Source of the DNA: Corallococcus coralloides
GTDB taxonomy: Bacteria > Myxococcota > Myxococcia > Myxococcales > Myxococcaceae
NCBI RefSeq assembly: GCF_044792175.1
Contig: NZ_CP172866.1
Length of the DNA stretch: 64,000 nucleotides
Direction: 5' to 3' (one strand)
Below the pieces are notes generated by a model, which saw only the letters and a program-made list of their open reading frames with translations, was not told the DNA's origin and did not search any database. The position numbers were made by a program, and so were the translations under genes. Positions 1 through 64,000 of this stretch are shown here, one piece after another; within the stretch, counting starts at the first letter, position 1; each line of letters begins with the position of its first letter.

Positions 1-74
1 ATCCACAGCTCAATCCCCTGGAACATCCCCTCTGCCTCACGCAGCCCCTGCGCCTGCTGGAGTCCTCCGCCTGG

Positions 75-3000
75 GTGGAGCACGTCCCGTTCGCGATGTT
101 CCTGGTGGACCTGCTGCGTCCCGCGACGCTGGTGGAGCTGGGGACGCACACCGGCGTGTCCTACTCCGCGTTCTGCCAGGCGGTGGACGCGCTGAAGCTG
201 GAGACGCGCTGCCACGCGGTGGACACCTGGCAGGGCGACCCGCACGCGGGCTTCTACGGGCCGGACGTCCTCGCGGACCTGCGCGCGCACCACGACCCGC
301 TCTACAGCCGGTTCTCCCAACTGCACCCGATGACCTTCGACCAGGCCCTGGGCCAGTTCGAGGACGGCTCCATCGACCTGCTCCACATCGACGGCTGCCA
401 CGAGTACGCGCAGGTGAAGGCGGACTTCGAGCGCTGGCGCCCCAAGCTGAGCGCGCGCGGCGTCGTCCTCTTCCACGACACCCACGTGCACGAGCGCGAC
501 TTCGGCGTCTGGCGGCTGTGGGAGGAGCTGCGGGGCCAGCATCCCTCCTTCGAGTTCGAGCACGGCTTCGGTCTGGGCGTGCTCGCGGTGGGCCCGGAGC
601 AGCCGGAGGGGCTGTTGGCCCTGACGAGCACCCGGGACGCGGAGCGCGAACACGTGCGGCAGGCCTTCGCCACGCTCGGCGGGCGCCTGACGCTCCTGCT
701 GCACCGGCAGCACCTGCTCGACGCCTACGGCCAGAAGGAACAGCAGGCCGCGGACCACGCGCGTCAGGCGCAGCAGCTCCAGGCGGAGCTGGACGCCGCC
801 CGCGAAGCGGCGCGCGACACCGCGAGCACCCTTCGCGAGTTCGAAGGCCGGCTCGCGCGGATGGGCCTGGCCCAGCGGATGCTCCAGGAGGAGCTGGGCC
901 GCAAGAACGCCCGCATCTACGAACTGGACGCGCACGTGGCGACCCAGGGCTCGCAGTTGGCGCACATCAACGGCAGCCTCGCCTGGAAGGCCATCAACCG
1001 CTACTGGGCCATGCGCGAGCGCGTGCTGCCCCCCGGCACGAAGCGCGGCCACCTCTACCAGAAGAGCAAGGGCACGCTGCACAAGGTGGGCGCGAAGCTG
1101 ATCAAGCTGCCCGCGAAGAAGGGCGCCCTCCAGGCCCTGCGCGCCGCGAAGGCCGCCCTCACGCCGGCCGCCCCCGTCCCCCCCACCGCCGCCTTGGTCG
1201 AGGCCCCGAGCGCGCCGCCCGCGCGCCCGGCGCCGTGGACCGCGCCGCTCACGCACGTCTCCCAGGCCAGCCTGGGCCGGCGCATCCTGATCATCGCGGA
1301 GCTGTCGCTGCCCCAGTGCAAGCGCTACCGCGTGGATCAGAAGGTCGCCATGTTCCACCGGCTCGGGTACGACGTCACCGTCCTGCGCTGGAACGACCAC
1401 GAGGAGTGCAAGGCCGCGCTCCAGTTCCACGGCCTGGTCATCTACTACCGGGTGCCCGCCTTCCCCGGCGTGGAGGAGCTACTGGCGGAGACCCGGCGCC
1501 TGGGCCTCCCGCACTTCTTCGACGTCGACGACCTCATCTTCGACGTGGAGGAGTACCAGCGGAACACCAACGTGCAGCGGCTGCCCGCGAACGAGCGCGA
1601 GCTGCTGCTCAACGGCGCGAAGCTCTACCGCAAGGCGCTCAGCCTGTGTGAGCACGCCATCGCCAGCACGCCCACCATCGCGGAGCAGATGTCCCGCGTC
1701 ATCTCCGGCAAGGTCTACGTCGTCGAGAACTGCCTGGACGACGGCATCCTGGAGCTGGCCCGGGAGATGGAAGCGCGCCCGCCCGCGGTGGACCCGGACA
1801 CGGTCACCATCGGCTACGGCAGCGGAACGCGCACGCACGACGCGGACTTCACCATCGCCGCAGACGCCATCCTCGCGGTGATGGAGCGCCATCCGAACGT
1901 GCGCCTGGCCATCCACGGCTTCCTGGAGCTGCCGGAGGGCTTCTCGCGCTTCTCCGACCGCGTCTTCCGCATCCCGTTCCTGGACGCGGACGACTACCTG
2001 CGCGCGCTCGCGTCCTGGCAGATCTCCATCGCGCCGCTGGAGCAGACGGTCTTCAACGACGCCAAGAGCAACATCAAGTTCATCGAGGCGTCCATCTTCC
2101 GCGTGCCCGCGGTGTGCTCCGGCTCCGGGCCGTTCCGGGAGATCATCGACCACGGCCGCAACGGCTTCATCGCCACCACCCGTGAGGAGTGGGAGTCCGC
2201 GCTCTCCGCGCTGGTGCAGGACGCGTCGCTGCGCAAGCGCATGGGCGAGGAGGCGCACCGCAGCGTGCTGTCGCGCTACCACCCGGCGGTCGTGGCCACG
2301 GAGCGGCTGCAGCCCATCCTCCAGCACCTGCCGCCCGCGCCGCCGCCGCGCCTGAAGGTCCTGGAGGCCAACATCCTCTTCGCGCCCCTGAGCTTCGGCG
2401 GGGCGACCGTCGTCACGGAGCAACTGGCGCACCAGTTGAAGGCGGAGGGCTGCGACGTCACCGTGTTCACCGGCATCATGAACTCGCCGCTGCCCGCCTA
2501 TTCGGTGGTGCGCTACGAGGCGCTGGGCCTGCCGGTCATCGCCACCCAGGTGCCGTCCCTCACCGACCGCGCCCAGGAGTACCAGAACCCGCGCATGGGG
2601 GAGACCTTCACCCAGGTGCTCAAGGCCGTGCGCCCGGACGTGGTGCACTTCCACTCCATCCAGCTCCTGAGCTCCGCGCTCGCCACGGCGTGCGCCGCGG
2701 AGGGCATCCCGTACACCATCACCGTGCATGACGCGTGGTGGCTGTGCGAGCGCCAGTTCATGGTCCGCGAGGACTCCACGTACTGCGGCCAGAAGGGCAT
2801 CGACCTGCGCGTGTGCACCAAGTGCGTGCCGGACTCGCGCTACACCTTCAAGCGCACGTTCGCCCTGCGCAAGGTGCTGGACGGCGCGGCCCTGCTGCTG
2901 GCGCCCAGCGAGTTCCAGCGCCAGCTCTACATCGCCAACGGCGTCGCGCCGGAGCGCATCGTCGTGAACAAGAACGGCGTGCTGCTGCCCGGCCGCGCGC

Positions 3001-3608
3001 GCGCCCCGCGCCCCGCGAACGCCCCCGTGCGCTTCGCCTACCTGGGCGGCCGCGCGGGGCACAAGGGGTACTTCTGGCTCAAGGACATCCTGGAGTCGGT
3101 GCCGGAGTCCGGCTGGGTCCTGAAGATGACCGACATCCAGTTGCGCATGGGGTCGGCCTCCATCGACGCGAAGGAATGGAAGGTGAAGGGCCAGGTGGAG
3201 GTGGTGCCTCCGTATGATCAGGACGGGATGGACGCCTTCTTCGACGGAGTGGACGTGCTGCTGATGCCCTCGCAGTGCAAGGAGAGCTTCGGGCTGACCG
3301 TGCGCGAGGCCATGGCCCGGAACGTGTGGGTGGTCACCACGGCGTCGGGCGGCGTCAGCGAGGACATCGTGGAGGGCGTCAACGGCAACGTCGTGGACAT
3401 GTCGGACGCCGACGGCTTCCGCCGCGTGCTGCGCGACCTGGTGGCCCACCCGGAGCGCATCGCGCGCGACCCGAACGCCCAGCGCACCCCGGTGCGCGAC
3501 TACGAGACCCAGGCCCGGGAGCTCCACGCGCTCCTGTCCGGTCTGGTGAATCCTCCCGCCCGGAGCACGCCCCGCCAGGACGCCAGCGCCGCGGTGCCCC
3601 ACCGTTGA
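75..3608 (+). CDS. Multidomain polysaccharide biosynthesis protein: N-terminal class I SAM methyltransferase (Methyltransf_24/TylF-like), coiled-coil, Pro/Ala linker, GT-B glycosyltransferase, C-terminal GT4 glycosyltransferase
   Basis: The ORF runs 75..3608 and starts with GTG at 75. There is no in-frame stop upstream, so the true start may lie before the window. The N-terminus has a TylF/CmcI-like methyltransferase region ([30 protein letters not shown]). Residues about 180-300 have coiled-coil heptads ([16 protein letters not shown]...). A second domain has GT1-type signatures. The C-terminal domain carries the GT4 E-x7-E region ([38 protein letters not shown]). Confidence 0.75.
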
Positions 3609-3625
3609 ACCCCCGGAGACGCTCC

Positions 3626-4498
3626 ATGCCCTTGTCCCAGCTCAAGGCCCTGATTCCTCCCGCGATCAAGACCGCCGTGCGCGCACAGCTCCAGACGGGG
3701 CTGATGCGCACGGAGAACCAGTTGGCGTCGCTCCGGTCGCGCTGGTCGCCGCCGGCCCCCGTGGAGCCGTCACCGCCGGTCGTCGAGGCGCCGCCACCGC
3801 CGGCCCCCGCGCTTCCGCCCATCACCCGGGAGCTCATCGCGGCCCAGTACCTGCGCGGCGAGGGCCTGGAGATTGGAGCCCTGTCCAATCCCACGAAGGT
3901 GCCCGCCGGGGTCCGGGTCCGCTATGTGGACGTGGCGCCCATCGACGTGCTGCGCGCCCGCTTCCCGGAGGTGGCCGACCGCATCGTCACGCCGGACATC
4001 GTGGACAACGGCGAGGAGCTGGGCACGGTGGCGCCGGACTCCCAGGACTTCGTCATCGCCAACCACGTCCTGGAGCACTGCGAAGATCCCATCGGCACGC
4101 TGAAGAACTTCCTCCGGGTCCTGCGCCCCGGAGGCATCCTCTTCATGGCCATCCCGGACAAGCGCTTCACCTTCGACCTGCCCCGGGAGCTCACCTCCGC
4201 GGCGCACGTCGTGGAGGACCACCTGAAGGGGCCGGAGGTCTCCCGGCGCGCCCACTACGACGAGTGGCTGCGCCTCATCGACCGGAAGGAGGGCGAGGAG
4301 CTGGCCCGCCTGACGGAGGACTTCCTCCAGAACCGCACGAACATCCACTTCCACGTGTGGACCTTCAACGAGATGTCCGAGCTGTTCTCCGCGGCCCGCA
4401 ACCAGTTGGGCCTGCCCTTCGACGTCAAGCTGGCCTTCCTGGATCCGCCGTGTCTGGAGGTGGTGTGGGTCCTGGAAGTGACGAAGCCCCGGGCCTGA
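3626..4498 (+). CDS. Class I SAM-dependent methyltransferase (Methyltransf_11/23-like)
   Basis: The ATG at 3626 has a GGAG 6-9 nt upstream. The listed ORF 3275..4498 overlaps the upstream gene, so I chose the internal start. The protein has the motif VIANHVLEHCEDPIGTLKNFLRVLRPGGILFMAIPDK, typical of SAM methyltransferases. Confidence 0.75.
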   Translation: MPLSQLKALIPPAIKTAVRAQLQTGLMRTENQLASLRSRWSPPAPVEPSPPVVEAPPPPAPALPPITRELIAAQYLRGEGLEIGALSNPTKVPAGVRVRYVDVAPIDVLRARFPEVADRIVTPDIVDNGEELGTVAPDSQDFVIANHVLEHCEDPIGTLKNFLRVLRPGGILFMAIPDKRFTFDLPRELTSAAHVVEDHLKGPEVSRRAHYDEWLRLIDRKEGEELARLTEDFLQNRTNIHFHVWTFNEMSELFSAARNQLGLPFDVKLAFLDPPCLEVVWVLEVTKPRA

Positions 4499-4502
4499 GC
4501 GC

Positions 4503-5900
4503 CTACGCCGGGCCGTAGTAGCGCTGGTACACGGTGGTGAGCGTCACCACCGTGGTGAGCAGGATGAAGCCGGCGATGAGCACCGGCTTGAGGCGCGTCA
4601 GCGCGCGCGGTGCCCAGGTGGGCGGGGCCAGCGCCACCACCAGCAGCGGCGTGTAGGGCAACAGGTAGCGGCCCTGCACCCCGTCCACGTGGTTCGCGCC
4701 CGGCGCCGTCCACGCCAGGTACAGCATGGCCTGGATGGCCAGTACGCCCGCCACCGCCACCCCCAGCGCCACCGCGCGCTCGCGCCAGCCCACCTTCGGC
4801 GCGGCCCCGTCGGCGTCCAGCACCATCACCCCCAGGAGCAACGCGGCCAGCCCGAGGAGCGCGGGGCGGGGCACCGGCGTGTCCAGCCAGCCCAGCACGC
4901 CGCCGCCCTGGTGCAGGAAGTCCGGCAGCCGCGTCCAGAAGTCGCTCACCAGCACGCCCAGCACCTGGAAGGGGTGCGCGCGCACGTGGGCCACCTGCGC
5001 CACCACCTCGCTGGGGCGGAAGATGTCCCGCACCGTGGCGGACCACGCGAACTGGAGCAGCGCGGGCACGGCGACGATGGCGGCCAGGGCCAGGGCATAG
5101 CGGCCGCGCGTCCCCAGCCGGGTGAGCGGCAGCAGCAGGAACACCAGCGTCAGCGGCAGGTAGGCCTGCTTGCACAGCGCCACGAACACCGCGCTCGCCA
5201 GCAGCAGGCCCAGTTGCTTCGCGCCCAGCGGCCCCGGGTGCGCGAAGGTGAAATGCAGCGACAGCGCCACCAGCAGCAGGCACGCCGACATCGTGATGGG
5301 GTCCGCGGACACGGACGCGCGCTGGAAGAGCACCATGGGCGTGAGCGCCAGCAGCGCGAAGGCCCACCGCTGGAAGGGCATCAGGCGCAGCGCCACCGCG
5401 GTGAGCACCAGCGCCACCAGCACGTTGCCCAGCCGGCCCGCCCACAGCACCACCACCGGGGGCGCCTCCAGGATCCGCGCGGGCGCCATGCCCAGCGACT
5501 GCGGGAAGTAGACCAGCGGGAAGTAGATGGCGGACGCGGCGAAGCGCCACTCCTGGGTGTCCTGGGGCGCCAGCGCCGCGTGCATCGCGTCGCGCAGGCG
5601 CTGCCGGTCCTGGCGCGCCGCGGGGTTGCCGCCCACGCCCTCGGACACCTCCTGCGCCACCCGCACGATGCTGCGCGGGAGCTGCCCGCCCGCGTCACCC
5701 ACCGGGATGCGCGTGGCCGTGAGCTGCCCCTCGGAGACCTGATACGCGCGGTAGAAGTGCGCCGGCTCGTCCGCCACCTGGAACGGCGGGGTGAGGAAGC
5801 TCAACACCGCGCCCAGCACCGCGGCCACGACGAGGAAGGCCACGACGGGCGCGATGAAGAACGGACGCAGCGGGGACGGGGACGGGGCAGACGGAAGCAT
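4503..5900 (-). CDS. Polytopic integral membrane protein, DUF2142/GT-C-like (candidate polyprenol-phosphate-sugar dependent glycosyltransferase)
   Basis: The 465-aa protein has at least 10 hydrophobic segments. Its N-terminus has a TM helix followed by a loop containing DEPAHFYRAYQ, which is reminiscent of the DUF2142/ArnT-like GT-C fold. It sits next to a GT2/DUF2304 pair. Confidence 0.55.
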   Translation of the reverse strand: MLPSAPSPSPLRPFFIAPVVAFLVVAAVLGAVLSFLTPPFQVADEPAHFYRAYQVSEGQLTATRIPVGDAGGQLPRSIVRVAQEVSEGVGGNPAARQDRQRLRDAMHAALAPQDTQEWRFAASAIYFPLVYFPQSLGMAPARILEAPPVVVLWAGRLGNVLVALVLTAVALRLMPFQRWAFALLALTPMVLFQRASVSADPITMSACLLLVALSLHFTFAHPGPLGAKQLGLLLASAVFVALCKQAYLPLTLVFLLLPLTRLGTRGRYALALAAIVAVPALLQFAWSATVRDIFRPSEVVAQVAHVRAHPFQVLGVLVSDFWTRLPDFLHQGGGVLGWLDTPVPRPALLGLAALLLGVMVLDADGAAPKVGWRERAVALGVAVAGVLAIQAMLYLAWTAPGANHVDGVQGRYLLPYTPLLVVALAPPTWAPRALTRLKPVLIAGFILLTTVVTLTTVYQRYYGPA

Positions 5901-5927
5901 GGAGGACGGAGGGGGCCCGGTGGGCCC

Positions 5928-6344
5928 TCAGGCGGCGTGCGGGTCGCGCCGGGCTGCGGCGGCGGGGGGGACGGCTTCGGGACGGGGCTGCGCGCGCGCG
6001 GCGCGCTCGGCCTCCGCGGAGGTGAGCAGGGCGACCTCCTGGGCCAACCGCTTGAGCTGCTGGCGCTGATCCGCCACCTGGAGGCTCAGCCGGTACACCA
6101 GCCACATGAGGCACGACAGGGCGATGAAGAAGAGGGCGGACGGGGCGTAGTAGATGCCCATGGCCGCCGCCAGCGCGTCGATGCCGTGGCGCCACAGCGA
6201 CAGGCCCGCGATGGCCGCCGCCACCAGCAGCCACGCGAAGGTGTGCCGCTCGCTGGTGCGCCGGCCCCGGGCCGACCACAGGACGCTGAAGGCGAAGACG
6301 GCCGCGAAGGCCACGCCGATGAGGCTGGAGCGAAGCATGGGCAT
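5928..6344 (-). CDS. Small membrane protein, DUF2304-like (partner of polyprenol-phosphate GT2)
   Basis: The start ATG at 6344-6342 overlaps the TGA stop of the upstream GT2 gene (tgATG), which suggests translational coupling. The protein MPMLRSSLIGVAFAAVFAFSVLW... has three predicted TM helices and a charged C-tail. The longer listed ORF (to 6413) would overlap the GT2 gene. Confidence 0.5.
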   Translation of the reverse strand: MPMLRSSLIGVAFAAVFAFSVLWSARGRRTSERHTFAWLLVAAAIAGLSLWRHGIDALAAAMGIYYAPSALFFIALSCLMWLVYRLSLQVADQRQQLKRLAQEVALLTSAEAERAARAQPRPEAVPPAAAARRDPHAA

Positions 6345-7042
6345 CAGACGGGACGGACCCGCTCCATGAGCAGGGCGAAGGACACCTTCGCCATGTAGAA
6401 GGCCGACTTCCACGGCGTCAGCGAGCTGGTGCCGGTGAGGCGCGGCCGCATGCGCACCGGCACCTCCGCGATGGCGAAGCCCTGGCGCGCCGCCATCAGC
6501 ACGCTCTCCGGCTCCGGGTAGTCATGCGGGTGGACGCGCGCGAAGAAGCGGATCGCCTGCGGACCGAAGCCCCGGAAGCCGGAGGTGGGGTCGGTGATGC
6601 GGTGGCGGCTCAGCGTGGACAGGAGGCCCGCCAGGAACCGGTTGCCGAAGCGGCGCAGCCGCGTGGAGCGGAAGCTGGTGACGCCCGCGAAGCGGCTGCC
6701 GATGACCAGCTCCACGCCCGACTGGAGCGCCTCGCGCAGCGCGGGCACGGACGCCGGGTCATGCTGGCCGTCGCCGTCCATGCGGATGACGTGGTCGTAC
6801 CCGTTGCGGGACGCGAACAGCAGGCCGCTGGCCTCGCCCGCGGCGACGCCCAGGTTGAAGGGATGGCTGAGCACCCGCGCCCCGCAGTCCCGCGCGCGCT
6901 GCGCCGTGGCGTCGCGCGAGCCGTCGTCCACCACGAGCACGTCGAACTCCGGCAGCGCCTCGCGCAGCTCCGCCACCGTCGAGCCGATGCACTCCTCTTC
7001 GTTGAAGGCCAGCAACACGATGAGGCCCCGTCGGGTGTCCAT
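6344..7042 (-). CDS. GT2 family glycosyltransferase, dolichol/polyprenol-phosphate mannosyl(glycosyl)transferase-like
   Basis: The protein has the DPM1/GtrB-like motifs VVDDGSRD, MDGDGQHDP and ITDPTSGFRGF. Confidence 0.8.
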   Translation of the reverse strand: MDTRRGLIVLLAFNEEECIGSTVAELREALPEFDVLVVDDGSRDATAQRARDCGARVLSHPFNLGVAAGEASGLLFASRNGYDHVIRMDGDGQHDPASVPALREALQSGVELVIGSRFAGVTSFRSTRLRRFGNRFLAGLLSTLSRHRITDPTSGFRGFGPQAIRFFARVHPHDYPEPESVLMAARQGFAIAEVPVRMRPRLTGTSSLTPWKSAFYMAKVSFALLMERVRPV

Positions 7043-7334
7043 TCAGCCCCCTCCTGCGTCTTCCGGGCCTTCTACCGTTACCCGGCACGCGCGAACAACC
7101 CGCTACGCCCGGTTCTCCAACACTCGCGCAATGAAGATACCCGCGTCCTCCAGCCTCAGGCCCCGGGCCAGCGCTCCCAGCCCCTGGCCCGCCAGGGAGA
7201 CGAGCGGCCGGGGGAGCCTGCGCAGGGCGCGCGCCCGGTCCGCCAGGCTGTCGGCCTCGAAGTCCAGGCCCCCGAAGGTGTCCCTGACGCTTCCGCGCGT
7301 CCCCCGTCACGTGGCCGCCCGGCTCCCAGGCCGG

Positions 7335-7838
7335 TCAGCGGCCCCGGCGCCGCGAGGGCGCGCGGCGCGGCGGCTCCTTCGGGGGCTCCTGCGGGGTCGG
7401 AGGCAGGCGCGACAGCAACTGCTCCAACTGGCGCTCCACCTCCTGGCGCCACAGGGACTGCGTGCGCGCCTGGACGCGCTGGTGCTCGTGGATGAGCGCG
7501 AGCGCGTCCAGGATGGCCTCGTTGAACTCCACCTGGCGCCGGAGCGCCTCGTTGATGAAGGGCTGGAACGCCAGCCGGAAGGCGCGCTTGGCCATCACCA
7601 GCGCGGGCCCCACCAGGGGTCGGTGGGACGAAGGCGGATCCGCGTAGCGCGCGTCGCGCTTCAGCCGCGCGCCCTCCAGGAACGGGGGCCACGCGGCGTT
7701 GATGGCCGGGGCCTGGGTGGCGGCGAGGCGCCGGCGCAGCGCCTCCACCTTCTCGGGCTCCGGCGTGGGCAGCCGCGCCAGGGACTCCAGCACCGCCTCC
7801 ACCGTGGGGTCGCGGGTGATGAGGTCCTCAGCGCGCAT
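7335..7838 (-). CDS. Hypothetical protein
   Basis: The amino-acid composition is balanced, unlike the overlapping R/P-rich shadow ORFs. Its start overlaps the stop of the GT4 gene by 11 nt. I recognise no domain. Confidence 0.4.
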   Translation of the reverse strand: MRAEDLITRDPTVEAVLESLARLPTPEPEKVEALRRRLAATQAPAINAAWPPFLEGARLKRDARYADPPSSHRPLVGPALVMAKRAFRLAFQPFINEALRRQVEFNEAILDALALIHEHQRVQARTQSLWRQEVERQLEQLLSRLPPTPQEPPKEPPRRAPSRRRGR

Positions 7839-9474
7839 GCGGGTGTCCTCCCACGTCCAGCTCCCTCGCCAGCTCCGCCGCGAGCGACACCAGGTCGCGC
7901 CCCGGGGTGAGCTCCCACAGCTTCTTTCCCAGGACCTGCTTGACGCCCGCGTCCGGCGCGCGGCGGGCCTCCCAGACGCCCGCGACGCACGCCTCCGGCG
8001 GCAGCCGCGACACGGTCCTCCGGGCGACCTCCTCTCCGGCGCCCGCGAACAGCAGCGGCCCGGAGGCGCACCGCACGCCCGTCTCCAGCGACGACGACGG
8101 CGGGCTGACCCCCTCCAACCCGAAGGAGGGCTCGTCCGGCGTGAAGCGCCGCACCCGCGTCACGCCCTCGTGCTCGTCGCGCGGGGCCAACTGGAGGGGC
8201 AGCACCTGCCGGCGCACCGTCCACAGGCTCGCGTCCGGAAGCCGGTCCACCACCGCGCGCGCCAGCCGGGACATGGGCGCGTCCGGCGCGGCGTCGAAGC
8301 CGGGGCACACGACGGTGGCGGCGGGTCCGGCGGGAGGGCGGGCGTGGGGCGCGGCTCCCTGGAGGAAGGGCGTGAGCGCCTCGCGTACGCGCTGGGCCAC
8401 GGCCTGCTGGTCCAGGGACGCCAGGCGCTGGCGCTGCGCCTCCACCACCCGCGAGCGCAGGGCGGGGTCGCGCTCCAGCACCGCCAGCAGCCCCGCCACC
8501 TGCGCGGGGTCGTCCGACAGCGTGGTGAGGCCCGCGCCGCCCATGGTCTCCGGCACCGCCGCGGCGCCGTAGGCCACCACCGGCACGCCCCGGTACATGG
8601 CCTCCAGCAGCGGCACGCCGAAGCCCTCGTGGCGGCTCATGGAGAGGTACGCGGTGGCGGAGGCGAAGCACGCGGACAACTGGGCGGCGTCCACCCGCCC
8701 CAGGAACACCACGCGATCCGGGCCCAGTTGCTCGCGCAGCGCCAGCACGGACGCGTCATAGGGCGCGCTGCTGTAGAGCGTCCCCGCCACCAGCAGCCGG
8801 CTCCGGGGCTGGTACAGGCGCTGGTAGGCGGTGAAGACGCGCAGCACGTCCTCCAGCCGCTTGCTGGGCACGGTGCGGCCCACGAAGAGCACGTTGGCGC
8901 ACCCGTCCGCCATCTGCTCGCGCAGGGCCGCGTCCGGCGCCACGTTGAACGCGTTCCAGTCCACCGCGAAGGGCAGGACGCTCGCGTCCGGGTAGCCCGC
9001 GGCGGACAGCTCCTCCACGCTGAAGTGCGAGTAGGCCCAGGCGTGCGTCACGTGCTCGCGGAGCTGGAGCAGCTCCTCGCGCGCCAGCATGCAGCCGCGG
9101 GCGACGTGGCGGTCCGTGCCCTCGAAGAACCGCTCGGGCGTGACGTTGTGGTACAGCAGCGCCTTGCGCCCCTTGGCCTTGGCCACCAGCGGCACCAGCC
9201 TCGACTCGAAGCTGTGGTGGACGAGCAGCGCGGTGTCCCGGCCCGCGTCGCGGGCGTAGTCCAGGGCGGGGCGCACCTCGTCGCGGCACGCCTCGTCCCA
9301 CTGCTCCGCGTAGATCTCCGACGCGTACCCCCACCCGCGCAGCAGGTCGCGCAGGTAGCGCACCTGGTTGCCCACGGCGTCGCCCCAGGCCAGCCGCGGC
9401 ACGAGCTGGTGGACCGCTCCGGCGCTCGAGGACGCGGTCCCTCGCTTGCTGTTCCAGAGGCTCACGTTGGGCAA
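7828..9474 (-). CDS. GT4 family glycosyltransferase (GT-B, Glycos_transf_1)
   Basis: The C-terminal half has SMSRHEGFGVPLLEAMYRGVPVVAYGAAAVPETMG, the GT4 E-x7-E signature. The gene is transcribed divergently from rfbB. Confidence 0.8.
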   Translation of the reverse strand: MPNVSLWNSKRGTASSSAGAVHQLVPRLAWGDAVGNQVRYLRDLLRGWGYASEIYAEQWDEACRDEVRPALDYARDAGRDTALLVHHSFESRLVPLVAKAKGRKALLYHNVTPERFFEGTDRHVARGCMLAREELLQLREHVTHAWAYSHFSVEELSAAGYPDASVLPFAVDWNAFNVAPDAALREQMADGCANVLFVGRTVPSKRLEDVLRVFTAYQRLYQPRSRLLVAGTLYSSAPYDASVLALREQLGPDRVVFLGRVDAAQLSACFASATAYLSMSRHEGFGVPLLEAMYRGVPVVAYGAAAVPETMGGAGLTTLSDDPAQVAGLLAVLERDPALRSRVVEAQRQRLASLDQQAVAQRVREALTPFLQGAAPHARPPAGPAATVVCPGFDAAPDAPMSRLARAVVDRLPDASLWTVRRQVLPLQLAPRDEHEGVTRVRRFTPDEPSFGLEGVSPPSSSLETGVRCASGPLLFAGAGEEVARRTVSRLPPEACVAGVWEARRAPDAGVKQVLGKKLWELTPGRDLVSLAAELARELDVGGHPHAR

Positions 9475-9588
9475 GGCATTTACCCCTGGCCCGGACCGGC
9501 CACAAGTGGTCGCGCGCTTGCCTTGACGGGGATCCGTCCCTCCGCTACGGAGGGCGCTTTCTCCCGACGTACGAGTGGTGGCGTGTCA

Positions 9589-10614
9589 ATGAACGTCCTG
9601 GTGACAGGGGGCTGCGGCTTCATCGGCTCCAACCTGGTGAAGTACCTCCGCCGCGAGCGGCCCGACTGGAAGATCATCAACCTCGACAAGCTCACGTACG
9701 CGGGCAACCTCGAGACCCTCGCCGACCTGGAAGGCGACCCGAAGCACGTCTTCGTGCGCGGCGACATCGGCAACCGGGAGCTGGTGGAGCACCTGCTCGT
9801 CCAGCACGGCGTCGACGCCGTGATGCACCTGGCGGCCGAGAGCCACGTGGACCGCTCCATCCTGGGCCCGGAGGTGTTCATCAACACCAACGTGCTGGGC
9901 ACCCAGCAGCTCCTGGAGGCCTGCCGCGCCCGGGGCGTGAAGCGCTTCCTGATGGTCTCCACCGACGAGGTCTACGGCTCGCTGGGCCCCACGGGCGCCT
10001 TCACGGAGACCTCTCCGCTGCAGCCCTCCAGCCCGTACTCCGCCTCCAAGACGTCCTCGGACCTCATCGCGCTGGCCTACCACCACACGTTCAAGATGGA
10101 CGTGGTGGTGACGCGCTGCTCGAACAACTACGGCCGCTACCAGTTCCCGGAGAAGCTCATCCCGCTGATGGTGGTGAACGCGCTGCACGACAAGCCGCTG
10201 CCCGTCTACGGCGACGGCGCCAACGTGCGCGACTGGCTCCACGTGGAGGACCACTGCCAGGGCCTGCTGGTGGCGCTGGAGAAGGGCCGTGCGGGCGAGG
10301 TCTACAACATCGGCGGCGGCTCCGAGCGGCGCAACATCGAGATCGTCAAGGGCATCCTGGGCCTCTTGAAGAAGCCCGAGTCGCTCATCCAGTACGTGGC
10401 GGACCGGCCCGGCCATGACCGGCGCTACGCCATCGACCCCACGAAGATCCGCACGGAGCTGGGCTATCAGCCGAAGCACACCTTCGAGCAGGGGCTGGCG
10501 GAGACGGTGACCTGGTACGTGGAGAACCGCGCCTGGTGGGAGCGCGTCACCAGCGGCGCCTACCGCCAGTACTTCGACACCCAGTACAAGGCCCGTCTGC
10601 AGGGGCGGGGTTAG
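9589..10614 (+). CDS. rfbB: dTDP-glucose 4,6-dehydratase
   Basis: The protein starts MNVLVTGGCGFIGSNLV and contains the YSASK catalytic motif. It aligns over its full length to RmlB. The ATG is at 9589 inside the listed ORF 7699..10614. Confidence 0.95.
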   Translation: MNVLVTGGCGFIGSNLVKYLRRERPDWKIINLDKLTYAGNLETLADLEGDPKHVFVRGDIGNRELVEHLLVQHGVDAVMHLAAESHVDRSILGPEVFINTNVLGTQQLLEACRARGVKRFLMVSTDEVYGSLGPTGAFTETSPLQPSSPYSASKTSSDLIALAYHHTFKMDVVVTRCSNNYGRYQFPEKLIPLMVVNALHDKPLPVYGDGANVRDWLHVEDHCQGLLVALEKGRAGEVYNIGGGSERRNIEIVKGILGLLKKPESLIQYVADRPGHDRRYAIDPTKIRTELGYQPKHTFEQGLAETVTWYVENRAWWERVTSGAYRQYFDTQYKARLQGRG

Positions 10615-10618
10615 CGCC

Positions 10619-11518
10619 ATGCGCTTCGTCGTCACGGGGGCCAACGGCCTGGTGGGCAGCCGCGTCTGCGCGCAGTTGACCGGGCGCGGACACGAAGTCG
10701 TGGGCCTGGGGCGCGGGCCCCGGCGCACGGGGGGCACGCACGGCTACGTGGAGGTGGACCTCACGCGCGAGCAGGACGTGGCTGCGGCCATCGCCCAGGC
10801 CCGTCCGGAGGCCATCATCCACCCCGCCTCCATGACGGAGGTGGACGCGTGTGAGAAGGACCCGGACGCGGCCTACGCGGCGAACGTCCACGCCACCGCG
10901 GCGGTGGCCCGCGCGGCGAAGGCGGCGGGCGCGCACCTGGTGCACGTCTCCACGGACTACGTCTTCGACGGGGACGCGGGGCCTTATTCGGAGGACGCGC
11001 TGCCCAACCCGCGCGGCGTCTACGCGCTGACCAAGCACATGGCGGAGCAGGCGGCGCGCGTCTTCGTGCCGGGCTGCGCCATCGCGCGCACCGCGGTGGT
11101 GTACGGCTGGCCCGCGGCGGGGCGCCCCAACTTCGGGGCCTGGCTGGTGGGGGCGCTGGAGAAGGGCCAGCCGGTGAAGCTCTTCGAGGACCAGGTGGTG
11201 TCCCCCAGCTTCGCGGACAGCGTGGCCGCCATGCTGGTGGAGCTGGGCGAGCGGCGGCTCGGCGGCGTGTGGAACACCTGCGGCGGCACGGTCATCGACC
11301 GGGTGGGCTTCGGCCGGGCGCTCTGCGAGGTGTTCGGCTTCGACGCGTCGCTCATCACCCCCACGCGGATGGCGGACCTGAAGCTGGCCAGCCCCCGCCC
11401 GCTGCGAAGCGGCCTCAAGACGGACAAGGTTCGTACGGAGCTGAAGGCCCAACCGCTGGAGCTGGCGGAGTCCCTGGCGCGCTTCCACGCGGCCTGGAAG
11501 GCGCACCGCGCCGGTTGA
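10619..11518 (+). CDS. rfbD: dTDP-4-dehydrorhamnose reductase
   Basis: The protein starts [16 protein letters not shown] and has YALTKHMAE. The RmlD-like fold begins 4 nt after the rfbB stop. Confidence 0.9.
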
Positions 11519-11589
11519 GCATCCGCGCGTGGCGGCCGGGCCGCGCGCATCCGTTTCGCGGCCGCGCCGTGGAACACAGGGGAGCACGC

Positions 11590-12471
11590 ATGAAGGGAAT
11601 CATTCTGGCCGGGGGTTCGGGCACGCGCCTGTACCCGCTGACGCGCGTGGTGAGCAAGCAACTGCTGCCCGTCTACGACAAGCCGATGATCTACTACCCG
11701 CTGACGACGCTGATGCTGGCGGGCATCCGGGAGATCCTCGTCATCTCCACGCCGCAGGACCTGCCGCGCTTCCGCGAGCTGCTGGGCGACGGGGAGCAGT
11801 GGGGCATCCGCCTCCAGTACGCCGAGCAGCCGCGCCCGGAGGGCCTGGCGCAGGCGTTCGTCATCGGCCGGGACTTCGTGGGGAAGGATCCGGTGTCGCT
11901 CATCCTGGGTGACAACATCTTCTACGGCCACGGCATGGGGGAGCTCACGCAGCGCGCGTCGAAGCGCACGCAGGGCGCCACGGTGTTCGGCTACTACGTG
12001 AAGGATCCGGAGCGCTACGGCGTGGTGGAGCTCAACGCCCAGCACAAGGCCGTCAGCATCGAGGAGAAGCCGGCGAAGCCCAAGTCGCACTACGCCGTCA
12101 CGGGCCTGTACTTCTACGACAACCAGGTCATCGACATCGCGGCGAACCTCAAGCCGGGCAAGCGCGGCGAGTATGAGATCACCGACGTCAACGCGGAGTA
12201 CCTGCGCCGCGGCCAGCTCAACGTGGAGCTGATGGGGCGCGGCTATGCGTGGCTGGACACCGGCACGCACGAGTCGCTGATGCAGGCCTCCAACTACATC
12301 GAGATCATCGAGCGCCGTCAGGGCCTCAAGGTGGCCTGTCCGGAGGAGATCGCCTTCCGCATGGGCTACATCGACGAGCAGCGGCTGACGGCGCTGGCGG
12401 AGCCCATGCGCAAGAACGAATACGGCCAGTACCTGTTGGACCTGGTGGAGAAGCGGGGGGCGGTGTCGTGA
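11590..12471 (+). CDS. rfbA: Glucose-1-phosphate thymidylyltransferase
   Basis: The protein starts [18 protein letters not shown] and contains [11 protein letters not shown], both RmlA hallmarks. Confidence 0.95.
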
Positions 12472-13013
12472 AGGTCACCCCGCTGGCGATTCCGGACGTC
12501 CTGCTCATCGAGCCGAAGGTGTTCGGCGACGACCGGGGCTTCTTCCTCGAGTCCTTCCACGCGAAGCGCTACGCGGACGTGGGCGTCGTGGGACCGTTCG
12601 TGCAGGACAACCTGTCGCGCTCGGTGAAGGGCACGCTGCGAGGGCTGCACTTCCAGGAGCCGAACGCGCAGGGCAAGCTGGTGCAGTGCCTGGCGGGCGC
12701 GGTGTGGGACGTGGCGGTGGACATCCGCAAGGGGTCGCCCACGTTCGGCCGCTGGGTGGCCGCGGAGCTGACGGGCGAGAACAAGCACCAGCTCTGGGTG
12801 CCGGCGGGCTTCGCGCACGGGTTCTGCGTGGTGAGCGACTCGGCGGACTTCTTCTACAAGTGCACGGCGCTGTACTCCCCGGAGTCCGAGCGCAGCGTGG
12901 TCTGGAATGATCCGGACCTGGCCATCCCCTGGCCCGTGAAGGAGCCCCTGCTCTCGCCCAAGGATCAGCGCGCGCCCCGGCTGAAGGACGCGCCCGTGCT
13001 GCCCGTCTTCTGA
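12468..13013 (+). CDS. rfbC: dTDP-4-dehydrorhamnose 3,5-epimerase
   Basis: The GTG start overlaps the rfbA stop (GTGA). The protein contains [15 protein letters not shown] and GLHFQ, an RmlC cupin. Confidence 0.9.
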
Positions 13014-13159
13014 CGTGAAAGGCGGCCGGGCAGGCGTGGCGTGGGGGGCTTGCCATTCCTCTCCTCCTGCGCGGTGAGCAGGCAGGGGGGCGGGCCTCGT
13101 CCCGGGGGTGGAAGCCAGCCGGGGGATGGAATGCCCAATCTCCTCCAAGGAGGAGACGC

Positions 13160-14221
13160 ATGGTCCTGCCCGGCAGGGGAATGAGTTGGAAGGAGTTCTT
13201 CAAATCCCTCAAGGACGAGTGGGGGCGCGACAACGTGGGCAACGTCGCGGGGGCGCTGACGTTCCAGAGCATCCTCGCGCTCTTCCCGTTCTTGCTGTTC
13301 CTCGTGTCGCTCGCGGGCGTGCTGATTGATCCGCACCAGGCGCAGCAGCTCATCCAGGAGCTGTCGAAGGTGGCGCCGCAGGAGGTGACGAAGATCCTCG
13401 GCGAGCGCCTGGAGGCGCTGGCGAGCAGCAATCCGGTGGGGCTCCTGACCATCGGTGGCGTGGGCGCCATCTGGGCGGCGTCGGGCGGTGTGGTGGCGCT
13501 GATGGAGGCGCTCAACACGGTCTACGGCGTGACGGAGAAGCGCCCGTTCTGGAAGAAGCGCGGCATCGCGCTCCTGACGACCCTGGGGACGGCGGTGACG
13601 GTGGTGCTGGCGGCGCTGGTCGCCATCGTGACGCCGGCCATCGCGAACAAACTGGGCGAGCCGTTCACCAGCATCGTGCTGTGGCTGCGCATGCCGGTTG
13701 CGGGCCTGCTGATGATGCTGCTCCTGGCGGTGCTGTACTACGTGCTGCCGGACGTGAAGCAGAAGTTCAAGTTCATCACCCCGGGGTCGGTGGTGAGCGT
13801 GATCATCTGGGTCATCGCCTCGTGGGGCTTCTCGAAGTACGTGTCGAACTTCGGCTCGTACGACGTGAACTACGGCGCCATCGGCGGTGTCATCGTGATG
13901 CTGCTGTGGATGCAGATCTCCTGCATGGTCGTGCTGCTGGGCGCGGAGATCAACGGCATCCTCGAGCACAAGTCGCCGGAAGGGAAGTCGCCGGGCGCGC
14001 GAGACCCGAACGCGCCGGGACCGAACGTGACGAAGTCGGAGGCGGAGGAGCGGGGCGCGAACCTGCCTGGCGCCACGGACTTCCGTCCCATCCCGCCCGA
14101 GCCGCGTTACGAGAGCCACCCGGTGGCGTTGAGCAAGACGCCGCTGGCCGCCGCGGCGAAGTGGGCGGCGGGCGTGGGCCTGGGCGTGTTCCTGATGCGC
14201 CGCAGGTCCGCCGCGCGGTAG
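13160..14221 (+). CDS. YihY/BrkB family inner membrane protein
   Basis: A GGAG lies 4 nt upstream of the ATG at 13160, and an alternative ATG lies at 13181. The protein has the motif GALTFQSILALFPFLLFLVSL typical of YihY/RNase BN-like membrane proteins and six TM helices. Confidence 0.8.
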   Translation: MVLPGRGMSWKEFFKSLKDEWGRDNVGNVAGALTFQSILALFPFLLFLVSLAGVLIDPHQAQQLIQELSKVAPQEVTKILGERLEALASSNPVGLLTIGGVGAIWAASGGVVALMEALNTVYGVTEKRPFWKKRGIALLTTLGTAVTVVLAALVAIVTPAIANKLGEPFTSIVLWLRMPVAGLLMMLLLAVLYYVLPDVKQKFKFITPGSVVSVIIWVIASWGFSKYVSNFGSYDVNYGAIGGVIVMLLWMQISCMVVLLGAEINGILEHKSPEGKSPGARDPNAPGPNVTKSEAEERGANLPGATDFRPIPPEPRYESHPVALSKTPLAAAAKWAAGVGLGVFLMRRRSAAR

Positions 14222-14234
14222 GCCCTGTCGTCCA

Positions 14235-14278
14235 GCGGCGGGCGGTCCTCGAAAGGGGGCCGCCCGTCGTCATTTTCA
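14235..14278 (+). terminator. Putative intrinsic terminator between convergent genes
   Basis: The stem cggcgggcgg/ccgcccgtcg spans about 14236-14245 and 14260-14269, with a tcctcgaaaggggg loop, and is followed by cattttc. Confidence 0.3.
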
Positions 14279-14761
14279 CGGCAGGGGGGAGGTGACGTAG
14301 TCCACCCCGTCGGAGTGGCAGCCGTGACAGGTCGAGTGGGCGCGGCCGTAGTAGTTCCGGGTGTAGTCGGGGCCGAAGCCCTCGTAGAAGATCCAGGTGG
14401 CCTTGCCGGGACCTTCCGCGACCTTCACGTCCAGCGCGTGGCCCCGGAGCGTCTTCCCGTCGTCCTCGAAGAGCTCCTTCACCAGGATGCTGCCCACGGG
14501 ATGCGTGGCGTTGCCGTCGCGCAGCGACCGCGCGACGACGTCGTTGAAGAACACGCGGACCTTGCTGCCGTGGGGCGCGCGTGTGTCGTGCACGGAGGGC
14601 TCCGCGAGCCAGGAGGTGTACTGGCCCGAGCGGACGAAGGCGGTGATGCCGGTCTCGGACGTGTCGATGCCCTGGACGACGCCGAGGCCCTCGTCCACGG
14701 AGGAGGAGGGGCCGCAGGCGGCGGAGAACAGGACCATGAGCGGCAGGAGGGGGGCGCGCAT
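14276..14761 (-). CDS. Lipoprotein with a single CXXCH motif (possible c-type haem-binding protein)
   Basis: The signal peptide carries the lipobox FSAAC. The protein has the motif STCHGCHSDG (CXXCH). Confidence 0.55.
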   Translation of the reverse strand: MRAPLLPLMVLFSAACGPSSSVDEGLGVVQGIDTSETGITAFVRSGQYTSWLAEPSVHDTRAPHGSKVRVFFNDVVARSLRDGNATHPVGSILVKELFEDDGKTLRGHALDVKVAEGPGKATWIFYEGFGPDYTRNYYGRAHSTCHGCHSDGVDYVTSPLP

Positions 14762-14809
14762 GGTCAGGACTACGCCGGGGGCGAGGGGGCGGTTACAGCC
14801 GGGCCCGGC

Positions 14810-15430
14810 TCAGCGGGGCGCGTAGTTGTGGCTCAGGTCGAAGACGAGCGTCTTCACGATGGGCGGGATGGAGAGCTCGATGCGGCCCCGGTTCAGGTCT
14901 CCGTGGGTGACCTGGTAGGAGAGGCCGCCGAACTCGTCATCGAAGGTGTAGTTGTCGTTGTCGAAGATGGAGATTTCGAGCGGGTAGCGCAGCAGGTTGG
15001 AGGTGATGATCTGGCAGCCGCCGGTGCGCCATTCGGGATCCCAGCTCTCGCTTTCCTCGGTGCGGGTGCGCTCGGGAGCGGAGGGGCAGTTCATCTCCAC
15101 GACGACGTCCGGCGGGGAGCCGTCGGAGTCCCAGTCCTCGCCCGTGTCCGGGTCGACGTCCGCGATGGTGGCGTACCGGGGCTGGATGAAGGTGCGCATC
15201 ACGCCCACGTAGCAGGTGTGCTGGTCGAGCCGGCAGACACTGCCCTCCGCGCAGGGTTCACAGACGCTGCCATCGGGGCCGCATTCCGAGTCGCTCCGGA
15301 ACGAGATGCACTCGTTGAACGAGGAGCAGCACCCGTCCGCGCAGTTCTCCGGGGTGCAGTCGTAGGGACCGCAGGCGGGGAGCCACAGCGCGCACATCAG
15401 GATGAACATCCAACCGCCGAGGACTTTCAT
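14810..15430 (-). CDS. Cys-rich secreted protein, paralog A of a two-member family in this window
   Basis: The protein has a signal peptide and about 12 Cys in its first 70 residues (CGPYDCTPENCADGCCSSFNEC...). Its conserved block DWDSDGSPPDVVVEMNCPSAP is shared with the protein encoded at 19500..20159. Confidence 0.6.
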   Translation of the reverse strand: MKVLGGWMFILMCALWLPACGPYDCTPENCADGCCSSFNECISFRSDSECGPDGSVCEPCAEGSVCRLDQHTCYVGVMRTFIQPRYATIADVDPDTGEDWDSDGSPPDVVVEMNCPSAPERTRTEESESWDPEWRTGGCQIITSNLLRYPLEISIFDNDNYTFDDEFGGLSYQVTHGDLNRGRIELSIPPIVKTLVFDLSHNYAPR

Positions 15431-15453
15431 GAGCGCGGTGAACGCTACCCGCT

Positions 15454-15960
15454 TCAGGGCCTTCCGTCCCGGGCCTTGCGTGCGATGGCTTTCTCGTAGG
15501 CGGCCTGAAGCTCCCGGAACACCGAGCGGGGAGGGCGCGGCGCGTCCAGGTGCAGGTGGCGCAGCTCCTTCATGAACGCGTTCCAGAGGGGCGGGCCGCC
15601 CTTTTCAAGCAGCTCCGCGCGCACCGAAAGCTCCTCGGTCACCTGCGTGTGCCGGCGGCCCCAGGCGCCCAGGTGCGCGAGCAGGGGCACCAGTTGGATG
15701 GACGCCTCCGTGAGGCTGTAGATGCCCTTCTGCTGGTGGTTCGGATCCGGGCGGCGCGACAGCAGGCCGGACGCGGTCAGGCGCTTCAGCCGGTCCGCGA
15801 GGATGTTGGAGGCGATGCCCTCCTCGCTCCGTGAGAGCAGGTCACCGTAGCTGCGCCGGTTCCCGAACATGACGTCGCGGATGACGATCAGGCTCCAGCG
15901 GTCGCCGAGCTGTTCGAGCGTCAGGTTGATGGGGCAGCCGGAGCGCCCTGTCTGCGGCAT
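15454..15960 (-). CDS. HxlR-family (MarR-like) transcriptional regulator
   Basis: From the internal Met the protein reads MPQTGRSGCPINLTLEQLGDRWSLIVIRDVMFG, the HxlR winged-HTH signature. The gene is divergent from a GST gene. Confidence 0.85.
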   Translation of the reverse strand: MPQTGRSGCPINLTLEQLGDRWSLIVIRDVMFGNRRSYGDLLSRSEEGIASNILADRLKRLTASGLLSRRPDPNHQQKGIYSLTEASIQLVPLLAHLGAWGRRHTQVTEELSVRAELLEKGGPPLWNAFMKELRHLHLDAPRPPRSVFRELQAAYEKAIARKARDGRP

Positions 15961-16044
15961 GGCCGTGCTCCTGGGGATGCTGCTTGCAGTATGCAAGGGG
16001 TCGAAATACGGTTCAACCCATTGTGAAACGCAAGGGGTCGGACG

Positions 16045-16704
16045 ATGTCGCTCGCGGTCTACGGTCACTACTTCTCTTCGTACACGCAGAAGGTGCTCAT
16101 CGCGCTGTATGAGAACGGAACGCCCTTCGAGTTTCGAAGCATCAGCCCGGAGACGCCGGAGCACTCAGCCGAGTGGCTGCGCCGCTGGCCGCTGCGCAAG
16201 TTCCCGCTGCTGGTGGACGGTGACCGTCAGGTCGTCGAGACGAGCATCATCATCGAGTACCTCCAGCTCAAGCATCCCGGGCCGGTGCGCCTGCTGCCCG
16301 AGGATCCGATGGCCGCGCTGGACGTGCGGTTCCTCGACCGGTTCTTCGACCTGCACGTCATGAACGCGGCCCAGCACGCCGTGGACGGGGCGTTGACGGG
16401 GGACCCGGTGAAGCGCCAGGACGGGATGAAGCTGGCGGTGGAGAAGCTGGAGCGCGCCTACGGCTGGATTGAAGGGCAGTTGGGTGGCCGAACCTGGGCG
16501 GCGGGCAACGACTTCACGTTGGCGGACTGTGCGGCGGCGCCGTCGCTGTTCTACGCGGACTGGACGCACCGGATTCCCGAGTCGTGTCCCCAACTGCGCG
16601 CCTATCGCGCGAGGTTGCTCGCGCGTCCGTCTGTTGCCCGTGCGGTGGACGGGGGCCGGCCGTATCGGCATCTCTTCCCGCTGGGAGCGCCGGACCGCGA
16701 TTGA
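16045..16704 (+). CDS. Glutathione S-transferase
   Basis: The protein has the GST N-terminal thioredoxin-like and C-terminal helical domains (LPEDPMAALDVRFLDRF..., TLADCAAAPSLFYADW). Confidence 0.85.
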   Translation: MSLAVYGHYFSSYTQKVLIALYENGTPFEFRSISPETPEHSAEWLRRWPLRKFPLLVDGDRQVVETSIIIEYLQLKHPGPVRLLPEDPMAALDVRFLDRFFDLHVMNAAQHAVDGALTGDPVKRQDGMKLAVEKLERAYGWIEGQLGGRTWAAGNDFTLADCAAAPSLFYADWTHRIPESCPQLRAYRARLLARPSVARAVDGGRPYRHLFPLGAPDRD

Positions 16705-16711
16705 GCGAGGC

Positions 16712-18490
16712 TCAGGGCCGCGGGGGAGGGGAGACCGCGGCCATGATGTATCGGGGCAGGAGCTCCTCGCGGAACTTCCGCCAGAGGGAGACGTGGTTGT
16801 AGTTGCCGGCGGTGAAGAGCACGACGAGGTCCAGCTCCGGGACGACCATCACGAGCTGGCCACCGTTCCCGCTGGCTTCGTACTGTGAATACACCCGGTC
16901 ACCGACGCGAAGCTCATGGCGCCACCACGTGTAGCCATAGGTTCGCCCGTCTGGCATCGTCGCCTGTTTCGCGACGGAGCGTTCCACCCAGCGCTGGCTG
17001 ACCACGCGCTTCCCGTTCCAGGTGCCGCCGGAGAGGTAGAGCTGCCCGAGCTTCAGGGCGTCACGAGGGCGCATGTAGATGCCGCCACCCAGGTACTGCT
17101 CACCGTCGGGCATGAGGTCCAGGTGGTAGCCGCGCATCTGGAGGGGCGTGGCGACGTTCTTCGTGAAGAACTCGGGGATCCAGGTACGGGTGGTGTTGCG
17201 GAGGACGCCGCCGAGGAGGTTGATGTTCGCGGAGCAGTACACGGCCTTCCCGCCGCCGGGAGCGCGGACCATGGGGAGGTCCAGCGTGTACTTGTACCAA
17301 TCCGGTACGGAGTCCTCGAGCCGGTCCTCGTTGCCGGGTGACTCTGGATTGTCGTCGTCACAGGCCAGGCCCGTCGCCATGGTCATCAGGTGCGCGACGG
17401 TGACCTTGCGCTTGCGAGCGTCCAGGTTGGAGAGCTTGCCCTTGTACTCAGGGAAGAGTGAGACGACGGGCGTGTCCACGGTGAACGGGGCGCCCTGGTC
17501 CAGGGCGATGCCGATGAGCAGGGACGCATAGGACTTGGAGGAGGACCGCAGGTCGTGGGGACGCTCCTTGTCGAAGCCCTGGAAGTACTCTTCGGCGATG
17601 AGCTTTCCGTGGCGCGCGATGAGCAGGCCCTGGATGGCGGGCACGGACTCCGGGCTCGGTTCCTGGTCGAGGATGCGCTGCACGAGCTGCTGGAGCGGCT
17701 GGACGTCCATGCCGACGTCCGCAGGGGAGGCCGTGGTCCAGCCATCGTCCTCCGCGATGGGCTTCTGGTAGGCGTAGGGGCCAGGAGCAGGAGTGCGGGA
17801 GTAGAGCCCCACGGCCTGCGAGCGGTCCCGACGAGTGAAGTCGAAGCTCGTGTCAAAGGGAGGGTAGGGGAGAGACAGCCGTCCGGACTGCTCGTCGAAC
17901 GTGCCTTCAATCTGGGTGTCACTCTTGGTGTCCGTGAGCCGGACCGTGCGGTCCTGAAGCTCCACACGGAACAGCATCCGGTTGCCGAAGTTCCGCTCCG
18001 GGTTGCGAATGAACGCCGTCACGGAGCCGTCAGGCTGCTTCTGGACGACAAGATACAGCGAGAACCGGTCCTCCAGCGGAGCCACGTTGCCGCGCCAGAC
18101 ACCCGGCTGGAGCGCGCGCAGTTCCACGGGAGAGGCGAACTTCATGCCGCTCATGAGCACACGCGGTTGGATCCAGTGACCCGTGATGCTCTGACTGTTC
18201 TCCATCAACGTCGCTCGGAGTTCTCCTCCTGGGAAGACGACGGACACCTTGCAGCCCTCGAACCGGGCAGGAACATCGAATCCGCCGATGCGCGCGCGCC
18301 AAGTGTCCCCATGCCGGACCAGCGTCAGCTCACCCTGAACCTGAGGCCCAAGAATACGCTCACTGCCCCAGATGCCCACCAACGCCTCCGCAGACATGGG
18401 GACAGCGCCGACATGGAAAGGCAGCAGCGCCAACAGGAGCCCGATGAGCCTTCGGGAGCTGGAGTGCACGGTGGATGCGTGGAGGGTCAT
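16712..18490 (-). CDS. Secreted serine hydrolase, beta-lactamase/transpeptidase-like fold with an N-terminal extra domain
   Basis: The protein has a signal peptide. SSSKSY (an S-x-x-K active-site motif) lies at about residue 316 in a beta-lactamase-like C-terminal half, and YAN lies downstream. Confidence 0.8.
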   Translation of the reverse strand: MTLHASTVHSSSRRLIGLLLALLPFHVGAVPMSAEALVGIWGSERILGPQVQGELTLVRHGDTWRARIGGFDVPARFEGCKVSVVFPGGELRATLMENSQSITGHWIQPRVLMSGMKFASPVELRALQPGVWRGNVAPLEDRFSLYLVVQKQPDGSVTAFIRNPERNFGNRMLFRVELQDRTVRLTDTKSDTQIEGTFDEQSGRLSLPYPPFDTSFDFTRRDRSQAVGLYSRTPAPGPYAYQKPIAEDDGWTTASPADVGMDVQPLQQLVQRILDQEPSPESVPAIQGLLIARHGKLIAEEYFQGFDKERPHDLRSSSKSYASLLIGIALDQGAPFTVDTPVVSLFPEYKGKLSNLDARKRKVTVAHLMTMATGLACDDDNPESPGNEDRLEDSVPDWYKYTLDLPMVRAPGGGKAVYCSANINLLGGVLRNTTRTWIPEFFTKNVATPLQMRGYHLDLMPDGEQYLGGGIYMRPRDALKLGQLYLSGGTWNGKRVVSQRWVERSVAKQATMPDGRTYGYTWWRHELRVGDRVYSQYEASGNGGQLVMVVPELDLVVLFTAGNYNHVSLWRKFREELLPRYIMAAVSPPPRP

Positions 18491-18525
18491 CGAATGACTT
18501 TGGTTCTGGATGTTATAGCCCGGTC

Positions 18526-19512
18526 ATGCGATCCGACCTGGCAGAACGCTGGCTCACACCCGATGGTCAGCGCCGGCGCGAGCGCTTGATCGCCTCGGGA
18601 TTTCAAGGACCCTGGCGTGAAGTCCTCAAGGGCTTTCCGGGAGCAGATGCATTGGGACCCCACGTGGGGGATCTCCGAGGCATCGACCTCGCTCAGGAAG
18701 AGCTACCGGGCGCGGAGTTCGTTCATGTTCGGCTCGATGGCGCCCGCCTGGATGACTGCGGGCTCAACGAGGCGCGGCTCGACTTCACCACGCTGTCTGG
18801 TGCCTCGCTGACCTGGGCGCGCATGGAGCGCGCCAGCCTGATGGCTTGCGTCGCGATGGCCACGTGCTGGGACGATGCTTCCTTGGAAGGGGCAGTCCTC
18901 ACGGCTTCAAACCTGGTTCACGGCTCATTCCGTCGCGCCCGACTTCAGGGCGCCCGTTTGACCGCAGCGACGTTGATGAAGGCGGACCTGCGCTGCGCTG
19001 ATCTCCGAGGCGCGGAGTTGTCCTTCTGTGACATGGAGGAAGCGTGCGTCGCGGGTGTTCGCACGGATTGGCCTCGCACCTATGGGCGGGCAGGGCTGGG
19101 CAATGCGGACGTGAGCTATTACCGGGATCATGGCGGGTACCCATCATTCATGGATGCCATCCTGCTCGACCCGGGTATGCGCGCGCTCCGATGGTTGGAC
19201 AGGAAGGAAATCCTGATGCATGTGGAAGCAGCGGTCGAGATGAGCCCCGCGGTGGATGCTGAAATCCTCGCGCTCCTCCTGGATCCAGACTTTGAGGCAG
19301 CGGTGCGCTTACGACTCGAGGCCCCGGATGAGCTGCGGTACGAGGCTGCCTCCAGCCTCATGTGGGCTCTTGGCTTGGATCAAAGCAAGAATGTGTGGGG
19401 ACGCTCAGGGGTGTCGATTTGTCAGCGCTGGATGGCAAACCTCCGCAAGAACATGGCCGCCAGCATCCAACAACGCTGGCGGCGGGCCGAGGTGTCCGTC
19501 TATTCGGCGTAG
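18526..19512 (+). CDS. Pentapeptide-repeat protein
   Basis: The protein has runs of A(D/N)L-type pentapeptides (TLSGASLTWARMERASLMACVAMATCWDDASLEGAVLTASNLVHGSFRRARLQGARLTAATLMKADLRCADLRGAEL). I chose the internal ATG at 18526. Confidence 0.7.
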   Translation: MRSDLAERWLTPDGQRRRERLIASGFQGPWREVLKGFPGADALGPHVGDLRGIDLAQEELPGAEFVHVRLDGARLDDCGLNEARLDFTTLSGASLTWARMERASLMACVAMATCWDDASLEGAVLTASNLVHGSFRRARLQGARLTAATLMKADLRCADLRGAELSFCDMEEACVAGVRTDWPRTYGRAGLGNADVSYYRDHGGYPSFMDAILLDPGMRALRWLDRKEILMHVEAAVEMSPAVDAEILALLLDPDFEAAVRLRLEAPDELRYEAASSLMWALGLDQSKNVWGRSGVSICQRWMANLRKNMAASIQQRWRRAEVSVYSA

Positions 19513-20159
19513 TATGTGGTGATCTGGAGGGCCAAGGAGAGCAACGCACCGGAACTCGTGAACTCCACGACGCCACGGTCAATGTCGGCTCGGGTCATCT
19601 GATACTGCGCAGACGCAATCGGGTCGTCAAAGAGGGTGTCAACGTCAATGACGGTGAACTGGATGGGGGCCGAAAGCAGATCGGTACTCAGGACGTCGCA
19701 TGCCCCCTGCGTCCACGTAGGGGTGAAGCTTTCAACTTCCTCCGAAGGGGGCGCAGGCTGTGCGTTGGGACAGGACAGCTTGACCACGACATCCGGCGGC
19801 GAGCCATCTACGTCCCAGTCACTGTTGTCAGCAGGATCCTGCGGAGCGATCGTGGCGCGCAGGGGCTGGATCTTCGTGCGAATGGTGGGGGTGTAGCACT
19901 GTTGCTGTGACGGATGGCAGATGGTCCCGGTCGCGCACTTCGAGCATTTGGTGCCGGTAACACCGCACGCGTCGTTGGTACGAACTTCGACGCACTGGTT
20001 CGTGGTCGGATCGCAGCAGCCTGCACAATTCGCTGCAGTACAGATTTCTTCGAGTGGCGGGTTCTCCGTGATGGGGCCTGAGCTTGAGTCTTCGGGCCCA
20101 CAGCCTGCTAGCAAGAGAATCGACGTCAGCCCAAGAAGAATTCGGTTGTTGAATGTCAT
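19500..20159 (-). CDS. Cys-rich lipoprotein, paralog B (lipobox LLAGC)
   Basis: The protein starts MTFNNRILLGLTSILLLAGCG. It has a Cys-rich N-terminal region and the DWDVDGSPPDVVVKLSCPNAQ block shared with 14810..15430. It lies 6 nt downstream of the SIR2-like gene on the same strand and is lower in GC. Confidence 0.6.
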   Translation of the reverse strand: MTFNNRILLGLTSILLLAGCGPEDSSSGPITENPPLEEICTAANCAGCCDPTTNQCVEVRTNDACGVTGTKCSKCATGTICHPSQQQCYTPTIRTKIQPLRATIAPQDPADNSDWDVDGSPPDVVVKLSCPNAQPAPPSEEVESFTPTWTQGACDVLSTDLLSAPIQFTVIDVDTLFDDPIASAQYQMTRADIDRGVVEFTSSGALLSLALQITTYYAE

Positions 20160-20165
20160 TGGTTG

Positions 20166-21893
20166 TTAGTTGAGGTGGAGAACCAACACGCGGGTGCCTT
20201 TGTCCATGCGAACTTCAGCGGTGGCCATCCGAGTCACAGGAATGCTCGCGACCTGCGCCCTTCTGTTGCTGGGCGTGGGAGTGATGACGATGGGCGCAGG
20301 GTTCGGATACCCCAGGGCCGTGATGGTTGGGGCATCCGCGTAGCCCACGAGGTACAGGGATCCATCCGAGAGCGCGCGATGAAGCTCAATTCCCTCCTGG
20401 ATGAGGCCATAGATGGGTGTATCCGCGCTGTAGGTGGGAACGGTGCTCATCGGTACAAATGCGTAGCGTCCCCTGGGAAGCTGCGAGACGCGAGCCCCAC
20501 GCTCGGCGTCCGAAGCGGCGACGACCTGATGCTGCTGGCGAACGCTTCTGAGCGTGCTCGCGAGTGCCGGGACCGGAGCAGTCGTCGGGGGCTGCGGCTG
20601 GACAGGTCTCAGATTCCGCGGAGTCTGAACGACAAAGACGTCATTGTTGACGCTTTTGCTCGGGGATGGCCAGACCGCTGCCACGCCGCCAGCAATCAGC
20701 GCGGCAGCAGCAAACGGCAGGATTCTCCCGGAGCCTGATTTCGAAGGGCTGGCTGTGCCGTCCGTCTTCGGAGCGGAACGGGAAGCGGGACGATCCGAAG
20801 CGGAGGGCACAGGCTCGGGTGGCTTCGCCGCACTTGAGTGGGGCGAGGTCGCCGGCCCAGGGGCTCTGGTGGCCGAGGCGATTGGGATGGATGGCGGCGG
20901 TGGCTGTCGGACTGTGCTTGGAGGGGGCGACTGCGGGGCAACGGATGCGCCAAAGTGTTGACGCAGTTCAGGGAAGAATTTGTGGCAATCGATTCCGCCA
21001 TAACAACGAAGCCCTTTGTTGCCTCGTAAATTGGCAACCCTGCTGAAGAGCGTCGGATTACAGGCCTCGATTATAGCGTCATTCTTCTCGTAGAAACCCC
21101 AGAGGATGTCGACATCCTTGTGCCTGTCGACGTCAATCGCCGCGAGTGTCTGGGTGAAGACATCATCCCATCCGCCGTATCCGATAACGACAAGTGTGTG
21201 GCTTTGAAGGATCTGGATCAGTTCCGCAGAGACGAGTTTGCGCTCGCGACCAAGCTGGATGCCAGTGTGCAACGTAGGCGAGTCATGCCAGTAGCCGTGA
21301 AGGTGGATGATGTGCGTGGATTTGGAAGAGGAAGGAACCGTCTGCCCGAACGGGCTGTCGTGAGTCACGATCGTGCGATGGAAATCACCGCCAGCCACCT
21401 TCACCGATGCTGAGATGAGGGGATCAAAATTCGTGGTCAAGACGGGGCCAAACGTATCGGCTCTCTCCACCAGCAATCTTCCGAGATGCTCCGTCGCGGG
21501 AGGTAAGGCCCATCCGCCATAATCCAGATCCAGTTCGTCGTCAGTCGCTGCTCCATCGCGTTGGCGGTCCACCCGTGCGCGAAGCACAGCCTCTCGAACA
21601 ACCTTCTCGGAGACTTTCTTGTCCTCAAGGCCTTGCACGAAATGCATGGCCCATTGGTATCTGTTCTCTTTGGTGTGCTCGCGCTCCGTGTCGAATCTCG
21701 CCTTGAATCCGGTCGGGACGTGCTCGCGGATGAGATCCAGCATCGCCTCTACCCCAGGCACCTGGGGGGCGTCGGCTCGTTCCTGCGTCGACAAGGGGGA
21801 ACCGACCAGAAACGCGATTTTCCGGCTTTTGGCGGCAGTGATGACAGCGTTGGGGAGAGCATCCTTGGGATGCAGGAACGAATAGGAACTCAT
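20166..21893 (-). CDS. SIR2-like (SIR2_2/DHS-like NAD-binding) domain protein with Pro/Ser-rich linker, one TM helix and C-terminal domain
   Basis: The N-terminal 300 aa carry the SIR2_2 hallmarks FLVGSPLS, TTNFDPLIS, IIHLHGYW and VVIGYGGWDD. A low-complexity P/S/A linker follows, then a hydrophobic helix ILPFAAAALIAGGVAAVW and a roughly 160-aa C-terminal region. The gene is low in GC (about 48-55%). Confidence 0.75.
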   Translation of the reverse strand: MSSYSFLHPKDALPNAVITAAKSRKIAFLVGSPLSTQERADAPQVPGVEAMLDLIREHVPTGFKARFDTEREHTKENRYQWAMHFVQGLEDKKVSEKVVREAVLRARVDRQRDGAATDDELDLDYGGWALPPATEHLGRLLVERADTFGPVLTTNFDPLISASVKVAGGDFHRTIVTHDSPFGQTVPSSSKSTHIIHLHGYWHDSPTLHTGIQLGRERKLVSAELIQILQSHTLVVIGYGGWDDVFTQTLAAIDVDRHKDVDILWGFYEKNDAIIEACNPTLFSRVANLRGNKGLRCYGGIDCHKFFPELRQHFGASVAPQSPPPSTVRQPPPPSIPIASATRAPGPATSPHSSAAKPPEPVPSASDRPASRSAPKTDGTASPSKSGSGRILPFAAAALIAGGVAAVWPSPSKSVNNDVFVVQTPRNLRPVQPQPPTTAPVPALASTLRSVRQQHQVVAASDAERGARVSQLPRGRYAFVPMSTVPTYSADTPIYGLIQEGIELHRALSDGSLYLVGYADAPTITALGYPNPAPIVITPTPSNRRAQVASIPVTRMATAEVRMDKGTRVLVLHLN

Positions 21894-21932
21894 CGAGGGC
21901 GAACGCTATCAGAACCGCAGGCGGGGCCTAAT

Positions 21933-23498
21933 TCATGCGGCTCGCTCACTTGGTCGACCTTGTTCCTCCTCTTGGAGTGCCAATGTCTTCCGGTATTCCG
22001 CAGCCTCGGCCGCCCGGGTCAGTTCAAACTCACCGTGATGCTTGCGGACTGCCTCCGCGATCTCATCCAGGCCGACGCGGAAGAACTCCTTTCGCTCATT
22101 GATGCGGTTGACTCGCCGGTTCGCGAAGGCCTTGTGCAGGGCGTTCTCCAGGGCAGGGGCGTCCGAGGTCCGGATGATGGCGTGGACATCGAACTCGAAC
22201 GGCACCGAGGCATCTCCAAGTTCATCGATGCGGTCCTGGGGGACCAATCGTCGGGTCATCCCCAGCTTGAACACGCCCTCGCCGAAGGAACCAATATTGG
22301 AGATGACGTAGACGTGCCCGGTGCGGGTGAGCTGTGCCTGGGAGATGGCGCGCTGCTTCTCCATGTCTTCTGCCACACGGCGCTCCAGCTCCGCGATGCG
22401 CTCCATCAGCTTCTGCTGCTCCGAGCCCTTCGCCTGCTCGTAGTCCGCCCGCGCCTTGGCCAGCGCTTCTGCATCGCGCTTCGCTTCGCGCTCCGCTTCC
22501 AGCTTCGCCTTCTCCAACTCGCGTTGGGCGGCTTCCTCCTCACGCATCTGCTCCCGGATCCGGCGCTGCTCGTCACGCTCCTGCTGCACCTTCTCCTCGT
22601 ACTCGTACGCGAGCATCAGCTCCTCGACCTTGAGCTTGACGTAGCGCCTGGCGATGACGCACTGCTGGATCTCCGCGAGACCATTGATGGCGGCGGCTGC
22701 CTTCTCGATGCGCGTCTCCATGGCCTTGACGTTCTTGTAGGACACCTTCGCTACACACGCGTCCGCCTCGCCATTGAAGGCCCGGAGCATCAGCTTCAAG
22801 GTCCGCTCAATCTGCTTCTTGCCTTCCGCCTTGCTTCCATTCACTTCCCACTGAATGGAGCACGTGGCGGCTTCCTTGTTCTTCAGCATCTGCTTCTGAG
22901 CGTCGCGGATCTTCTCCAGCCGGTCCTCGTACTCCTTGACCGACGCCAGCGCGTACACCGGTTTGTAGAAGCCGAAGGAGAGCAGGACCTCCTCTTCCTC
23001 CAGTGCCTTCAACTCGGCCCTCAGGCGGGCGATGCCTGACTCCAGGTTGGTCCGCTCAGCGTTCGCCTGCTTTCGACGGGCTTCTGCCTCCTCCATGGCG
23101 CGCGTCGCGCTTTGCGTCGTCCGGCTCGTCTCTTCGCGGAGCCGGTTCAACTCCGCTTTCGCTCGGCCCTGCTCAGCGGCGATGGCCTGCTCAACGTCCG
23201 CTTTTGCCCGGGCAAGCTCGGTCTCTACCCGCTTCCGCTCCGCCGCCAGTGCACTGTCCGCTTCGCTCCGTGCCTTCGCCAAATCGTCCTGGACCCGCTT
23301 CTGTTCCGCGGCCATCGCGGTGGTCGCGTCCGTGCGGGCCCGCGTCAACTCCTCCGCGACCCGGCGCCGTTCGGCCTCCAGGTCCAGGATGGGCTTGAAT
23401 CGTTCCTGGACGGCTTTGAGCCGGCTCTGTGTCCGCAGCCACAAGCCAAGGAGCAACAGGCCCAGAATGCCCAGGCCAATGGCGATGATCGTTGTCAT
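21933..23498 (-). CDS. Membrane-anchored coiled-coil protein with DUF4041 and C-terminal T5orf172 (GIY-YIG-like) domain
   Basis: I chose the internal ATG at 23498, which has AGGAGA 6 nt upstream and avoids overlap with the helicase gene. The N-terminus has a TM helix (TTIIAIGLGILGLLLLGLWL), and about 200 aa of E/R/A-rich coiled coil follow. The C-terminus reads GHVYVISNIGSFGEGVFKLGMTRRLVPQDRIDELGDASVPFEFDVHAIIRTSDAPALENALHKAF...EFF, the T5orf172/MUG113 signature. Confidence 0.75.
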   Translation of the reverse strand: MTTIIAIGLGILGLLLLGLWLRTQSRLKAVQERFKPILDLEAERRRVAEELTRARTDATTAMAAEQKRVQDDLAKARSEADSALAAERKRVETELARAKADVEQAIAAEQGRAKAELNRLREETSRTTQSATRAMEEAEARRKQANAERTNLESGIARLRAELKALEEEEVLLSFGFYKPVYALASVKEYEDRLEKIRDAQKQMLKNKEAATCSIQWEVNGSKAEGKKQIERTLKLMLRAFNGEADACVAKVSYKNVKAMETRIEKAAAAINGLAEIQQCVIARRYVKLKVEELMLAYEYEEKVQQERDEQRRIREQMREEEAAQRELEKAKLEAEREAKRDAEALAKARADYEQAKGSEQQKLMERIAELERRVAEDMEKQRAISQAQLTRTGHVYVISNIGSFGEGVFKLGMTRRLVPQDRIDELGDASVPFEFDVHAIIRTSDAPALENALHKAFANRRVNRINERKEFFRVGLDEIAEAVRKHHGEFELTRAAEAAEYRKTLALQEEEQGRPSERAA

Positions 23499-23511
23499 GG
23501 ATGTCTCCTGT

Positions 23512-26500
23512 TCAGGCGCTGACGGCCCGCATCTGATGCTCCACCGGGGACTCTTCACGCACGACGGCTGGCAGCTCAGCCGCCTCCTCCCGAAGGAGCT
23601 CCTCGACGCGCGCGACGATCCGGGCGACCTCTTCTGAAGGCGAGCGGAACCAGTCCGTGGACCAGATGCGGTGAAGCTTCCACCCCAGGCCCTTCAACAC
23701 CTGGTCCCGGAGCCGGTCCCGGTCCCGCGCGGAACGCGACGAGTGGTACCGCTCGCCGTCACACTCGACACCGAGGATGTACCGGCCTGGTTGCTGGGGA
23801 TGCCGGAGGGCCATGTCGATGAAGTAGCCCGCAACGCCTACCTGCGGAACCACCTCGAAGCCCCGCGCCGCGAGCGCCTTCGCGACGGCGATTTCGAAGT
23901 CGGAATCCGGTGGACGGCCGCTCCCCACGCCGTGCGCCACCTTCTCTCCCTTGGCTTCGGACAGGTACCGTTGCAGGACGCGCATCCCACGGGGACTGCT
24001 CTCCTGGACCTTGAGCTGTGACGGGTCGAAGGACGCGAACACCGTCAGTGCACACCGCGCCCTCGTGAAGAGGACGTTCAACCGGCGGTATCCGTCCGCC
24101 TGGTTGATGGGCCCGAAGTTCATCCGGAAGCGCTCGTTCTTGTCGGGACCGAACGTGACCGACACGAAGATGGCGTCGCGCTCGTCGCCTTGCACGTTCT
24201 CCAGGTTCTTCACGTCGAAGGGCATGGGTGACTTCTCCCACTTCGCCAGGAAGGCTCGGAGGGTCGCGTCGTTCTTCTCCTCGGCAGTCACCAGGTCGTC
24301 GATGAGATCCCGCTGCTTCGAATTCAGCGTGACGACCAACAGGCTCTGCTCAGGACGTGTCCGCGCGTGCTCCTTCACCTTCGCCAGCACTTCGCGGGCT
24401 TCGGGGACGTTTCGGTTGGACTCGTACAGTCCTCCGTCCACTTTGTGGAAGCGCAGCCCCAAACCTTCCAGTTGCTCACCTGGTGCAGGGAAGGTGATGA
24501 GGTCGCCGTTGTAGAACTCACGATTGCTGAAGGCGATGAGCGAGGGGTGACGTGAACGGTAATGCCAGCGCAGCATGCGCATGGGGAACCGCTCCGCCGC
24601 CGCCGTGAGGATGCTCTCTGAATCCTCCAGGAAGGACGGGCCCTGAGCCTCGTCTCCCGCCTCGTCGTTGGACTCTGTGTCCTCCTGTTCCATCTGGGCG
24701 AAGAAGCTGGTGGGAGGGAGTTGCTCCGGGTCGCCCACTACCACCAACTGTCTCCCTCGCGCGATGGCGCCCAGCGCATCTTCGGGACGCATCTGGCTGG
24801 CCTCGTCCATCACGACCAGGTCGAAGGTCAACTGGCCGGCGGGCAGGTACTGGGCGACCGACTGCGGACCCATCATGAAACACGGCATCAGCGTCTGGAG
24901 CGCACTGCCGGCACGGGCGACCAGTTCACGAATGGGGAGGTGCCGCTGCTTCTTTCCCAACTCGTGCCGCAGAAGATGGGTCTCCGTCATACCCGCCACT
25001 TTCGCCGAGGACACACCCGGAGGAACCGGACGCTGGCTGAGTTGACGTGCCAGGTATCGGCCCTGCCTTTCGATGCAATGCGTGTCCAGGCGTGCGAACT
25101 CCTCTCTCTGGGAGGCATGAACGGCGCCCGTGAACTGGTCGAGCTCGGGTTGGTCTCGCAGGATGGCTTCCGCCAGGGAGCGGAAGAAGACAGCGTCGAA
25201 GGCCGCGACCAGCCGTTCCGGCTCCAGGCCCGGACGTGTGTCGACGCGCTCCAGGAACCCAGCGGTGCTCCGCGCTCGCGCGACGGCACGCCGCTGCCGT
25301 TGATACGCGCACCAGGCTGGAAGCGTCGCGGACTGGCTTCGGGCCTGGCGCAGTCGCAAGACCGTCGATTGGAGCGGCTTCTCGGCGGCGAGATCCTCCC
25401 AGGTGCCCTGGGCCATCCTTCCCAGCTCCCGGGCTTGGGTTGCGGACTGTCTGTAGGCACTGAGGGCTGTCTCCAATTCGTTCGTGATGGCGAGCAGGTC
25501 CGCGTGCCTTCGTGGCGTGTCCTCTCGTAGCAGCCACTCCGCCAGCCCTTCAGGGAGCGGCGCCGCGAGGAGGTCATCAACATGTCGGAGGATGCTTCGG
25601 GGACCCGCTAGGGAGGTTTTCCGCCCCTGGTAGGCCACCCCTGGCAGGGTCGCCGCGGAAGCGTGCGCTTCCAGCCGGTCTGCGGCTTCGCACGCTTCAC
25701 GCACCCGGCGCAGTTGTCCCTGGAGTTGGGAGAGGGTCAGGGACGGCGGGGCATCTCCCTTCCGTGCCCAGTTCAGGACCTGGCTCAGGTGCTTCAGCAG
25801 GGCGTCGAGGCTGTCCTGGGCCTTTCCGCAGGACTCGGTGTTCCAGGGGGCGCTCGGCAGCCCCATGCGCGTCGAGGCTTCTTGCACGAAAGTGCTTACG
25901 TCTCGGACTTGGGACAGTTCTTCGCTCTTCGCGCGGACCATCGCCAGGATCTCGCGCCAATGGCTCGGGGAACGCTCCAACACTGCTCGGCGTAGCTCCA
26001 AACCTCGCTCACCCATGGGGAGGATCAATGCGTCGATGTTCCGGTATGCGTCCAACCACGAAAGGATTCGGTCGAAGCGTGTCTCGACCCCCTGGAAGCG
26101 GGCGCCAAGGGTCGCTTTCAAGGTCGCGTCCTCCTGGAACCGCTCCCGTGCCGCGTAATGAGCCAGCAGGTCGTTGTAGCCCTGAACCAGTACGGGCCTT
26201 GTTGGACGTACGCCATGTGCCATGGCCTGGAAGTCCCGCCGCGCGGCGCGCCAAGCGCTCGAGAGCCAGGGGATGAATGGCGCGGTTGAAACCGCAACCG
26301 CATGGGACTTGAGCGTCGCGAGGGGAGGAACGAGTTCGGGCATGAAGCGCACCGCGAGCGCCCGTGCCTGATCTTTCAATTCCGTACAGGTGCTGTCAGC
26401 CTTCCGAAGTGTCTCCTCGGCTTCGCGTTCGATCCAGCACGGGTCCCGCCACTCCAAAGTGGTGTCGTCCAGGGCGGCCATCGCCTCGACGACGCGGGCG

Positions 26501-28710
26501 AAAGACTGGAGCTGCTGGGGCGTCCAGCGCGTGACGTCGACTTCCAGGCGGGAGGCCACGTCGGCCGCGAACCGGCGAGCCTGCGCCAGGATTCGAGCAG
26601 CGGCCTCCACCGCTTCATGCGCGCGCGTCAGTGTCACGAGCGTGGTGTCAGGCGAGAGCAGACGCAGGGCCATGTCGAGGACGGCTTCCGCGCCGCGCAG
26701 CGCGGACGCGGTCAGGTCTTCCTGGGCACGCCAGCCTGCCTCCAACCCCGCCCACCGGGCCTGGACCGCTTCAATGGCATCAAGCAGGGCTCGTAATCCC
26801 TCTCTCTGCGTGGAATCGAGCAGGGCAGGGACCAGCGTCGCGGGAGTCCCTTCTGGAAGCCGTGGCAGGACTCGGACGTTGGAGATCAGCGCATCCACCG
26901 CGAGTGCGCTCGAGCTGGGCGTGACGCCCGTGCGGACGGTGAAGGCCGCCAGCGCCTTCTCCAGGAGCAGCGCGGACTCCTCCCAGGTGGCGATACGCTG
27001 AACGAGTGTCTGACGGTCCTTGTCGGTCAGCGCATCGTTCGTCACACCCGCCCAGGGGTGGGCACTGAGGATGGGCGCGACGCGGCGAACATCCCCAAGC
27101 TGCGCCGCGAGACTCCGAACCGCGTCGCGAACCTCCGATAGCGCATGGGTAGACATGCCTTCGGCGCCCTCGAAGCGGAGGCCTTCCAGCTCCACGACCG
27201 CGTCTCCCAGTTCCGATTCCGCGCGACTGACCTTCCAGAACACGTCATGCGGTGACATGCCGAGTGTCCCGAACGGCTTGTGCATTCGCTCGGTATGCGC
27301 GCGCAGGATGCCCGCCGCGTTCGAGACCTGTTCGGTGAGCGGGCGGGGAGCGGTCGCGCTCGCATCCAGGTTGAGTCGGCGACGCAGGTCCTCCATGAAC
27401 TGCTGTTTCTGGGTCTTGTGGCTGTGCAACTCCAGGCAGAACTCGCCGAGCCCCGCATGCTGGAGGCGGCGTGAGACGACCTCCAACGCCGCCAACTTCT
27501 GCGTGACGAACAGCACGGTCTTGCCCGCCGCCAACGCCGCGCCAATGAGGTTGGTGATGGTCTGTGATTTCCCGGTGCCGGGCGGCCCTTGCACCACCAG
27601 ATTCTCGCCCCGGAGCACGTCCACCAACACGCTGTGCTGGCTGCTGTCCGCGTCCGTGATGAGTGGCGGCGGATTGACCTCCTGCGAGTCCAAATCGTAG
27701 ACCTCGCTCCGGCGCTCCCGGCTGCCCCCGCCACCTCCGCCAGGTTCGTTCGCCTCCGCCTGTCCTCCCATCAGCGTCCGGACGAGCGGGTTCGCCAGCA
27801 TGGGGCTGTTCTGAGGCCAGCGGCTGGGCTCCAGGTCCCGCCACATCAGGAGCCGCCCGAAGGACAGGAGCGTCAGGGTCACCTGCCGCTCCAGGCTCCA
27901 GCCAGGGCGCAGGCCTTTGAGCAGCGCCGTCACCTTGTCGAAGTACGCCTCCAGCCCCTCCTCCGCGGAGAAGGCCGGCAGCGTGATGCCGAACTCCTGC
28001 CGCAGCTTCTCCTGGAGCGTGAGGTTCGAGTCGATGGACTCGCCTTCATTGTAGTCCACCTCGTAGGAGTGGACCTGCGTCTCCGGGTGGGCTTGGCCGC
28101 GTTTGAGGCTCACAGGCATGAGCACGAGTGGAGCGCTGCGAGGCTTCTCCTGCCGCGTGTCGCCGGACTCGTACCAGCGCAGGAACCCGAAGGCGAAGTG
28201 GAGCAGATTGGCCCCGGTCTCCTGGATGGCCGTTTGCGCGAGGCCCTGGAGTCGGTGCAGGTGGCTCTCCAGATCCTCCGGGAAGTACAACGTCTGGAGG
28301 TGGCGATCCTGGTGCTTGCGAGGATTGCTGCCGCTCTCTGCCGGGACCGCCTTGGGCAGCTCATACCGGGTATCGATGCCCAGCTTCTTCGCTTGTTGAA
28401 GCAGCAGCTTCTGCCGAGCGTCCTTGCTTGGGGCCTCCTCCGTCGTCATCGAAAACACCACCGTCGCGGCGGCGGGATCGAAGTCCTCCTCTTCCTCGGA
28501 GGCTTGCTCCGGTGGCATCACCGGAAGGAACGTGAGCGCGCGGTGGTTGCTCAGGCGCTCGAAGACGACACCTGGCAGTTCATCCACAATGCGCAGCGAC
28601 GTCCGGGCCGTGTGCTTGAAGTTGAGGAGTCGGTTGGTTGCGCTCAAATCCAGCAACCGGGTGCGTTGCCGCTGAAGCTCTTTCAGCAGGACCGAGTCGT
28701 GCGGATTCAT
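23512..28710 (-). CDS. Giant SF1 (Upf1-like, AAA_11/AAA_12) helicase with DUF4011-like N-terminus and C-terminal DUF559/Vsr-like endonuclease (REase_MTES/DUF3320) domain
   Basis: The start is the ATG at 28710 (MNPHDSVLLKELQRQRTRLLDLSATNRLLNF). The earlier ORF start at 28869 would add a low-complexity extension. The Walker A motif is VVQGPPGTGKSQTITNLI. The helicase has QLVVVGDPEQLPPT (motif III-like) and NVLFTRARCALTVF (motif VI). The C-terminus reads GYFIDMAL...ILGVECDGERYHSSRSARDRDRLRDQVLKGLGWKLHRIWSTDWF, the DUF559/Vsr-fold endonuclease motif. Confidence 0.85.
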   Translation of the reverse strand: MNPHDSVLLKELQRQRTRLLDLSATNRLLNFKHTARTSLRIVDELPGVVFERLSNHRALTFLPVMPPEQASEEEEDFDPAAATVVFSMTTEEAPSKDARQKLLLQQAKKLGIDTRYELPKAVPAESGSNPRKHQDRHLQTLYFPEDLESHLHRLQGLAQTAIQETGANLLHFAFGFLRWYESGDTRQEKPRSAPLVLMPVSLKRGQAHPETQVHSYEVDYNEGESIDSNLTLQEKLRQEFGITLPAFSAEEGLEAYFDKVTALLKGLRPGWSLERQVTLTLLSFGRLLMWRDLEPSRWPQNSPMLANPLVRTLMGGQAEANEPGGGGGGSRERRSEVYDLDSQEVNPPPLITDADSSQHSVLVDVLRGENLVVQGPPGTGKSQTITNLIGAALAAGKTVLFVTQKLAALEVVSRRLQHAGLGEFCLELHSHKTQKQQFMEDLRRRLNLDASATAPRPLTEQVSNAAGILRAHTERMHKPFGTLGMSPHDVFWKVSRAESELGDAVVELEGLRFEGAEGMSTHALSEVRDAVRSLAAQLGDVRRVAPILSAHPWAGVTNDALTDKDRQTLVQRIATWEESALLLEKALAAFTVRTGVTPSSSALAVDALISNVRVLPRLPEGTPATLVPALLDSTQREGLRALLDAIEAVQARWAGLEAGWRAQEDLTASALRGAEAVLDMALRLLSPDTTLVTLTRAHEAVEAAARILAQARRFAADVASRLEVDVTRWTPQQLQSFARVVEAMAALDDTTLEWRDPCWIEREAEETLRKADSTCTELKDQARALAVRFMPELVPPLATLKSHAVAVSTAPFIPWLSSAWRAARRDFQAMAHGVRPTRPVLVQGYNDLLAHYAARERFQEDATLKATLGARFQGVETRFDRILSWLDAYRNIDALILPMGERGLELRRAVLERSPSHWREILAMVRAKSEELSQVRDVSTFVQEASTRMGLPSAPWNTESCGKAQDSLDALLKHLSQVLNWARKGDAPPSLTLSQLQGQLRRVREACEAADRLEAHASAATLPGVAYQGRKTSLAGPRSILRHVDDLLAAPLPEGLAEWLLREDTPRRHADLLAITNELETALSAYRQSATQARELGRMAQGTWEDLAAEKPLQSTVLRLRQARSQSATLPAWCAYQRQRRAVARARSTAGFLERVDTRPGLEPERLVAAFDAVFFRSLAEAILRDQPELDQFTGAVHASQREEFARLDTHCIERQGRYLARQLSQRPVPPGVSSAKVAGMTETHLLRHELGKKQRHLPIRELVARAGSALQTLMPCFMMGPQSVAQYLPAGQLTFDLVVMDEASQMRPEDALGAIARGRQLVVVGDPEQLPPTSFFAQMEQEDTESNDEAGDEAQGPSFLEDSESILTAAAERFPMRMLRWHYRSRHPSLIAFSNREFYNGDLITFPAPGEQLEGLGLRFHKVDGGLYESNRNVPEAREVLAKVKEHARTRPEQSLLVVTLNSKQRDLIDDLVTAEEKNDATLRAFLAKWEKSPMPFDVKNLENVQGDERDAIFVSVTFGPDKNERFRMNFGPINQADGYRRLNVLFTRARCALTVFASFDPSQLKVQESSPRGMRVLQRYLSEAKGEKVAHGVGSGRPPDSDFEIAVAKALAARGFEVVPQVGVAGYFIDMALRHPQQPGRYILGVECDGERYHSSRSARDRDRLRDQVLKGLGWKLHRIWSTDWFRSPSEEVARIVARVEELLREEAAELPAVVREESPVEHQMRAVSA

Positions 28711-28814
28711 GGAGGTGCCCCCCGGGTCGTCATGGGTGGGACGACCTGGCACCCAGGTTCTGGCGCACTCCTCGCCGCGGTTGCATCCCCCGTGAGGGTG
28801 ATTGACACCCACGC

Positions 28815-28857
28815 GAAAACGCCGCCTCGCTTCCGGAGGACCGGAAACGGGCGGCGT
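28815..28857 (-). terminator. Rho-independent terminator of the ABC-F gene
   Basis: The plus strand 28819-28857 reads aa-gccgcc-tcgc-ttccgg-agga-ccggaa-acg-ggcggc-gt. It has an outer stem of about 8 bp and an inner stem of 6 bp. On the minus-strand RNA the hairpin is followed by UUUUCGCG. Confidence 0.45.
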
Positions 28858-28882
28858 AGGCACTGCCAAGAGTAGCGAAGGA

Positions 28883-31887
<3,005 letters not shown>

Positions 31888-32019
31888 AGTCCGGGCGCGT
31901 GGCCCGCCGGCCGCCCTCCGGCCGGGTTGTGACGGGCGCCACGCGAACGGCGGTGCGCGGGGACGTGGCGGGTTAGCCTGCGGTGCCCGGGCCGTGTTGC
32001 CCGGCGCCCTCTCCGCCGC

Positions 32020-33204
32020 ATGGACCCGCGCGTCGCCACCCTCCTGAGTCACGTCCGCGCGAACGCGGAGAACCGGCCCGGCGTGTACCGGTTCTTCGGT
32101 CCCGCAGGGGAGCTGCTCTACGTGGGCAAGTCCGTGCGGCTGCGCACGCGGCTGTTGTCCTACTTCCGCGCGGACGAGGGCGAGAAGGCCTGGGAGATCG
32201 TCGCCCAGGCGCACCAGGTGGAGTGGGAGTACACGGCCAGCGAGTTCGCGGCGCTCCTGCATGAGTTCCGCCTCATCAAGAGCCACCGGCCCCTCTACAA
32301 CGTGGAGCACAAGCGCGACCGCGCGCACTGCTTCCTCCAACTCACGCGCGAGGCCGTGCCCCGGCTGCGCGTGGTGGGCCAGCCCGGCGGCGGCGGGAGC
32401 GCGGAGTACTTCGGGCCCTTCCACGGCCGGCACACCATGGCGGACGTGGTGCGCGCGGTGAACGACCTGCTGGAGCTGCGCGACTGCCCGTCGGAGACGC
32501 CCATGCGGCTGGCGGATCAGATCCAGCTCTTCCCGCTGAAGGATGATCCGCGGTGCATGCGCGGACAGACGGCGCGGTGCCTCTCGCCGTGCGCGGGCGG
32601 GTGCACGACGGCGGAGTACCTGGCGCAGGTCGCGCTGGCTCGGGCGTTCCTCAACGGCGAGTCGGACCGGCCGCTCGTCATCCTGCGTGAGCGCATGGCG
32701 ATGGCGGCGCGGCGGCTCCAGTTCGAATACGCGGCGGAGCTGCGCGACCGCGCGGAGCGGCTGGAGAACGTGCAGGCGTGGATTGTCGAGCTGGGGCGCA
32801 CGCTGCGGCGGCTGTCGCTGATCTACACGGCGCGCGGATATGACGGTGAGGACCGCACGTATGTCCTCAGGCGGGGGCGGATCCGCGCGGAGGTGCCCAC
32901 GCCCCGGACGCTGGAGGAGCAGGCGGCGCTGGACGCGCGCGTGCGGGCCATCTTCGACGTGCCGGAGCCGGAGGCGATTGGCCTCCGCGCGCAGGAGGCC
33001 CAGGAGGTGATGCTCGTCGCGAAGTGGTTCCGCCTGCACCCCGACGAACTGGATGCGACGGTGCCTCCTCCGGCGCGGTCTGGGAGCGATGAGCCCTTCG
33101 AGGAGGCGGCGGAGGCACGGGCCGCGCTCGCTCGCACGTTGGAGCGCACCGTGGAGGGGCCGGAGGAACCAGAGCCCGCTGGCGCCGCTGAGCCGGCGGG
33201 GTGA
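32020..33204 (+). CDS. GIY-YIG nuclease, UvrC N-terminal-like (Cho-like excinuclease homolog)
   Basis: The protein has GVYRFFGPAGELLYVGKSVRLRTRLLSYF and EFAALLHEFRLIKSHRPLYNV (GIY-YIG), a Cys cluster, and a UVR-like helix pair (FEYAAELRDRAERLENV). Confidence 0.75.
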   Translation: MDPRVATLLSHVRANAENRPGVYRFFGPAGELLYVGKSVRLRTRLLSYFRADEGEKAWEIVAQAHQVEWEYTASEFAALLHEFRLIKSHRPLYNVEHKRDRAHCFLQLTREAVPRLRVVGQPGGGGSAEYFGPFHGRHTMADVVRAVNDLLELRDCPSETPMRLADQIQLFPLKDDPRCMRGQTARCLSPCAGGCTTAEYLAQVALARAFLNGESDRPLVILRERMAMAARRLQFEYAAELRDRAERLENVQAWIVELGRTLRRLSLIYTARGYDGEDRTYVLRRGRIRAEVPTPRTLEEQAALDARVRAIFDVPEPEAIGLRAQEAQEVMLVAKWFRLHPDELDATVPPPARSGSDEPFEEAAEARAALARTLERTVEGPEEPEPAGAAEPAG

Positions 33205-33373
33205 TGACGCCGGACATCACCCCGCGCACGGCTGTCATCAGGGGCGCGGACCTGCGCTGAGGAGGTCAGGCTGGAAAGACAGGGGTTTGGCGTTCGCCCT
33301 GGGCGCCCCGGGCGCTGGCACGCGCCGTGCTCAAGGGACAGGCATCCCCGCTGTTCCTTCGAGGCCCTGTCCC

Positions 33374-34075
33374 ATGGCGATCTCCTCCCTGCGTCCGTCC
33401 TCCAGCCCGTGCGCGAAGCCCTCTCCCGAAGCCGCGCAGGCCCCGCGGAATGTCGTGGTGAAGGTCGTCAACCCGGATGGCTCGCACGTGAAGACGGTGG
33501 ACTCCGCGAAGCAGCCCCAGGAGTTCGCGAAGCTGCTGAAGGACATGGGCCTGACGAAGGAGGCACTGGTGAAGGGCGAGGGCGCGAAGAGCCACTGTCC
33601 GAAGCCCACCGGCTCGCAGAGCTTCCAGAACAACTGGAACCGCGACAGCTTCGAGCCGTCCAAGGCGCAGGGCGCGAAGGGCCCGTCCTCCGGCAAGAGC
33701 GCGGATGCGGTGGCCCAGGACATCGCGAAGGAGGCCACGTCCTGGAAGTATGACTATTCGGGCGGCAAGTCGTGGGATGCCGCCATGAAGAACGCCGGCA
33801 ACTTCGACGCGTCCAAGTCCGGCGTCTGCGTGGACATGGCCATCGAGGCCGAGCAGCGCTTCGAGCAGGCCGGCGTGGACGCGCAGGTCGTCTTCGGCAA
33901 TACGGACCAGGGCCTTCATGCGTGGGTGGAGTTCAAGGACGACAAGGGCCAGTTCCAGGCCTTCGACCCCACCGCCGCGGCCTGCACCAAGAAGGCCGAC
34001 GACGCCATCACCCCGTATGACGGCGGCGCCTACAAGTACCAGGGCGTCACGGAGACCCACCAGGCCGTGGGCTGA
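33374..34075 (+). CDS. Transglutaminase-like (papain-fold Cys-His-Asp) domain protein
   Basis: The protein has SGVCVDMAIEAEQRFEQAGVDAQVVFGNTDQGLHAWVEFKDDKGQFQAFDPT, with the Cys, His and Asp spaced as in Transglut_core. Confidence 0.55.
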   Translation: MAISSLRPSSSPCAKPSPEAAQAPRNVVVKVVNPDGSHVKTVDSAKQPQEFAKLLKDMGLTKEALVKGEGAKSHCPKPTGSQSFQNNWNRDSFEPSKAQGAKGPSSGKSADAVAQDIAKEATSWKYDYSGGKSWDAAMKNAGNFDASKSGVCVDMAIEAEQRFEQAGVDAQVVFGNTDQGLHAWVEFKDDKGQFQAFDPTAAACTKKADDAITPYDGGAYKYQGVTETHQAVG

Positions 34076-34646
34076 GGTTCCGGATGACGCGACAGGGATT
34101 GCCGGCGGCGAAGACATACGGGGGGATGTCCCGCGTCACCACGCTCCCCGCGCCGATGGTGGTCCCCTCGCCGATGGTGACGCCCGGGCAGATGATGGAC
34201 CCGCCGCCAATCCACACCTTGGCGCCGATGGTGATGGCGCGGCCCAGCTCCGGGCCCTTGATGCGCTCATCCGGGTCCAGGGGATGCGTGGCCGCGTACA
34301 CCTGCACCCCCGGGCCGAAGGACACGTCGTCGCCAATCGTCACCGTGTTGCAGTCCAGGATGACGCAGTTGAAGTTCATGAAGACGCGCTCGCCCAGCCG
34401 GATGTGCTCGCCGTAGTCGCAGAGGAACGGCGGTTCGATCCACGTCCCGGCGCCCACCTTGCCCAGAAGCTCGGCGAGCAGGCTCTCACGCAGCGGCAGC
34501 GCGTCCTCGGTGGACTGGTTGTAGGAGCGCAGGAGCTTCCGGGCGCGGATCCGCTCGGCCACCAGTTGCGGGTCGGTGGCGCTGTACAGCTCGCCCGCGA
34601 GCATCTTCTCTTTCTCGGTTCGTGCCATGCCCTGAAGGTTAGTCAT
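34047..34646 (-). CDS. Maltose/galactoside O-acetyltransferase-like hexapeptide-repeat transferase
   Basis: The protein has the left-handed beta-helix repeats IGDDVSFGPGVQVY, IGAKVWIGGGSIICPGVTIGEGTTIGAGSVV and PPYVFAAGNP. Confidence 0.8.
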   Translation of the reverse strand: MTNLQGMARTEKEKMLAGELYSATDPQLVAERIRARKLLRSYNQSTEDALPLRESLLAELLGKVGAGTWIEPPFLCDYGEHIRLGERVFMNFNCVILDCNTVTIGDDVSFGPGVQVYAATHPLDPDERIKGPELGRAITIGAKVWIGGGSIICPGVTIGEGTTIGAGSVVTRDIPPYVFAAGNPCRVIRNLSPRPGGSP

Positions 34647-34723
34647 CCGTTCTCCTGGATGGTGAACAGCCCGCCTCCCGGCTGCGCGGACACGGGTGAC
34701 ACCGGACGGCGCGGCCAGCGAGG

Positions 34724-35506
34724 ATGCCGGCCATGAGGACTGAGCGGGTCGAGGAGACGCTGGAGCGCATCCGTCGCGAGGTGGAGCGGACCCCGGATGG
34801 CGTGCTGGCCTTCGATGGCGACGGCACGCTGTGGAGCGGGGACGTGGGGGACGACCTGTTCATGGCCCTGCTGGAGCACGGCGGCGTGCGCCCCGAGGCG
34901 CGCGGGGCCCTGGAGTCGCTGGGGGCCCGCCATGGCGTGGAGGGGCATCCGGACGCGGTGACGCTGGCGCACGCGCTGTTCAAGGCGTTCGAGGCCGGGC
35001 GGCTGCCGGAGAAGGACACCTACGAGATGATGGCGTGGATCTTCGCCGGCTGGCACGCGGAGGAGCTGCGCGGCTTCGCCCACGACGTGGTGGCCCGGCG
35101 GGGCGTGGCCGGCCGCGTCCACCCGGAGGCCCGCCGCGTGGTGGAGTGGGCCCGGGGGCAGGGCGTGGACTGCTACGTGGTCAGCGCGTCACCGCGCGCG
35201 GTGGTGGAGGCCGCCGTGCGCGAGGTGGGCATCCCGCCGGACTTCGTGGTGGCGTGCACGCCGAAGGAGCAGGGCGGACGGCTGCTCACGTCTGTCTTCG
35301 AGCCCGTGCCCTACGGCCCCGGCAAGGTGAACAGCCTGAGGCTGCGGACGGACCGGCCGCTCTACGCCGCCTTCGGAGACAACGTGTTCGACCTGGAGCT
35401 GCTCGCGGCCTCCCGCGTCCCGGTGGCCATCCGGCCCAAGGCCCGGCTGCGCGACCGCGCGGCGGAGCTGCCCGCGCTGGTGCAACTGCACCCCGAAGAG
35501 GCCTGA
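34724..35506 (+). CDS. HAD-superfamily hydrolase
   Basis: The protein has LAFDGDGTLW (HAD motif I, DxDGT) and a C-terminal FGDNVFD. Confidence 0.7.
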   Translation: MPAMRTERVEETLERIRREVERTPDGVLAFDGDGTLWSGDVGDDLFMALLEHGGVRPEARGALESLGARHGVEGHPDAVTLAHALFKAFEAGRLPEKDTYEMMAWIFAGWHAEELRGFAHDVVARRGVAGRVHPEARRVVEWARGQGVDCYVVSASPRAVVEAAVREVGIPPDFVVACTPKEQGGRLLTSVFEPVPYGPGKVNSLRLRTDRPLYAAFGDNVFDLELLAASRVPVAIRPKARLRDRAAELPALVQLHPEEA

Positions 35507-35608
35507 CGCGAAACGGGCGTGGAGGAAGCCTCCACGCCCGTCTCACTGAAACCTCACGCGCCGCTTCGTGGGGGACCACGAAGCGGCGTCATGTCGAGCC
35601 CGCGGAGG

Positions 35609-37363
35609 TCAGCTCCCCTTGATGGGGATGAACTCCACGCGGCGGTTCGCGCTGCGGCCCTCCGGCGTCTCGTTGGACACGCGCGGACGGTCGGGGCCGT
35701 AGCCCTTCGCCTCCAGCCGCGAGCCCGCGATGCCCTTCTGGATGAGGTACGCGCGCACGCGGTTCGCGCGCTGGTGGCTCAGCGTGCGGTTGGCCTCCTC
35801 AGGGCCGCTGTTGTCCGTGTGGCCTTCGATCCGGACCTTCAGCTTCGGGTTCGCCTTCAGGTAGGCCACGATGTCATCCAGTTGCTGCTGCTCGTTCTCC
35901 TGGAACTCCGACTGGTTCACCGGGAACTGGACGATGTGCTCCAGCGGCGACTTCGTCTCCTCCGCGGGCTGCTCCTCGGGAGGCGGCTGGGGCTTGGGCT
36001 CCTCGGGCTTGGGCTGCGGCTTCGCGGGGCAGCCACGCTCGGACGCGGGGCCCGCCTCGTTCGGGCAGGCGTCGTCCTTGTCCGGCACGCCGTCGCCATC
36101 CGTGTCCTTCACCGGGCAGCCGCGCTCGGAAGCCGGACCGGCCTCGTTCGGGCAGGCGTCGTCCTTGTCCGGCACGCCGTCACCATCCGTGTCCTTCACG
36201 GGGCAGCCGCGCTCGGAAGACGGACCGGCTTCGTTCGGGCACTGGTCCTCGCGGTCCACCACGCCGTCGCCGTCCGTGTCCTTGTCCGGGCAGCCGTTGT
36301 TCTCCACGGAGCCGGCCTCCAGCGGGCAGCGGTCGTCCTTGTTGGCCACGCCGTCGCCGTCGTCGTCCTCGTTGGGGCACTGCTCCGGCGTGTGGCTGCG
36401 GCCGGTGCGGCAGCGGTCCACGGGCTCGGGCTCGTTCGCGTACGCGATGCCCGCGGCCAGCCGGAACGACGGCGTGCCCGGGATGTCCGTGAAGCCGTGC
36501 CCGCCAAGAGCGAAGGCCTCGAAGCCCGCGCCCACCGGCAGCCGCACGCCGCCCAGCAGCTCCAGCGCCAGGTCCGACTCCACGAGCGACTCGGCGGCCT
36601 GCAGCGCGACTTCGGCGCGCAGCCCCTTGCCGCGCGTGGCCACCACCACGCCCTGCTCCAGCTCCGTGCCGACGTCGCGGCCCGGCTCGACCTCCTTGGA
36701 GCGGATCCGGATGCCCGCGTTGGCGCCCAGCACCACGGGGCCCACCTCGCGGCTGATGGACACGCGGGGCGCGAACTGGAACCCGGCCCAGCCCGCCTGG
36801 CGGCCGAACGCGTCCGCCGTGCCTCCCGGAATCCCGATGTCCAGGCCCAGGCCCAGGAACACCGGCGCGCCTTCCTCGCGCCGCAGCAGCTCGTAGCGCA
36901 CGCCCAGCTCCGGCGTGCCCAGGCCGAACGAGTCCGGCTCGCTCACGCCCACCAACTGCTCCGCGCCGTGACCGCCCTGCGCGATGATGACGGGCAGCTT
37001 CGCGGAGAACTCCAACCGGTCCACCGGCGACCACGCGCCGGCCAGCCAGCCCGCGGTGCGGTAGTGGAGGATGGAGCGCTCCAGCCCGTCACTGCCCTGG
37101 AGCAGCAGGATGCCGCGCTCGTAGTTGACCATGAGGAGCAGGCGGTAGCCGCCCTCGGGGAGCACGCGGCCGGTGTCCACCAGCATCGAGTCCGTCGCCG
37201 CCGGCGTGAAGCGCAGGCGCTCCAGGTCCAGCGGGACGAGCGGGCTCGTCGGGGTCTGCGCGAACGCGGCGGGGGTGACGGCGGTGGCCAGCAGCGCGGC
37301 CAGCGCCCAGCTCTTTGCCTTCATACGCAAGGGGAGGTCCATTCGAGAAAAGAGGGAGCGCAT
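35609..37363 (-). CDS. OmpA-family outer-membrane protein with thrombospondin type-3 (Ca-binding) repeats
   Basis: The protein has a signal peptide and a beta-rich N-domain. It has tandem repeats DTDGDGVPDKDDACPNEAGPASERGCPVK (TSP3). Its C-terminus is OmpA-like (RIEGHTDNSGPEEANRTLSHQRANRVRAYL). Confidence 0.85.
   Translation of the reverse strand: MRSLFSRMDLPLRMKAKSWALAALLATAVTPAAFAQTPTSPLVPLDLERLRFTPAATDSMLVDTGRVLPEGGYRLLLMVNYERGILLLQGSDGLERSILHYRTAGWLAGAWSPVDRLEFSAKLPVIIAQGGHGAEQLVGVSEPDSFGLGTPELGVRYELLRREEGAPVFLGLGLDIGIPGGTADAFGRQAGWAGFQFAPRVSISREVGPVVLGANAGIRIRSKEVEPGRDVGTELEQGVVVATRGKGLRAEVALQAAESLVESDLALELLGGVRLPVGAGFEAFALGGHGFTDIPGTPSFRLAAGIAYANEPEPVDRCRTGRSHTPEQCPNEDDDGDGVANKDDRCPLEAGSVENNGCPDKDTDGDGVVDREDQCPNEAGPSSERGCPVKDTDGDGVPDKDDACPNEAGPASERGCPVKDTDGDGVPDKDDACPNEAGPASERGCPAKPQPKPEEPKPQPPPEEQPAEETKSPLEHIVQFPVNQSEFQENEQQQLDDIVAYLKANPKLKVRIEGHTDNSGPEEANRTLSHQRANRVRAYLIQKGIAGSRLEAKGYGPDRPRVSNETPEGRSANRRVEFIPIKGS
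36030..36300. repeat. Near-identical tandem DNA repeats (about 93 nt x 3) encoding the TSP3 repeats
   Basis: The unit ...gggcagccgcgctcggaagccggaccggcctcgttcgggcaggcgtcgtccttgtccggcacgccgtc(g/a)ccatccgtgtccttcac is repeated with single-nucleotide differences. Confidence 0.5.
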
Positions 37364-37366
37364 GTC

Positions 37367-40300
37367 TCAGTTCCCCCGGGCCGGGTTCTGACGGCGACGC
37401 GACGTGCCCCAGGCCGCCAGCGCGGCGAGGAGCGCCAGCGCGGACGAGCCGCCGCCGGTGCTGTCGCAGCCACCGCCAGCGATCTCCACGACCTGCGCCT
37501 GGACCCGGACCTGGAACGTGCACTGCGCGGTGTTGCCCGCCTCATCCGTGGCGGTGACGGTGACCTGCGTGGCCCCCGGCGCGAACGCGCTGCCCGACTC
37601 GGGCGAGGACGTCACGGTGGGATTCGCCGTCACCGCGTCCGTGGCCGTGGGCGTGAACGTCACCTGCGTGTCCGGCGCCACCGTGATGTCCGCGGGGCAG
37701 GTGAGGGTGGGCGCGGTGGTGTCCTGCACCGTCACCGTGAACGTACAGGTGAGGCCGGTGGAGGTCGCGGTGACCGTCGTGGTGCCAATGGGGAAGAGCG
37801 CGCCCGACGGCTGCGAGTAGCTCACCGGGAGGCCCGCCGGCTCCAGCACCGCGGGGTCGTAGGTCACGATCGCGCCGTCCGGATCCGTCGCCTCCACGAC
37901 GAGGTTCGCGGGGCAGGTGAGGGTGGGGGCCACGACGTCCTCCGTCACGTTGAGGGTGACGGTGGCGACGTTGCTGTCCGTGGCGCAGTCGCGGACGCGG
38001 TACGTGAAGCTGTCCGGGCCCACGTAGCCGGCGGCGGGCGTGTACTCGAGGTTCCCCTGCGCGCTGGTGCCCAGCGTGCCGTGCTGCGGCGGGGTGACGA
38101 TCGTCCAGGTCAACACCTGCCCGACGTCCGGATCCGTGCCTGCCAGGGCGAGCGCCGTCGGCGTGTCCTTCTGGATGGTGACCGTCTGGTCCGCCGCCGT
38201 CGGGGGCTGGTTGGCGACGACCGTCACCATGCGGCCGCCGGGGATGGCGTTGGCGAAGACGGAGAGCGCGTAGGTGCCCAGCGGCACGTCGGCGGGCACG
38301 GTCACCGTCGCGCGGGTGTCCGAGGTGTTGCTGCTGGGGAGCGTCCAGAGACGCCCGCCCTCGGCGGCCTGCAGGCGCACCAGCGGGAAGTCGGTGGGCG
38401 AGTCCGCGCTGTTGCCGCCGCTTCCGCCGGAGATGCCCCGGAACCGCTGGCCCTCCACGACGGTGGGGCAGGCGGCCACGAGGGTCGCCGGGTTCGTCAC
38501 CGTGGGCTTCCAGGCGGTCTGGGCCCGGGTGTCGTCATACACCTGCGCGTTGGTGGCCTCCTGACCGCCGGCCAGCAGGACCTCGCCCGAGGACAGGGCG
38601 ACGCTGAACAGGCCTCCCGCGGCAGTGGGGTCCGCGACGTTGATCCACGCGCGGAGGAGGGGGTCATAGACCTCCGCCGTGTTGGCGTAGTCGCCATTCG
38701 TGGTGATGCCGCCCGCGACCAGCACCTTGCCGGAGGTCATCAGCGTGGCGGTGTGCAGCCAGCGCGGCTGCGAGAGCGCGCCCACGGACGTCCAGGTGTT
38801 GGTGCCGGGCGTGTAGAGCTCCGAGGACGTGAGCTCCGTGCCGCCCGAGATGCCGCCCGCCGCGAGCACCTGGCCTGACGGCAGCAGCGTCAACGTCAGC
38901 TCGTCCCGGGCGCCCGCGAGGCCCGCCGCCGGGGTCCAGGTGTCGTTGGCGGGGTTGTAGAGCTCCGCCGAGGCCAGCGCCGTGCCACCGGCGTTGTGGC
39001 CGCCAGCGACGAGCACCCGGCCGTCATGCAGCAGCACGGCGCGGTGTCCGGCGCGCGCCGCGACGAGCGAGCCCGCCGCGGTCCACGTATTCGTGTCGGG
39101 CGCGTAGAGCTCCGCGCTGCCCAGCACCGTGGTGTTCTGCTGACCGCCGACCACGAGCACGCGGCCATCCGGCAGGAGCGTGGCGGTGTGCAGGTGGCGC
39201 GGGCTCAGCATGTTCTCGGTGGCCAGCCACGTGTTGGTGGTGGGGTCGAAGCGCTGCGCGTTGGGCGTCGAGGTGTTCACGTTGCGGCCACCCGCGACCA
39301 GGACCTGTCCCGAGTGCAGGAGGGTGGCGGTGCCCCGCTCGCGCGGCACGTCGAGGTCGGGCAGGGCGGTCCACGCGTTGCTCGCGCGGTCATACAGCTC
39401 CGCCGCGGGTGACGACGTGAAGAGGCCGCGTCCTCCCACGACGAGCACCTGGCCGGAGGGCAGCAGCGCCGCCGCGGAGTCGGTCCGGGGCGTGCCCATG
39501 GTGCCAGCGGGAGACCAGCGGCTCAGGGCGGGGTCGTAGACCTCCGTCTGCGCGAAGAACGTCGTCCCGGGGGTCGTGGAGAATCCGCCCGCGATGAACA
39601 CCTTGCCCGAGGGCAGCAGCGTCGCGGTGTGGTTCTCGCGGCCGACGCTCATGGTGCCGCCGGAGGTCCACGTGCCGGTGGCAGGGTCGTAGATCTCGGC
39701 CGAGGTCAGCGCCGGCGACCCGAAGACAGAGCCGCCGGTGACGAGTACCCGGCCGTCAGGCAGCAGCGTGGCCATGTGGCCGGCGCGCGCGGACGCGAGG
39801 CTGCCGGTCGCGGTCCAGGTGTTGGCCGCCGGATCGTAGAGCTCCGACTGGGACGTGGCGCCGCCCGCGGCGAAGCCACCCGCGACGAGCACGCGGCCGT
39901 CGGGGAGCAGGGTGCTGGTGAAGTAGTGCCGGGCCACCAGCGGGGGCGCCGCGGCGGACCAGGTGCCGGTGGCCGGATTGTAGAGGTCGGCGCCGGACAC
40001 CTCTCCGCTGCCGCTGAAGCCGCTCACCACGAGCACGCGCCCATCGCGCAGCCGCGTGGCGCTGTGCGCGTTCCGGCCCACGGACATGGAGCCCGTGGCG
40101 GTGAAGGCGTTGGTCGCGGGGTCGTAGAGCTCCGCGGTCGCGAGCCGGACGCCGCCGCCGCCGGTGCCGCCCGCGATCAGGACCTGTCCCGTGGCCAGCA
40201 GCGTGGCCGTGGGGAGGCTGCGGGTCGAGGCCATGTTGCCCGTGCCGGACCAGGTGTTGGCCACGGGATCATAGATGCGTCCCCCCTGCGAGCCGTCGGT

Positions 40301-40666
40301 CAGCACCAGCACCTTGCCCGAGGGAAGGAGCACGGCCAGGGTGATGTTGCCCGTGAGGCTGGAGGTCCCCGCGGAGGCCCAGGTGTTGGTGGCGGGATCG
40401 TAGGTGTCCGCCGCGCTCACGAAGCCGGTCGTGTTGACGCCGTTGACGACGAGCAGCTTCCCGTTGGGTAGCAGGACGGCCGCGTGTTGCCCGCGTGGCG
40501 TCCCCATGGGAGCGGTGGCGTACCAGGCCGGCGGCGCCGCGAGACGGGCGTGCGTGGCGCGGATGCCCTCGGATGCCGCCGGGCGCTCGTTCCCGCCGCA
40601 GGACAGAAGGCCCAGGCTCGCGGCGAACAACAGGAGCCTGCTCCAGACAGCGCGTTGTGACCGCAT
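37367..40666 (-). CDS. Kelch-repeat lipoprotein with C-terminal beta-sandwich (HYR/cadherin-like) domains and MYXO-CTERM-like sorting tail
   Basis: The protein has the lipobox LLSCGG and more than 12 Kelch motifs (…LLPDGRVLV.GG…). Its C-terminus reads GGGCDSTGGGSSALALLAALAAWGTSRRRQ, which resembles a MYXO-CTERM. The gene is 4 nt upstream of the OmpA-TSP3 gene. Confidence 0.8.
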   Translation of the reverse strand: MRSQRAVWSRLLLFAASLGLLSCGGNERPAASEGIRATHARLAAPPAWYATAPMGTPRGQHAAVLLPNGKLLVVNGVNTTGFVSAADTYDPATNTWASAGTSSLTGNITLAVLLPSGKVLVLTDGSQGGRIYDPVANTWSGTGNMASTRSLPTATLLATGQVLIAGGTGGGGVRLATAELYDPATNAFTATGSMSVGRNAHSATRLRDGRVLVVSGFSGSGEVSGADLYNPATGTWSAAAPPLVARHYFTSTLLPDGRVLVAGGFAAGGATSQSELYDPAANTWTATGSLASARAGHMATLLPDGRVLVTGGSVFGSPALTSAEIYDPATGTWTSGGTMSVGRENHTATLLPSGKVFIAGGFSTTPGTTFFAQTEVYDPALSRWSPAGTMGTPRTDSAAALLPSGQVLVVGGRGLFTSSPAAELYDRASNAWTALPDLDVPRERGTATLLHSGQVLVAGGRNVNTSTPNAQRFDPTTNTWLATENMLSPRHLHTATLLPDGRVLVVGGQQNTTVLGSAELYAPDTNTWTAAGSLVAARAGHRAVLLHDGRVLVAGGHNAGGTALASAELYNPANDTWTPAAGLAGARDELTLTLLPSGQVLAAGGISGGTELTSSELYTPGTNTWTSVGALSQPRWLHTATLMTSGKVLVAGGITTNGDYANTAEVYDPLLRAWINVADPTAAGGLFSVALSSGEVLLAGGQEATNAQVYDDTRAQTAWKPTVTNPATLVAACPTVVEGQRFRGISGGSGGNSADSPTDFPLVRLQAAEGGRLWTLPSSNTSDTRATVTVPADVPLGTYALSVFANAIPGGRMVTVVANQPPTAADQTVTIQKDTPTALALAGTDPDVGQVLTWTIVTPPQHGTLGTSAQGNLEYTPAAGYVGPDSFTYRVRDCATDSNVATVTLNVTEDVVAPTLTCPANLVVEATDPDGAIVTYDPAVLEPAGLPVSYSQPSGALFPIGTTTVTATSTGLTCTFTVTVQDTTAPTLTCPADITVAPDTQVTFTPTATDAVTANPTVTSSPESGSAFAPGATQVTVTATDEAGNTAQCTFQVRVQAQVVEIAGGGCDSTGGGSSALALLAALAAWGTSRRRQNPARGN

Positions 40667-40795
40667 CGATGAAACCCCGATCCGCGAGGGCTGGCGCGAC
40701 CACGACCGTCGGCCCGCCGCTCGACGTGAACACTCCGGGTTGCGGATTATCAGTGCGCCGGGTGCTGGGGCAATGCGTTAAAGAATCCGGTGTGG

Positions 40796-41851
40796 TTACC
40801 CATCACGTGGGTCGTAGACCTTCTCGGGAGGGGCCTCCAGGAAGCGGCGCCACCAGAGACGGGCCTCGTCCTGGGTGTACCCCTCGAAATTGTTGAAGGG
40901 AGTGGAAGGCAGGAGCCACGGTTCCAGGAACCGCGCCAGCTCCCGATAGGCCGGCAGCGTCTCACCCCACTTCGTGTTCCCCGCGAGCGGCGCGGGGCCC
41001 AGGCCGATCAGGGCACGACCTCCACTGAGTTCCTGGACGGAGGTCTCCGGGTGGCTCAGGTGCGAGCGGAGCGCCTGGGCGCCGCCAATGGTTTCGAGGA
41101 GGGGAGGGCCCAGGAAGTTCAACCAGTGGATGCCATCCACCCCTTCTCCCATGCCCCACGTGCTCTCTCGTGGGACATCCCAGCCGGGATGCTGGACCAG
41201 TCGGTCCTTCAGGAGGGGAAGGAGCCTCGATCTCCCACGGGTGAACGAAAGCGACAGTCCCGCATGGCCCGTGCTGAAGGGAAGGAGCTCCGCCAGCGAA
41301 AGCGCCAGCTCACGTGCCTTCTCGGGCCCCTGGTCCTCCAGATATCGCATGGGGACCTTCACACTCAGAACGCTGTACTCAGAAGAAGGTTTTCGCCAGG
41401 GAAGACGAGAGCGGAAGCTGAATTCATAGCCACTGGGGTCCGACTCTCCACCGACGAGATGGACCCACGTGTCAAAGCCCCGCTTGGTCAGCGTGCGGAA
41501 CCAGATGGAGTCCTGGTCCATGTCATCCAAGGGCTCGAAGCGAGACCTCTCGACATGGCGCCGCAGCTCCTCCCAGAACTCAGGTGTGAGCGGAAACGCC
41601 GCCTCACTGATGTCGGGGTCATAGCCCGTGGTCAATTTTTCAGGCGCATCTCCAATGGCGTTGAGAAACAGGTCCAGTGACTGTCTCGCATATGGAGCAA
41701 GTGAGCCGTGGTCATGCGGCAGATAGAACACGATGCGCAGGACAAGCTGGACCCTGGGAAGTGTCGTGGCGAAGTGCTCGGAGGGAGTGTAGCTAGTCAC
41801 GAATGATCCCGAACTGGGGTGTGATGATGGCGGGGTTGCACTGCCCATCAA
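40796..41851 (-). CDS. Hypothetical cytoplasmic protein, candidate immunity/partner of the upstream nuclease-like lipoprotein
   Basis: The ORF has a non-shadow composition and overlaps the end of the upstream lipoprotein gene by 59 nt, so the true start may be internal. I recognise no domain. Confidence 0.45.
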   Translation of the reverse strand: MMGSATPPSSHPSSGSFVTSYTPSEHFATTLPRVQLVLRIVFYLPHDHGSLAPYARQSLDLFLNAIGDAPEKLTTGYDPDISEAAFPLTPEFWEELRRHVERSRFEPLDDMDQDSIWFRTLTKRGFDTWVHLVGGESDPSGYEFSFRSRLPWRKPSSEYSVLSVKVPMRYLEDQGPEKARELALSLAELLPFSTGHAGLSLSFTRGRSRLLPLLKDRLVQHPGWDVPRESTWGMGEGVDGIHWLNFLGPPLLETIGGAQALRSHLSHPETSVQELSGGRALIGLGPAPLAGNTKWGETLPAYRELARFLEPWLLPSTPFNNFEGYTQDEARLWWRRFLEAPPEKVYDPRDG

Positions 41852-42518
41852 GGTTTGCGTACCGGGTCATCTGCGCCTGTGTTTCTGGAACCGAGCGTGG
41901 ATTGCTCTTTCGTGCCTTGAGGCACGGAAACTTGAAGTCGTAGATGCACTGGGCCTGATCCGGTCGGCCTGAGGCGTGAAGGACGATGTCAGGCTTCAGG
42001 ATGTCCTGGTTCCCCGCCTTGCCCGTGCGAATCACATAGCTCGGCTCGATCGAAACGTTGTTGGGGAAGAGCCGGAGGATTTCGCGCCGCACGCATGCGA
42101 AGGCAACGTCATGCTTCATCGTCCCAAGCTCGGCCTGTCGTCGGATGGGATCGCCGTTCTTGTCGTAACCCACCACACGCATGCACTCCGCGTCATCCGG
42201 GGACTTCCCCTCACCGTACTCACGCTCATTGACGAGGTGGTTCGCCTCCTTCGCGCACTCCACCAACAGGTGCTCGATGCGGGCCACGTCCGCGGCTTCC
42301 AGGAGCTTCATCGTGGCTCCCGCCGAGGCCGCGGCCCTCGCGGCCTTGTCCACCCAGGGCAGGAACGCCTCGTCCCCCGGCTGCGTGTAGCAGGCGGGAT
42401 TGCGCAGGCATCCACTGGTCGCGGAGTCCGTGGTCTGCGCGTACTGCCTCGGCCCCGAAGCGCACGACAGACACAGCAGGGCCACCAGTCCACACAGCAG
42501 GCGACCCTCAGTCATCAT
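41793..42518 (-). CDS. Lipoprotein with C-terminal PD-(D/E)xK nuclease-like signature (candidate polymorphic toxin)
   Basis: I chose the internal start MMTEGRLLCGLVALLCLSCASG (lipobox LSC). The C-terminal region has E (VRREILRL), PD (KPDIVLH) and D-x-K (IYDFKFP) in canonical restriction-endonuclease-fold order. Confidence 0.5.
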   Translation of the reverse strand: MMTEGRLLCGLVALLCLSCASGPRQYAQTTDSATSGCLRNPACYTQPGDEAFLPWVDKAARAAASAGATMKLLEAADVARIEHLLVECAKEANHLVNEREYGEGKSPDDAECMRVVGYDKNGDPIRRQAELGTMKHDVAFACVRREILRLFPNNVSIEPSYVIRTGKAGNQDILKPDIVLHASGRPDQAQCIYDFKFPCLKARKSNPRSVPETQAQMTRYANLDGQCNPAIITPQFGIIRD

Positions 42519-43491
42519 CTTCACCCGCGTCGTGCGCCGCCGCGTTGAAGAGGCCAAAGCCCCCGGCCTCCTCGCTGGAGATGTCCGCCCGGCGCAGAGC
42601 AGGGGAGTCCCGCGTCTGTCCCACCGCCATCCACCGGGGCGCCGCCAGCAGCACGCCGTCCCTCGGCAGCTCCGGCAGCAGGTGCTCCAGGTCACCAAGG
42701 ATGAACTCCGCGTGCCCCACGCCCTCGGGCTCCGGCAGCCCCACCGGCGGATGCCACGCGCCTCCGTCCAGGTGCCCGAAGGGGAAGCTCCCCGTGCCGC
42801 TCGCCCCTCCGTACCCGCCCTCCAGCAGCCGCCTTGTCCGCTCCACCCCTCCCGTCACCGCCGGCAGGCACACGCGCGTCAGCCAGTCCCAGGTCGCCGC
42901 GCCCTCCTCCACGGGCCAGTCCAGCTCCACCGTGTCGTCCGCCTTCGCCAGCAGCGCGTCGATGTACGCACACGCCGCCCGCGGCCCCAGCACGCCGCCC
43001 CGGCGCGCCTCCTCCACCGCCGCGGGCCACAGCTCCTCGCGGTAGTAGTGCGCGAAGTAGAAGCCCGGCTCGTCCCACTCCGGACGCGCGCCCCGCGGCA
43101 GCTTCGCCAGCACCAGCCCGCTCGACAGGTACGCGGGCCCCGTGGCCCAGGGATGGAACTGGCTGAAGGCCAGCCGGAACACCCGCACCGCCAGCCCCGC
43201 CTCCTCCGTCGCCTCCAACCCCTCCGGACACCCCGCGCGCAGGTGGAAGTCGTCGAAGCGCAGGAACACGTCCACCCCCATGCCCACCGCGCTCTGACAC
43301 AGCGACTCCAGGCACTCCGCCAGCGGATGCCCCGCATGCACGGGGGCCTCCCACGCCGCCGCCCGCACCGTGCGCGTCTCTGCCTCCACCCGCAGCGACA
43401 GCCGCACCCGGCCGCCCCCGAACGCAGCCTCCCCGTGCCGGACGTCCTCCCCGTGAAGCACGCCCCGATGTTCCTGCCCTGGAGTCGTCAT
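42508..43491 (-). CDS. Hypothetical protein
   Basis: This is the minus-strand ORF with balanced composition, starting at MTTPGQEH. The plus-strand ORF 42400.. over the same DNA is R/P/Q-rich and is a shadow. It overlaps the downstream lipoprotein gene by 11 nt. Confidence 0.5.
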   Translation of the reverse strand: MTTPGQEHRGVLHGEDVRHGEAAFGGGRVRLSLRVEAETRTVRAAAWEAPVHAGHPLAECLESLCQSAVGMGVDVFLRFDDFHLRAGCPEGLEATEEAGLAVRVFRLAFSQFHPWATGPAYLSSGLVLAKLPRGARPEWDEPGFYFAHYYREELWPAAVEEARRGGVLGPRAACAYIDALLAKADDTVELDWPVEEGAATWDWLTRVCLPAVTGGVERTRRLLEGGYGGASGTGSFPFGHLDGGAWHPPVGLPEPEGVGHAEFILGDLEHLLPELPRDGVLLAAPRWMAVGQTRDSPALRRADISSEEAGGFGLFNAAAHDAGEDDD

Positions 43492-43539
43492 GCTAGGCAC
43501 CCATCCTTTCCCACACGTCCCCTCCAGGCCAGGAGCCCC

Positions 43540-44391
43540 ATGTCCGAGCCCTCCCATCCGCGCGACGGCGACTTCGAGCTCGTCACCCTGCGCAACGGCC
43601 ACCGCGCCGTGCGCCACCTGGGCCATGGCGAGGTCATGCACCCCGCGGTGGGCCCGTGGCAGGAGGCCCTGCGCCTCTACGTCGACCAGCCCGGCCTCGC
43701 GGACCGCCTGCGAAAGCCCGGCCCGCCGCTTGTCATCCACGACGTGGGCCTGGGCGCCGCCACCAACGCCGTCGCCGCGCTCACCCGCGCCCGGGAGCTG
43801 GGCCCCGACCGCGCCCGCGACCTGCACATCGTCAGCTTCGAGGTGGACCTGGCCCCCCTGCGGCTCGCGCTCGCGGACGCGGAGGGCTTCCCCTTCCTCC
43901 AGCCGTTCCGCGAGGCCGCCGAGCGCCTCATGAAGCACGGCGCCTGGTCCGAGCCCGGCCTCCAGTGGACCCTCAAGCTGGGGGACGCCGTGCCCTTCCT
44001 GGAGCCGGACGCGCAGCTCCCCCCCGCGGACCTCGTCTTCTTCGACCCGTTCTCACCCGCGTCCAACCCGGACATGTGGACCGAGGCCGTGCTCGCCCGG
44101 GTGCGCCGGCATTGCCGGGAAGACGGGGAGGGCGCCCTGCTGATGACCTACAGCGCGGCCACGCCCACCCGCGTCACGCTGCTGCTCGCGGGGTTCTACG
44201 TGGGCGCCGGCGCTTCCACCGGCACCAAGGGGGAGACCACCGTGGCCTCGACCCGCTACGAGACACTGACCGCCCCGCTGGGGACCCGGTGGCTGGAGCG
44301 CTGGGAGCGCTCGTCCTCCCGGGCCCCGCACGGCGGCACCCTCACGCCTGAGGTCGAGCGTCGCCTCCGGACCCATCCTCAGTGGCGCTGA
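43540..44391 (+). CDS. mnmD: tRNA 5-methylaminomethyl-2-thiouridine methyltransferase, MnmD (MnmC N-domain/DUF752) homolog
   Basis: The ATG is at 43540 within ORF 42400..44391. The protein has LVIHDVGLGAATNAV and FFDPFSPASNPDMWTEAVL, both MnmC methyltransferase-domain signatures. Confidence 0.7.
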   Translation: MSEPSHPRDGDFELVTLRNGHRAVRHLGHGEVMHPAVGPWQEALRLYVDQPGLADRLRKPGPPLVIHDVGLGAATNAVAALTRARELGPDRARDLHIVSFEVDLAPLRLALADAEGFPFLQPFREAAERLMKHGAWSEPGLQWTLKLGDAVPFLEPDAQLPPADLVFFDPFSPASNPDMWTEAVLARVRRHCREDGEGALLMTYSAATPTRVTLLLAGFYVGAGASTGTKGETTVASTRYETLTAPLGTRWLERWERSSSRAPHGGTLTPEVERRLRTHPQWR

Positions 44392-44959
44392 GCGCCCCTT
44401 CCACGGGGGCCTCGCTCCAGCGCAGATGGAACGTGGCCGCCGTGCCGTCGAACTCCTCCGGCAGCGCCACCACCCGCCAACCCCCGCACAGCGCCACCGC
44501 GCGCGCCAGCAGACCCGCCGCGAACGTCGGCTGGTCCGCCAGCACGTCGTTCATCCAGAGCTCCAGCGATGTCGCGCCGCGCTCCACGATTTTGACTTCA
44601 CTGAAGTTGTTGCCGGCGCGAAAGCCCAGGTCCGCCCGCAGCAGCATCCTCCGGGGACCGGCCAGCCGGCCCACGCCCAGCAGCGCGCGGCCAAAGAACG
44701 TCCCGAAGTAGGCGTCCATGAAGCGCTCGCCCAGGGAATAGTACGCGGCCTCCGCCGGCACGCCGCCATAGACGTGGCCCGCCGCGATGCGCAGGAACTC
44801 CCGCCACTGCTCCAGCGAATAGGTGCGCTCCAGCTTCTTGTCGAGGTCCAGCCCAGCCCGCTTGAGGTGCTCTCGGCACGCGGGCGTCAGACGATTCTCC
44901 AACGCGCGGACGAAGAGCGCCTCGACGGTCTGGGCGAAGACAAGCTTCTCAGGATTCAT
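44342..44959 (-). CDS. TIGR02265/DUF2378 family protein (myxobacterial paralogous family)
   Basis: The protein starts MNPEKLVFAQTVEALFVRALENRLTPACREHLKRAGLDLD...LEQWREFLRIAAGHVY...FMDAY, which matches my memory of the TIGR02265 consensus. Confidence 0.6.
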   Translation of the reverse strand: MNPEKLVFAQTVEALFVRALENRLTPACREHLKRAGLDLDKKLERTYSLEQWREFLRIAAGHVYGGVPAEAAYYSLGERFMDAYFGTFFGRALLGVGRLAGPRRMLLRADLGFRAGNNFSEVKIVERGATSLELWMNDVLADQPTFAAGLLARAVALCGGWRVVALPEEFDGTAATFHLRWSEAPVEGALSATEDGSGGDARPQA

Positions 44960-45038
44960 GCGGAGCACCCTACACGAAGCCCCCCATGCGATGCTCCCCC
45001 ACCTGTGTACTGACGTTCAGTGCCGTGCCCCCCGAGTG

Positions 45039-46040
45039 TCAGGAAGCTGGCGCGCGCCGCACCCTTCGTGAACTCCGGGTGTTTTCAGACCCTGTGCTGA
45101 CGGACCGCGCCACGAGTCCGCGCAGCCACTGGTGCGCGGGGTCGCCGTCGAAGCGCTCGTGCCAGACCTGGAGGATGTCGAAGGAGCGCAGGGGGATGGG
45201 CGGGGGGAACACCTGGAGCCCGTACGCGTCCTTGAACGCGGCGATGAGGCGGCGGGGCGCGGTGAGGACGTGGTCCGAGCGCGACACCGCCAGCGGCGCG
45301 ATGAGGAAGTAGGGCACGCGCACGGCGATGCGGCGCGGGGGCAGGCCGAGCTGGGCCAGGGCCAGGTCCACCGCGCCCACGCCGTCGCCCTTCGGGCTGA
45401 TGAGGATGTGGGACAGCTCCAGGTAGGTGTCCACGTCCAGCGTGCGGCGCACGGTGGGGTGGTCCTTGCGCACCACGCAGACGAAGTCCTCGGTGAGCAG
45501 CCGCTGCTGGCGCAGGCCCGGCCCGGACGGCGCCGGCGCGACGATGATGGCCAGGTCCACCTCGCCCGTCTCCAGGTGGCTGGGGAAGGTGTGGCTGTCC
45601 ACGTGCAGCACGGACAGGTCCACGCCGGGGGCCTCGCGGCCCAGGAGCTCCAGCGCGCCCGGCAGGAGCACCGACCCGAAGAAGTCGCGCGTCGCCACCG
45701 TGAAGCGGCGCTTCGCGGTGGCGGGCGCGAACGCGGGCTCGTCGCACAGGGCCCGCCGCAGCTCCGCCAGCCCCCGCTTGAGCGGCGCGGCCAGGGCCTG
45801 CGCGCGCGGCGTCAGCACCATGCCGCCCCGGCCGCGGATGAGGAGCGCGTCGCCCAACAGCTCCCGCAACTGGGCGAGCGCGTGGCTCATCGCGGACTGG
45901 GTGAGGCCCACGCGCGCGGCGGCGCGGGTGACGTGCACCTCGTGCAGCAGCGCGTCCAGCGCCACCATCAGGTTGAGGTTGATGCCGGAGAGGTCCACCT
46001 CGGCGGGGGAGGGCGCTGGGGTTTCATGAGCGCGGCGCAT
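45039..46040 (-). CDS. LysR-family transcriptional regulator
   Basis: I chose the internal start MRRAHETP. The HTH region reads INLNLMVALDALLHEVHVTRAAARVGLTQSAMSHALAQLRELLGD, and a LysR substrate-binding domain follows. Confidence 0.85.
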   Translation of the reverse strand: MRRAHETPAPSPAEVDLSGINLNLMVALDALLHEVHVTRAAARVGLTQSAMSHALAQLRELLGDALLIRGRGGMVLTPRAQALAAPLKRGLAELRRALCDEPAFAPATAKRRFTVATRDFFGSVLLPGALELLGREAPGVDLSVLHVDSHTFPSHLETGEVDLAIIVAPAPSGPGLRQQRLLTEDFVCVVRKDHPTVRRTLDVDTYLELSHILISPKGDGVGAVDLALAQLGLPPRRIAVRVPYFLIAPLAVSRSDHVLTAPRRLIAAFKDAYGLQVFPPPIPLRSFDILQVWHERFDGDPAHQWLRGLVARSVSTGSENTRSSRRVRRAPAS

Positions 46041-46121
46041 GGAGGCATGCATAGCATGCAGTGGCCTCATGCAGGGCGCGGGGGCACTGTTCGGCCATCT
46101 CGCGGTCGCTGGAGGCACCCC

Positions 46122-47015
46122 ATGTCCATCGTCATCAACACCCCGAACGGCAACATCGGTCGTCCCCTCGTGGAGAAGCTCTTGAAGGCGGGCCGCAAGG
46201 TCACCGTCATCTCGCGCACGCCGGAGAAGGTGGCGGACCTGGTGAAGCTGGGCGCGAAGGTGGTGCAGGGCTCCATCGAGGAGCAGGCCACGCTGGACGC
46301 GGCGCTCGCGGGCGCGGAGGCGCTGTTCTGGCTGTCTCCGCCCGCCATCCGCCCGGACTTCCACGACTGGGCGAAGGCCAACGGCCAGCGGGCCGCGGAG
46401 CGCGTGAAGGCGCACGGCGTGAAGCGCGTGGTGATGCTCTCCAGCGTCGGCGCGCAGAGCGGGGCGGGCACCGGGCCGGTGTCCGCGCTGAAGTCCATCG
46501 AAGAGGCCTTCCAGGCGGCGGCGCCGGACGTCGTCAGCCTGCGCGCGGGCTTCTTCATGGAGAACCTGCTGCGCGACGTGCCGGGTCTGGCGAAGGCGGG
46601 CGCGCTCTACAGCTCGAACCCGGAGACCCAGCCCTTCCCCATGGTCGCCACCGCGGACATCGCGGCCAAGGCCGCCGAGTTCCTGTTGGACCCTTCATGG
46701 ACGGGCCACCGCTACGTGGGCGTGCACGGGCCCAAGGACCTCACCTATCCGGAGGTCGCCAGCATCCTCACCCAGGTGCTGGGCCAGCCCGTGAAGTACG
46801 TGCGGGTGGGGCTGGACGACCTGCGCAAGGGGATGCTGGGCGCGGGCATGCCCGCCTTCGCGGCGGACACCTTCGTGGAGATGTACGGCGCCATCCAGGA
46901 CGGGCGCATGGCTTCGGCGGAGCCGCGCTCGAAGGAGACCACCACGCCCACCACGCTGGCGGAGTTCGCCAGCACCGTGCTCAAGCCGGCGGTGGAGCGG
47001 GCGCGCGCGTCCTGA
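46122..47015 (+). CDS. NmrA-family NAD(P)-binding protein
   Basis: The protein starts [32 protein letters not shown], a Rossmann GxxGxxG-like motif. It is divergent from the LysR gene. Confidence 0.8.
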
Positions 47016-47154
47016 CAGCGCCCGCCTGTTCGCTCGTATCAGCAACAGGAGGGGGAGACGTGCGCTGCCCCGCCCCCTCCCTGACAACTGGTGCACGATG
47101 GGGGCCCGCCGGAGATTGCTCCGGTACGGTCACCCCACCGAAGACGAGCGCACC

Positions 47155-49923
47155 ATGGACGAGCAACGCCCCGCCAAGCCCCCGGCCCGGACGGACCCCT
47201 CCATCGACCTGCTCCACCAGCGGACCCGTCAGCCGCTGGAGGTCATCTTCTCCCCCCGCAGCGTCGCGGTGGTGGGGGCGAGCGAGCGGCCCGGCAGCGT
47301 GGGCCGCACCGTCCTCTGGAACCTCATCAGCAGCCCGTTCGGCGGCACCGTCTACCCGGTGAACCCGCAGCGCCCCAACGTGCTCGGCATCAAGGCGTGG
47401 CCCTCCCTGCGCGCGCTGCCGGAGCCGGTGGACCTGGCCGTCATCGTCACCCCCGCGAAGTCCGTGCCGGCCATCATCCGCGAGTGCGCGGAGGTCGGCG
47501 TCAAGGGCGTCATCATCATCTCCGCGGGCTTCAAGGAGACGGGGCCGGAGGGCGCGAAGCTGGAGCAGGAGGTGCTGCACATCGCGCAGGCCGCGAACCT
47601 GCGCATCATCGGGCCCAACTGCCTGGGCGTGATGCGCCCCACCAGCGGCTTCAACGCCACCTTCGCCAAGGGCATGGCCCGCCCCGGCAACGTGGCCTTC
47701 ATCAGCCAGTCCGGCGCGCTGCTCACCTCCATCCTCGACTGGAGCCTGCGCGAGGCCGTGGGCTTCAGCGCCTTCGTCTCCGTGGGCTCCATGCTGGACG
47801 TGGGCTGGGGAGACCTCATCGACTTCCTCGCGGATGATCCGATGACGCGCTCCATCCTGCTGTACATGGAGTCCATCGGCGACGCGCGCGCCTTCCTGTC
47901 CGCCGCGCGCGAGGTGGCCCTCACCAAGCCCATCATCGTCATCAAGGCCGGCCGCACCGCGCAGGCCGCGCAGGCCGCCGCGTCCCACACCGGCACGCTC
48001 GCCGGCAGCGACGAGGTGCTCTCCGCCGCCTTCCGCCGCGCGGGCGTGCTGCGCGTGGACTCCATCGAGGACCTGTTCCACATGGCGGAGGTGCTGGCCC
48101 GCCAGCCCCGTCCCTCCGGCCGCAGGCTCACGCTGCTCACCAACGCGGGCGGCCCCGCGGTGCTCGCCACGGACGCGCTCGTGTCCGGTGGCGGGGAGCT
48201 GGCCGTGCTGTCCGACGACACCCGGAAGCAACTGGACGGCTTCCTGCCGCCGCCGTGGAGCCACGCCAACCCGGTGGACATCCTGGGAGACGCGGACGCG
48301 GAGCGCTACGCGAAGGCGCTGGAGACCACCGGCGCGGACCCCAACAGCGACGGCCTGCTCGTCATCCTCACCCCGCAGGACATGACGGAGCCCACCCAGA
48401 CGGCGGACCGCCTCAAGGGCTACGCGAAGCTGCCCGGCAAGCCCGTGCTCGCCAGTTGGATGGGGGGCTCCGAGGTCGCCGCGGGCGAGCGCATCCTCAA
48501 CGACGCGGGCATCCCGACCTTCGGCTATCCGGACACCGCGGCCCGCGTCTTCAACTACATGTGGCGCTACTCGGACAACATCGCCGGGCTCTATGAGACG
48601 CCCACGCTGGCGGAGGAGCCCACCGGCGGAGGCCGCGACGTCGCCCGCGCCCTGGTGGACGAGGCCCGCGCCTCCGGCCGCACCCTCCTGTCCGAGTACG
48701 AGTCCAAGCGCCTGCTGGCCGCCTACGGCATCCCCACCGTGGAGACGTGGCTCGCCTCGACGGAGGACGAGGCGGTGGAGAAGGCCCGCGCGCTGGGCTT
48801 CCCCGTGGTGCTCAAGCTGCACTCGCTCACGGTGACGCACAAGACGGACGTGGGCGGCGTGCGGCTGGACCTGCGCGACGAGGCCCAGGTGCGGGACGCG
48901 TACCGCGCCATCCGCGACGCGCTCGCGGAGCGGGGCCTCCAGGACGCGCTCCAGGGCGTCACCGTGCAGCCCATGGCGAAGCTGGACGGCTACGAGCTCA
49001 TCCTGGGCAGCAGCCTGGACGCGCAGTTCGGGCCGGTGCTGCTCTTCGGCGCGGGCGGCACGCTGGTGGAGGTGATGCAGGACCGGGCCCTGGGCCTGCC
49101 GCCCCTCACCACCACGCTGGCGCGGCGGATGATGGAGCGCACGCGCATCCACCACGCGCTCAAGGGCGTACGCGGCCGGGCCCCCGTGGACCTGGGCGCG
49201 CTGGAGCGGCTGATGGTGCGCTTCAGCCAACTGGTGGTGGAGCAGCCCCTCATCCGCGAGCTGGACATCAACCCGCTGCTCGTCTCCGGTGAGCGCATCA
49301 TCGCGCTGGACGCGCGCGTGGTGCTGCACCCGCCGGACGTGCAGGCCGCGTCGCTGCCGAAGCTCGCCATCGAACCGTACCCGCACCAGTACGCGAAGGT
49401 GCTCACGCTGAAGAACGGCGAGCAGCTCCTGGTGCGCCCCATCCGCCCGGAGGACGAGCCCGCCATGGGCCGCTTCCACCAGGCACTCTCCGAGCAGACC
49501 GTGTTCATGCGCTACGCGGGCCTGATGAAGCTCAGCCAGCGCGTGGCCCATGAGCGCCTGGCGCGCATCTGCTTCAACGACTACGCGCGGGAAATGGCGC
49601 TCGTCGCGGAGAGGCCGTCCCCGGACGGGAAGGGCGGGGGAGAGATTCTCGCGGTGGGCCGGCTCACGCGCCTGCGCGGCACGAAGGACGCGGAGTTCGC
49701 CATCACCGTCAGCGACACGGCCCAGCGGCTGGGCCTGGGCACGGAGCTCTTGCGGCGGCTGGTGGACATCGGGAAGGACTGGGGCCTGCGCCGCATCGTC
49801 GCGGACATCCTCACGCGCAACCGCGGCATGCAGGCCGTCAGCAAGAAGCTGGGGTTCACGCTCCTGGAGCACGAGGAGCTGGCCCCGGACATGGTCAAGG
49901 CCGTGAAGGTGCTCAACGGCTGA
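47155..49923 (+). CDS. Bifunctional NDP-forming acyl-CoA synthetase (CoA-binding + ATP-grasp) / GNAT acetyltransferase, Pat-like protein lysine acetyltransferase
   Basis: The CoA-binding region reads [24 protein letters not shown] and the CoA-ligase region reads IIGPNCLGV. The ATP-grasp segment has [18 protein letters not shown]. The C-terminal GNAT region has ...[19 protein letters not shown]. Confidence 0.85.
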
Positions 49924-49953
49924 CCGTGCCCGGGGCTCCCCGTCACCTGGGCA

Positions 49954-50769
49954 CTACACGTCGTCGCAGGGCGTGCCCAGCCGCGCGCCCGTGTAGACGC
50001 CCAGCTCGTTGTAGATGAAGGGCAGGTTCTCACCCACCGGCACCGCGCGCAGCTTCTGGCGCTTGCTCTTCACCACCCAGAACGACGGCTCCTCGCGGTC
50101 CACCACGAGGCGCAGGTCGCCGCCCTGCGTGGAGAAGATCTCCCCCTGCGAGTCGGTGACGACGTTGAGCATCTTCTGCTGCTTCACCTGGCCGCGCTGG
50201 CCCGTGAAGATGCGGAAGCTCTTGTTGTCCGCGCCGATGCCGCGCTCCACCAGGTAGTAGACGCCCTTGTCGTCGCGCAGCAGCGCGTACGGCTGGAACT
50301 TCACCGGGTTGGGCTGGTAGGCCGCCTTGCGCAGCAGCTCCCGGGCCTGGTCCGCGGGCACCGGCTGCTGCGGCAGGGTCTTCTCCCCGCAGCTCAGCGT
50401 GCACGTCTTCTGGTCCTCGCTGAGCTTCAGGTACGACACGACCCGGTAGTCCATGCCGCGGAAGTTGTCGTTGGCCTTGGGGTTGAAGAAGCGGGGCTCG
50501 AAGAAGCTGCCCTCCGTGGCGTTGGGGTAGCCCACGGGCGCCACCTGCGTGAACGTCTTGCCGTCCCCGTAGTACAGCTCGCCGTCGTGCTCGGGCGTCT
50601 GGGGCAGGAGGACCGTGTAGTGGCCCTTGCCGTCCGCGCAGACCTTCGCGGACTCCAGCACCATGCGCTCGCGCAGCTTCTGCTCCTTGCCCCAGGGGGG
50701 ATCCATCGCGAGCGCGGCTTGCGGGGCCAGGACGAGCCCCAGGGCGATGACCATGCGTCGAAGAGTCAT
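49954..50769 (-). CDS. Secreted hypothetical protein
   Basis: The signal peptide reads MTLRRMVIALGLVLAPQAALA. I recognise no domain. Confidence 0.5.
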   Translation of the reverse strand: MTLRRMVIALGLVLAPQAALAMDPPWGKEQKLRERMVLESAKVCADGKGHYTVLLPQTPEHDGELYYGDGKTFTQVAPVGYPNATEGSFFEPRFFNPKANDNFRGMDYRVVSYLKLSEDQKTCTLSCGEKTLPQQPVPADQARELLRKAAYQPNPVKFQPYALLRDDKGVYYLVERGIGADNKSFRIFTGQRGQVKQQKMLNVVTDSQGEIFSTQGGDLRLVVDREEPSFWVVKSKRQKLRAVPVGENLPFIYNELGVYTGARLGTPCDDV

Positions 50770-50786
50770 GTCAGTGGGCTTTCGTT

Positions 50787-51617
50787 CTAGAGGGTGTCGG
50801 TGAAGAAGGAGGTGGTCGCGTCCGGCTGGACCGTCTCACCGGAGGTCACGGTCCAGATGACCTTCTGGGCCTCCAGCTTCAGCGCGGCCTTCGCGTCCAT
50901 GCGGCACTCCACCGTCTGGAGCTTCTGCTGGATGGTGCGCTTCGCCTCGTCGGAGCGCTCGCACAGCTTCTGGAGCGACTCCAGCGGGCCCGCGCAGTAG
51001 CTGCCGAAGGACATCTCGTTGATCTGCTCGTCCGTGATGGAGTCCCAGGCCACGGTGGACGTCAGCTTGGAGCCGCACGCCTTGTTCGTCGCCTCCAGGG
51101 CCTCCGCCAACTGCGTCTCCGCCTGGCTCGCCCAGAACTTGCGGTCGAACGCGAGCAGGGCCTGGTACTTCTTGTCGCCTTCCAGGTCCTGGTAGCGCTC
51201 GAAGACCTTCTCCACCTTCAGCGCGCCCGTCTTGCCCGTGTCCGGCTTCAGGTGCGTGTAGCCCGTGTGGTTCACGCCGCTGAACACGAGGTCCTCGTAG
51301 CCGCCCCGGTCATACACGGAGACGAAGCGCTGCTTGCGGCCGCGCCACAGCGTCCAGTACTCCATGGCGCGGCTGTCCCGGCCCACGGAGGCGACCAGCA
51401 CCTGGCCGTCCAGCTCGCTCTTCGTGCCGTCGAAGGCGACCAGCGCCTTCTTCGCGTCACCGGGCTCCAGCGCGATGAGGGTGATCTTCTCGCCGGCCTC
51501 GTTGGAATACACCTTGCCGGTGGCGGGCTTCGTCCCCGCCACCTCGCTGTCGGGCCGCACACCCCGGGTACACCCCAGGGACAGCGCCACGACCCCCACT
51601 GCCAGTAGCACTCTCAC
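50787..51617 (-). CDS. Hypothetical lipoprotein
   Basis: The protein has the lipobox LSLGCT. It lies 17 nt upstream of the previous gene on the same strand. Confidence 0.5.
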   Translation of the reverse strand: MRVLLAVGVVALSLGCTRGVRPDSEVAGTKPATGKVYSNEAGEKITLIALEPGDAKKALVAFDGTKSELDGQVLVASVGRDSRAMEYWTLWRGRKQRFVSVYDRGGYEDLVFSGVNHTGYTHLKPDTGKTGALKVEKVFERYQDLEGDKKYQALLAFDRKFWASQAETQLAEALEATNKACGSKLTSTVAWDSITDEQINEMSFGSYCAGPLESLQKLCERSDEAKRTIQQKLQTVECRMDAKAALKLEAQKVIWTVTSGETVQPDATTSFFTDTL

Positions 51618-51677
51618 GACGACTCCTTGGATTGCGGGCGCGCCCCCGCTCTGGAGCTTCCGCGCGCCCGGACGACC

Positions 51678-53318
51678 CTACAGGTCGATATCGTACTGCG
51701 AACAGTATTGTCGGACCCTTGGACGTTCCGTTGCCGGGACGCGGGTCCATTGCGCCCGCGCGTTCGCCAGGTCGTGCTGCTGGCAGTACACGCGCGTGAG
51801 CAGCGAGAACGACAGGCCGGTGATCTTCGTGCGCTGGCTGCGCCGGATGTGACGCAGCGCTTCCGACGTGTTGGACGCGTCCAGCGCCTTCTGCGCCGCC
51901 GCCAGGTCCTCGCGCACGCTGTCCGGCATGGACTCCGGGGTGCCGCGCGGCTTCGGCCTGGCCGTCACCGTGGGCGGATCCGCCGTGGGCTGCCGGGGCT
52001 CCTCCGGCTCCGTCGGCTGTGGCTGCTGGGGCTCCGGGTCCACGGGCGGCTGCGGATCCACCGGCTGCGCCACGACCACGGCGGGCGGCGGGGTGACGGG
52101 CGCCGCGGGCCGGGCTTGCGGCGGGACCGGCGGATTCGCCACGACGGCGGCGGGCGGCGCCACATCCGGGCGCTTCCAGAAGAAGGCGACGGCGAACGCG
52201 ATGATGACCGCCAGCCCCACGGCCACGGCCACCGGCCACTTCGGACGGGCGTGGGCCAGCGGCTGCGCGGGCAGGGACGCCGTCTCGGGCCCGGAAGGGG
52301 CGTGGGGGCGCATGCCCACCGTGGGGATGTGCTCCTCGCGGTCCGGCGGACGCGGCGCGGACGGCGGGGCCGTGGGAGGGGTGGGGCGCGAGCGCTGCTC
52401 CGGCTTCGCCTCCGCGAGCGTCTGGAGCGGGCTGCCCGTCAGCTCCAGGATGAACGCGCCGACGTCCGGGTAGCGGTCCTCCGGCTTCTTCGCCATCGCG
52501 CGGGAGATGGCCGCCACCACGTGCGGCGGCGTCTGGGGCGCCAGCGTCAGGAGCGGCGGGGGCTCCAGGTGGACGATCTGGTAGATGAGCTCCGCGACGT
52601 TCTCGCCGGAGTAGGGCGGCCGGCCCGCGAGCATCTCGTAGACGATGCAGCCGAACGCGAAGAGGTCCGTGCGCGCGTCCACGTTGCTGTTGTGGCCCAT
52701 GGCCTGCTCCGGGGCCATGTACTGCGGCGTGCCCATCAGCACGGAGTCCAGCGTCTGCACCGTGCGCGAGTCCACGAGCTTGGAGATGCCGAAGTCGAGC
52801 AGCTTCACGCGCTCGCCCACGACGCCGCCCGCCTCCGTGGGCACGAGGAACACGTTGCCCGGCTTCAGGTCGCGGTGCACCACGCCCGCGCGGTGCGCCG
52901 CCTGCAACGCCGCGCCCATCTGCCGCGTGATGGAGAAGACCTCCTCCAGCGGCAACTGCTTCTGCTTGCGCAGCCGGCGCGACAGGCCCTCGCCGCGCAG
53001 GTACTCCATCACCATGAAGGGCGTGCCGTCCTCCAGGGTGTCGAAGTCCAGCACCTCCACGATGTTCGGGTGCCCCAGCCGCGAGGCGATCTCCGCCTCA
53101 CGCCGGAAGCGCACCGCCACCTCTTCCGACAGCGCCTCCGCGCCGTGCAGCACCTTGATGGCGACCTGCTTGCCCGGCAGGCGCAGGTGGCGCGCGAGGA
53201 ACACCGCGCCCATCCCTCCCTTGCCCAGCACGGTGCCAATCTCATACGTGGAGCGCAGGATCCGTCCCGTCGTCAACGGCTCGCTCTGCGCGGAGGTCGG
53301 TTCGGTTGGCTTTTGCAT
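51678..53318 (-). CDS. Ser/Thr protein kinase with Pro-rich linker, one TM helix and extracytoplasmic C-terminal domain
   Basis: The kinase domain has GKGGMGAVFLA...AIKVL (subdomains I-II), HRDLKPGN (VIb) and DFGISK (VII). The TM helix reads WPVAVAVGLAVIIAFAVAFFW. Confidence 0.9.
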   Translation of the reverse strand: MQKPTEPTSAQSEPLTTGRILRSTYEIGTVLGKGGMGAVFLARHLRLPGKQVAIKVLHGAEALSEEVAVRFRREAEIASRLGHPNIVEVLDFDTLEDGTPFMVMEYLRGEGLSRRLRKQKQLPLEEVFSITRQMGAALQAAHRAGVVHRDLKPGNVFLVPTEAGGVVGERVKLLDFGISKLVDSRTVQTLDSVLMGTPQYMAPEQAMGHNSNVDARTDLFAFGCIVYEMLAGRPPYSGENVAELIYQIVHLEPPPLLTLAPQTPPHVVAAISRAMAKKPEDRYPDVGAFILELTGSPLQTLAEAKPEQRSRPTPPTAPPSAPRPPDREEHIPTVGMRPHAPSGPETASLPAQPLAHARPKWPVAVAVGLAVIIAFAVAFFWKRPDVAPPAAVVANPPVPPQARPAAPVTPPPAVVVAQPVDPQPPVDPEPQQPQPTEPEEPRQPTADPPTVTARPKPRGTPESMPDSVREDLAAAQKALDASNTSEALRHIRRSQRTKITGLSFSLLTRVYCQQHDLANARAQWTRVPATERPRVRQYCSQYDIDL

Positions 53319-53480
53319 CGGCGGTCCAAATTCCTACTAAACCGGGCCGACACGATTGGAAAGCACCTGGGTCGAATCCTCCCCCACGGGTCGTCTGCGC
53401 AGGCTCGGGCTCTCAGGTTCTGAGAGCCCGAGCTGTATTTTTATCCAGAGACCGAAAAAGCGCTCCGGACGGTGCGCGGG

Positions 53481-54116
53481 CTACGGCGTGGTGGGCGGCA
53501 GCACGATGTTCGACTGGATGTCGCTCGCGGAGTTGATGTGCATCTGCACGGCCTGCCGCTCGGCGGTCGCCTCCTGCGCCAGGGCGGTGTTCTTGATCTG
53601 CGGCGACAGCAGGCTGTCCGCGAGGAAGGCGACGCGCGCGTGCGCGTTGAGCTGCGCGCTGATCAGCGCCAGGTCGAGCCCGGTGCCGACGGGCGGAGCC
53701 TCCGGACTGGAGAGGATCCGCATCATCTCCTGGACCTCCGCCTGCAACTGGAGGCTCAGCGCGCTGTCCTCGGGCGTGATGCCCTGGGCCGCGATCAGCG
53801 CGTCCAGGCGCTGCTTCACCGCGGTGTGCTCCGTCACCATCTGGTTGTTGAAGTCGCGCACGGCCTGCTCGGTGGCGAGCGGCGCGGCGTACTGGCCCAG
53901 CATCACCTCGCCCTCGTTGGCCACCTGCAGGATGCGGGCGATCTGCGCGTCGTTGAGCGTCAGCACCACGCCCGCGTCGGTGCCCGAGTCCGGGGCCTGC
54001 TGCTGTGGCGCGTCCTGCGGCGTCGGCTCCTTCACTTCGCTCCCACACCCGTAGCCCAGCGCCAGCGCCCCCGCCAGCAGCGTCCCCATCCAGAATTTCG
54101 CTGTCCGCATGTCCAA
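53481..54116 (-). CDS. DUF4142-like lipoprotein
   Basis: The protein has a signal peptide with lipobox LGYGC, and its remaining region is DUF4142-like (LNDAQIARILQVANEGEVMLGQ). Confidence 0.55.
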   Translation of the reverse strand: MDMRTAKFWMGTLLAGALALGYGCGSEVKEPTPQDAPQQQAPDSGTDAGVVLTLNDAQIARILQVANEGEVMLGQYAAPLATEQAVRDFNNQMVTEHTAVKQRLDALIAAQGITPEDSALSLQLQAEVQEMMRILSSPEAPPVGTGLDLALISAQLNAHARVAFLADSLLSPQIKNTALAQEATAERQAVQMHINSASDIQSNIVLPPTTP

Positions 54117-54342
54117 ACCCCCGTGAATGTCGCGGGGGCAGGATGGGGAGGCCCTCCAGCCATGGCCATGCGCGCTTCAGCCGTTGCCACTGTGCCCGTG
54201 AGCACGGACCGGGCAGGCAGGCCGTCAGGCGCGACCCGCCGGCCAGACCCACCAGGATGTTTCACGGGCATGTTTCAGCCCGCGTCATGACGGAGGAGGT
54301 TGGATCCAGAGCGGCGAGCAGGCAGTTCTCAGACATTGGAAA

Positions 54343-55485
54343 ATGCGTCGCACGTCGCGCAACGTTGACAGTGAAACACCGGATGGTGTCTCGTGTTTCC
54401 AGATGGACGGTTCACGGCGCGTCACTGTTCTCTCCTTGCACCGGGGTTCCGCGAGCATCGTCCGCGCCCTGGTGCCCCACTTCGATCTGCCGCCGGCGGA
54501 GCTCGCCGCGAGGCTGTTCCGCGCCCCCGCGGTGCTGGCGTCGGGCCTGCCGGAGGACCTCGCCCGGGGCCTGTCGGAGGTGCTGGGCAACGCGGGCCTG
54601 CGCGTGGTCGTGGAGCCGGATGACGCGCCCCTTCCTCCTCCCGCCGGGCAGACCTACGACGTGGCGCTGTACGTGCGTGACGGCGGGCGCTTCCGCGAGG
54701 TCTGCGCGGAGCTGGCGGCCGTCCTGGGCTGTCCCCTGGCGGACGCCGCCTCGGCGCTCTGCGCCACGCCGCCCACGGTGGTCGGCTCCGTGTCCCAGGC
54801 CACGGTGGACGCGCTCCGGGAGCGCTTCGCCGCGCTGGGCGCGGAGGTGGACGCGAGCCATCCGCCCACCGCCCGCTATGACGTCTTCGCCACGGAAACG
54901 GTCAGCCTCGCGATGGTCCGCTCGGTGCTGGAGGCGCAGGGCGTGACTCCGGGCGAGCCGCCGCTGGTGGCCCGGGACCTCTCGCACGAGCAGGCGGAGC
55001 GCGTGTGGCGGGAGCTGGGAGCGCGGGGTGGGGTGCGGTTGTTGGATCACGCCTTCCAGCGCTTCGACGTCAGCCTCCTGGAGGCCCCCGCCGACGCCGG
55101 CTTCCCGGAGCTGCTGGTGCGGGAGACGGGCATGCCCCCGGCGCTGGTGCCGAAGGTGCTCAAGCGGCTGCCGGTGGTGCTGCACACGGGGCTGTCGCGC
55201 GTGGACGTGGTGGCGCGCACCGCGCCCCTGGAGGCCGCGGGCGCGAAGCTGGCCGTGCAGCTCATCAACTTCCGCAGCTTCCGCCTGACGGTGGAGGACT
55301 CGAAGGACCCCGCCGTGGCCGCGGAGCTGCTGTCTTCGGGGCTGGGGCTGCAAGCCAACGAGGCGCGCACCGCGCTCTCCCGGCTGCCGCATACCTTCCA
55401 GGCCACGGTGGGGGACACGCGCGCGCGCTGGCTCGTCGCGGAGCTGCGCGCGCGGGGCACGCGGACGTCGCTGGTGTCCCAGTGA
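54343..55485 (+). CDS. Protein composed of about five tandem ribosomal L7/L12 C-terminal-domain-like repeats
   Basis: Each roughly 70-aa unit aligns to the L7/L12 CTD segment [30 protein letters not shown]. Examples are APAVLASGLPEDLARGLSEVLGNAGLRVVVE, TPPTVVGSVSQATVDALRERFAALGAEVDA and MPPALVPKVLKRLPVVLHTGLSRVDVVARTAPLEAAGAKLAVQL. The start is uncertain (ATG 54343 or 54403). Confidence 0.55.
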   Translation: MRRTSRNVDSETPDGVSCFQMDGSRRVTVLSLHRGSASIVRALVPHFDLPPAELAARLFRAPAVLASGLPEDLARGLSEVLGNAGLRVVVEPDDAPLPPPAGQTYDVALYVRDGGRFREVCAELAAVLGCPLADAASALCATPPTVVGSVSQATVDALRERFAALGAEVDASHPPTARYDVFATETVSLAMVRSVLEAQGVTPGEPPLVARDLSHEQAERVWRELGARGGVRLLDHAFQRFDVSLLEAPADAGFPELLVRETGMPPALVPKVLKRLPVVLHTGLSRVDVVARTAPLEAAGAKLAVQLINFRSFRLTVEDSKDPAVAAELLSSGLGLQANEARTALSRLPHTFQATVGDTRARWLVAELRARGTRTSLVSQ

Positions 55486-56030
55486 GCTCGCTCGCGCTGC
55501 ACTTCCGCGTGGCGGAGCAGGGCAAGGTGTTCGCGCTGGCCGGCCGGCATGACGAGGCGCTGCGCCACTACCGGGAGGCGCTGCGGCTGGCCGCGCTCCA
55601 GGGCGGCTCCGACGTCTGCCAGCGCCACTATGCGTGGTGCGTGCTCGAGTCGCTGGAGCGCTCGGGGGCCCACGAGGCCGTCATCTCCTTCTGCCTGCGC
55701 GTGGAGGCCCACTACCAGCAGCAGCCTCCCACGAGCGACCTGGCCCGTCAGGACCTGGCCGCGCACCACGAGCGGCACGGCCTGGCGCTGGCGAAGCTGG
55801 GGCGCCTGGCCGAGGCGCGCACGCGGCTGGAGTCCGCGGTGGCGCTGGCCGGCGCCGGGCGGCTCCCGCTGTCGGAGCGGGTGCTGGGCTGGGCGCGCAC
55901 CGGACTGCACGTGGACGCGCGCCGCATCACGCTGGAGCAGGACCGTCACGCCTACTGGGTCGTCCGTCCCGACACCGTTCGTCCCGACATCGCCGTCGCA
56001 CTTCCTCCCGTCGCCGCACCCTTGGGGTAG
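55482..56030 (+). CDS. TPR-like helical protein
   Basis: The GTG start overlaps the upstream stop (GTGA). The protein has ALAGRHDEALRHYREALRLAALQG, a TPR-like motif. Confidence 0.5.
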   Translation: MSSLALHFRVAEQGKVFALAGRHDEALRHYREALRLAALQGGSDVCQRHYAWCVLESLERSGAHEAVISFCLRVEAHYQQQPPTSDLARQDLAAHHERHGLALAKLGRLAEARTRLESAVALAGAGRLPLSERVLGWARTGLHVDARRITLEQDRHAYWVVRPDTVRPDIAVALPPVAAPLG

Positions 56031-56033
56031 ACC

Positions 56034-58130
56034 ATGCCGAAAGCAGGGAAGATCCTCGCGGATCTCAACATCTCCGACTTCATCCGGGACATGGGGCTCG
56101 CCATCGCCGAGGCCCAGACCAAGCTGGACACCAACAGCGTGGATCAGACGCTGCGCATGGGGCAGACCGTCCTGCCGGGCATGACGCAGAACCTGCTGGC
56201 CCTGGGGTTGCGGCCGGCCTTCTACCACTTCCAGTACGCCGACCTGGAGGTGAACCTCAACGTCTACTACTCGACCACCATCGACGTGGGCGCCAACTTC
56301 AACTACGACAACGAGAACGAGTCGAGTGAGTACAGCCTCGAGACGTCCTCCGCCAGCGGCAGCGCCACCCTCACGGTGCAGGACGGCGAGGGCATTCCCC
56401 CCTACGCCTGTCTGGCGTTGGTGGCCAACGCGCCGGGCCACCTCACGGTGGGCACCACCAGCTACGCGCTGGACGGCGGCGTGGGCCCCAACAGCAGCGG
56501 CCTGCCCGTCACCCGCCAGGACACGCTGTGGGAGACGGCGCAGGAGCTGCTCGTGGCCCTGCGCAACAACTCCGTCTGGACGAACCAGGCCGCGGGGGAC
56601 CTGCAGGGCGTCTTCATGGACTGGGAGATGCAGTCGGGCGTCACCGCCAGCACCAACCGCCCGGACCTCTACGCCATCAACCGCTCGGTCATCACCGTGC
56701 GGACCTCGCCGCAGGCGGCGCCCGGCGACAACCTGGTCATCGCGCGGCTGGGCAGCGTGACGCCCGCGCCCGCGCTGCTGCTGCCGGCCACCAACGGCAC
56801 GCGCTACACCAGCACCGCGGCGACGGTGGGCGCGGCGCTGGCGGACATCGGGCAGCAGGTGGACCCGGCGGCCTTCGTCGTCGTCTCCGGCGCTGACTGC
56901 AACCGGGCCATCTACTTCGACACCGACGTCCACGACGTGCCCACCACCACCTACGGCACGGACCGCGAGCCCTCCGCCATCCTCGACGCGGTGGCGGCGC
57001 TGCTGGCGGAGCACCCGTCCGCCTCGCTGGACCTGGAGGGTTGGGCGGATCAGCGCACGCCGCCGGCCCCCGGCTACAACCAGCGCCTGTCGCAGCGGCG
57101 CGCGGACTTCGTCCTGCGGGCGCTGACGTCGCGGGGCGTGGCGGCCAGCAGGCTCAAGGCCCGGGGCATGGGCGCGACGGTCAGCTTCAGCAGCTCCGAC
57201 CTGGCGGCCAACCGGCGCGTCGTCTTCCAGTTCTCCGGCGTGCCCGCGTCGCTGGTGGCCCGCACCGGCGCGGCCACGGCCGCCTTCGACCCCACGGGGA
57301 CGGACCGGGAGGCCCGCATCGTGCCGCGCACGCGCGCCGCCGCGAACGCGCCCACCACGGCCGTCGTCACCTTCCGCGGCACGGACTTCACCCAGGGCAC
57401 CGCGTCCCAGGGCACCACCTTCGCGGTGGGCGCCACCGCGGAGTCCACCGCCGCCAACCTGGCCCGCGCCATCCGCGACGCCAACGCCAACACCGCCTTC
57501 GGCGCCTTCGCGCGCGGGGACCGCGTCTACCTGTACGGCACCGGTGACCACGCCCTGTTCACCCTGTTCGCGCGCACGCCCACCGCGCCGGCCCTGTCCG
57601 CGGCGGGCTCCATCCGCGTGGCCCGCCGCTTCGGTGACGGCCGCCCGCCGGCCTCGCCCCAGCCGCGCGACACCGTCGTCATCGACAACGTGCAGTTGGT
57701 GGCCGTGGAGGCAGGCGTCGCCCCGCAGCCGGGGCAGTTCACGCTGGGGGTGACGGCCGCGGACACGGCGCGCAACCTGGCCGCCGCCATCACGGCGGGC
57801 TCCAGCTCCGGCGTGCTGGCCGCGGGCCTCCAGGCCCAGTCCGCGGGCAACATCGTCACCGTCTCCGGCCCCTCCGGCACCATGCTGGGCACCAGCAACC
57901 CCGCCGCGTTCCTGCTGTCGGCCAACCGCATCGCCGGCAAGCCGTCCGCGGACCGCGAGGAGAGCTCCGAGCGCGAGCTGCGCGCCCTCAACGTGGATGC
58001 GCACGCTTCGGTGAAGTACGAGATGAGCGTGTCCGGCAGCTCGACCATCAAGGCCCGTCTGGTGGCGGTGCCCGCGCCGCCCCAGTTCCTCCAGGCCATC
58101 GGCGACTACCTCGAACGCTGGTACCCGTAA
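56034..58130 (+). CDS. Large member of a paralogous family (N-terminal ...AIAEAQ..LD motif) fused to an OmpA-like peptidoglycan-binding module
   Basis: The N-terminus reads ILADLNISDFIRDMGLAIAEAQTKLDTNSVDQ...LGLRPAFYHFQYADLEV, matching the family motifs. The middle reads LDLEGWADQRTPPAPGYNQRLSQRRADFVLRALTSRGVAASRLKARGMG, an OmpA C-terminal-like core. There is no signal peptide. Confidence 0.7.
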   Translation: MPKAGKILADLNISDFIRDMGLAIAEAQTKLDTNSVDQTLRMGQTVLPGMTQNLLALGLRPAFYHFQYADLEVNLNVYYSTTIDVGANFNYDNENESSEYSLETSSASGSATLTVQDGEGIPPYACLALVANAPGHLTVGTTSYALDGGVGPNSSGLPVTRQDTLWETAQELLVALRNNSVWTNQAAGDLQGVFMDWEMQSGVTASTNRPDLYAINRSVITVRTSPQAAPGDNLVIARLGSVTPAPALLLPATNGTRYTSTAATVGAALADIGQQVDPAAFVVVSGADCNRAIYFDTDVHDVPTTTYGTDREPSAILDAVAALLAEHPSASLDLEGWADQRTPPAPGYNQRLSQRRADFVLRALTSRGVAASRLKARGMGATVSFSSSDLAANRRVVFQFSGVPASLVARTGAATAAFDPTGTDREARIVPRTRAAANAPTTAVVTFRGTDFTQGTASQGTTFAVGATAESTAANLARAIRDANANTAFGAFARGDRVYLYGTGDHALFTLFARTPTAPALSAAGSIRVARRFGDGRPPASPQPRDTVVIDNVQLVAVEAGVAPQPGQFTLGVTAADTARNLAAAITAGSSSGVLAAGLQAQSAGNIVTVSGPSGTMLGTSNPAAFLLSANRIAGKPSADREESSERELRALNVDAHASVKYEMSVSGSSTIKARLVAVPAPPQFLQAIGDYLERWYP

Positions 58131-58139
58131 GGAGTCCCC

Positions 58140-58643
58140 ATGCCCGGAAACAACACCACGCAGGGCCAGCGCGCGATGATGACGGTGCTGGACGCGCCGC
58201 TGCCCGAGCTCATCGAGCGGCTCGGGCGCGCGGTGGCGGACGCGCAGCACGCGCTGGACGTCAACTCGCTGGACATCGCCAAGCGCATGTCCGAGCGCAC
58301 CGTGGACCTGGGCGACGGGCAGTTGTGGAGCCTGCTCGCGCTCGGCTTCACGCCCACGTTCTACGCCTTCGCCGAGGCCACGCTCGAGGCGAAGCTCACC
58401 TTCACCATCCGCGAGTCCACGGAGTTCTCCGTGGGCGGCGGCGCGACGGGCGGCATGGCCGGCATCTTCTCCGTGACGGTCAACGCCGAGTACAGCCGCA
58501 AGTACGGCTTCGAGGTGCAGGGCGCCAGCTCCATCGCCGCGCGGCTGGTGTCGCTGCCTCCGCCCGCGCGCCTGCACCAGTTGCTCAACGAGATCGCCGC
58601 CCAGCCGCCGCTCCCCGCGGCCTCCACCAATACCTCCGCCTGA
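58140..58643 (+). CDS. Paralogous family member (small)
   Basis: The protein has LIERLGRAVADAQHALDVNS...LGFTPTFYAFAEATLEAKL...SIAARLVSLPPPA. Confidence 0.6.
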   Translation: MPGNNTTQGQRAMMTVLDAPLPELIERLGRAVADAQHALDVNSLDIAKRMSERTVDLGDGQLWSLLALGFTPTFYAFAEATLEAKLTFTIRESTEFSVGGGATGGMAGIFSVTVNAEYSRKYGFEVQGASSIAARLVSLPPPARLHQLLNEIAAQPPLPAASTNTSA

Positions 58644-58665
58644 AGCGCGCAAGGATCCAGACACC

Positions 58666-59238
58666 ATGCCCAACGTCGGTCAGGAACTGCTGAACGTCCC
58701 CATGGGGGACATGATTCGTGAGATGGCGACCGCCATCGCGGAGGCGCAGCTCGAGCTGGACAAGAGCGGGATGCTCGTCGCGGAGATGATGAGCGGCGAG
58801 GCGCTGCTGCGGGACGCCGACGGGAACATCCAGCTCGACGGCTCCGGCAAGCCCATCCGGGTGGACACCAAGGTGTCCTTCGCGGGCACGCCCTCGTCCA
58901 TGATGGAGCTGGGCTTCGCGCCCAACTTCTACCAGTTCGTGGACACCATCATCGAGGTGAAGATCGCCATCAAGATGACGGAGAGCACGGAGAGCAAGGT
59001 GGCGACGCAGAGCACCTCGCGGACGGCCGGCGGGCTGCGCCTCTTCAAGCGCGGCGGCGCGCCCCAGGCCGTGGTGACGACCGTGGACGCCAGCTACACG
59101 CGCAAGTACGACTACAGCGTGGAGGGCTCCAGCCTGCTGCGCACCAAGCTGGTGCCGGTGCCTCCGCCGGCCCTCTTCGAGGAGCGGGTGCGCGCGCTCA
59201 TCGCGTCCAGGGCCGGCACCACGCCCACCACGAAGTAG
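58666..59238 (+). CDS. Paralogous family member
   Basis: The protein has LLNVPMGDMIREMATAIAEAQLELD...LGFAPNFYQFVDTIIEVKI...YSVEGSSLLRTKLVPVPPPA. Confidence 0.65.
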   Translation: MPNVGQELLNVPMGDMIREMATAIAEAQLELDKSGMLVAEMMSGEALLRDADGNIQLDGSGKPIRVDTKVSFAGTPSSMMELGFAPNFYQFVDTIIEVKIAIKMTESTESKVATQSTSRTAGGLRLFKRGGAPQAVVTTVDASYTRKYDYSVEGSSLLRTKLVPVPPPALFEERVRALIASRAGTTPTTK

Positions 59239-59256
59239 CCCGGGAGAGCGCGCACC

Positions 59257-59847
59257 ATGCCTACCAACTCCATTGGTCAGGATCTGCTCAACGTCCCCTT
59301 CGGGGAGATGGTCCGCAACCTGGGCAACGCCATCGCGGATGCCCAGTACGCCCTGGACAGCTCCTCGCTGAAGATCGCCCAGCTCATGGCGGGCTACCGC
59401 ATCGACGACAGCGGCAACGCCGTGCGGGACGGGGCCGGCTTCGTGAAGCTGGGGACCACCGAGTACCCGCTGCTCCTGCTCGGCTTCACGCCCACGTTCT
59501 ACCAGTTCGTGGAGACCATCATCGAAGTGAAGATGGAGATCTCCATGCACGAGTCCACCGATGACTCGACCCAGACGCGCGACCGCAAGGTGGACCGCGA
59601 CAAGGGCATCCTCACCACGCTGGTGAAGGGCCACAAGAGCCACGTCACCACCGTCACGGCCAAGCACTCGCAGAAGTACAGCTATTCCGCCGAGGGCTCG
59701 AGCCTCATCCGCACCAAGCTGGTGCCCATTCCCCCTCCGGCGGCGCTCCAGCAGATCTGCGCGGAGATCGCCAAGGGCCTCAAGGGCACCGCGGAGGGCG
59801 AGGCCGTCAGCGGGAAGATCGACACCGCCGTGGGCAACGTCACCTGA
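59257..59847 (+). CDS. Paralogous family member
   Basis: The protein has LLNVPFGEMVRNLGNAIADAQYALD...LGFTPTFYQFVETIIEVKM...YSAEGSSLIRTKLVPIPPPA. It is about 40% identical to the preceding gene product. Confidence 0.65.
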   Translation: MPTNSIGQDLLNVPFGEMVRNLGNAIADAQYALDSSSLKIAQLMAGYRIDDSGNAVRDGAGFVKLGTTEYPLLLLGFTPTFYQFVETIIEVKMEISMHESTDDSTQTRDRKVDRDKGILTTLVKGHKSHVTTVTAKHSQKYSYSAEGSSLIRTKLVPIPPPAALQQICAEIAKGLKGTAEGEAVSGKIDTAVGNVT

Positions 59848-59865
59848 CGCCAAGGGGCGCCGCGC

Positions 59866-60804
59866 ATGTCACACGTCCGTTGGGAAGACCTGCTGGAGGA
59901 GGACGCCGCCGGGGCCTCCGACGCCGCTGGCGCGTCCGCTCCTGCTCCAGGAGCGGACACGCCCGTGCCGTCGCTGGAGCAGGTGGCCGCCAGCGACCCG
60001 GAGCTGGCGGCGCTGCTGAAGGAGCGCCGGCAGCTCGAAGACACGATGAAGGCGCTGAGCGGCGTGCAGGAGGCGCCCGTGGACGAGCGGCTGGCGAAGC
60101 AGTTCCCCGTCGTCCAGCACACGCCGGAGTCGCGCATCGCGGAGCGCAAGCAGCACGAGCGGGACACCGCGCGGCGGCTGCTGGAGCAGAAGCTGTACGC
60201 CCGGCGCCGGACGGAGGCGGAGGAGGCCGAGCGGGTGGAGGAGCTGCGCCGCGAGCGCCTGCAGGCGGGGAAGGCGGCCCGGCGTCAGGCGCAGAAGCAG
60301 CAGACGCTGCGCCAGCAGTGGGCGCGCAAGGCGCGTGAGCGCGCGAAGCTGGCCACGCGGCTGGCGGAGCGCGCCCTGGAGTCCCCGGGCCGGGGCCGCA
60401 TGAAGCTGGGGGAGCTGGGGTCCGCGACCCGGCGGTTGGCGGACGCGGCGGAGGAGGCGCGCTCGGTGGCGCGCAGGCCCCTCGCGCTGGAGAAGGGCCA
60501 GACGCTGCCCTCGCTCGGGCAGGTGGGCCGGGCCCTGGGGGGACGCGGCGGGCTCACGATAGGGAAGGTGGAGAAGGGGGTGGCGGTGGCGCGCGAGCTT
60601 CGGGGGATGGATCCCCGCTCGCTGGACACCGAGGCCCTGATGATGCGCGGACTGGCGATGGCCGGCATGGACATGGAGTCCATGGAGCAGCAGATGGACA
60701 TGGAGATGGAGCGCGCCGGCATGGGCATGGACGACATGGACGCGCGCGACACGGCACGTGACGCGCGGCGGGAACGCGGGCGCCAGGGAGCGCGGGATGA
60801 GTGA
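59866..60804 (+). CDS. Glu/Arg/Ala-rich coiled-coil protein with Met/Asp-rich C-terminal tail
   Basis: The protein has charged heptads (ERRQLEDTMKAL..., RRRTEAEEAERVEELRRERLQAGKAARRQAQKQQ). The tail reads MDMESMEQQMDMEMERAGMGMDDMDARD. Its stop overlaps the next start. Confidence 0.5.
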   Translation: MSHVRWEDLLEEDAAGASDAAGASAPAPGADTPVPSLEQVAASDPELAALLKERRQLEDTMKALSGVQEAPVDERLAKQFPVVQHTPESRIAERKQHERDTARRLLEQKLYARRRTEAEEAERVEELRRERLQAGKAARRQAQKQQTLRQQWARKARERAKLATRLAERALESPGRGRMKLGELGSATRRLADAAEEARSVARRPLALEKGQTLPSLGQVGRALGGRGGLTIGKVEKGVAVARELRGMDPRSLDTEALMMRGLAMAGMDMESMEQQMDMEMERAGMGMDDMDARDTARDARRERGRQGARDE

Positions 60805-61462
60805 CACGACACAGCAGGCGCAGGAGTTGTTCGGCACGCTGGACGAGTACCTGCTCGAGCTGGCCGACGGCCTGGCGAAGGCCCAGCAGGAGCTGGGGGG
60901 CATCTCCGCGGCGGGCGCGCCCGGCCGGCAGTTCACCTACTACGTGCCGAAGCTGGAGTTCGAGCTGCGCATGGACCTGCGGGTGGAGACGTCCACCACC
61001 ACCACCGGACCGGTGGCCAACGGGAAGATATTGAAGATGCGGCCCGTGCGGCTGGCGGACGTGGCCTCTTCGCAGACGAAGACGGAGATCGTCAGCGTGA
61101 TCCGCGGCAGCTTCGTCGCGGTGCCGGCCAACGAGGGCCTGCCTCCGGTGGTGCTGGACGCCCGCTGCGTCATCGGCGACGGGGGCGTGCCGGGCGTGGT
61201 GGTGCGCGTGCGCAACGCTGCGGGCGAGGCCCTGCCGGGCGTGGAGGTGGAGTTCAACCTGGACCGCAGGACGACGCAGTCGCTGTCCGGCGTGGCGCCG
61301 CTCGCGGGCACGGACGTGGTGCTCGCGGTGGTGAGGACGGACGCGGCGGGGGAGGCGCGGACGACGCTGCGCGTGGCGGCCGGCGAGCAGGCCCGCATCC
61401 TGGCGCTCACGGTGGACGCCGCGTCGCGGACGCTGGCGCTGTCCTGTGAGGTGGCTCGATGA
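60797..61462 (+). CDS. Family-related protein (N-terminal ...LAKAQQEL motif) with transthyretin/CarboxypepD_reg-like beta-sandwich domain
   Basis: The protein has MSDTTQQAQELFGTLDEYLLELADGLAKAQQELGG...YYVPKLEFELRM. The C-terminal half reads GVVVRVRNAAGEALPGVEVEF...RTDAAGEA. Confidence 0.55.
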   Translation: MSDTTQQAQELFGTLDEYLLELADGLAKAQQELGGISAAGAPGRQFTYYVPKLEFELRMDLRVETSTTTTGPVANGKILKMRPVRLADVASSQTKTEIVSVIRGSFVAVPANEGLPPVVLDARCVIGDGGVPGVVVRVRNAAGEALPGVEVEFNLDRRTTQSLSGVAPLAGTDVVLAVVRTDAAGEARTTLRVAAGEQARILALTVDAASRTLALSCEVAR

Positions 61463-62190
61463 AGGTCCGGGCCGTGTTCCACAAGGCCACGGGAGTCCCC
61501 GTGGCGGGAATGAAGGTGGCGTGGTGGGTCCCCGCGAAGACGGGCACCTTCGAGCTGCGCGACACCGGGGTGACGAACGAGGCGGGCGTGCTGGAGATGG
61601 AGGTCAGCAGCGCCACCTTCGGCTCCCACCTCCGGCTGGGCTCCGCCGGGGTGGCCACCTTCCCGGTGAAGATGAGCAGCACCCTCATCGACTACGGGAC
61701 GATGGTCGTCCTGGAGCCCGCGAGGGAGGACGTGCGCGCCGTGTCCTCCGCCGCGGTGGAGCCCACCCAGGAGCCCGCCCTGGAGCAGGGCACGTCCCTG
61801 GTGCTGTCCGACAAGCTGAAGTCGGCGGGCCAGCAGATCGAAGCGGTGCGCGCGTCGCTGACGACGGTGCGGTTGAGCACCGTCCGCGTGCGGTGGATGG
61901 AGACGACGCCCGAGGGCGTGACGGAGGCGGAGGCCCAGTTCGTGGAGCAGTCTCCCGCCGCGCCCGAGACGGGCGACGCGCCCGCCCGCGAGGTGCCGGA
62001 CTTCCGGGGGCTGACGGCCTCGGCGGCCCGGCGGCGCGCGGCGGAGTCGGGGCTGCGGGTGGACCCGATGCCGCTCTTCGTCAAGGAGCCCGGGCAGTGG
62101 GGCCGCGTGCTGCGGCAGGTGCCGGAGCCGGGCAAGCCGCTCGCTTCGGGCCCCGTGCAGTTGATCATTGGCCAGGCGATGGAGGGCTGA
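61459..62190 (+). CDS. Beta-sandwich (CarboxypepD_reg-like) + PASTA-like domain protein
   Basis: The ATG overlaps the upstream stop (ATGA). The N-terminus reads GVPVAGMKVAWWVPAKTGTFELRDTGVTNEAGVLEMEV. The C-terminus reads VPDFRGLTASAARRRAAESGLRV...GRVLRQVPEPGKPLASGPVQLIIG, a PASTA-like topology. Confidence 0.55.
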   Translation: MKVRAVFHKATGVPVAGMKVAWWVPAKTGTFELRDTGVTNEAGVLEMEVSSATFGSHLRLGSAGVATFPVKMSSTLIDYGTMVVLEPAREDVRAVSSAAVEPTQEPALEQGTSLVLSDKLKSAGQQIEAVRASLTTVRLSTVRVRWMETTPEGVTEAEAQFVEQSPAAPETGDAPAREVPDFRGLTASAARRRAAESGLRVDPMPLFVKEPGQWGRVLRQVPEPGKPLASGPVQLIIGQAMEG

Positions 62191-62193
62191 ACC

Positions 62194-62862
62194 ATGGCGG
62201 ATTCGAATGACGTCCCCCAGTTGGAGGCGCTGAGCGCGCCGCTGGGCGCGTTGATCTCCTCGGTGGGCCGCGGCGTGGCGGAGGCGCAGCGGGAGCTGGA
62301 CGCGGCGACCATCGAGCGGATCCGCGAGCTCTACGCCTCGGACGAGGACCTGGCGGTGGAGCTGCAGCGCATCGGCTACCGACCGACCTGGTACCACATC
62401 CCCGAGGCCGAGGCGGAGATCGCCGTGGCGCTGTCCATCACCTCGGAGGAGCGGACGCAGGGGCGCACGCGCCTGAAGATGTACGGCGCGCCCCTGGACG
62501 CCAGCTACACCAACCGCTTCGCCTACAGCCTGACGGCGCAGTCGCGGCTGAAGTTCCGCGTGGTACCGGTGCCTCCCTCGCCCCAGGCGGAGGCGCTGGT
62601 GGTGGTGCCGGCGGTGGTGGGGAAGACGGTGGGGGACGCGCGGGCGCTGCTGTCCGCCATCGGCGTGCCCCACCGGTTCCCCAGCGGCGCGGCGGACGCC
62701 GCCCTGGTCCTCTCGGCCTCGGCCGAGCCGGGGACGCTGCTGCCGCGCGGCACCGAGTTGGTGCTCACCGTGCAGACGACCGGCGGAGGGAAGCTCCCGC
62801 CCACCGGAGTCCTCACCCGCTCGCCCGTCCTGGAGACCGTGGCCGCCGAGCCCTTGAAGTGA
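62194..62862 (+). CDS. Paralogous family member fused to C-terminal PASTA-like domain
   Basis: The protein has LGALISSVGRGVAEAQRELD...IGYRPTWYHIPEAEAEI...YSLTAQSRLKFRVVPVPPSP. It then has VVPAVVGKTVGDARALLSAIGVPH...PGTLLPRGTELVLTV. Confidence 0.6.
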   Translation: MADSNDVPQLEALSAPLGALISSVGRGVAEAQRELDAATIERIRELYASDEDLAVELQRIGYRPTWYHIPEAEAEIAVALSITSEERTQGRTRLKMYGAPLDASYTNRFAYSLTAQSRLKFRVVPVPPSPQAEALVVVPAVVGKTVGDARALLSAIGVPHRFPSGAADAALVLSASAEPGTLLPRGTELVLTVQTTGGGKLPPTGVLTRSPVLETVAAEPLK

Positions 62863-62881
62863 ACGGACGGTCCGTGCCGCG

Positions 62882-63316
62882 ATGGAGGCCCCTGGCGCGA
62901 TGAGTGACGCCATCGACCTGGAGGCCCTGCTGGTGGACCTGCGTGAGTCGCTCGCGCGGGTCCAGGCGCGGCTCGGCGCCGGCCCCATCGTGCTGGGGCC
63001 GGTGGAGCTGGAGCTGCACGGCGCGGTCACCGCGGACGGGACGGGGATGCACTTCACCCCCGGAGGCCCCGGCGAGGTGCGGGCCGTGTTCGTCCAGCAG
63101 GGCCCCGAGGCGGCACCGCCCCCCGCGCCGGAGCTGCTGGGCCTGACGCGGAGCGCCGCCGTGCGCAAGGCCCGCCTGGCCGGAGCCTCGCTGGAGGTGA
63201 CGGACGTGCCCTGCCTGTCGCCGGAGCAGGCGGGGCGGGTGTGCTGGCAGCGCCCCGCGGCCGGAGCGCCCCTGACGGAGGGTCACATCGCGGTGGGACT
63301 GTACGTTACCGGCTGA
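62882..63316 (+). CDS. Small protein with N-terminal helix and C-terminal PASTA-like domain
   Basis: The protein has DLEALLVDLRESLARVQARL. It then has PELLGLTRSAAVRKARLAGASLEVTDV...GRVCWQRPAAGAPLTEGHIAVGLYV. The start is ambiguous (62882 or 62900). Confidence 0.45.
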   Translation: MEAPGAMSDAIDLEALLVDLRESLARVQARLGAGPIVLGPVELELHGAVTADGTGMHFTPGGPGEVRAVFVQQGPEAAPPPAPELLGLTRSAAVRKARLAGASLEVTDVPCLSPEQAGRVCWQRPAAGAPLTEGHIAVGLYVTG

Positions 63317-63366
63317 GCCGCGCGATTTTTCACGGAGCCCCGGCGCCAACCCCTAGAGTCGGGCCC

Positions 63367-64000
63367 GATGAGTGCCTCCGCCGACACCCGCGCCCCGCTC
63401 GCCGCCCTGCTGCCCAAGCCCGGCGAGCCCCCACTCGACGCCGACGAGATCCTCAACCGCTTCGTGAGCTACGTGGCCACGAACGGCTTGAGCCTGTACT
63501 CCGCCCAGGAGGAGGCCATCCTGGAGCTCCTGAGCGACAAGCACCTGTTCCTCAAGACGCCCACGGGCTCCGGCAAGTCGCTGGTGGCCATGGCGCTCCA
63601 CTTCAAGGCCATGGCCGAGGGCAAGGTGTCGTTCTACACGTGCCCCATCAAGGCGCTGGTGAACGAGAAGTTCTTCGCGCTCTCCAAGGCCTTCGGCCCG
63701 GAGAACGTGGGCATGCTGACGGGCGACGCGTCCATCAACCGCGAGGCGCCCATCCTCTGCTGCACGGCGGAGATCCTGTCGAACCTCGCGCTGCGTGACG
63801 CGTCCGCGCGCGTGGACGCGGTGGTGATGGACGAGTTCCACTACTACTCCGACAAGGAGCGCGGGGTGGCCTGGCAGATTCCGCTGCTGGCGCTGCCCAA
63901 GACGCAGTTCCTGCTGATGTCCGCCACGCTGGGCGACACGCACGTCATCGAGCAGAGCCTGGAGAAGCTCACCGGCCGCGAGGTGGCCACGGTGCGCAGC
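63367..64000 (+). CDS. DEAD/DEAH-box (DExH) helicase, N-terminal part (gene continues beyond window)
   Basis: The protein has [20 protein letters not shown] (motif I), [11 protein letters not shown] and [11 protein letters not shown] (DExH motif II). No stop is reached before the window ends. Confidence 0.8.

What the first reader, a model, noticed from the sequence alone, without database searches (positions are those of the whole stretch)
23512..28710. 1732-aa Upf1-like helicase fused to DUF559/Vsr-like endonuclease domain
The protein has Walker A GPPGTGKSQT, motifs III and VI typical of AAA_11/AAA_12 helicases, and a C-terminal ...GVECDGERYHSSRSARDRDRLRDQVLKGLGWKLHRIW... module of the Vsr/DUF559 restriction-endonuclease-like fold. 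This architecture (DUF4011-helicase-DUF3320-like) is widespread, but to my knowledge it has no firmly assigned function. Its position at the head of the SIR2/T5orf172 cluster suggests it is the sensor/helicase of a defence module.
Basis: partly seen in the sequence, partly recalled or inferred. Interest (0 to 1): 0.55.

Follow-up and report, generated by a model that had tools for sequence, protein, structure and literature searches.

The report
Hhe-family antiphage helicase-nuclease gene
This 1732-residue gene of Corallococcus coralloides is a divergent member of Hhe, a known single-protein phage-defence family, and it lies in a variable defence hotspot beside other self-sufficient defence genes rather than acting as their sensor.

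Summary
An intact 1732-aa ORF lies on the minus strand at 23512..28710. It has DUF4011, a split Upf1-like SF1 helicase core and a C-terminal Vsr-like (MTES_1575) nuclease. It has no DUF3320.

The function is not unassigned. The protein aligns end to end with Hhe, the single-gene antiphage system of Gao et al. 2020. It scores 1448.7 bits on NCBIfam Hhe_antiphage (equivalog cut-off 2000), 948 bits on PADLOC Hhe and 1267 bits on PADLOC PDC-S37. It is 33% identical over its full length to a plasmid Hhe annotated by NCBI. It belongs to a minority variant with no tail after the nuclease.

The "head of a SIR2/T5orf172 module" reading is mostly unsupported:
- The T5orf172 neighbour is SNIPE (PD-lambda-1), a proven stand-alone system.
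- SNIPE is adjacent in only 2 of 80 family loci, and the SIR2 gene in none.
- No flanking gene family recurs across the loci.
- SNIPE occurs without the helicase at the same chromosomal site in C. exercitus.

A helicase+SNIPE pair is nevertheless kept in one Myxococcaceae clade, in six loci.

The finding is an ordinary new member of a known family. The mechanism of Hhe itself is still unresolved, and neither the DUF4011 domain nor the 860-aa helical insert has a solved structural relative.

The parts
23512..28710 (-). Hhe-like gene, 1732 aa (ATG 28710, TGA 23512-23514). No predicted transmembrane segment, so cytoplasmic.
28003..28659 (-). DUF4011 domain (residues 18-236). The whole N-terminal region 1-345 folds as one confident mixed alpha/beta module.
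27412..27651 (-). N-terminal half of helicase RecA1 (residues about 354-433): DADSSQHS, Walker A GPPGTGKSQT (27559..27588), motif Ia.
24841..27423 (-). About 860-residue all-alpha insertion (residues 430-1290 as modelled) that splits RecA1 between motifs Ia and II. It is a string of helical bundles, rich in Ala, Leu and Arg. It is the fastest-evolving part (22-28% identity to relatives outside the close Corallococcus-like clade, against about 40% for the N-terminal region).
24034..24828 (-). Rest of the SF1 core (residues 1295-1559): motif II MDEASQ (24793..24810), motif III VGDPEQLPPT, WHYRSRHP, motif V NVQGDERD, motif VI RRLNVLFTRAR.
   Evidence: Pfam AAA_11/AAA_12. Invariant columns.. PDB sequence hits Sen1, IGHMBP2, DNA2.
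23608..23898 (-). Vsr-fold nuclease REase_MTES_1575 (residues 1605-1701). Invariant D1632, E1649-C-D1651-G, Y1655-H1656, SARDRDRLR. The ECDG motif is at 23755..23766.
   Evidence: Pfam E 4e-37. Invariants.. Aligned with the ECDG motif of Klebsiella Hhe.
21933..23498 (-). CONTEXT, not part of the system: SNIPE / PD-lambda-1 homologue, 521 aa. It has an N-terminal TM helix (residues 1-23), DUF4041 and a T5orf172 GIY-YIG nuclease. It has its own AGGAG RBS and starts 13 nt after the Hhe-like stop.
   Evidence: (PADLOC 509 bits)
19500..21893 (-). CONTEXT: a separable two-gene module. The first gene is an SIR2_2 protein with a Pro-rich linker, one TM segment and a C-terminal domain (20166..21893). 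The second is a lipoprotein-like Cys-rich protein, orf219 (19500..20159). A 12-bp hairpin follows at 19456..19483.

Best explanation
The gene encodes a divergent, tail-less member of the Hhe family. This is a single-polypeptide, cytoplasmic antiphage helicase-nuclease that works on its own.

Shown here:
- The domain order is DUF4011, then an SF1 (Upf1/DNA2-like) ATPase whose first RecA domain is split by an about 860-aa helical-bundle insert, then a Vsr-fold nuclease.
- It is collinear over its full length with annotated Hhe.
- All ATPase and nuclease motifs are intact.
- It is an accessory gene that evolves faster than the flanking core genes.
- It sits in a variable hotspot between the core genes ABC-F and BrkB.
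- It has no conserved partner gene across the family.

Inferred mechanism:
- The protein engages phage DNA, most likely replication or recombination intermediates or single-stranded regions.
- It translocates with ATP hydrolysis, probably 5'->3' as Upf1-like SF1B enzymes do.
- It cuts DNA with the C-terminal Vsr-like nuclease.
- DUF4011 and the helical insert probably act as a substrate-recognition, autoinhibition or oligomerisation scaffold.

The neighbouring SNIPE and SIR2+lipoprotein genes are separate defence systems stacked in the same hotspot. They are probably co-transcribed with the helicase gene.
For: Family assignment:
- NCBIfam Hhe_antiphage scores 1448.7 bits, with one stretch covering residues 12-1723 against profile positions 2-1701 of 1797.
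- PADLOC gives Hhe 948 bits and PDC-S37 1267 bits.
- BLASTP against Klebsiella plasmid Hhe (annotated by NCBI; its own model score is 2732 bits) gives 33% identity over 1836 alignment columns.

Intact motifs: invariant Walker A, DEASQ, VGDxxQLPPT, NVQGDERD, RRLNVLFTRA, and D1632, E1649, D1651 and H1656 in a 14-sequence alignment.

What is known of Hhe:
- It is a single gene, active against lambda, T3, T7 and PhiV-1. A nuclease-site mutation (E1731A) abolishes defence.
- Seven T7 class II DNA-metabolism genes and Bas63 g40 were identified as potential triggers. g40 was toxic only in the presence of hhe.
- A phage anti-hhe gene exists.

Autonomy:
- SNIPE is adjacent in 2 of 80 family loci and SIR2 in 0 of 80.
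- No recurrent flanking ORF family was found.
- The 119 immediate neighbours hit varied PADLOC families (GajA, AriA, Old, LmuB, Cas3g, mad3), each in 2-3 proteins at most.

Accessory and fast-evolving:
- The protein is 69% identical to its C. sicarius orthologue, while the flanking ABC-F protein is 95.9% identical.
- It is absent from the same site in C. exercitus.
- Gene GC is 65.8% against 69.6% for the window.
Against: - The score is below the NCBIfam equivalog cut-off (2000), so NCBI names it only "DUF4011 domain-containing protein".
- It lacks the about 100-130-aa C-terminal tail of canonical Hhe and two about 66-aa segments in the DUF4011 region.
- No member of this Myxococcaceae clade has been tested against phage.
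- The mechanism of Hhe is not established. PhageMaP even hints at a link to NAD+/adenine metabolism. Substrate, polarity and trigger are therefore inferences.
- A DUF4011 gene is a core gene in every P. aeruginosa isolate, so not every family member need be a mobile defence gene.
Confidence: 0.78

Rival explanations
1. One reading: the helicase is the sensor/motor subunit of one multi-gene system whose effectors are the downstream T5orf172 (SNIPE-like) nuclease and/or the SIR2 protein.
For: - Four co-directional genes have gaps of 13, 39 and 6 nt, with a hairpin only after the last one.
- The helicase+SNIPE pair is retained in all six relatives of at least 57% identity, in at least three genomic contexts, with 13-30-nt spacing.
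- A 41%-identical Hhe-like gene in another Myxococcaceae MAG also abuts a 69%-identical SNIPE, in convergent orientation.
Against: - SIR2+orf219 is absent from L082, L001 and L086, and from 0 of 80 family loci.
- SNIPE is adjacent in only 2 of 80 loci.
- SNIPE stands alone in M. xanthus, Archangium and Sorangium, and at the same ABC-F/BrkB site in C. exercitus.
- Relatives of 39-40% identity lack SNIPE.
- Hhe and SNIPE each defend alone in E. coli.
- The helicase already has its own nuclease.
Confidence: 0.1
2. It is a housekeeping genome-maintenance helicase-nuclease (DNA2/Vsr-like repair) rather than an immune protein.
For: - The nuclease has the Vsr repair-endonuclease fold, and the helicase core is DNA2/Sen1/IGHMBP2-like.
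- A large DUF4011 gene is present in every P. aeruginosa isolate, as a boundary marker of a defence hotspot.
Against: - It is accessory within Corallococcus.
- It diverges far faster than the flanking core genes.
- It lies among defence genes here and in other phyla.
- It is common on plasmids: 547 plasmid records match.
- Family members are experimentally antiphage.
Confidence: 0.07
3. It is a decaying or inactive relic of Hhe that has lost its C-terminal DNA-binding tail.
For: - It has no tail after the nuclease, whereas most family loci have 100-250 aa there.
- Its scores are below the equivalog cut-offs.
Against: - The reading frame is full-length and intact.
- All catalytic motifs are invariant.
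- The tail-less form is conserved over 57-90% identity in the clade, and nine other loci from unrelated taxa have tails under 50 aa.
Confidence: 0.04

Closest known systems
Hhe (HheA). Described by Gao et al. 2020, Science (from my own knowledge; the paper could not be opened). Models: NCBIfam NF042953, PADLOC Hhe.
   Same: - It is a single large protein with the same domain order: DUF4011, a split SF1 helicase with a long helical insert (Walker A to motif II about 920-940 aa in the Hhe-like loci), then an MTES_1575 Vsr-like nuclease.
- It aligns end to end (33% identity to Klebsiella Hhe).
- The (I/V)ECDG nuclease motif is invariant.
- It has no partner gene.
   Different: - It scores 1448.7 bits against a 2000-bit cut-off.
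- It lacks the about 100-130-aa C-terminal tail and two about 66-aa N-terminal segments.
- It comes from a high-GC myxobacterium.
- It has not been tested against phage.
ProA (NCBIfam NF058533) and PADLOC candidate PDC-S37: the DUF4011-helicase-MTES_1575-DUF3320 proteins.
   Same: They share DUF4011, the helicase core, the insert and the nuclease. PDC-S37 is the best PADLOC model, at 1267 bits.
   Different: - ProA-type proteins (L024, L037, L015; 1550-1622 bits) carry a 200-250-aa tail that contains DUF3320. Aravind's group describes that region as a wHTH pair. The tail is absent here.
- This protein scores 1139 bits against the 1500-bit ProA cut-off.
- I found no literature on ProA or PDC-S37.
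Upf1-like SF1B helicases and helicase-nucleases (DNA2, Sen1, IGHMBP2); Mokosh MkoA/MkoC.
   Same: They share the AAA_11/AAA_12 motor with the same motifs. These are the only PDB sequence matches (E 1e-6 to 1e-4). The PADLOC MkoA and MkoC hits cover the motor only.
   Different: They have no DUF4011, no 860-aa insert in RecA1 and no Vsr-type nuclease. The DNA2 nuclease is N-terminal and of a different family.
SNIPE / PD-lambda-1 (the neighbouring gene).
   Same: It is also a stand-alone nuclease-based defence protein. It is physically adjacent to the helicase gene and co-inherited with it in this clade.
   Different: It is unrelated in sequence. It is membrane-anchored and cuts DNA during injection. 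It is found without the helicase in most Myxococcaceae loci examined.

Membership tests
Hhe (single-gene antiphage helicase-nuclease) | N-terminal DUF4011 domain | tested here: met
   Pfam PF13195, E 8e-35, residues 18-236.
Hhe (single-gene antiphage helicase-nuclease) | SF1 AAA_11/AAA_12 helicase core with intact motifs I, II, III, V and VI, split by a long insert | tested here: met
   The insert is present in the canonical Hhe proteins of Klebsiella and Vibrio as well and across the family.
Hhe (single-gene antiphage helicase-nuclease) | C-terminal Vsr-like (MTES_1575) nuclease with a catalytic acidic motif | tested here: met
   Pfam PF18741, E 4e-37. E1649-C-D1651-G is invariant. I could not map the mutated E1731 of E. 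coli Hhe exactly. In Klebsiella Hhe the motif Glu is E1727.
Hhe (single-gene antiphage helicase-nuclease) | Reaches the curated equivalog score of NCBIfam NF042953 (2000 bits) | tested here: not met
   It scores 1448.7 bits. True Hhe proteins score 2333-2732 bits. Other tail-less relatives score 1158-1999.6 bits.
Hhe (single-gene antiphage helicase-nuclease) | About 100-130-aa C-terminal tail after the nuclease | tested here: not met
   Only 31 residues follow the domain. The profile match stops at position 1701 of 1797.
Hhe (single-gene antiphage helicase-nuclease) | Acts without a conserved partner gene | tested here: met
   This is comparative evidence only. No flanking family recurs across the 80 loci.
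Hhe (single-gene antiphage helicase-nuclease) | Confers phage resistance that depends on the nuclease | not testable with these tools
   Shown only for E. coli hhe.
ProA (NF058533) / DUF3320-bearing branch | Curated score of at least 1500 bits and a C-terminal DUF3320 (wHTH) tail | tested here: not met
   It scores 1139 bits and has no DUF3320. ProA-type loci have both.
   SIR2 is adjacent in 0 of 80 loci and SNIPE in 2 of 80. SIR2 is lost in 3 of 6 close relatives. SNIPE occurs alone at the same site in C. exercitus.

The most novel reading that the evidence does not exclude
In the Corallococcus/Myxococcaceae clade, the tail-less Hhe-like helicase-nuclease and SNIPE may have become a cooperating two-gene cassette. 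For example, SNIPE cuts incoming DNA at the membrane, and the resulting ends or ssDNA load the cytoplasmic helicase-nuclease, which then completes degradation. Loss of the helicase's own wHTH tail would be compensated by this partnership.

The evidence does not exclude this. The pair is kept in six loci of at least 57% identity, in three or more contexts, with 13-30-nt spacing. It recurs once more with a different Hhe lineage in the opposite orientation.
Probability: 0.12. Interest if true: 0.5.

Novelty: new member of a known kind. Interest (0 to 1): 0.2.

Why it matters
For annotation, the gene and its Myxococcaceae orthologues can be relabelled from "DUF4011 domain-containing protein" to Hhe-like antiphage helicase-nuclease. 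The ABC-F/BrkB interval can be flagged as a Corallococcus defence hotspot.

It does not open a new biological question. The open questions belong to the whole Hhe/ProA superfamily:
- What triggers these proteins.
- What DUF4011 and the huge helical insert do. Neither has a solved structural relative.
- Why the C-terminal wHTH tail can be dispensed with.

The clade-specific pairing with SNIPE is a small but testable lead on cooperation between stacked defence systems.

Tried and rejected
- **Gao et al. 2020.** I could not open it. What is stated about hhe comes from papers that cite and re-test it.
- **ProA and PDC-S37.** Literature searches found nothing, so their experimental status is unknown to me. 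One broad "Hhe OR DUF4011" search was mostly noise.
- **Sigma-70 promoter scan.** It found none. This is uninformative in a 70% GC myxobacterium.
- **tRNA scan.** No tRNA gene or integration site was found in the window.
- **Conserved small partner gene.** I looked by all-against-all clustering of flanking ORFs. The top clusters were antisense shadow ORFs over the helicase 5' end or Hymenobacter synteny.
- **Structure prediction.** The full-length protein exceeds the 1200-aa limit, and the first alignments were too large. Only residues 1-345 and 430-1290 were modelled, so domain packing is unknown.
- **P0078 (Anaeromyxobacter).** Its genomic context could not be retrieved.
Full report
**1. Observation**

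The window is about 70% GC. It is Corallococcus coralloides: the protein is 100% identical to an NCBI entry named only "DUF4011 domain-containing protein", from a 9.66-Mb contig.

The ORF lies on the minus strand. Mechanically it runs from a TTG at 28869 to a stop at 23512. That start is shared by orthologues of 1724-1734 aa and is preceded by a G-rich ribosome-binding-like stretch. A 172-nt spacer separates it from the upstream ABC-F gene.

The quoted motifs are at the expected places:
- Walker A GPPGTGKSQT at 27559..27588.
- MDEASQ at 24793..24810.
- GVECDG at 23755..23772.

Pfam gives the following:
- DUF4011, residues 18-236, E 8e-35.
- AAA_11/AAA_30/AAA_19 around the Walker A.
- AAA_11 again at 1295-1335.
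- AAA_12 at 1374-1559.
- REase_MTES_1575 at 1605-1701, E 4e-37.
- A sub-threshold DUF559 hit.

**2. What it is**

PADLOC matches PDC-S37 (1267 bits) and Hhe (948 bits). NCBIfam matches two equivalog models:
- Hhe_antiphage scores 1448.7 bits, below its 2000-bit cut-off. It is a single stretch covering residues 12-1723 against profile positions 2-1701 of 1797.
- antiphage_ProA scores 1139 bits, below its 1500-bit cut-off.

A tblastn search of plasmids found 547 records. The best matches are annotated "DUF4011 domain-containing anti-phage protein Hhe" in Vibrio and Klebsiella. BLASTP against the 1911-aa Klebsiella Hhe gives 33% identity across 1836 columns, that is, end to end.

In a 14-sequence alignment of relatives down to 35% identity, all helicase motifs and the nuclease residues D1632, E1649, C1650, D1651, G1652, Y1655 and H1656 are invariant. 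The only PDB sequence matches are the motor domains of Sen1, IGHMBP2 and DNA2. This places the ATPase among Upf1-like SF1B helicases.

**3. Anatomy**

The first RecA domain is split. Walker A and motif Ia lie at residues 375-430, and motif II at 1301-1306.

The protein has no predicted membrane segment.

**4. Subfamily**

Three forms appear among the 80 species-representative loci:
- **ProA-type.** A 200-250-aa tail after the nuclease contains DUF3320. These pass the ProA cut-off (L024, L037, L015).
- **Canonical Hhe.** The tail is 100-140 aa and there is no Pfam DUF3320. Klebsiella scores 2732 bits and P. fluorescens L012 scores 2334 bits.
- **Tail-less minority.** Tails are under 50 aa in 9 of 79 loci, including L001. 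These score highest on the Hhe model but below its cut-off: L004 1376, L014 1158, L031 1999.6 and L001 1398.5 bits.

The window protein belongs to the third form. Compared with Klebsiella Hhe it also lacks two segments of about 66 aa in the DUF4011 region.

Aravind's group defined the MTES_1575 Vsr-type REase and described the region overlapping DUF3320 as a pair of wHTH domains. The missing tail is therefore probably a DNA-binding module.

**5. What is known of Hhe**

I could not open Gao et al. 2020. Papers that cite or re-test it report the following:
- hhe is a single gene with helicase and Vsr-nuclease domains, active against lambda, T3, T7 and PhiV-1. The active-site mutation E1731A abolishes its (weak) anti-T7 activity. 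It does not restrict T4.
- PhageMaP identified Bas63 g40 as a trigger, toxic only when hhe is present. It identified seven T7 class II DNA-metabolism genes as potential triggers and argued that hhe responds to their activity rather than to the proteins themselves. It also found NAD+-synthesis genes to be weak counters.
- A DruSM1 ORF65 knockout phage is restricted about 1000-fold by hhe.

No mechanistic or structural paper on Hhe turned up. ProA and PDC-S37 could not be traced in the literature.

**6. Is it the head of a module?**

In the window, four co-directional genes follow each other with gaps of 13, 39 and 6 nt: the Hhe-like gene, a DUF4041+T5orf172 gene, an SIR2_2 gene and orf219. A 12-bp hairpin comes only after the last one. 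Co-transcription is therefore plausible.

The T5orf172 gene matches PD-lambda-1 at 509 bits and has an N-terminal TM helix. It is therefore SNIPE, shown to be a stand-alone membrane nuclease that cuts phage DNA during injection.

I tested linkage in five ways.

(i) Across 80 loci of the helicase family from many phyla and archaea, a relative of the window's SNIPE lies within 10 kb in 2 loci, both Myxococcaceae. A relative of the SIR2 gene lies nearby in none.

(ii) All-against-all clustering of flanking ORFs found no family in more than 9 of 80 loci. The top clusters are shadow ORFs or Hymenobacter synteny.

(iii) 119 immediate neighbours scanned against PADLOC hit many different defence families (GajA, AriA, Old, LmuB, Cas3g, mad3), none in more than three proteins. 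The context is a defence island, with no fixed partner.

(iv) Close relatives show a different picture for the two neighbours. SNIPE immediately follows the helicase in C. caeni (L081), Corallococcus sp. RDP092CA (L082), C. sicarius (L083), Myxococcaceae GXIMD 01537 (L001) and a metagenome contig (L086, 57% identity). These loci span at least three genomic contexts. SIR2+orf219 is present only in L081 and L083.

| Locus | Helicase identity (%) | SNIPE identity (%) |
|---|---|---|
| L081 | 89.6 | 90.0 |
| L082 | 86.3 | 90.6 |
| L083 | 69.0 | 86.6 |
| L001 | 71.3 | 83.2 |
| L086 | 56.8 | 67.6 |

A 41%-identical Hhe-like gene in another Myxococcaceae MAG (L005) abuts a 69%-identical SNIPE in convergent orientation. 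Relatives of 39-40% identity (L087, L088) have no SNIPE.

(v) Seen from the SNIPE side, homologues of 54-68% identity stand without any Hhe-like gene in M. xanthus, Archangium violaceum and Sorangium. Decisively, SNIPE also stands alone directly downstream of ABC-F at the same ABC-F/BrkB site in C. exercitus.

The conclusion has three parts. SIR2+orf219 is a separable module. SNIPE and the helicase each occur alone. Their pairing is real but restricted to one lineage, which is most simply explained by two autonomous systems travelling as a cassette in a hotspot.

**7. Accessory status**

The flanking ABC-F protein is 95.9% identical between the window and both L082 and L083. The helicase is 86% and 69% identical respectively. 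The gene is absent from the same site in C. exercitus.

GC content is 65.8% for the helicase gene, 63.5% for SNIPE and 60.3% for SIR2, against 69.6% for the window. The 12-31-kb stretch is a GC trough.

This refutes the "conserved core gene" alternative for Corallococcus. One nuance: a large DUF4011 gene is present in every P. aeruginosa isolate, at the edge of defence hotspot cDHS1.

**8. Mechanism**

Shown: the architecture, the intact catalytic motifs, family membership and comparative autonomy.

Inferred: the protein is a cytoplasmic ATP-driven translocase that acts on phage DNA intermediates. It probably moves 5'->3', as established for Upf1-like SF1B enzymes such as DNA2, Sen1 and IGHMBP2. 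It cuts DNA with its Vsr-fold nuclease. DUF4011 and the helical insert serve recognition, autoinhibition or assembly.

I put 0.78 on "autonomous Hhe-family defence helicase-nuclease", and considerably less (about 0.5) on the specific substrate and polarity. The rivals are:
- A true multi-gene module (0.10).
- A housekeeping repair enzyme (0.07).
- An inactive relic (0.04).

**9. Verdict**

The sequence observation is correct. The statement that the architecture has no assigned function is out of date. The module hypothesis is largely not supported.

The gene is a new, sub-threshold, tail-less member of a known defence family, so interest is low (0.2). The residual interest lies in two places: the clade-specific Hhe-like+SNIPE cassette, and the fact that the family's mechanism and two of its domains remain structurally and functionally uncharacterised.

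Noticed in passing
window 19500..21893 (-): An unclassified two-gene module. The first gene encodes a 575-aa SIR2_2 protein with a Pro-rich linker, one TM helix (residues 389-409) and an about 165-aa C-terminal domain. Six nt later comes orf219, a lipoprotein-like (LLLAGC) Cys-rich protein. PADLOC gives only weak SIR2 hits (about 1e-8). The pair travels together in C. caeni (67% and 75% identity) and C. sicarius (47% and 54%), and is absent from other relatives. It may be an undescribed membrane-associated SIR2 defence pair.
   Followed up: partly
window 13160..30481, with loci L081, L082, L083, L091: The interval between the core genes BrkB (13160..14221) and ABC-F (28883..30481) is a variable hotspot in Corallococcus. 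Its cargo differs between species: the Hhe-like gene, SNIPE, SIR2+orf219, IS66, a radical SAM protein, a Ser/Thr kinase, DUF3800, a beta-lactamase-like protein, a pentapeptide protein, GST and HxlR. No tRNA or integrase was seen in the window.
   Followed up: partly
window 14810..15430 (-) and 19500..20159 (-): orf206 and orf219 are paralogues. tblastn of orf219 matches the L082 orthologue of orf206 at 38% identity. Both have a signal or lipoprotein-like N-terminus and are Cys-rich, with a weak C2-domain hit in the L083 orthologue of orf206. orf206 is conserved next to BrkB, while orf219 travels with the SIR2 gene.
   Followed up: no
window 21933..23558 (-): The mechanical ORF for the SNIPE homologue starts at a GTG at 23558 and overlaps the helicase 3' end. 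Orthologues (520-522 aa) and an AGGAG RBS point to the ATG at 23498, giving 521 aa and a 13-nt intergenic gap.
   Followed up: yes
loci L024, L037, L015 versus L012, L084 versus window, L001, L004, L014, L031: The DUF4011 helicase-nuclease superfamily falls into three forms: ProA-type (tail containing DUF3320, 200-250 aa; insert about 620 or about 880 aa), Hhe-type (100-140-aa tail) and tail-less (under 50 aa; 9 of 79 loci). Tail-less proteins score highest on the Hhe model and fall below its equivalog cut-off.
   Followed up: partly
locus L087 (Myxococcaceae MAG), 216..7806: A 39%-identical Hhe-like gene sits next to a divergently oriented SNF2 helicase + metallophosphatase + SMC-like ATPase trio. 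This may be another defence system.
   Followed up: no
literature (bioRxiv 10.1101/2022.11.11.516204): A large DUF4011 gene is reported in every P. aeruginosa isolate, as the right boundary marker of core defence hotspot cDHS1. Some family members therefore behave as core genes flanking hotspots rather than as hotspot cargo.
   Followed up: no

Follow-up and report, generated by a model that had tools for sequence, protein, structure and literature searches.

Two overlapping minus-strand genes in the chromosome of Corallococcus coralloides, situated within a window of 64,000 nucleotides (the whole stretch of DNA that was analysed), encode a lipoprotein with a putative nuclease domain and a TsiV-family protein, and it is rather probable that they constitute a two-gene toxin/immunity cassette, i.e., a lipoprotein nuclease with its antidote, which is passed on by outer-membrane exchange. 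The components of the cassette are individually known already, and sequence comparison places the type VI TseV/TsiV pairs as the closest relatives of the toxin/immunity module.

Organization of the locus

Three overlapping genes, all on the minus strand, occupied positions 40796-43491. The upstream gene (42508-43491, 327 aa) was followed by the lipoprotein toxin gene (41793..42518, 241 aa), read as an open reading frame and from the sequence from the ATG at 42518 to the TAG at 41793-41795, and by the immunity gene of the TsiV (DUF3396) family (40796..41800, 334 aa), whose GTG start at 41800 agreed with the annotated orthologue. The lipoprotein gene was present as the preliminary description had stated, but the length of 242 aa given there included the stop codon. 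Both overlaps that it had reported could be read directly from the sequence: the TGA stop of the upstream gene (42508-42510) lies 11 nt inside the start of the lipoprotein gene (GATGATGACTGA), and the downstream gene overlaps the lipoprotein gene by 8 nt at the toxin stop (GTGACTAG).

All three reading frames were backed by the codon-position GC. The GC3 was about 0.95 in the upstream gene against 0.7-0.88 in the lipoprotein and immunity genes, and the GC of the region dropped to 0.61-0.66 from about 0.72 in the surroundings. With a GC3 below that of its neighbours the cassette looks acquired, as far as composition can indicate, and in Corallococcus its position is a fixed chromosomal site directly after an unrelated genus-specific gene. 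In the promoter/terminator scan no internal promoter separated the upstream gene from the toxin gene; the former is probably co-transcribed with the pair. A single promoter-like site was present 3' of the TsiV gene, probably serving the next gene. No other copies of the cassette were found elsewhere in the window.

The probable lipoprotein nuclease and its immunity protein

The type II signal peptide with a lipobox comprised residues 1-19 (42462..42518, minus strand), the lipidated Cys19 being encoded at 42462-42464, and the N-terminus reads MMTEGRLLCGLVALLCLS followed by C19ASG. The Cys19 was kept in at least 90% of the 43 aligned homologues, most of which had an L-x-[AGS]-C lipobox, so that the earlier identification of a lipoprotein stood. 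The Cys at position -3 of the lipobox is slightly non-canonical and outside the usual pattern. The stretch C19-A-S-G-P-R-Q has neither a Lys at +2 nor an Ala at +7, in agreement with the outer-membrane sorting criteria applied to SitA (PMC5562445).

The following lipoprotein-specific region, residues 20-73 (42300..42461, minus strand), forms a tether that includes a Cys loop and the beginning of a long helix, leaving about 55 residues between the lipid anchor and the nuclease domain. The Cys loop, YAQ..DSATSGC37LRNPAC43, was conserved in the alignment of the 43 homologues; in the predicted model residues 20-60 had a pLDDT of 45-66, marking a low-confidence tether, and homologues with other N-termini did not match the family profile before about position 74. 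A search for this N-terminal module joined to a different toxin gave only three candidates (P0204, P0240 and P0244), all retaining part of the same toxin domain, and the N-terminus is therefore not a swappable carrier.

The TseV-like PD-(D/E)xK nuclease toxin domain of about 170 aa covered residues 74-241 (41796..42299, minus strand), with the catalytic core P176-D177...D194-F-K196...Q216-x-x-x-Y220 at 41859..41993 conserved in 96-100% of 183 homologues. Among these, D177 (codon 41988-41990) was present in 100%, D194 (41937-41939) in 96%, being replaced by E in 7 sequences, and K196 (41931-41933) in 97%, while in the QxxxY motif after the core Q216 reached 96% and Y220 99%. The order E158...P176-D177...D194-F-K196, noticed previously as nuclease-like, is thus conserved and not a chance match. 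The C-domain had the alpha-beta-beta-beta-alpha-beta core of the PD-(D/E)xK superfamily with the catalytic D...(D/E)-x-K on strands beta2 and beta3, and the previously proposed nuclease fold of the C-terminal half is supported by the core fold together with the conserved catalytic residues.

The toxin was 100% identical to a C. coralloides hypothetical protein, and the exhaustive search returned a family of 232 cluster representatives at 50% identity, with 198 matches in species-representative genomes. No family for the toxin was found in Pfam (E <= 1) or NCBIfam; Pfam VRR_NUC (PF08774) matched neither the toxin nor, at E <= 0.1, the PAAR-linked homologues. The toxin profile gave only a spurious match (E 0.6) to PDB sequences, and Foldseek against PDB gave nothing at E <= 0.001. 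The four invariant Cys of the toxin domain, C88, C112, C142 and C199, suggest a metal site or else a protein that folds in an oxidising compartment. Since C88 and C142 were lost jointly in 2 of the 183 sequences, Cys pairs are suggested rather than one four-Cys cluster. A link with Fe-S maturation, considered on the basis of an IscU-like upstream gene next to a four-Cys toxin, was rejected: the gene is genus-specific and the Cys loss fits pairs.

The product of the downstream gene had no signal peptide and matched Pfam TsiV PF11876 (DUF3396) with E 2.1e-40 and 139.3 bits against a cutoff of 25, which by sequence makes it a clear member of the TsiV immunity family. An immunity profile with the window protein as its first sequence matched PA0821 (PDB 7DRG) over positions 5-271 with E 3.6e-22; the single sequence had no match in PDB, the profile being needed. 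For the TsiV family, binding to TseV3 and neutralisation of TseV nucleases have been shown experimentally (PMC9635880).

Linkage of the pair and reuse of the module

Each of the 81 related loci examined had a TsiV gene beside the toxin homologue; in 79 of them it followed directly downstream, and in the other 2 it lay upstream. Sequence identity to the window pair co-varied between the two partners (Pearson 0.92, Spearman 0.65, n = 86 pairs). Eight loci contained tandem arrays of pairs, two had extra TsiV copies, and in one a truncated toxin stood beside an intact TsiV. Because this linkage of the lipoprotein gene and the downstream gene held throughout the related loci examined, the two represent a toxin/immunity pair of the polymorphic-toxin type, and with the nuclease fold and the TsiV partner this bore out the earlier suggestion of a candidate polymorphic toxin-immunity pair.

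Known type VI TseV/TsiV pairs are TseV2/3-TsiV2/3 of Salmonella bongori and TseV-PA/PA0821 of P. aeruginosa (PMC9635880). HHalign against the published TseV core alignment (86%, E 5e-6, score 35.6, 45 columns) put the PD, (D/E)xK and Q..Y motifs in register over the beta2-beta3-alpha2-beta4 core, while the reversed and 12 shuffled controls scored 7.5-13.3 and the Aave_0499 clade aligned off-motif (1%, score 15.9). In a direct hmmsearch the toxin profile had no significant match to a TsiV-linked Burkholderia PAAR-like effector, with the YD(F/M)KF strands aligning. The proposed link between the toxin and TseV rests on this 45-column profile alignment and the common immunity family. The preliminary description contained no mention of the TseV/TsiV kinship.

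The toxin domain with a downstream TsiV was also found on Tox-PAAR-like effectors adjoining DUF2169 (distant homologues P0227 and P0243), on one metagenomic protein with DUF2380, the SitA6-family domain, and behind further N-termini. The lipoprotein form, of which a genome often has several copies, was seen in no group but Myxococcaceae/Archangiaceae, a restriction that could be plain phylogeny. One TseV-like plus TsiV module would be carried by three vehicles, namely PAAR-like effectors of T6SS, a SitA6-type protein and a short lipoprotein, and would, if this is true, clearly exemplify how toxin modules are exchanged between secretion routes. No T6SS delivery module (PAAR-like domain, VgrG/adaptor context) was found for the window protein, and it is not a classical T6SS cargo, as the signal peptide stands where the PAAR-like domain would be.

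Proposed delivery and comparison with known systems

We infer a transfer by outer-membrane exchange, for which the SitA-like logic offers, by analogy, the best available delivery model in myxobacteria that carry out such exchange. With the same module fired by type VI secretion elsewhere, the window pair most likely poisons non-kin via the shared outer membrane. The toxin would be transferred to neighbouring myxobacteria in TraAB-dependent outer-membrane exchange, as are the SitA toxins, would enter the recipient cytoplasm and would cleave DNA through D177/D194/K196 and a divalent metal; cells without the matching TsiV allele would be killed, and sibling cells would survive because cytoplasmic TsiV blocks the nuclease. 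Against this model counts the spacer of about 55 residues, compared with SitA escort domains of about 375 aa, which leaves the passage across the periplasm and the inner membrane unexplained. A tentative and somewhat doubtful extension is that the lipoproteins form a further, minimal family of outer-membrane-exchange toxins with a Cys-loop tether of about 55 residues and no escort domain; if so, the import determinant would lie in the TseV-like nuclease domain or in a short N-terminal motif, and TseV/TsiV modules would move between T6SS and outer-membrane-exchange delivery. If the cassette acts as proposed, a widespread multi-copy locus would be added to the myxobacterial "self-identity barcode" of kin discrimination, and a very small test case for an outer-membrane-anchored nuclease reaching the cytoplasm would become available.

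An exported nuclease acting outside outer-membrane exchange, in vesicles or at the cell surface, against prey, extracellular DNA or the periplasm, seems unlikely, albeit the lipoprotein signal peptide, an N-terminus without a domain of escort size and the conserved Cys, consistent with an extracytoplasmic protein, all speak for it, and myxobacteria pack lipoproteins and hydrolases into vesicles. TsiV would then only guard the producer from mislocalised or re-entering enzyme. However, a strictly extracellular enzyme needs no co-diverging, allele-matched cytoplasmic immunity protein, neither tandem toxin/immunity arrays nor extra immunity genes would be expected, and relatives of the toxin domain are delivered into bacterial cells by T6SS.

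PADLOC already records the pair as defence candidate PDC-M20, and its HMMs matched the adjacent genes very strongly (PDC-M20A with the toxin, E 3.8e-66; PDC-M20B with TsiV, E 1.6e-109), so the window cassette consists of the same two genes with both matches at E <= 1e-60. PDC-M20 has 167 instances in RefSeq v209, and its nomination by "guilt-by-embedding" required at least one cassette copy embedded in BREX, DISARM or type I R-M (bioRxiv 10.1101/2024.01.29.577857). An anti-phage function, in which the TsiV-like partner restrains the nuclease until infection releases it (toxin-antitoxin/abortive infection), would agree with these matches and with such embedding. It is nevertheless very improbable: one embedded instance sufficed for the nomination, which confers candidate status only, and no recognisable defence genes were present among the window neighbours scanned. 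Moreover, the lipoprotein export signal on the nuclease is conserved, and the nuclease therefore leaves the compartment of phage DNA replication, while the same toxin domain with TsiV recurs on PAAR-like T6SS effectors whose adaptor is DUF2169, TsiV has been shown experimentally to be a T6SS immunity family (PMC9635880), and interbacterial toxins typically come with tandem arrays and surplus immunity genes. Both the export signal of the lipoprotein and the ties of the window pair to TsiV and T6SS favour interbacterial antagonism, and PDC-M20 probably represents a toxin pair directed at other bacteria and not a system of phage defence, a reclassification that bears on the defence-system counts in myxobacterial genomes.

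The preliminary description had also likened the trio to sitBAI, with the upstream gene as a SitB-like accessory factor for the toxin. In favour of this reading, the 11-nt overlap of the upstream and toxin genes equals the length reported for sitB/sitA (PMC5562445), and in every syntenic Corallococcus locus the upstream gene lies next to the toxin gene in the same orientation. The reading is nevertheless largely refuted and has become highly improbable: a type I signal sequence and a predicted beta-barrel characterise SitB (PMC5562445), while the upstream protein lacks a signal peptide and has an N-terminal fold resembling IscU/NifU. Its gene has a host-like GC3 unlike the cassette, is an orphan restricted to syntenic loci of Corallococcus-type genomes and is missing from the remaining 66 of the 81 related loci, and in strain DSM 2259 it overlaps the toxin gene by 8 nt. 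Neither Pfam nor NCBIfam contained anything for this protein, and by its distribution the upstream gene does not count among the conserved parts of the system.

The comparison to SitA itself held in part: a lipoprotein nuclease, a downstream immunity gene and a myxobacterial host are all present, but membership in SitA1/2, SitA3 and SitA6 was rejected. There was no similarity to SitA3 (MXAN_1899) beyond the signal peptide; the orthologue COCOR_04790 (P0005, 78% identical) is absent from the published C. coralloides lists of SitA1/2 and SitA3 homologues; and neither DUF2380 (PF09533) nor an NCBIfam match was found in the lipoprotein, SitA6 being defined by DUF2380/TIGR02269 (PMC12077181). SitA4 and SitA6 carry AHH nucleases and SitA7 is a non-modular "predicted DNase"; the AHH toxin makes SitA4 unlikely, while the lipoprotein family may coincide with SitA7, known here by its description only. 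A look-up by name found no cluster members from M. fulvus HW-1 or M. xanthus DK1622.

Among known systems, Cas4/RecB-family PD-(D/E)xK nucleases (SSO0001, PDB 4IC1) were only 8-14% identical to the toxin, its Cys residues are placed differently from the Fe-S ligands of Cas4, and the cassette has no CRISPR or repair context. With the TseV/TsiV pairs the window cassette shares a PD-(D/E)xK nuclease whose core aligns to the TseV clade, an adjacent cognate DUF3396/TsiV gene placed directly downstream, an immunity protein of Pfam TsiV whose profile matches PA0821, and distant homologues of the toxin domain with a PAAR-like N-terminus. In contrast to TseV, the window protein begins with a lipoprotein signal peptide instead of a PAAR-like domain, Pfam VRR_NUC is blind to it, its catalytic acid is in D-x-K in place of the usual E-x-K, and Cys199 (KFPC), its sole invariant Cys within the range of the published TseV core alignment, is absent there.

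SitA toxins are confined to species with traAB (PMC5562445), and C. coralloides has SitA homologues. The published SitA families have escort domains of about 375 aa which are said to determine cytoplasmic entry, unlike the window protein of 241 aa with about 55 residues before its toxin domain. In common with SitA, the window lipoprotein has an outer-membrane-type lipobox, a C-terminal nuclease and, by sequence, an overlapping downstream gene for a cytoplasmic immunity protein in the same operon; several diverged copies occur per genome, and the lipoprotein form is confined to Myxococcaceae/Archangiaceae. The toxin is non-modular as in SitA4/6/7, and the one metagenomic protein joining its domain to DUF2380 connects it with SitA6.

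Gene layout and composition of the cassette

Positions 40796–43491 of the window are filled by three minus-strand genes, the reading frames of which were all confirmed by codon-position GC: an upstream gene (42508–43491, 327 aa) and a lipoprotein gene (41793–42518, 241 aa, start ATG at 42518), both defined by sequence/ORF reading, and a downstream TsiV gene (40796–41800, 334 aa, GTG start at 41800 as annotated in DSM 2259). The lipoprotein is 100% identical to the Corallococcus coralloides protein ACIHQR_16095. The upstream gene stops 11 nt inside the lipoprotein gene, while the lipoprotein stop and the TsiV start overlap by 8 nt, in agreement with the overlap noticed in the preliminary description. 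GC3 was around 0.95 in the upstream and flanking genes versus 0.7–0.88 in the lipoprotein and downstream genes, and regional GC went down to 0.61–0.66; judging from this contrast, the latter two genes look like an acquired cassette behind a resident gene.

A gene for an MnmC-like methyltransferase (Methyltransf_30, E 1e-17) diverges from the upstream orphan gene across a spacer of about 48 bp (43492–43540), which is so short that both promoters must fall in or overlap the spacer or the adjacent coding sequence. Also encoded nearby on the minus strand, at 35609–40666 and 44342–44968, are a Kelch-repeat protein of 1099 aa, the N-terminus of which is of lipoprotein type, a member of the OmpA family whose Asp-rich repeats are thrombospondin-type-3-like, and a DUF2378 protein (Pfam E 7e-59). 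In other genera none of these accompanies the cassette.

The toxin domain and its relation to TseV

The lipoprotein had no match in Pfam, NCBIfam or PDB sequence searches. The first search produced 145 relatives, mostly 210–290 aa long; every one came from Myxococcaceae/Archangiaceae or a metagenome and was labeled hypothetical or lipoprotein. An exhaustive profile search found only 232 among 1.84 billion representatives. Conserved across the alignment were the Cys of the lipobox, the Cys loop C37...C43 and about 170 aa of C-terminal sequence. Among 183 homologues, D177 was 100% conserved, followed by Y220 (99%), H136 (98%), K196 (97%), D194 and Q216 (96% each) and E158 (84%). The E...PD...D-x-K nuclease motif proposed previously was thus borne out by the conservation of E158, D177, D194 and K196, which appear to form a real active site.

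The toxin domain alignment was compared by HHalign with the alignment of the TseV core published in eLife 2022 (source data of Figure 3), resulting in a probability of 86%, E 5e-6 and a score of 35.6, with PDIVLH, YDFKFP and Q...Y..LGG of the toxin registered with PDVVIV, VEIKFP and Q...Y..IAG of TseV, while one reversed and 12 column-shuffled control alignments scored only 7.5–13.3. The comparison with the Aave_0499 clade scored 15.9, off the motifs; TseV against Aave_0499, regarded as related by the authors of the TseV alignment (eLife 2022), scored 21.2. Together these results place the domain apparently closest to the TseV (Plu1493-like) clade. Since Pfam VRR_NUC did not detect it, we stop short of assigning it to the clade and name it TseV-like; the lipoprotein is likely a PD-(D/E)xK nuclease of this type.

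Four cysteines of the toxin domain (41796–42299, minus strand), C88, C112, C142 and C199, were each 99–100% conserved in the 183 homologues and kept also in the PAAR-linked T6SS version P0227. C88 and C142 were replaced jointly in P0253 and P0270, the only two sequences missing either, and this joint loss suggests two disulfide or ligand pairs. Cas4, the best structural match, is an Fe-S nuclease.

Immunity gene, linkage and module reuse

The downstream protein matched Pfam TsiV (PF11876, formerly DUF3396, described as 'Type VI immunity for VRR-NUC') at E 2.1e-40, and a profile of 29 homologues with the window protein as first sequence matched the P. aeruginosa immunity protein PA0821 (7DRG) over nearly the full length (E 3.6e-22). 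In the Salmonella bongori T6SS, TseV nucleases are neutralized by TsiV proteins; the crystal structure of TseV3 with TsiV3 indicates that the immunity protein likely occludes the site at which the nuclease binds DNA (PMC9635880). The window TsiV should be cytoplasmic, since no signal peptide was seen in its sequence.

In the survey of 81 related loci (78 from species-representative genomes) the toxin homologue adjoined a TsiV homologue in every case, with TsiV directly downstream in 79; two Pyxidicoccus loci (L011 and L012) had the reversed order of KefB-like antiporter gene, TsiV and toxin. The identities of toxin and TsiV to the window pair co-varied (Pearson 0.92, Spearman 0.65, n = 86 pairs). 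The TsiV match and this invariable adjacency uphold the toxin-immunity pair suggested earlier, which we consider very probable. Several genomes carried three or four dispersed cassette copies, and tandem toxin/TsiV arrays reached three pairs in Archangium minus (L069). Extra TsiV genes without toxin were present in L041 and L073, while the syntenic site of Corallococcus carmarthensis (L047, 6001–7358) had an intact TsiV (69% identical) next to a truncated toxin (residues 128–240 only, without signal peptide), which fits a retained orphan immunity gene.

In homologues with other N-termini, alignment to the family profile began only at about position 74. Two were Tox-PAAR-like proteins, in one case with a DUF2169 adaptor gene ahead of the gene and TsiV behind it. 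P0188 from a soil metagenome (L084, 1100–3297; 451 aa) combined a signal peptide, a DUF2380 domain and a TseV-like nuclease domain, with TsiV (E 1e-58) next at a 4-nt overlap; DUF2380 defines the SitA6 lipoprotein toxins (PMC12077181), and P0188 resembles a SitA6-type protein to which a toxin domain has been added or in which one has been replaced. Further homologues with unrelated N-termini also had TsiV next. This recurrence of toxin domain and TsiV behind differing N-termini marks the domain as a putative polymorphic-toxin module. Among the homologues the lipoprotein N-terminal region was never fused to another toxin, so the lipoprotein family itself appears non-modular, diversifying by sequence divergence.

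Locus L074 (BNCN01000019.1, labeled Comamonas sp. KCTC 72670) had 70.7% GC and a typical myxobacterial toxin/TsiV pair, and the assembly is probably mislabeled or contaminated. A Burkholderia contaminans conjugative plasmid (NZ_CP090639.1; L082, 3376–5456) carried a cluster of DUF2169, a DUF4150 (PAAR-like) effector and TsiV, in this order. The LD...YDMKF motif of the effector C-domain resembles the YDFKF strand of the toxin; the HMM similarity of this domain to the toxin was not significant, and Pfam VRR_NUC did not detect it.

Both cassette proteins also matched the PADLOC models PDC-M20A/B (E 3.8e-66 and 1.6e-109), a 'phage defence candidate' with 167 RefSeq instances nominated from a cassette copy that sat inside a BREX, DISARM or type I R-M locus (bioRxiv 10.1101/2024.01.29.577857); however, the export signal of the toxin, the TsiV/T6SS connections and the tandem-array structure make a phage-defence role unlikely.

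Delivery and comparison with SitA

The upstream gene, proposed as the third member of a sitBAI-like trio, had only eight relatives (at least 79% identical, all in Corallococcus-type genomes) and occurred only in 15 syntenic loci among the 81 compared; this range, its host-like GC3, its overlap with the toxin gene of 11 nt in the window versus 8 nt in DSM 2259, and the missing signal peptide, in contrast to the type I signal sequence and predicted beta-barrel of SitB (PMC5562445), led us to reject the three-gene reading. It is probably just co-transcribed with the toxin-TsiV cassette.

The comparison with SitA itself held in part. The SitA toxins are nucleases in lipoprotein form, and the gene downstream of each encodes a cytoplasmic immunity protein. 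Their transfer is by TraAB-mediated exchange, and only species with traAB have them; SitA1/2 and SitA3 homologues occur in C. coralloides. The window lipoprotein has a signal peptide with lipobox and lacks both Lys at +2 and Ala at +7, the latter two being the criteria used for SitA (PMC5562445), and is therefore predicted to reside in the outer membrane. On the other side, it had no similarity to SitA3, its orthologue COCOR_04790 is absent from the published SitA1/2/3 homologue lists, and Pfam did not match DUF2380 in it, hence it is not SitA6. SitA4, SitA6 and SitA7 are likewise non-modular. AHH nucleases are carried by SitA4 and SitA6; for SitA7 the description adds only a 'predicted DNase'. 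We consider it rather unlikely, though conceivable, that the lipoprotein family is SitA7.

By analogy with SitA, the toxin would be delivered by outer-membrane exchange, a reading to which we lean slightly. The main difficulty is size: SitA escort domains, described as determining cell entry, have ca. 375 aa, compared to only about 55 residues before the nuclease of the lipoprotein. In its taxonomic range, copy number and lack of modularity the family fits an outer-membrane-exchange lifestyle. Provided that the family is not identical to SitA7, what is new here is that a short lipoprotein serves as carrier of a TseV/TsiV module, both kinds being already known.

Follow-up and report, generated by a model that had tools for sequence, protein, structure and literature searches.

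Introduction

Pepco/Trypco2 proteins (PF19631) are protease-activated β-barrel pore effectors of prokaryotic defense (Kaur et al., 2020, PMC7159879; Evans et al., 2025, bioRxiv 10.1101/2025.11.14.688446). Pepco, a protein of 117 amino acids without a signal peptide, uses an N-terminal amphipathic helix and β-strands to build an SDS-resistant barrel of 9-10 subunits, hydrophobic on the outside and charged in the lumen, which perforates the membrane from the inner side; it turns toxic once its C-terminal tail has been removed, and the proteases associated with it are reported to be fused to peptidoglycan-binding sensors (bioRxiv 10.1101/2025.11.14.688446). Other systems that come closest to the locus described here are β-barrel pore-forming toxins and ring assemblies whose stems are long hairpins (aerolysin, anthrax PA, iota Ib, CDTb, lysenin, the FliF β-collar and the tail knobs of phi29 and P68), the gas-vesicle proteins GvpA/J/M, and Pal, MotB, YiaD, PBP2x and PknB, which carry a signal peptide, lipobox or membrane anchor.

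Here, we describe an operon within a 64,000-nucleotide window of the Corallococcus coralloides genome (assembly GCF_044792175.1, contig NZ_CP172866.1; "the window" is this whole stretch). With a probability of roughly 0.35, we read the operon as encoding a hetero-oligomeric, Pepco-like β-barrel or tube complex that acts at the membrane and cell wall. The gene cluster is absent from searchable descriptions in the literature and in databases.

Results and Discussion

Organization of the Operon

The operon, which a preliminary description of this DNA had proposed, consists of 11 genes (g1-g11), all on the + strand from 54343 to 63316, which are spaced by 3-22 nt or overlap; a Shine-Dalgarno-like sequence precedes most of them, and the divergent neighbors are genes on the - strand with ends at 53481-54116. 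Two of the overlaps reported earlier were found again (GTGA at 55482 and ATGA at 61459), but the third, at 60797, is not ATGA and spans 8 nt (ATGAGTGA). The stoichiometric co-expression deduced from this arrangement is not retained, since gene spacing alone is insufficient ground for it. The DEAD/DEAH helicase noted earlier is also present, its gene beginning at 63368, 51 nt past g11; it accompanies the cluster in Corallococcus only, and is a lineage-specific neighbor outside the cluster rather than the end of the operon.

The first gene of the conserved cluster, g1 (54343..55485), encodes five tandem L7/L12-CTD/ClpS-like α/β domains with the L7/L12 C-terminal-domain fold; judging from the length of its public homologs (349-361 aa), translation probably begins at 54403 or 54436. 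It is followed by g2 (55482..56030), whose GTG start overlaps the g1 stop and which encodes a small TPR protein of 182 aa (Pfam TPR_12, 31.7 bits); some database records call this protein 'peptidylprolyl isomerase', a misnomer. Next come a large paralog with a core split by an insert of ~515 aa that holds an OmpA-like domain (g3, 56034..58130), and three smaller ones of 167 aa (g4, 58140..58643), 190 aa (g5, 58666..59238) and 196 aa (g6, 59257..59847). The product of g7 (59866..60804) is a highly charged coiled-coil protein of 312 aa with a pI of 9.2 and a Met/Asp-rich tail. In g8 (60797..61462) a divergent family member, comprising an N-terminal helix and hairpin, precedes an Ig-like (Big_1-like) domain, and g9 (61459..62190) begins with an Ig-like domain, which a linker joins to a PASTA domain at the C-terminus. 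The last two genes encode a paralog with a C-terminal PASTA domain (g10, 62194..62862), which closes the conserved ten-gene core, and a small protein of 144 aa with a sub-threshold PASTA match (g11, 62882..63316), which belongs to the variable tail of the cluster.

A Deep Family of Paralogs

A jackhmmer search seeded with g6 unites g3, g4, g5, g6 and g10 in one clear family, recovering g5 (E 2.5e-63), g4 (E 1.8e-48), g3 (E 6e-40) and g10 (E 1e-37). The match to g3 comes in two pieces (residues 2-115 and 630-694), and ~515 residues are therefore inserted at the hairpin tip. The same search reaches g8 weakly (E 1.2e-4), a g8-type HMM matches 34 main-family proteins at E<0.01, and hhalign aligns g8 with the family at E 2e-3. 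Neither g9 nor g11 was detected, so that of the paralogs listed in the preliminary description all but the protein starting at 62882 (g11) are retained; the membership of g11 came from visual inspection alone and is not statistically supported.

The family is large, with 1726 homologs of g6, which shares ~50% identity with those of Bacteroidota and Gammaproteobacteria, and 1122 clusters at 50% identity among 1.8 billion representative proteins. It has 23 invariant columns, and g4, g5 and g6 are among the best-conserved subunits. The shared motifs noted earlier are invariant or nearly so in 40 homologs from several phyla, which rules out a low-complexity coincidence. Searches of Pfam, NCBIfam, PHROG and PADLOC returned no match to the paralog family, and none of the public protein names annotates it; the earlier statement that the family fits no described one thus stands for these databases, except that divergent members match Trypco2/Pepco weakly and below threshold.

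Distribution and Gene Order

An identically ordered set of ten genes recurs in 79 loci that span at least eight phyla, including Myxococcota, Gamma- and Alphaproteobacteria, Bacteroidota, Gemmatimonadota, Verrucomicrobiota and Nitrospirota. Apart from two doubtful labels of metagenome-assembled genomes (MAGs), all of these loci carry Gram-negative lineage labels. Beyond the ten genes they have no conserved neighbor, no enzyme and no peptidase; the flanking genes are mostly housekeeping and differ between loci, and the patchy distribution of such self-contained cassettes looks like horizontal transfer.

For each paralog, the best match in distant phyla is the gene at the same operon position, which implies that the paralogs fill separate, non-redundant positions in a single complex. 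For g4 the orthologs by position (nine distant loci) score 112-142 bits, for g5 143-166 bits and for g10 88-196 bits, and those of g3, 563-742 aa long, hold the same position in other phyla. Similarly, g2 is at cluster position 2 in 67 loci and g8 is conserved in 73. Orthology by position also means that the duplications are ancient and older than the spread across phyla; the tandem duplication proposed earlier applies in this sense and not as a recent event. In addition, an enzyme-free cluster with paralog positions kept across phyla looks like the multi-subunit assembly that the preliminary description had envisaged. Two positions are more variable. The place of g7, a fast-evolving occupant of a conserved operon position, is taken in other loci by a protein of ~300 aa (families F6, F10 and F16), while g11 is restricted to myxobacterial loci and only a few others, and the tail elsewhere is occupied by additional paralogs that bear Laminin_G_3 or unassigned domains of ~400 aa.

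A related five-gene cassette (m1-m5) was found in other phyla. Across Betaproteobacteria, Chlorobi and Chloroflexi, its main subunit, m2, retains 77-83% identity, compared with 55-69% for m3 and about 26-46% for m1, m4 and m5. These minimal cassettes hold no peptidase either. One adjoins a WYL-domain regulator and another lies near a HepT/MNT pair; PADLOC matches of minimal cassettes to JetC are spurious and due to coiled coils.

Cell-Wall Modules without Export Signals

The Pfam OmpA domain of g3 (residues ~290-400) scores 43.4 bits against a cut-off of 27.2, includes the canonical motif GWADQRT...NQRLSQRRA, and has sequence matches in the PDB, YiaD and Pal among them, at E 2e-8 to 1e-6. For PASTA (cut-off 23.2), g9 and g10 reach 30.7 and 31.8 bits, and g11 remains under the cut-off at 19.7 bits. 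The OmpA, TPR, L7/L12-CTD and PASTA assignments made earlier are thus borne out, with the exception of PASTA in g11. Matches to Big_1 in g8 and g9 are sub-threshold (E ~2e-4), and Pfam finds no peptidase domain in g1-g11, nor does the cluster encode an enzyme. Orthologs carry the OmpA and PASTA modules on the same subunits in Gammaproteobacteria and Bacteroidota: OmpA is present in g3 orthologs of Psychromonas and Flavobacterium, and PASTA (24.7-34.7 bits among orthologs) in the g9 orthologs, of 350-450 aa, from Psychromonas, Flavobacterium and Pleionea.

No signal peptide or membrane segment was found in the proteins of the window or in orthologs from Psychromonas, Flavobacterium and Undibacterium. 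Examined for the export features of OmpA-family proteins, g3 showed no hydrophobic segment (maximum mean over 19 residues on the Kyte-Doolittle scale, 1.47), no signal-like N-terminus, and no lipobox or membrane anchor that would place its OmpA domain in the periplasm. Hidden N-terminal extensions are absent because in-frame stops sit just upstream of the starts. The combination of peptidoglycan-binding modules with a lack of export signals, first pointed out in the preliminary description, is therefore genuine, the modules being conserved in Gammaproteobacteria and Bacteroidota. The canonical OmpA-like domain of g3 and the above-threshold PASTA domains of g9 and g10 are a likeness to Pal, MotB, YiaD, PBP2x and PknB; unlike those proteins, however, the operon proteins have no signal peptide, lipobox or membrane anchor, and, unlike in known OmpA-family proteins, the OmpA module of g3 sits at the β-hairpin tip of an otherwise unrelated family. 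Association with the envelope is what this domain content suggests.

Predicted Fold and Hairpin Pairing

Of the AlphaFold and Foldseek comparison suggested earlier, g6 (start 59257) was modeled. The AF2 monomer (mean pLDDT 69.5; distal hairpin <55) predicts an amphipathic N-terminal helix (residues 15-45), small hairpins (47-71), a long β-hairpin with ~29 residues per strand (81-109/131-158), a PPP motif (159-161) and a further helix (162-184). Foldseek returned no significant match to a known fold among solved structures; its top matches, although non-significant, are all barrel-forming hairpins (the stems of aerolysin, iota, CDTb, anthrax PA and lysenin, the phi29 and P68 tail knobs, and the FliF collar).

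Column-wise hydrophobicity in 40 homologs shows strict alternation in strands 89-97 and 133-145, with one face hydrophobic, and on the opposite face of the hairpin E90, K92 and K140 are invariant and E146, R152 and K154 nearly so. In g4 the hairpin is fully amphipathic, is Gly-rich at its tip and has 12 residues fewer than in g6; sidedness is kept because hairpin lengths differ mostly by four-residue steps. Direct coupling analysis (DCA), which is confounded by paralog-class structure, recovers the hairpin register (22 pairs vs. 2.3 expected) and a second antiparallel register offset by ~12 residues or ~40 Å (13 pairs vs. 2 expected). The two registers are incompatible within one chain, which suggests strand pairing between subunits.

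Comparison with Pepco/Trypco2

The family resembles Pepco in layout. Both are without a signal peptide, both place an amphipathic helix first and then amphipathic β-strands with one face charged and the other hydrophobic, and both have a Pro-rich segment past the last strand; for our family this layout is predicted, and the AF2 secondary structure and the hydrophobicity columns of the 40 homologs agree on it. At the level of sequence the similarity is weak. No window protein matches Pfam Trypco2 (gathering score, 24.2 bits), and the four of 24 divergent cluster members that do so are sub-threshold (best E 0.0012), m4 scoring 13.7 bits. Against four Streptomyces Trypco2 sequences, hhalign aligned the helix and first strand, in the same order, of the g8-type (E 8.8e-4) and m4 (E 5.7e-3) profiles, and nothing of the g5/g6-type and g9-type profiles; an hmmsearch of the clusters with our own Trypco2 HMM also returned nothing.

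There are substantial differences. Pepco, whose barrel has been demonstrated experimentally whereas that of this family is a prediction, is a single 117-aa protein that is always encoded beside a sensor-fused protease of the trypsin or caspase type, and no protease occurs in any cluster here. The subunits of this family are 167-698 aa long, with a much longer hairpin, and six to eight paralogs occupy fixed positions, fused in part to OmpA, PASTA and Ig modules and accompanied by TPR, L12-like and coiled-coil genes. Moreover, Pepco is prevalent in Actinobacteria and cyanobacteria, in contrast to the Gram-negative labels of the ten-gene loci.

A Proposed Complex and Its Alternatives

The Pepco-like complex that we propose would be built from six to eight related subunits of one design, namely an amphipathic helix, a hairpin of ~29 residues per strand and an LVP-x-PPP stop motif. 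The subunits would be made in the cytoplasm, as none has an export signal, and may co-assemble through their hairpins into a hetero-oligomeric β-barrel or tube, probably with help from g2 (TPR) and g1 (five L12/ClpS-like domains). The assembled complex would then engage the cytoplasmic membrane and cell wall, where the OmpA-like module at the hairpin tip of g3, the PASTA and Ig-like modules past the PPP of other subunits, and the lectin (Laminin_G_3) modules past the PPP of relatives in other loci could anchor it or sense its surroundings. Since Pepco/Trypco2 is the nearest working analogy, we interpret the complex as an envelope device that perforates the membrane or forms a channel, and not as a metabolic or nucleic-acid system; its purpose may be regulated permeabilization or lysis, or alternatively that of a standing conduit.

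Several lines of evidence are consistent with this barrel or tube: the depth of the family, the enzyme-free ten-gene order and the position-wise orthology of its paralogs, the modeled helix with its long protruding hairpin and barrel-type Foldseek matches (non-significant), the amphipathic strands with four-residue length steps, the second DCA register, the conservation of OmpA and PASTA, and the weak Trypco2 similarity. Against it, the barrel is predicted from a monomer model of limited confidence, the g5/g6 profile does not align with Trypco2, a protease or other trigger is absent from every cluster, and the folded ~515-aa insert at the hairpin tip of g3 could not cross a membrane post-translationally. 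The operon is also PADLOC-negative with mostly housekeeping flanks.

The conservation of m2 beside its far less conserved neighbors is more typical of a lattice or filament protein than of an immune effector, and the ~12-residue DCA offset fits a staggered filament better than a closed barrel. Both observations point to a polymer (filament, tube or lattice) that stands as a permanent structure and is not a pore, representing a new envelope appendage or an intracellular organelle, which we consider possible but doubtful. Here g4-g6 (m2 and m3 in the cassette) would be major subunits joined head-to-tail by staggered β-strand pairing, with g3 as a peptidoglycan-anchoring base, the g7 coiled coil as a ruler or scaffold, and the PASTA, Ig and lectin paralogs at the end of the operon as tip or adaptor. 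The step from m2 through m3 to m1, m4 and m5 resembles a pattern of major and minor subunits, the gene order and positional orthology are fixed, the variable tail paralogs recall tip adhesins, and the cluster includes chaperone-like TPR and L12/ClpS-like proteins. However, no export route is encoded and no subunit bears an export signal, so that an appendage at the surface or in the periplasm would depend on an unknown secretion mechanism, and a polymer confined to the cytoplasm does not account for the conserved OmpA and PASTA modules. Nor is there a tie to gas vesicles. The family shares with GvpA/J/M an α-β-β-α layout, several paralogs in an enzyme-poor cluster, one extremely conserved major subunit (here m2) and a largely aquatic, patchy distribution, but hhalign against GvpA gave a probability of 0.2%, no gas-vesicle Pfam match occurs in the cluster, equivalents of GvpN, GvpF/L and GvpK are absent, and the proteins are 2-3 times larger and carry peptidoglycan-binding modules.

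A broader, tentative proposal is that the cluster and its five-gene relative constitute a new class of envelope machine or organelle: a Sec-independent, enzyme-free, hetero-oligomeric β-barrel, tube or filament, made of ancient paralogs of a new helix-plus-long-hairpin fold, which would reach or bind peptidoglycan by a route outside the secretion pathways considered and would have spread horizontally across more than ten phyla. We regard this, too, as falling short of an even chance by a wide measure.

A conflict system (anti-phage or stress-death) without an NTPase or protease is unlikely. Pepco-like pore formers would in this case be fused to ligand sensors, the OmpA-like and PASTA domains sensing muropeptides and the Ig and LamG domains glycans, and would be restrained by their C-terminal domains together with the TPR and L12-like proteins until cell-wall damage led to cell death. 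The Trypco2/Pepco similarity, the reported fusion of Pepco proteases to peptidoglycan-binding sensors (bioRxiv 10.1101/2025.11.14.688446), the self-contained, horizontally transferred-looking cassettes, and the WYL regulator and HepT/MNT pair near minimal cassettes would all agree with such a role. Nevertheless, PADLOC-DB 2.0 gave nothing below E 0.01 for the window operon, the cluster lies outside a defense island with the nearest defense-type genes of the window 25 kb away, ten genes with six ancient, fixed and very highly conserved paralogs are atypical of immune effectors, and the sensor NTPase and protease are missing.

A phage-derived or bacteriocin-like particle, assembled in the cytoplasm, released by lysis and binding its targets through Ig, lectin and peptidoglycan modules, is very improbable: signal-less structural proteins with such modules are typical of virions and tailocins, podovirus tail knobs are among the non-significant Foldseek matches and phrog_7897 (unknown function) matches the OmpA-containing region of g3 (E 1.3e-10, the only significant PHROG match in the operon), but 50,697 phage records and 2.9 million viral contigs contain no relative of either subfamily, the paralogs are PHROG-negative, and none of the clusters includes or adjoins a gene for a tube, sheath, baseplate, tape measure, capsid, portal, terminase or lysis protein. 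A relation to phage tails, tailocins, eCIS or T6SS, and the phage-related option in the preliminary description, find no support in these searches.

If our preferred reading of a Pepco-like complex is true, the operon encodes a widespread multi-protein bacterial structure undescribed in searchable databases or papers, and its paralogs add a new fold family of ~1100 clusters (50% identity, 1.8 billion representative proteins), one member of which ranks with the best-conserved proteins outside the housekeeping set when phyla are compared. The Pepco β-barrel principle would then possibly apply to large hetero-oligomeric machines as well as to single immune effectors, and the complex poses the puzzle of how canonical peptidoglycan-binding modules without an export signal meet the cell wall. 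The cluster is carried by culturable bacteria (Corallococcus, Halomonas, Flavobacterium, Psychromonas and Undibacterium), which makes the reading open to direct testing.

Organization and surroundings of the operon

Within the window (G+C ~71%), whose proteins share 99-100% identity with those of Corallococcus coralloides or C. interemptor, eleven consecutive plus-strand genes (g1 to g11, 54343-63316) are separated by gaps of 3-22 nt or overlap by 4-8 nt, and Shine-Dalgarno-like sequences precede most of them. Their reading frames are exactly those backed by codon-position G+C statistics. The overlaps at 55482 and 61459 agree with the preliminary description, while the one at 60797, given there as ATGA, spans 8 nt (ATGAGTGA). 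The operon encodes no enzymes, and its divergent minus-strand neighbours, a DUF4142 protein and a Ser/Thr kinase, are unrelated to it. Promoter searches were negative for sigma-70-like sequences in the region 53400-64000 and for a LexA box or sigma-54 promoter upstream of the g1 orthologs at 64 loci.

The operon had been described as ending in a DEAD/DEAH helicase. The N-terminus of this helicase, which is Ski2/Suv3-like, is encoded 51 nt downstream of g11 (63368-64000, plus strand). The gene adjoins the cluster in Corallococcus alone (loci L001 and L003); in Archangium, Myxococcus and every other phylum the 6 kb beyond the cluster lack it, so it is probably an unrelated neighbour rather than a component.

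A ten-gene cluster conserved across phyla

When 185,579 species, each represented by one genome, were scanned, 293 relatives emerged. The hosts of the best 79 loci include Myxococcota, Gemmatimonadota, Opitutales, Nitrospirota, Latescibacterota, Desulfobacterota, Gammaproteobacteria (Halomonas, Marinobacter, Psychromonas, Pleionea and others), Alphaproteobacteria, and Bacteroidota (Dokdonia, Fluviicola, Flavobacterium and others), every lineage being Gram-negative except for two doubtful MAG labels. Clustering of all ORFs within 10 kb revealed a single gene order everywhere among the clustered loci, comprising ten genes: an L12-like protein, a TPR protein, a large paralog, paralogs of ~160, ~260-300 and ~180 aa, a coiled-coil protein, the g8-type and g9-type proteins, and a paralog with PASTA domains. 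No further conserved neighbour genes occur within 10 kb of the loci. In Gamma- and Alphaproteobacteria, Bacteroidota, Gemmatimonadota, Nitrospirota and Opitutales alike, the top-scoring match of every window paralog is the gene occupying its own position, so the duplications are ancient and a distinct role has been conserved for each copy. The cluster's tail varies, with g11 in the window and, elsewhere, extra paralogs carrying C-terminal Laminin_G_3 (concanavalin-like lectin) or ~400-aa unknown domains (L081 1598-3406; L083 147-1970; L082 705-3860); these domains suggest a variable binding subunit.

Membership of the paralog family and its accessory domains

The paralogous family proposed from three shared motifs proved real, both in a six-sequence alignment, where the motifs occur in order, and by profile search. 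A jackhmmer search of ~7,000 local sequences from g6 (59257) recovered g5 (E 2.5e-63), g4 (E 1.8e-48), g3 (E 6e-40, in two pieces, residues 2-115 and 630-694) and g10 (E 1e-37). The g8 protein (60797) was also found, weakly (E 1.2e-4); its ortholog profile matches 34 main-family proteins at E<0.01 and hhalign aligns it to the family over the N-terminal helix (E 2e-3), independent sequence tests that support its place as a divergent member. Proteins g9 and g11 (62882) resemble the family by eye, but both went undetected by jackhmmer from g6 among the ~7,000 sequences and were negative in hhalign, and the earlier, weaker assignment of g11 to the family lacks statistical support. The family has zero matches in Pfam, NCBIfam, PHROGs and PADLOC, and its proteins are publicly named 'hypothetical', 'OmpA family' or 'PASTA domain-containing'.

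The OmpA-like domain reported in g3 was confirmed (43.4 bits, canonical motif intact, PDB relatives including YiaD and Pal), whereas PASTA domains, claimed for three proteins, exceed the threshold in g9 and g10 and fall below it in g11. Big_1-like matches in g8 and g9 score under threshold; g2 contains TPR, and g7 is a charged coiled-coil protein (pI 9.2). Several RefSeq records call g2 (55482-56030, plus strand) a 'peptidylprolyl isomerase', a name that looks like a propagated annotation error, as a PPIase domain is undetectable.

Psychromonas, Pleionea and Flavobacterium likewise carry OmpA at position 3 and PASTA at positions 9 and 10; these are core features of the cluster and not local decoration. 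As previously noted, signal peptides are missing: no operon protein has a hydrophobic segment or signal-like N-terminus, and the same holds for the Psychromonas, Flavobacterium and Undibacterium orthologs. The conservation of canonical OmpA-like and PASTA domains in proteins lacking an export signal is the main unexplained fact about this system, all the more as the OmpA module, once folded at its hairpin tip, could not cross a membrane.

A five-gene minimal cassette

A five-gene cassette of the same family came to light through the sole plasmid match (Sphaerotilus). It encodes a ~95-aa protein (m1), two full paralogs (m2 and m3), a 'mini' helix-plus-hairpin protein (m4) and a coiled-coil protein with a mini module at its C-terminus (m5), as at L080 8048-10827, L084 7666-10513, L086 7586-10951 and L088 7523-10666. 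Its 768 relatives occur in Betaproteobacteria, Chlorobi, Chloroflexi and Dehalococcoidales, Desulfobacterota and Rhodobacteraceae, and their flanks are unrelated in every case. The cassette has no OmpA, PASTA, TPR or L12-like gene. Across Betaproteobacteria, Chlorobi and Chloroflexi, m2 retains 77-83% identity, which is exceptional for an unannotated protein, while identity is 55-69% for m3 and 26-46% for m1, m4 and m5, unlike the uniform pattern that a simple recent transfer would give. Such conservation points to extreme constraint on m2, as expected of a major self-assembling subunit. An HTH-WYL-WCX regulator follows one minimal cassette (L088 11143-12093) and a HepT/MNT toxin-antitoxin pair lies beside another (L086 11712-12264), isolated cases that may point to a defence-type setting.

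Predicted fold and coevolution

At the sequence level, no solved homologs were found for the family, g1, g8, g9 or m4. For g6, AlphaFold2 modelling with 40 homologs (mean pLDDT 69.5; 76-89 in the helix and hairpin base, <55 in the distal hairpin) predicts an amphipathic helix (15-45), two small hairpins (47-71), a very long hairpin (81-109/131-158), the conserved proline (PPP) motif and a C-terminal helix. Across homologs, residues at strand positions 89-97 and 133-145 follow a strict alternation, with one hydrophobic/aromatic face and an opposite face bearing the invariant E90, K92 and K140 together with the nearly invariant E146, R152 and K154; Ser and Thr abound in the distal hairpin, which also has a conserved Gly and a hydrophobic tip. 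Throughout the family, the spacing between the FYQF strand and PPP (residues 81-161 in g6) clusters at 68, 72, 80, 84 and 96 residues, multiples of four that keep the sidedness of both strands. Additional modules are accommodated at three sites: the hairpin tip (the 515-aa OmpA-containing insert of g3), between the helix and first strand (an insert in position-5 orthologs), and after PPP (PASTA, Big_1-like, Big_2 or LamG modules). Aerolysin-type toxin, FliF ring and tail-knob folds were rejected, since their hairpin matches were all non-significant.

Our own exploratory mean-field DCA (544 sequences, Meff 322), which serves as a lead only since mixed ancient paralog classes inflate covariation, yielded plausible contacts placing the helix antiparallel along the hairpin base and recovering the small hairpins, the main hairpin register (i+j = 238-244; 22 pairs above the 99th percentile versus 2.3 expected) and a second antiparallel register (i+j = 225-232; 13 pairs versus 2 expected). 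The two registers are incompatible within one chain, which suggests inter-subunit pairing with a ~12-residue stagger, or two conformations.

Comparison with Trypco2/Pepco

Trypco2 (Pfam PF19631), or Pepco, was originally described as a domain that co-occurs with trypsin in conflict systems (PMC7159879). Pepco was recently shown to be a 117-aa, signal-less protein that assembles constitutively, through its N-terminal amphipathic helix and beta-strands, into an SDS-resistant 9-10-mer barrel whose lumen is charged and whose exterior is hydrophobic, and protease removal of its Pro-/charge-rich tail turns this barrel into a membrane pore (bioRxiv 10.1101/2025.11.14.688446). The Pfam Trypco2 model gave recurrent sub-threshold matches in four of 24 mini or divergent members (best E 0.0012). 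Against a set comprising SsPepco (from the supplement of bioRxiv 10.1101/2025.11.14.688446) and three Streptomyces plasmid homologs, the g8-type profile aligned over the helix and first strand (E 8.8e-4) and the m4 profile at E 5.7e-3; no alignment was obtained for profiles of the g5/g6 and g9 types, and an HMM built from the four Streptomyces sequences had zero matches in the clusters. Homology to Trypco2/Pepco is thus possible on these alignments, and the family building block may be a distant, much enlarged Pepco relative. The architecture is closely analogous. The adjacent activating protease, the defining genomic feature of Pepco, is missing from every cluster.

Possible functions of the proposed assembly

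All viable readings share a hetero-oligomeric assembly in which hairpins would hold the subunits together. We rank first, at roughly one chance in three, a Pepco-like barrel or tube that would act on membrane and cell wall and be produced in the cytoplasm, where the TPR and L12/ClpS-like proteins would assist. Nearly as likely is a standing structural polymer or organelle, favoured by the pattern of conservation, by the variability of the lectin-bearing paralogs at the tail and by the stagger of the second DCA register. A conflict system that dispenses with the protease and carries fused sensors appears rather unlikely. A known defence system was rejected, PADLOC searches of the operon and of the minimal cassette being negative. 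Release of a particle by lysis is very improbable. A phage or prophage origin was rejected: neither subfamily has a match in phage GenBank records or IMG/VR, and the sole significant PHROGs match of the operon, phrog_7897 (unknown function), is confined to the OmpA region in g3, leaving the paralog family unmatched. Relationship to the gas-vesicle protein GvpA was likewise negative in hhalign.

Collectively, the cluster lacks the activating protease of Pepco modules and the defining features tested for gas vesicles, phage tails/eCIS, beta-barrel pore-forming toxins and PADLOC systems, and no description of the family or cluster was found in database models, public annotation or searchable literature.

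Other genes in the window

In a low-GC stretch at 18-30 kb, dipping to 60-65% G+C, the minus-strand genes at 20166-28869 look like a defence island, encoding a SIR2_2 protein (20166-21893), a DUF4041 and T5orf172 protein (21933-23558), and a 1785-aa protein with DUF4011, AAA_11/AAA_12 helicase and REase_MTES_1575 domains (23512-28869), next to which lies an ABC-F ATPase (28883-30718). Two further genes appear unrelated to the operon: one for a 1099-aa Kelch-propeller protein with Big_9, cadherin-like and HYR domains (37367-40666, minus strand), and one for a 1042-aa ADP-forming acyl-CoA synthetase-GNAT fusion (Pat-like protein acetyltransferase; 46795-49923, plus strand).
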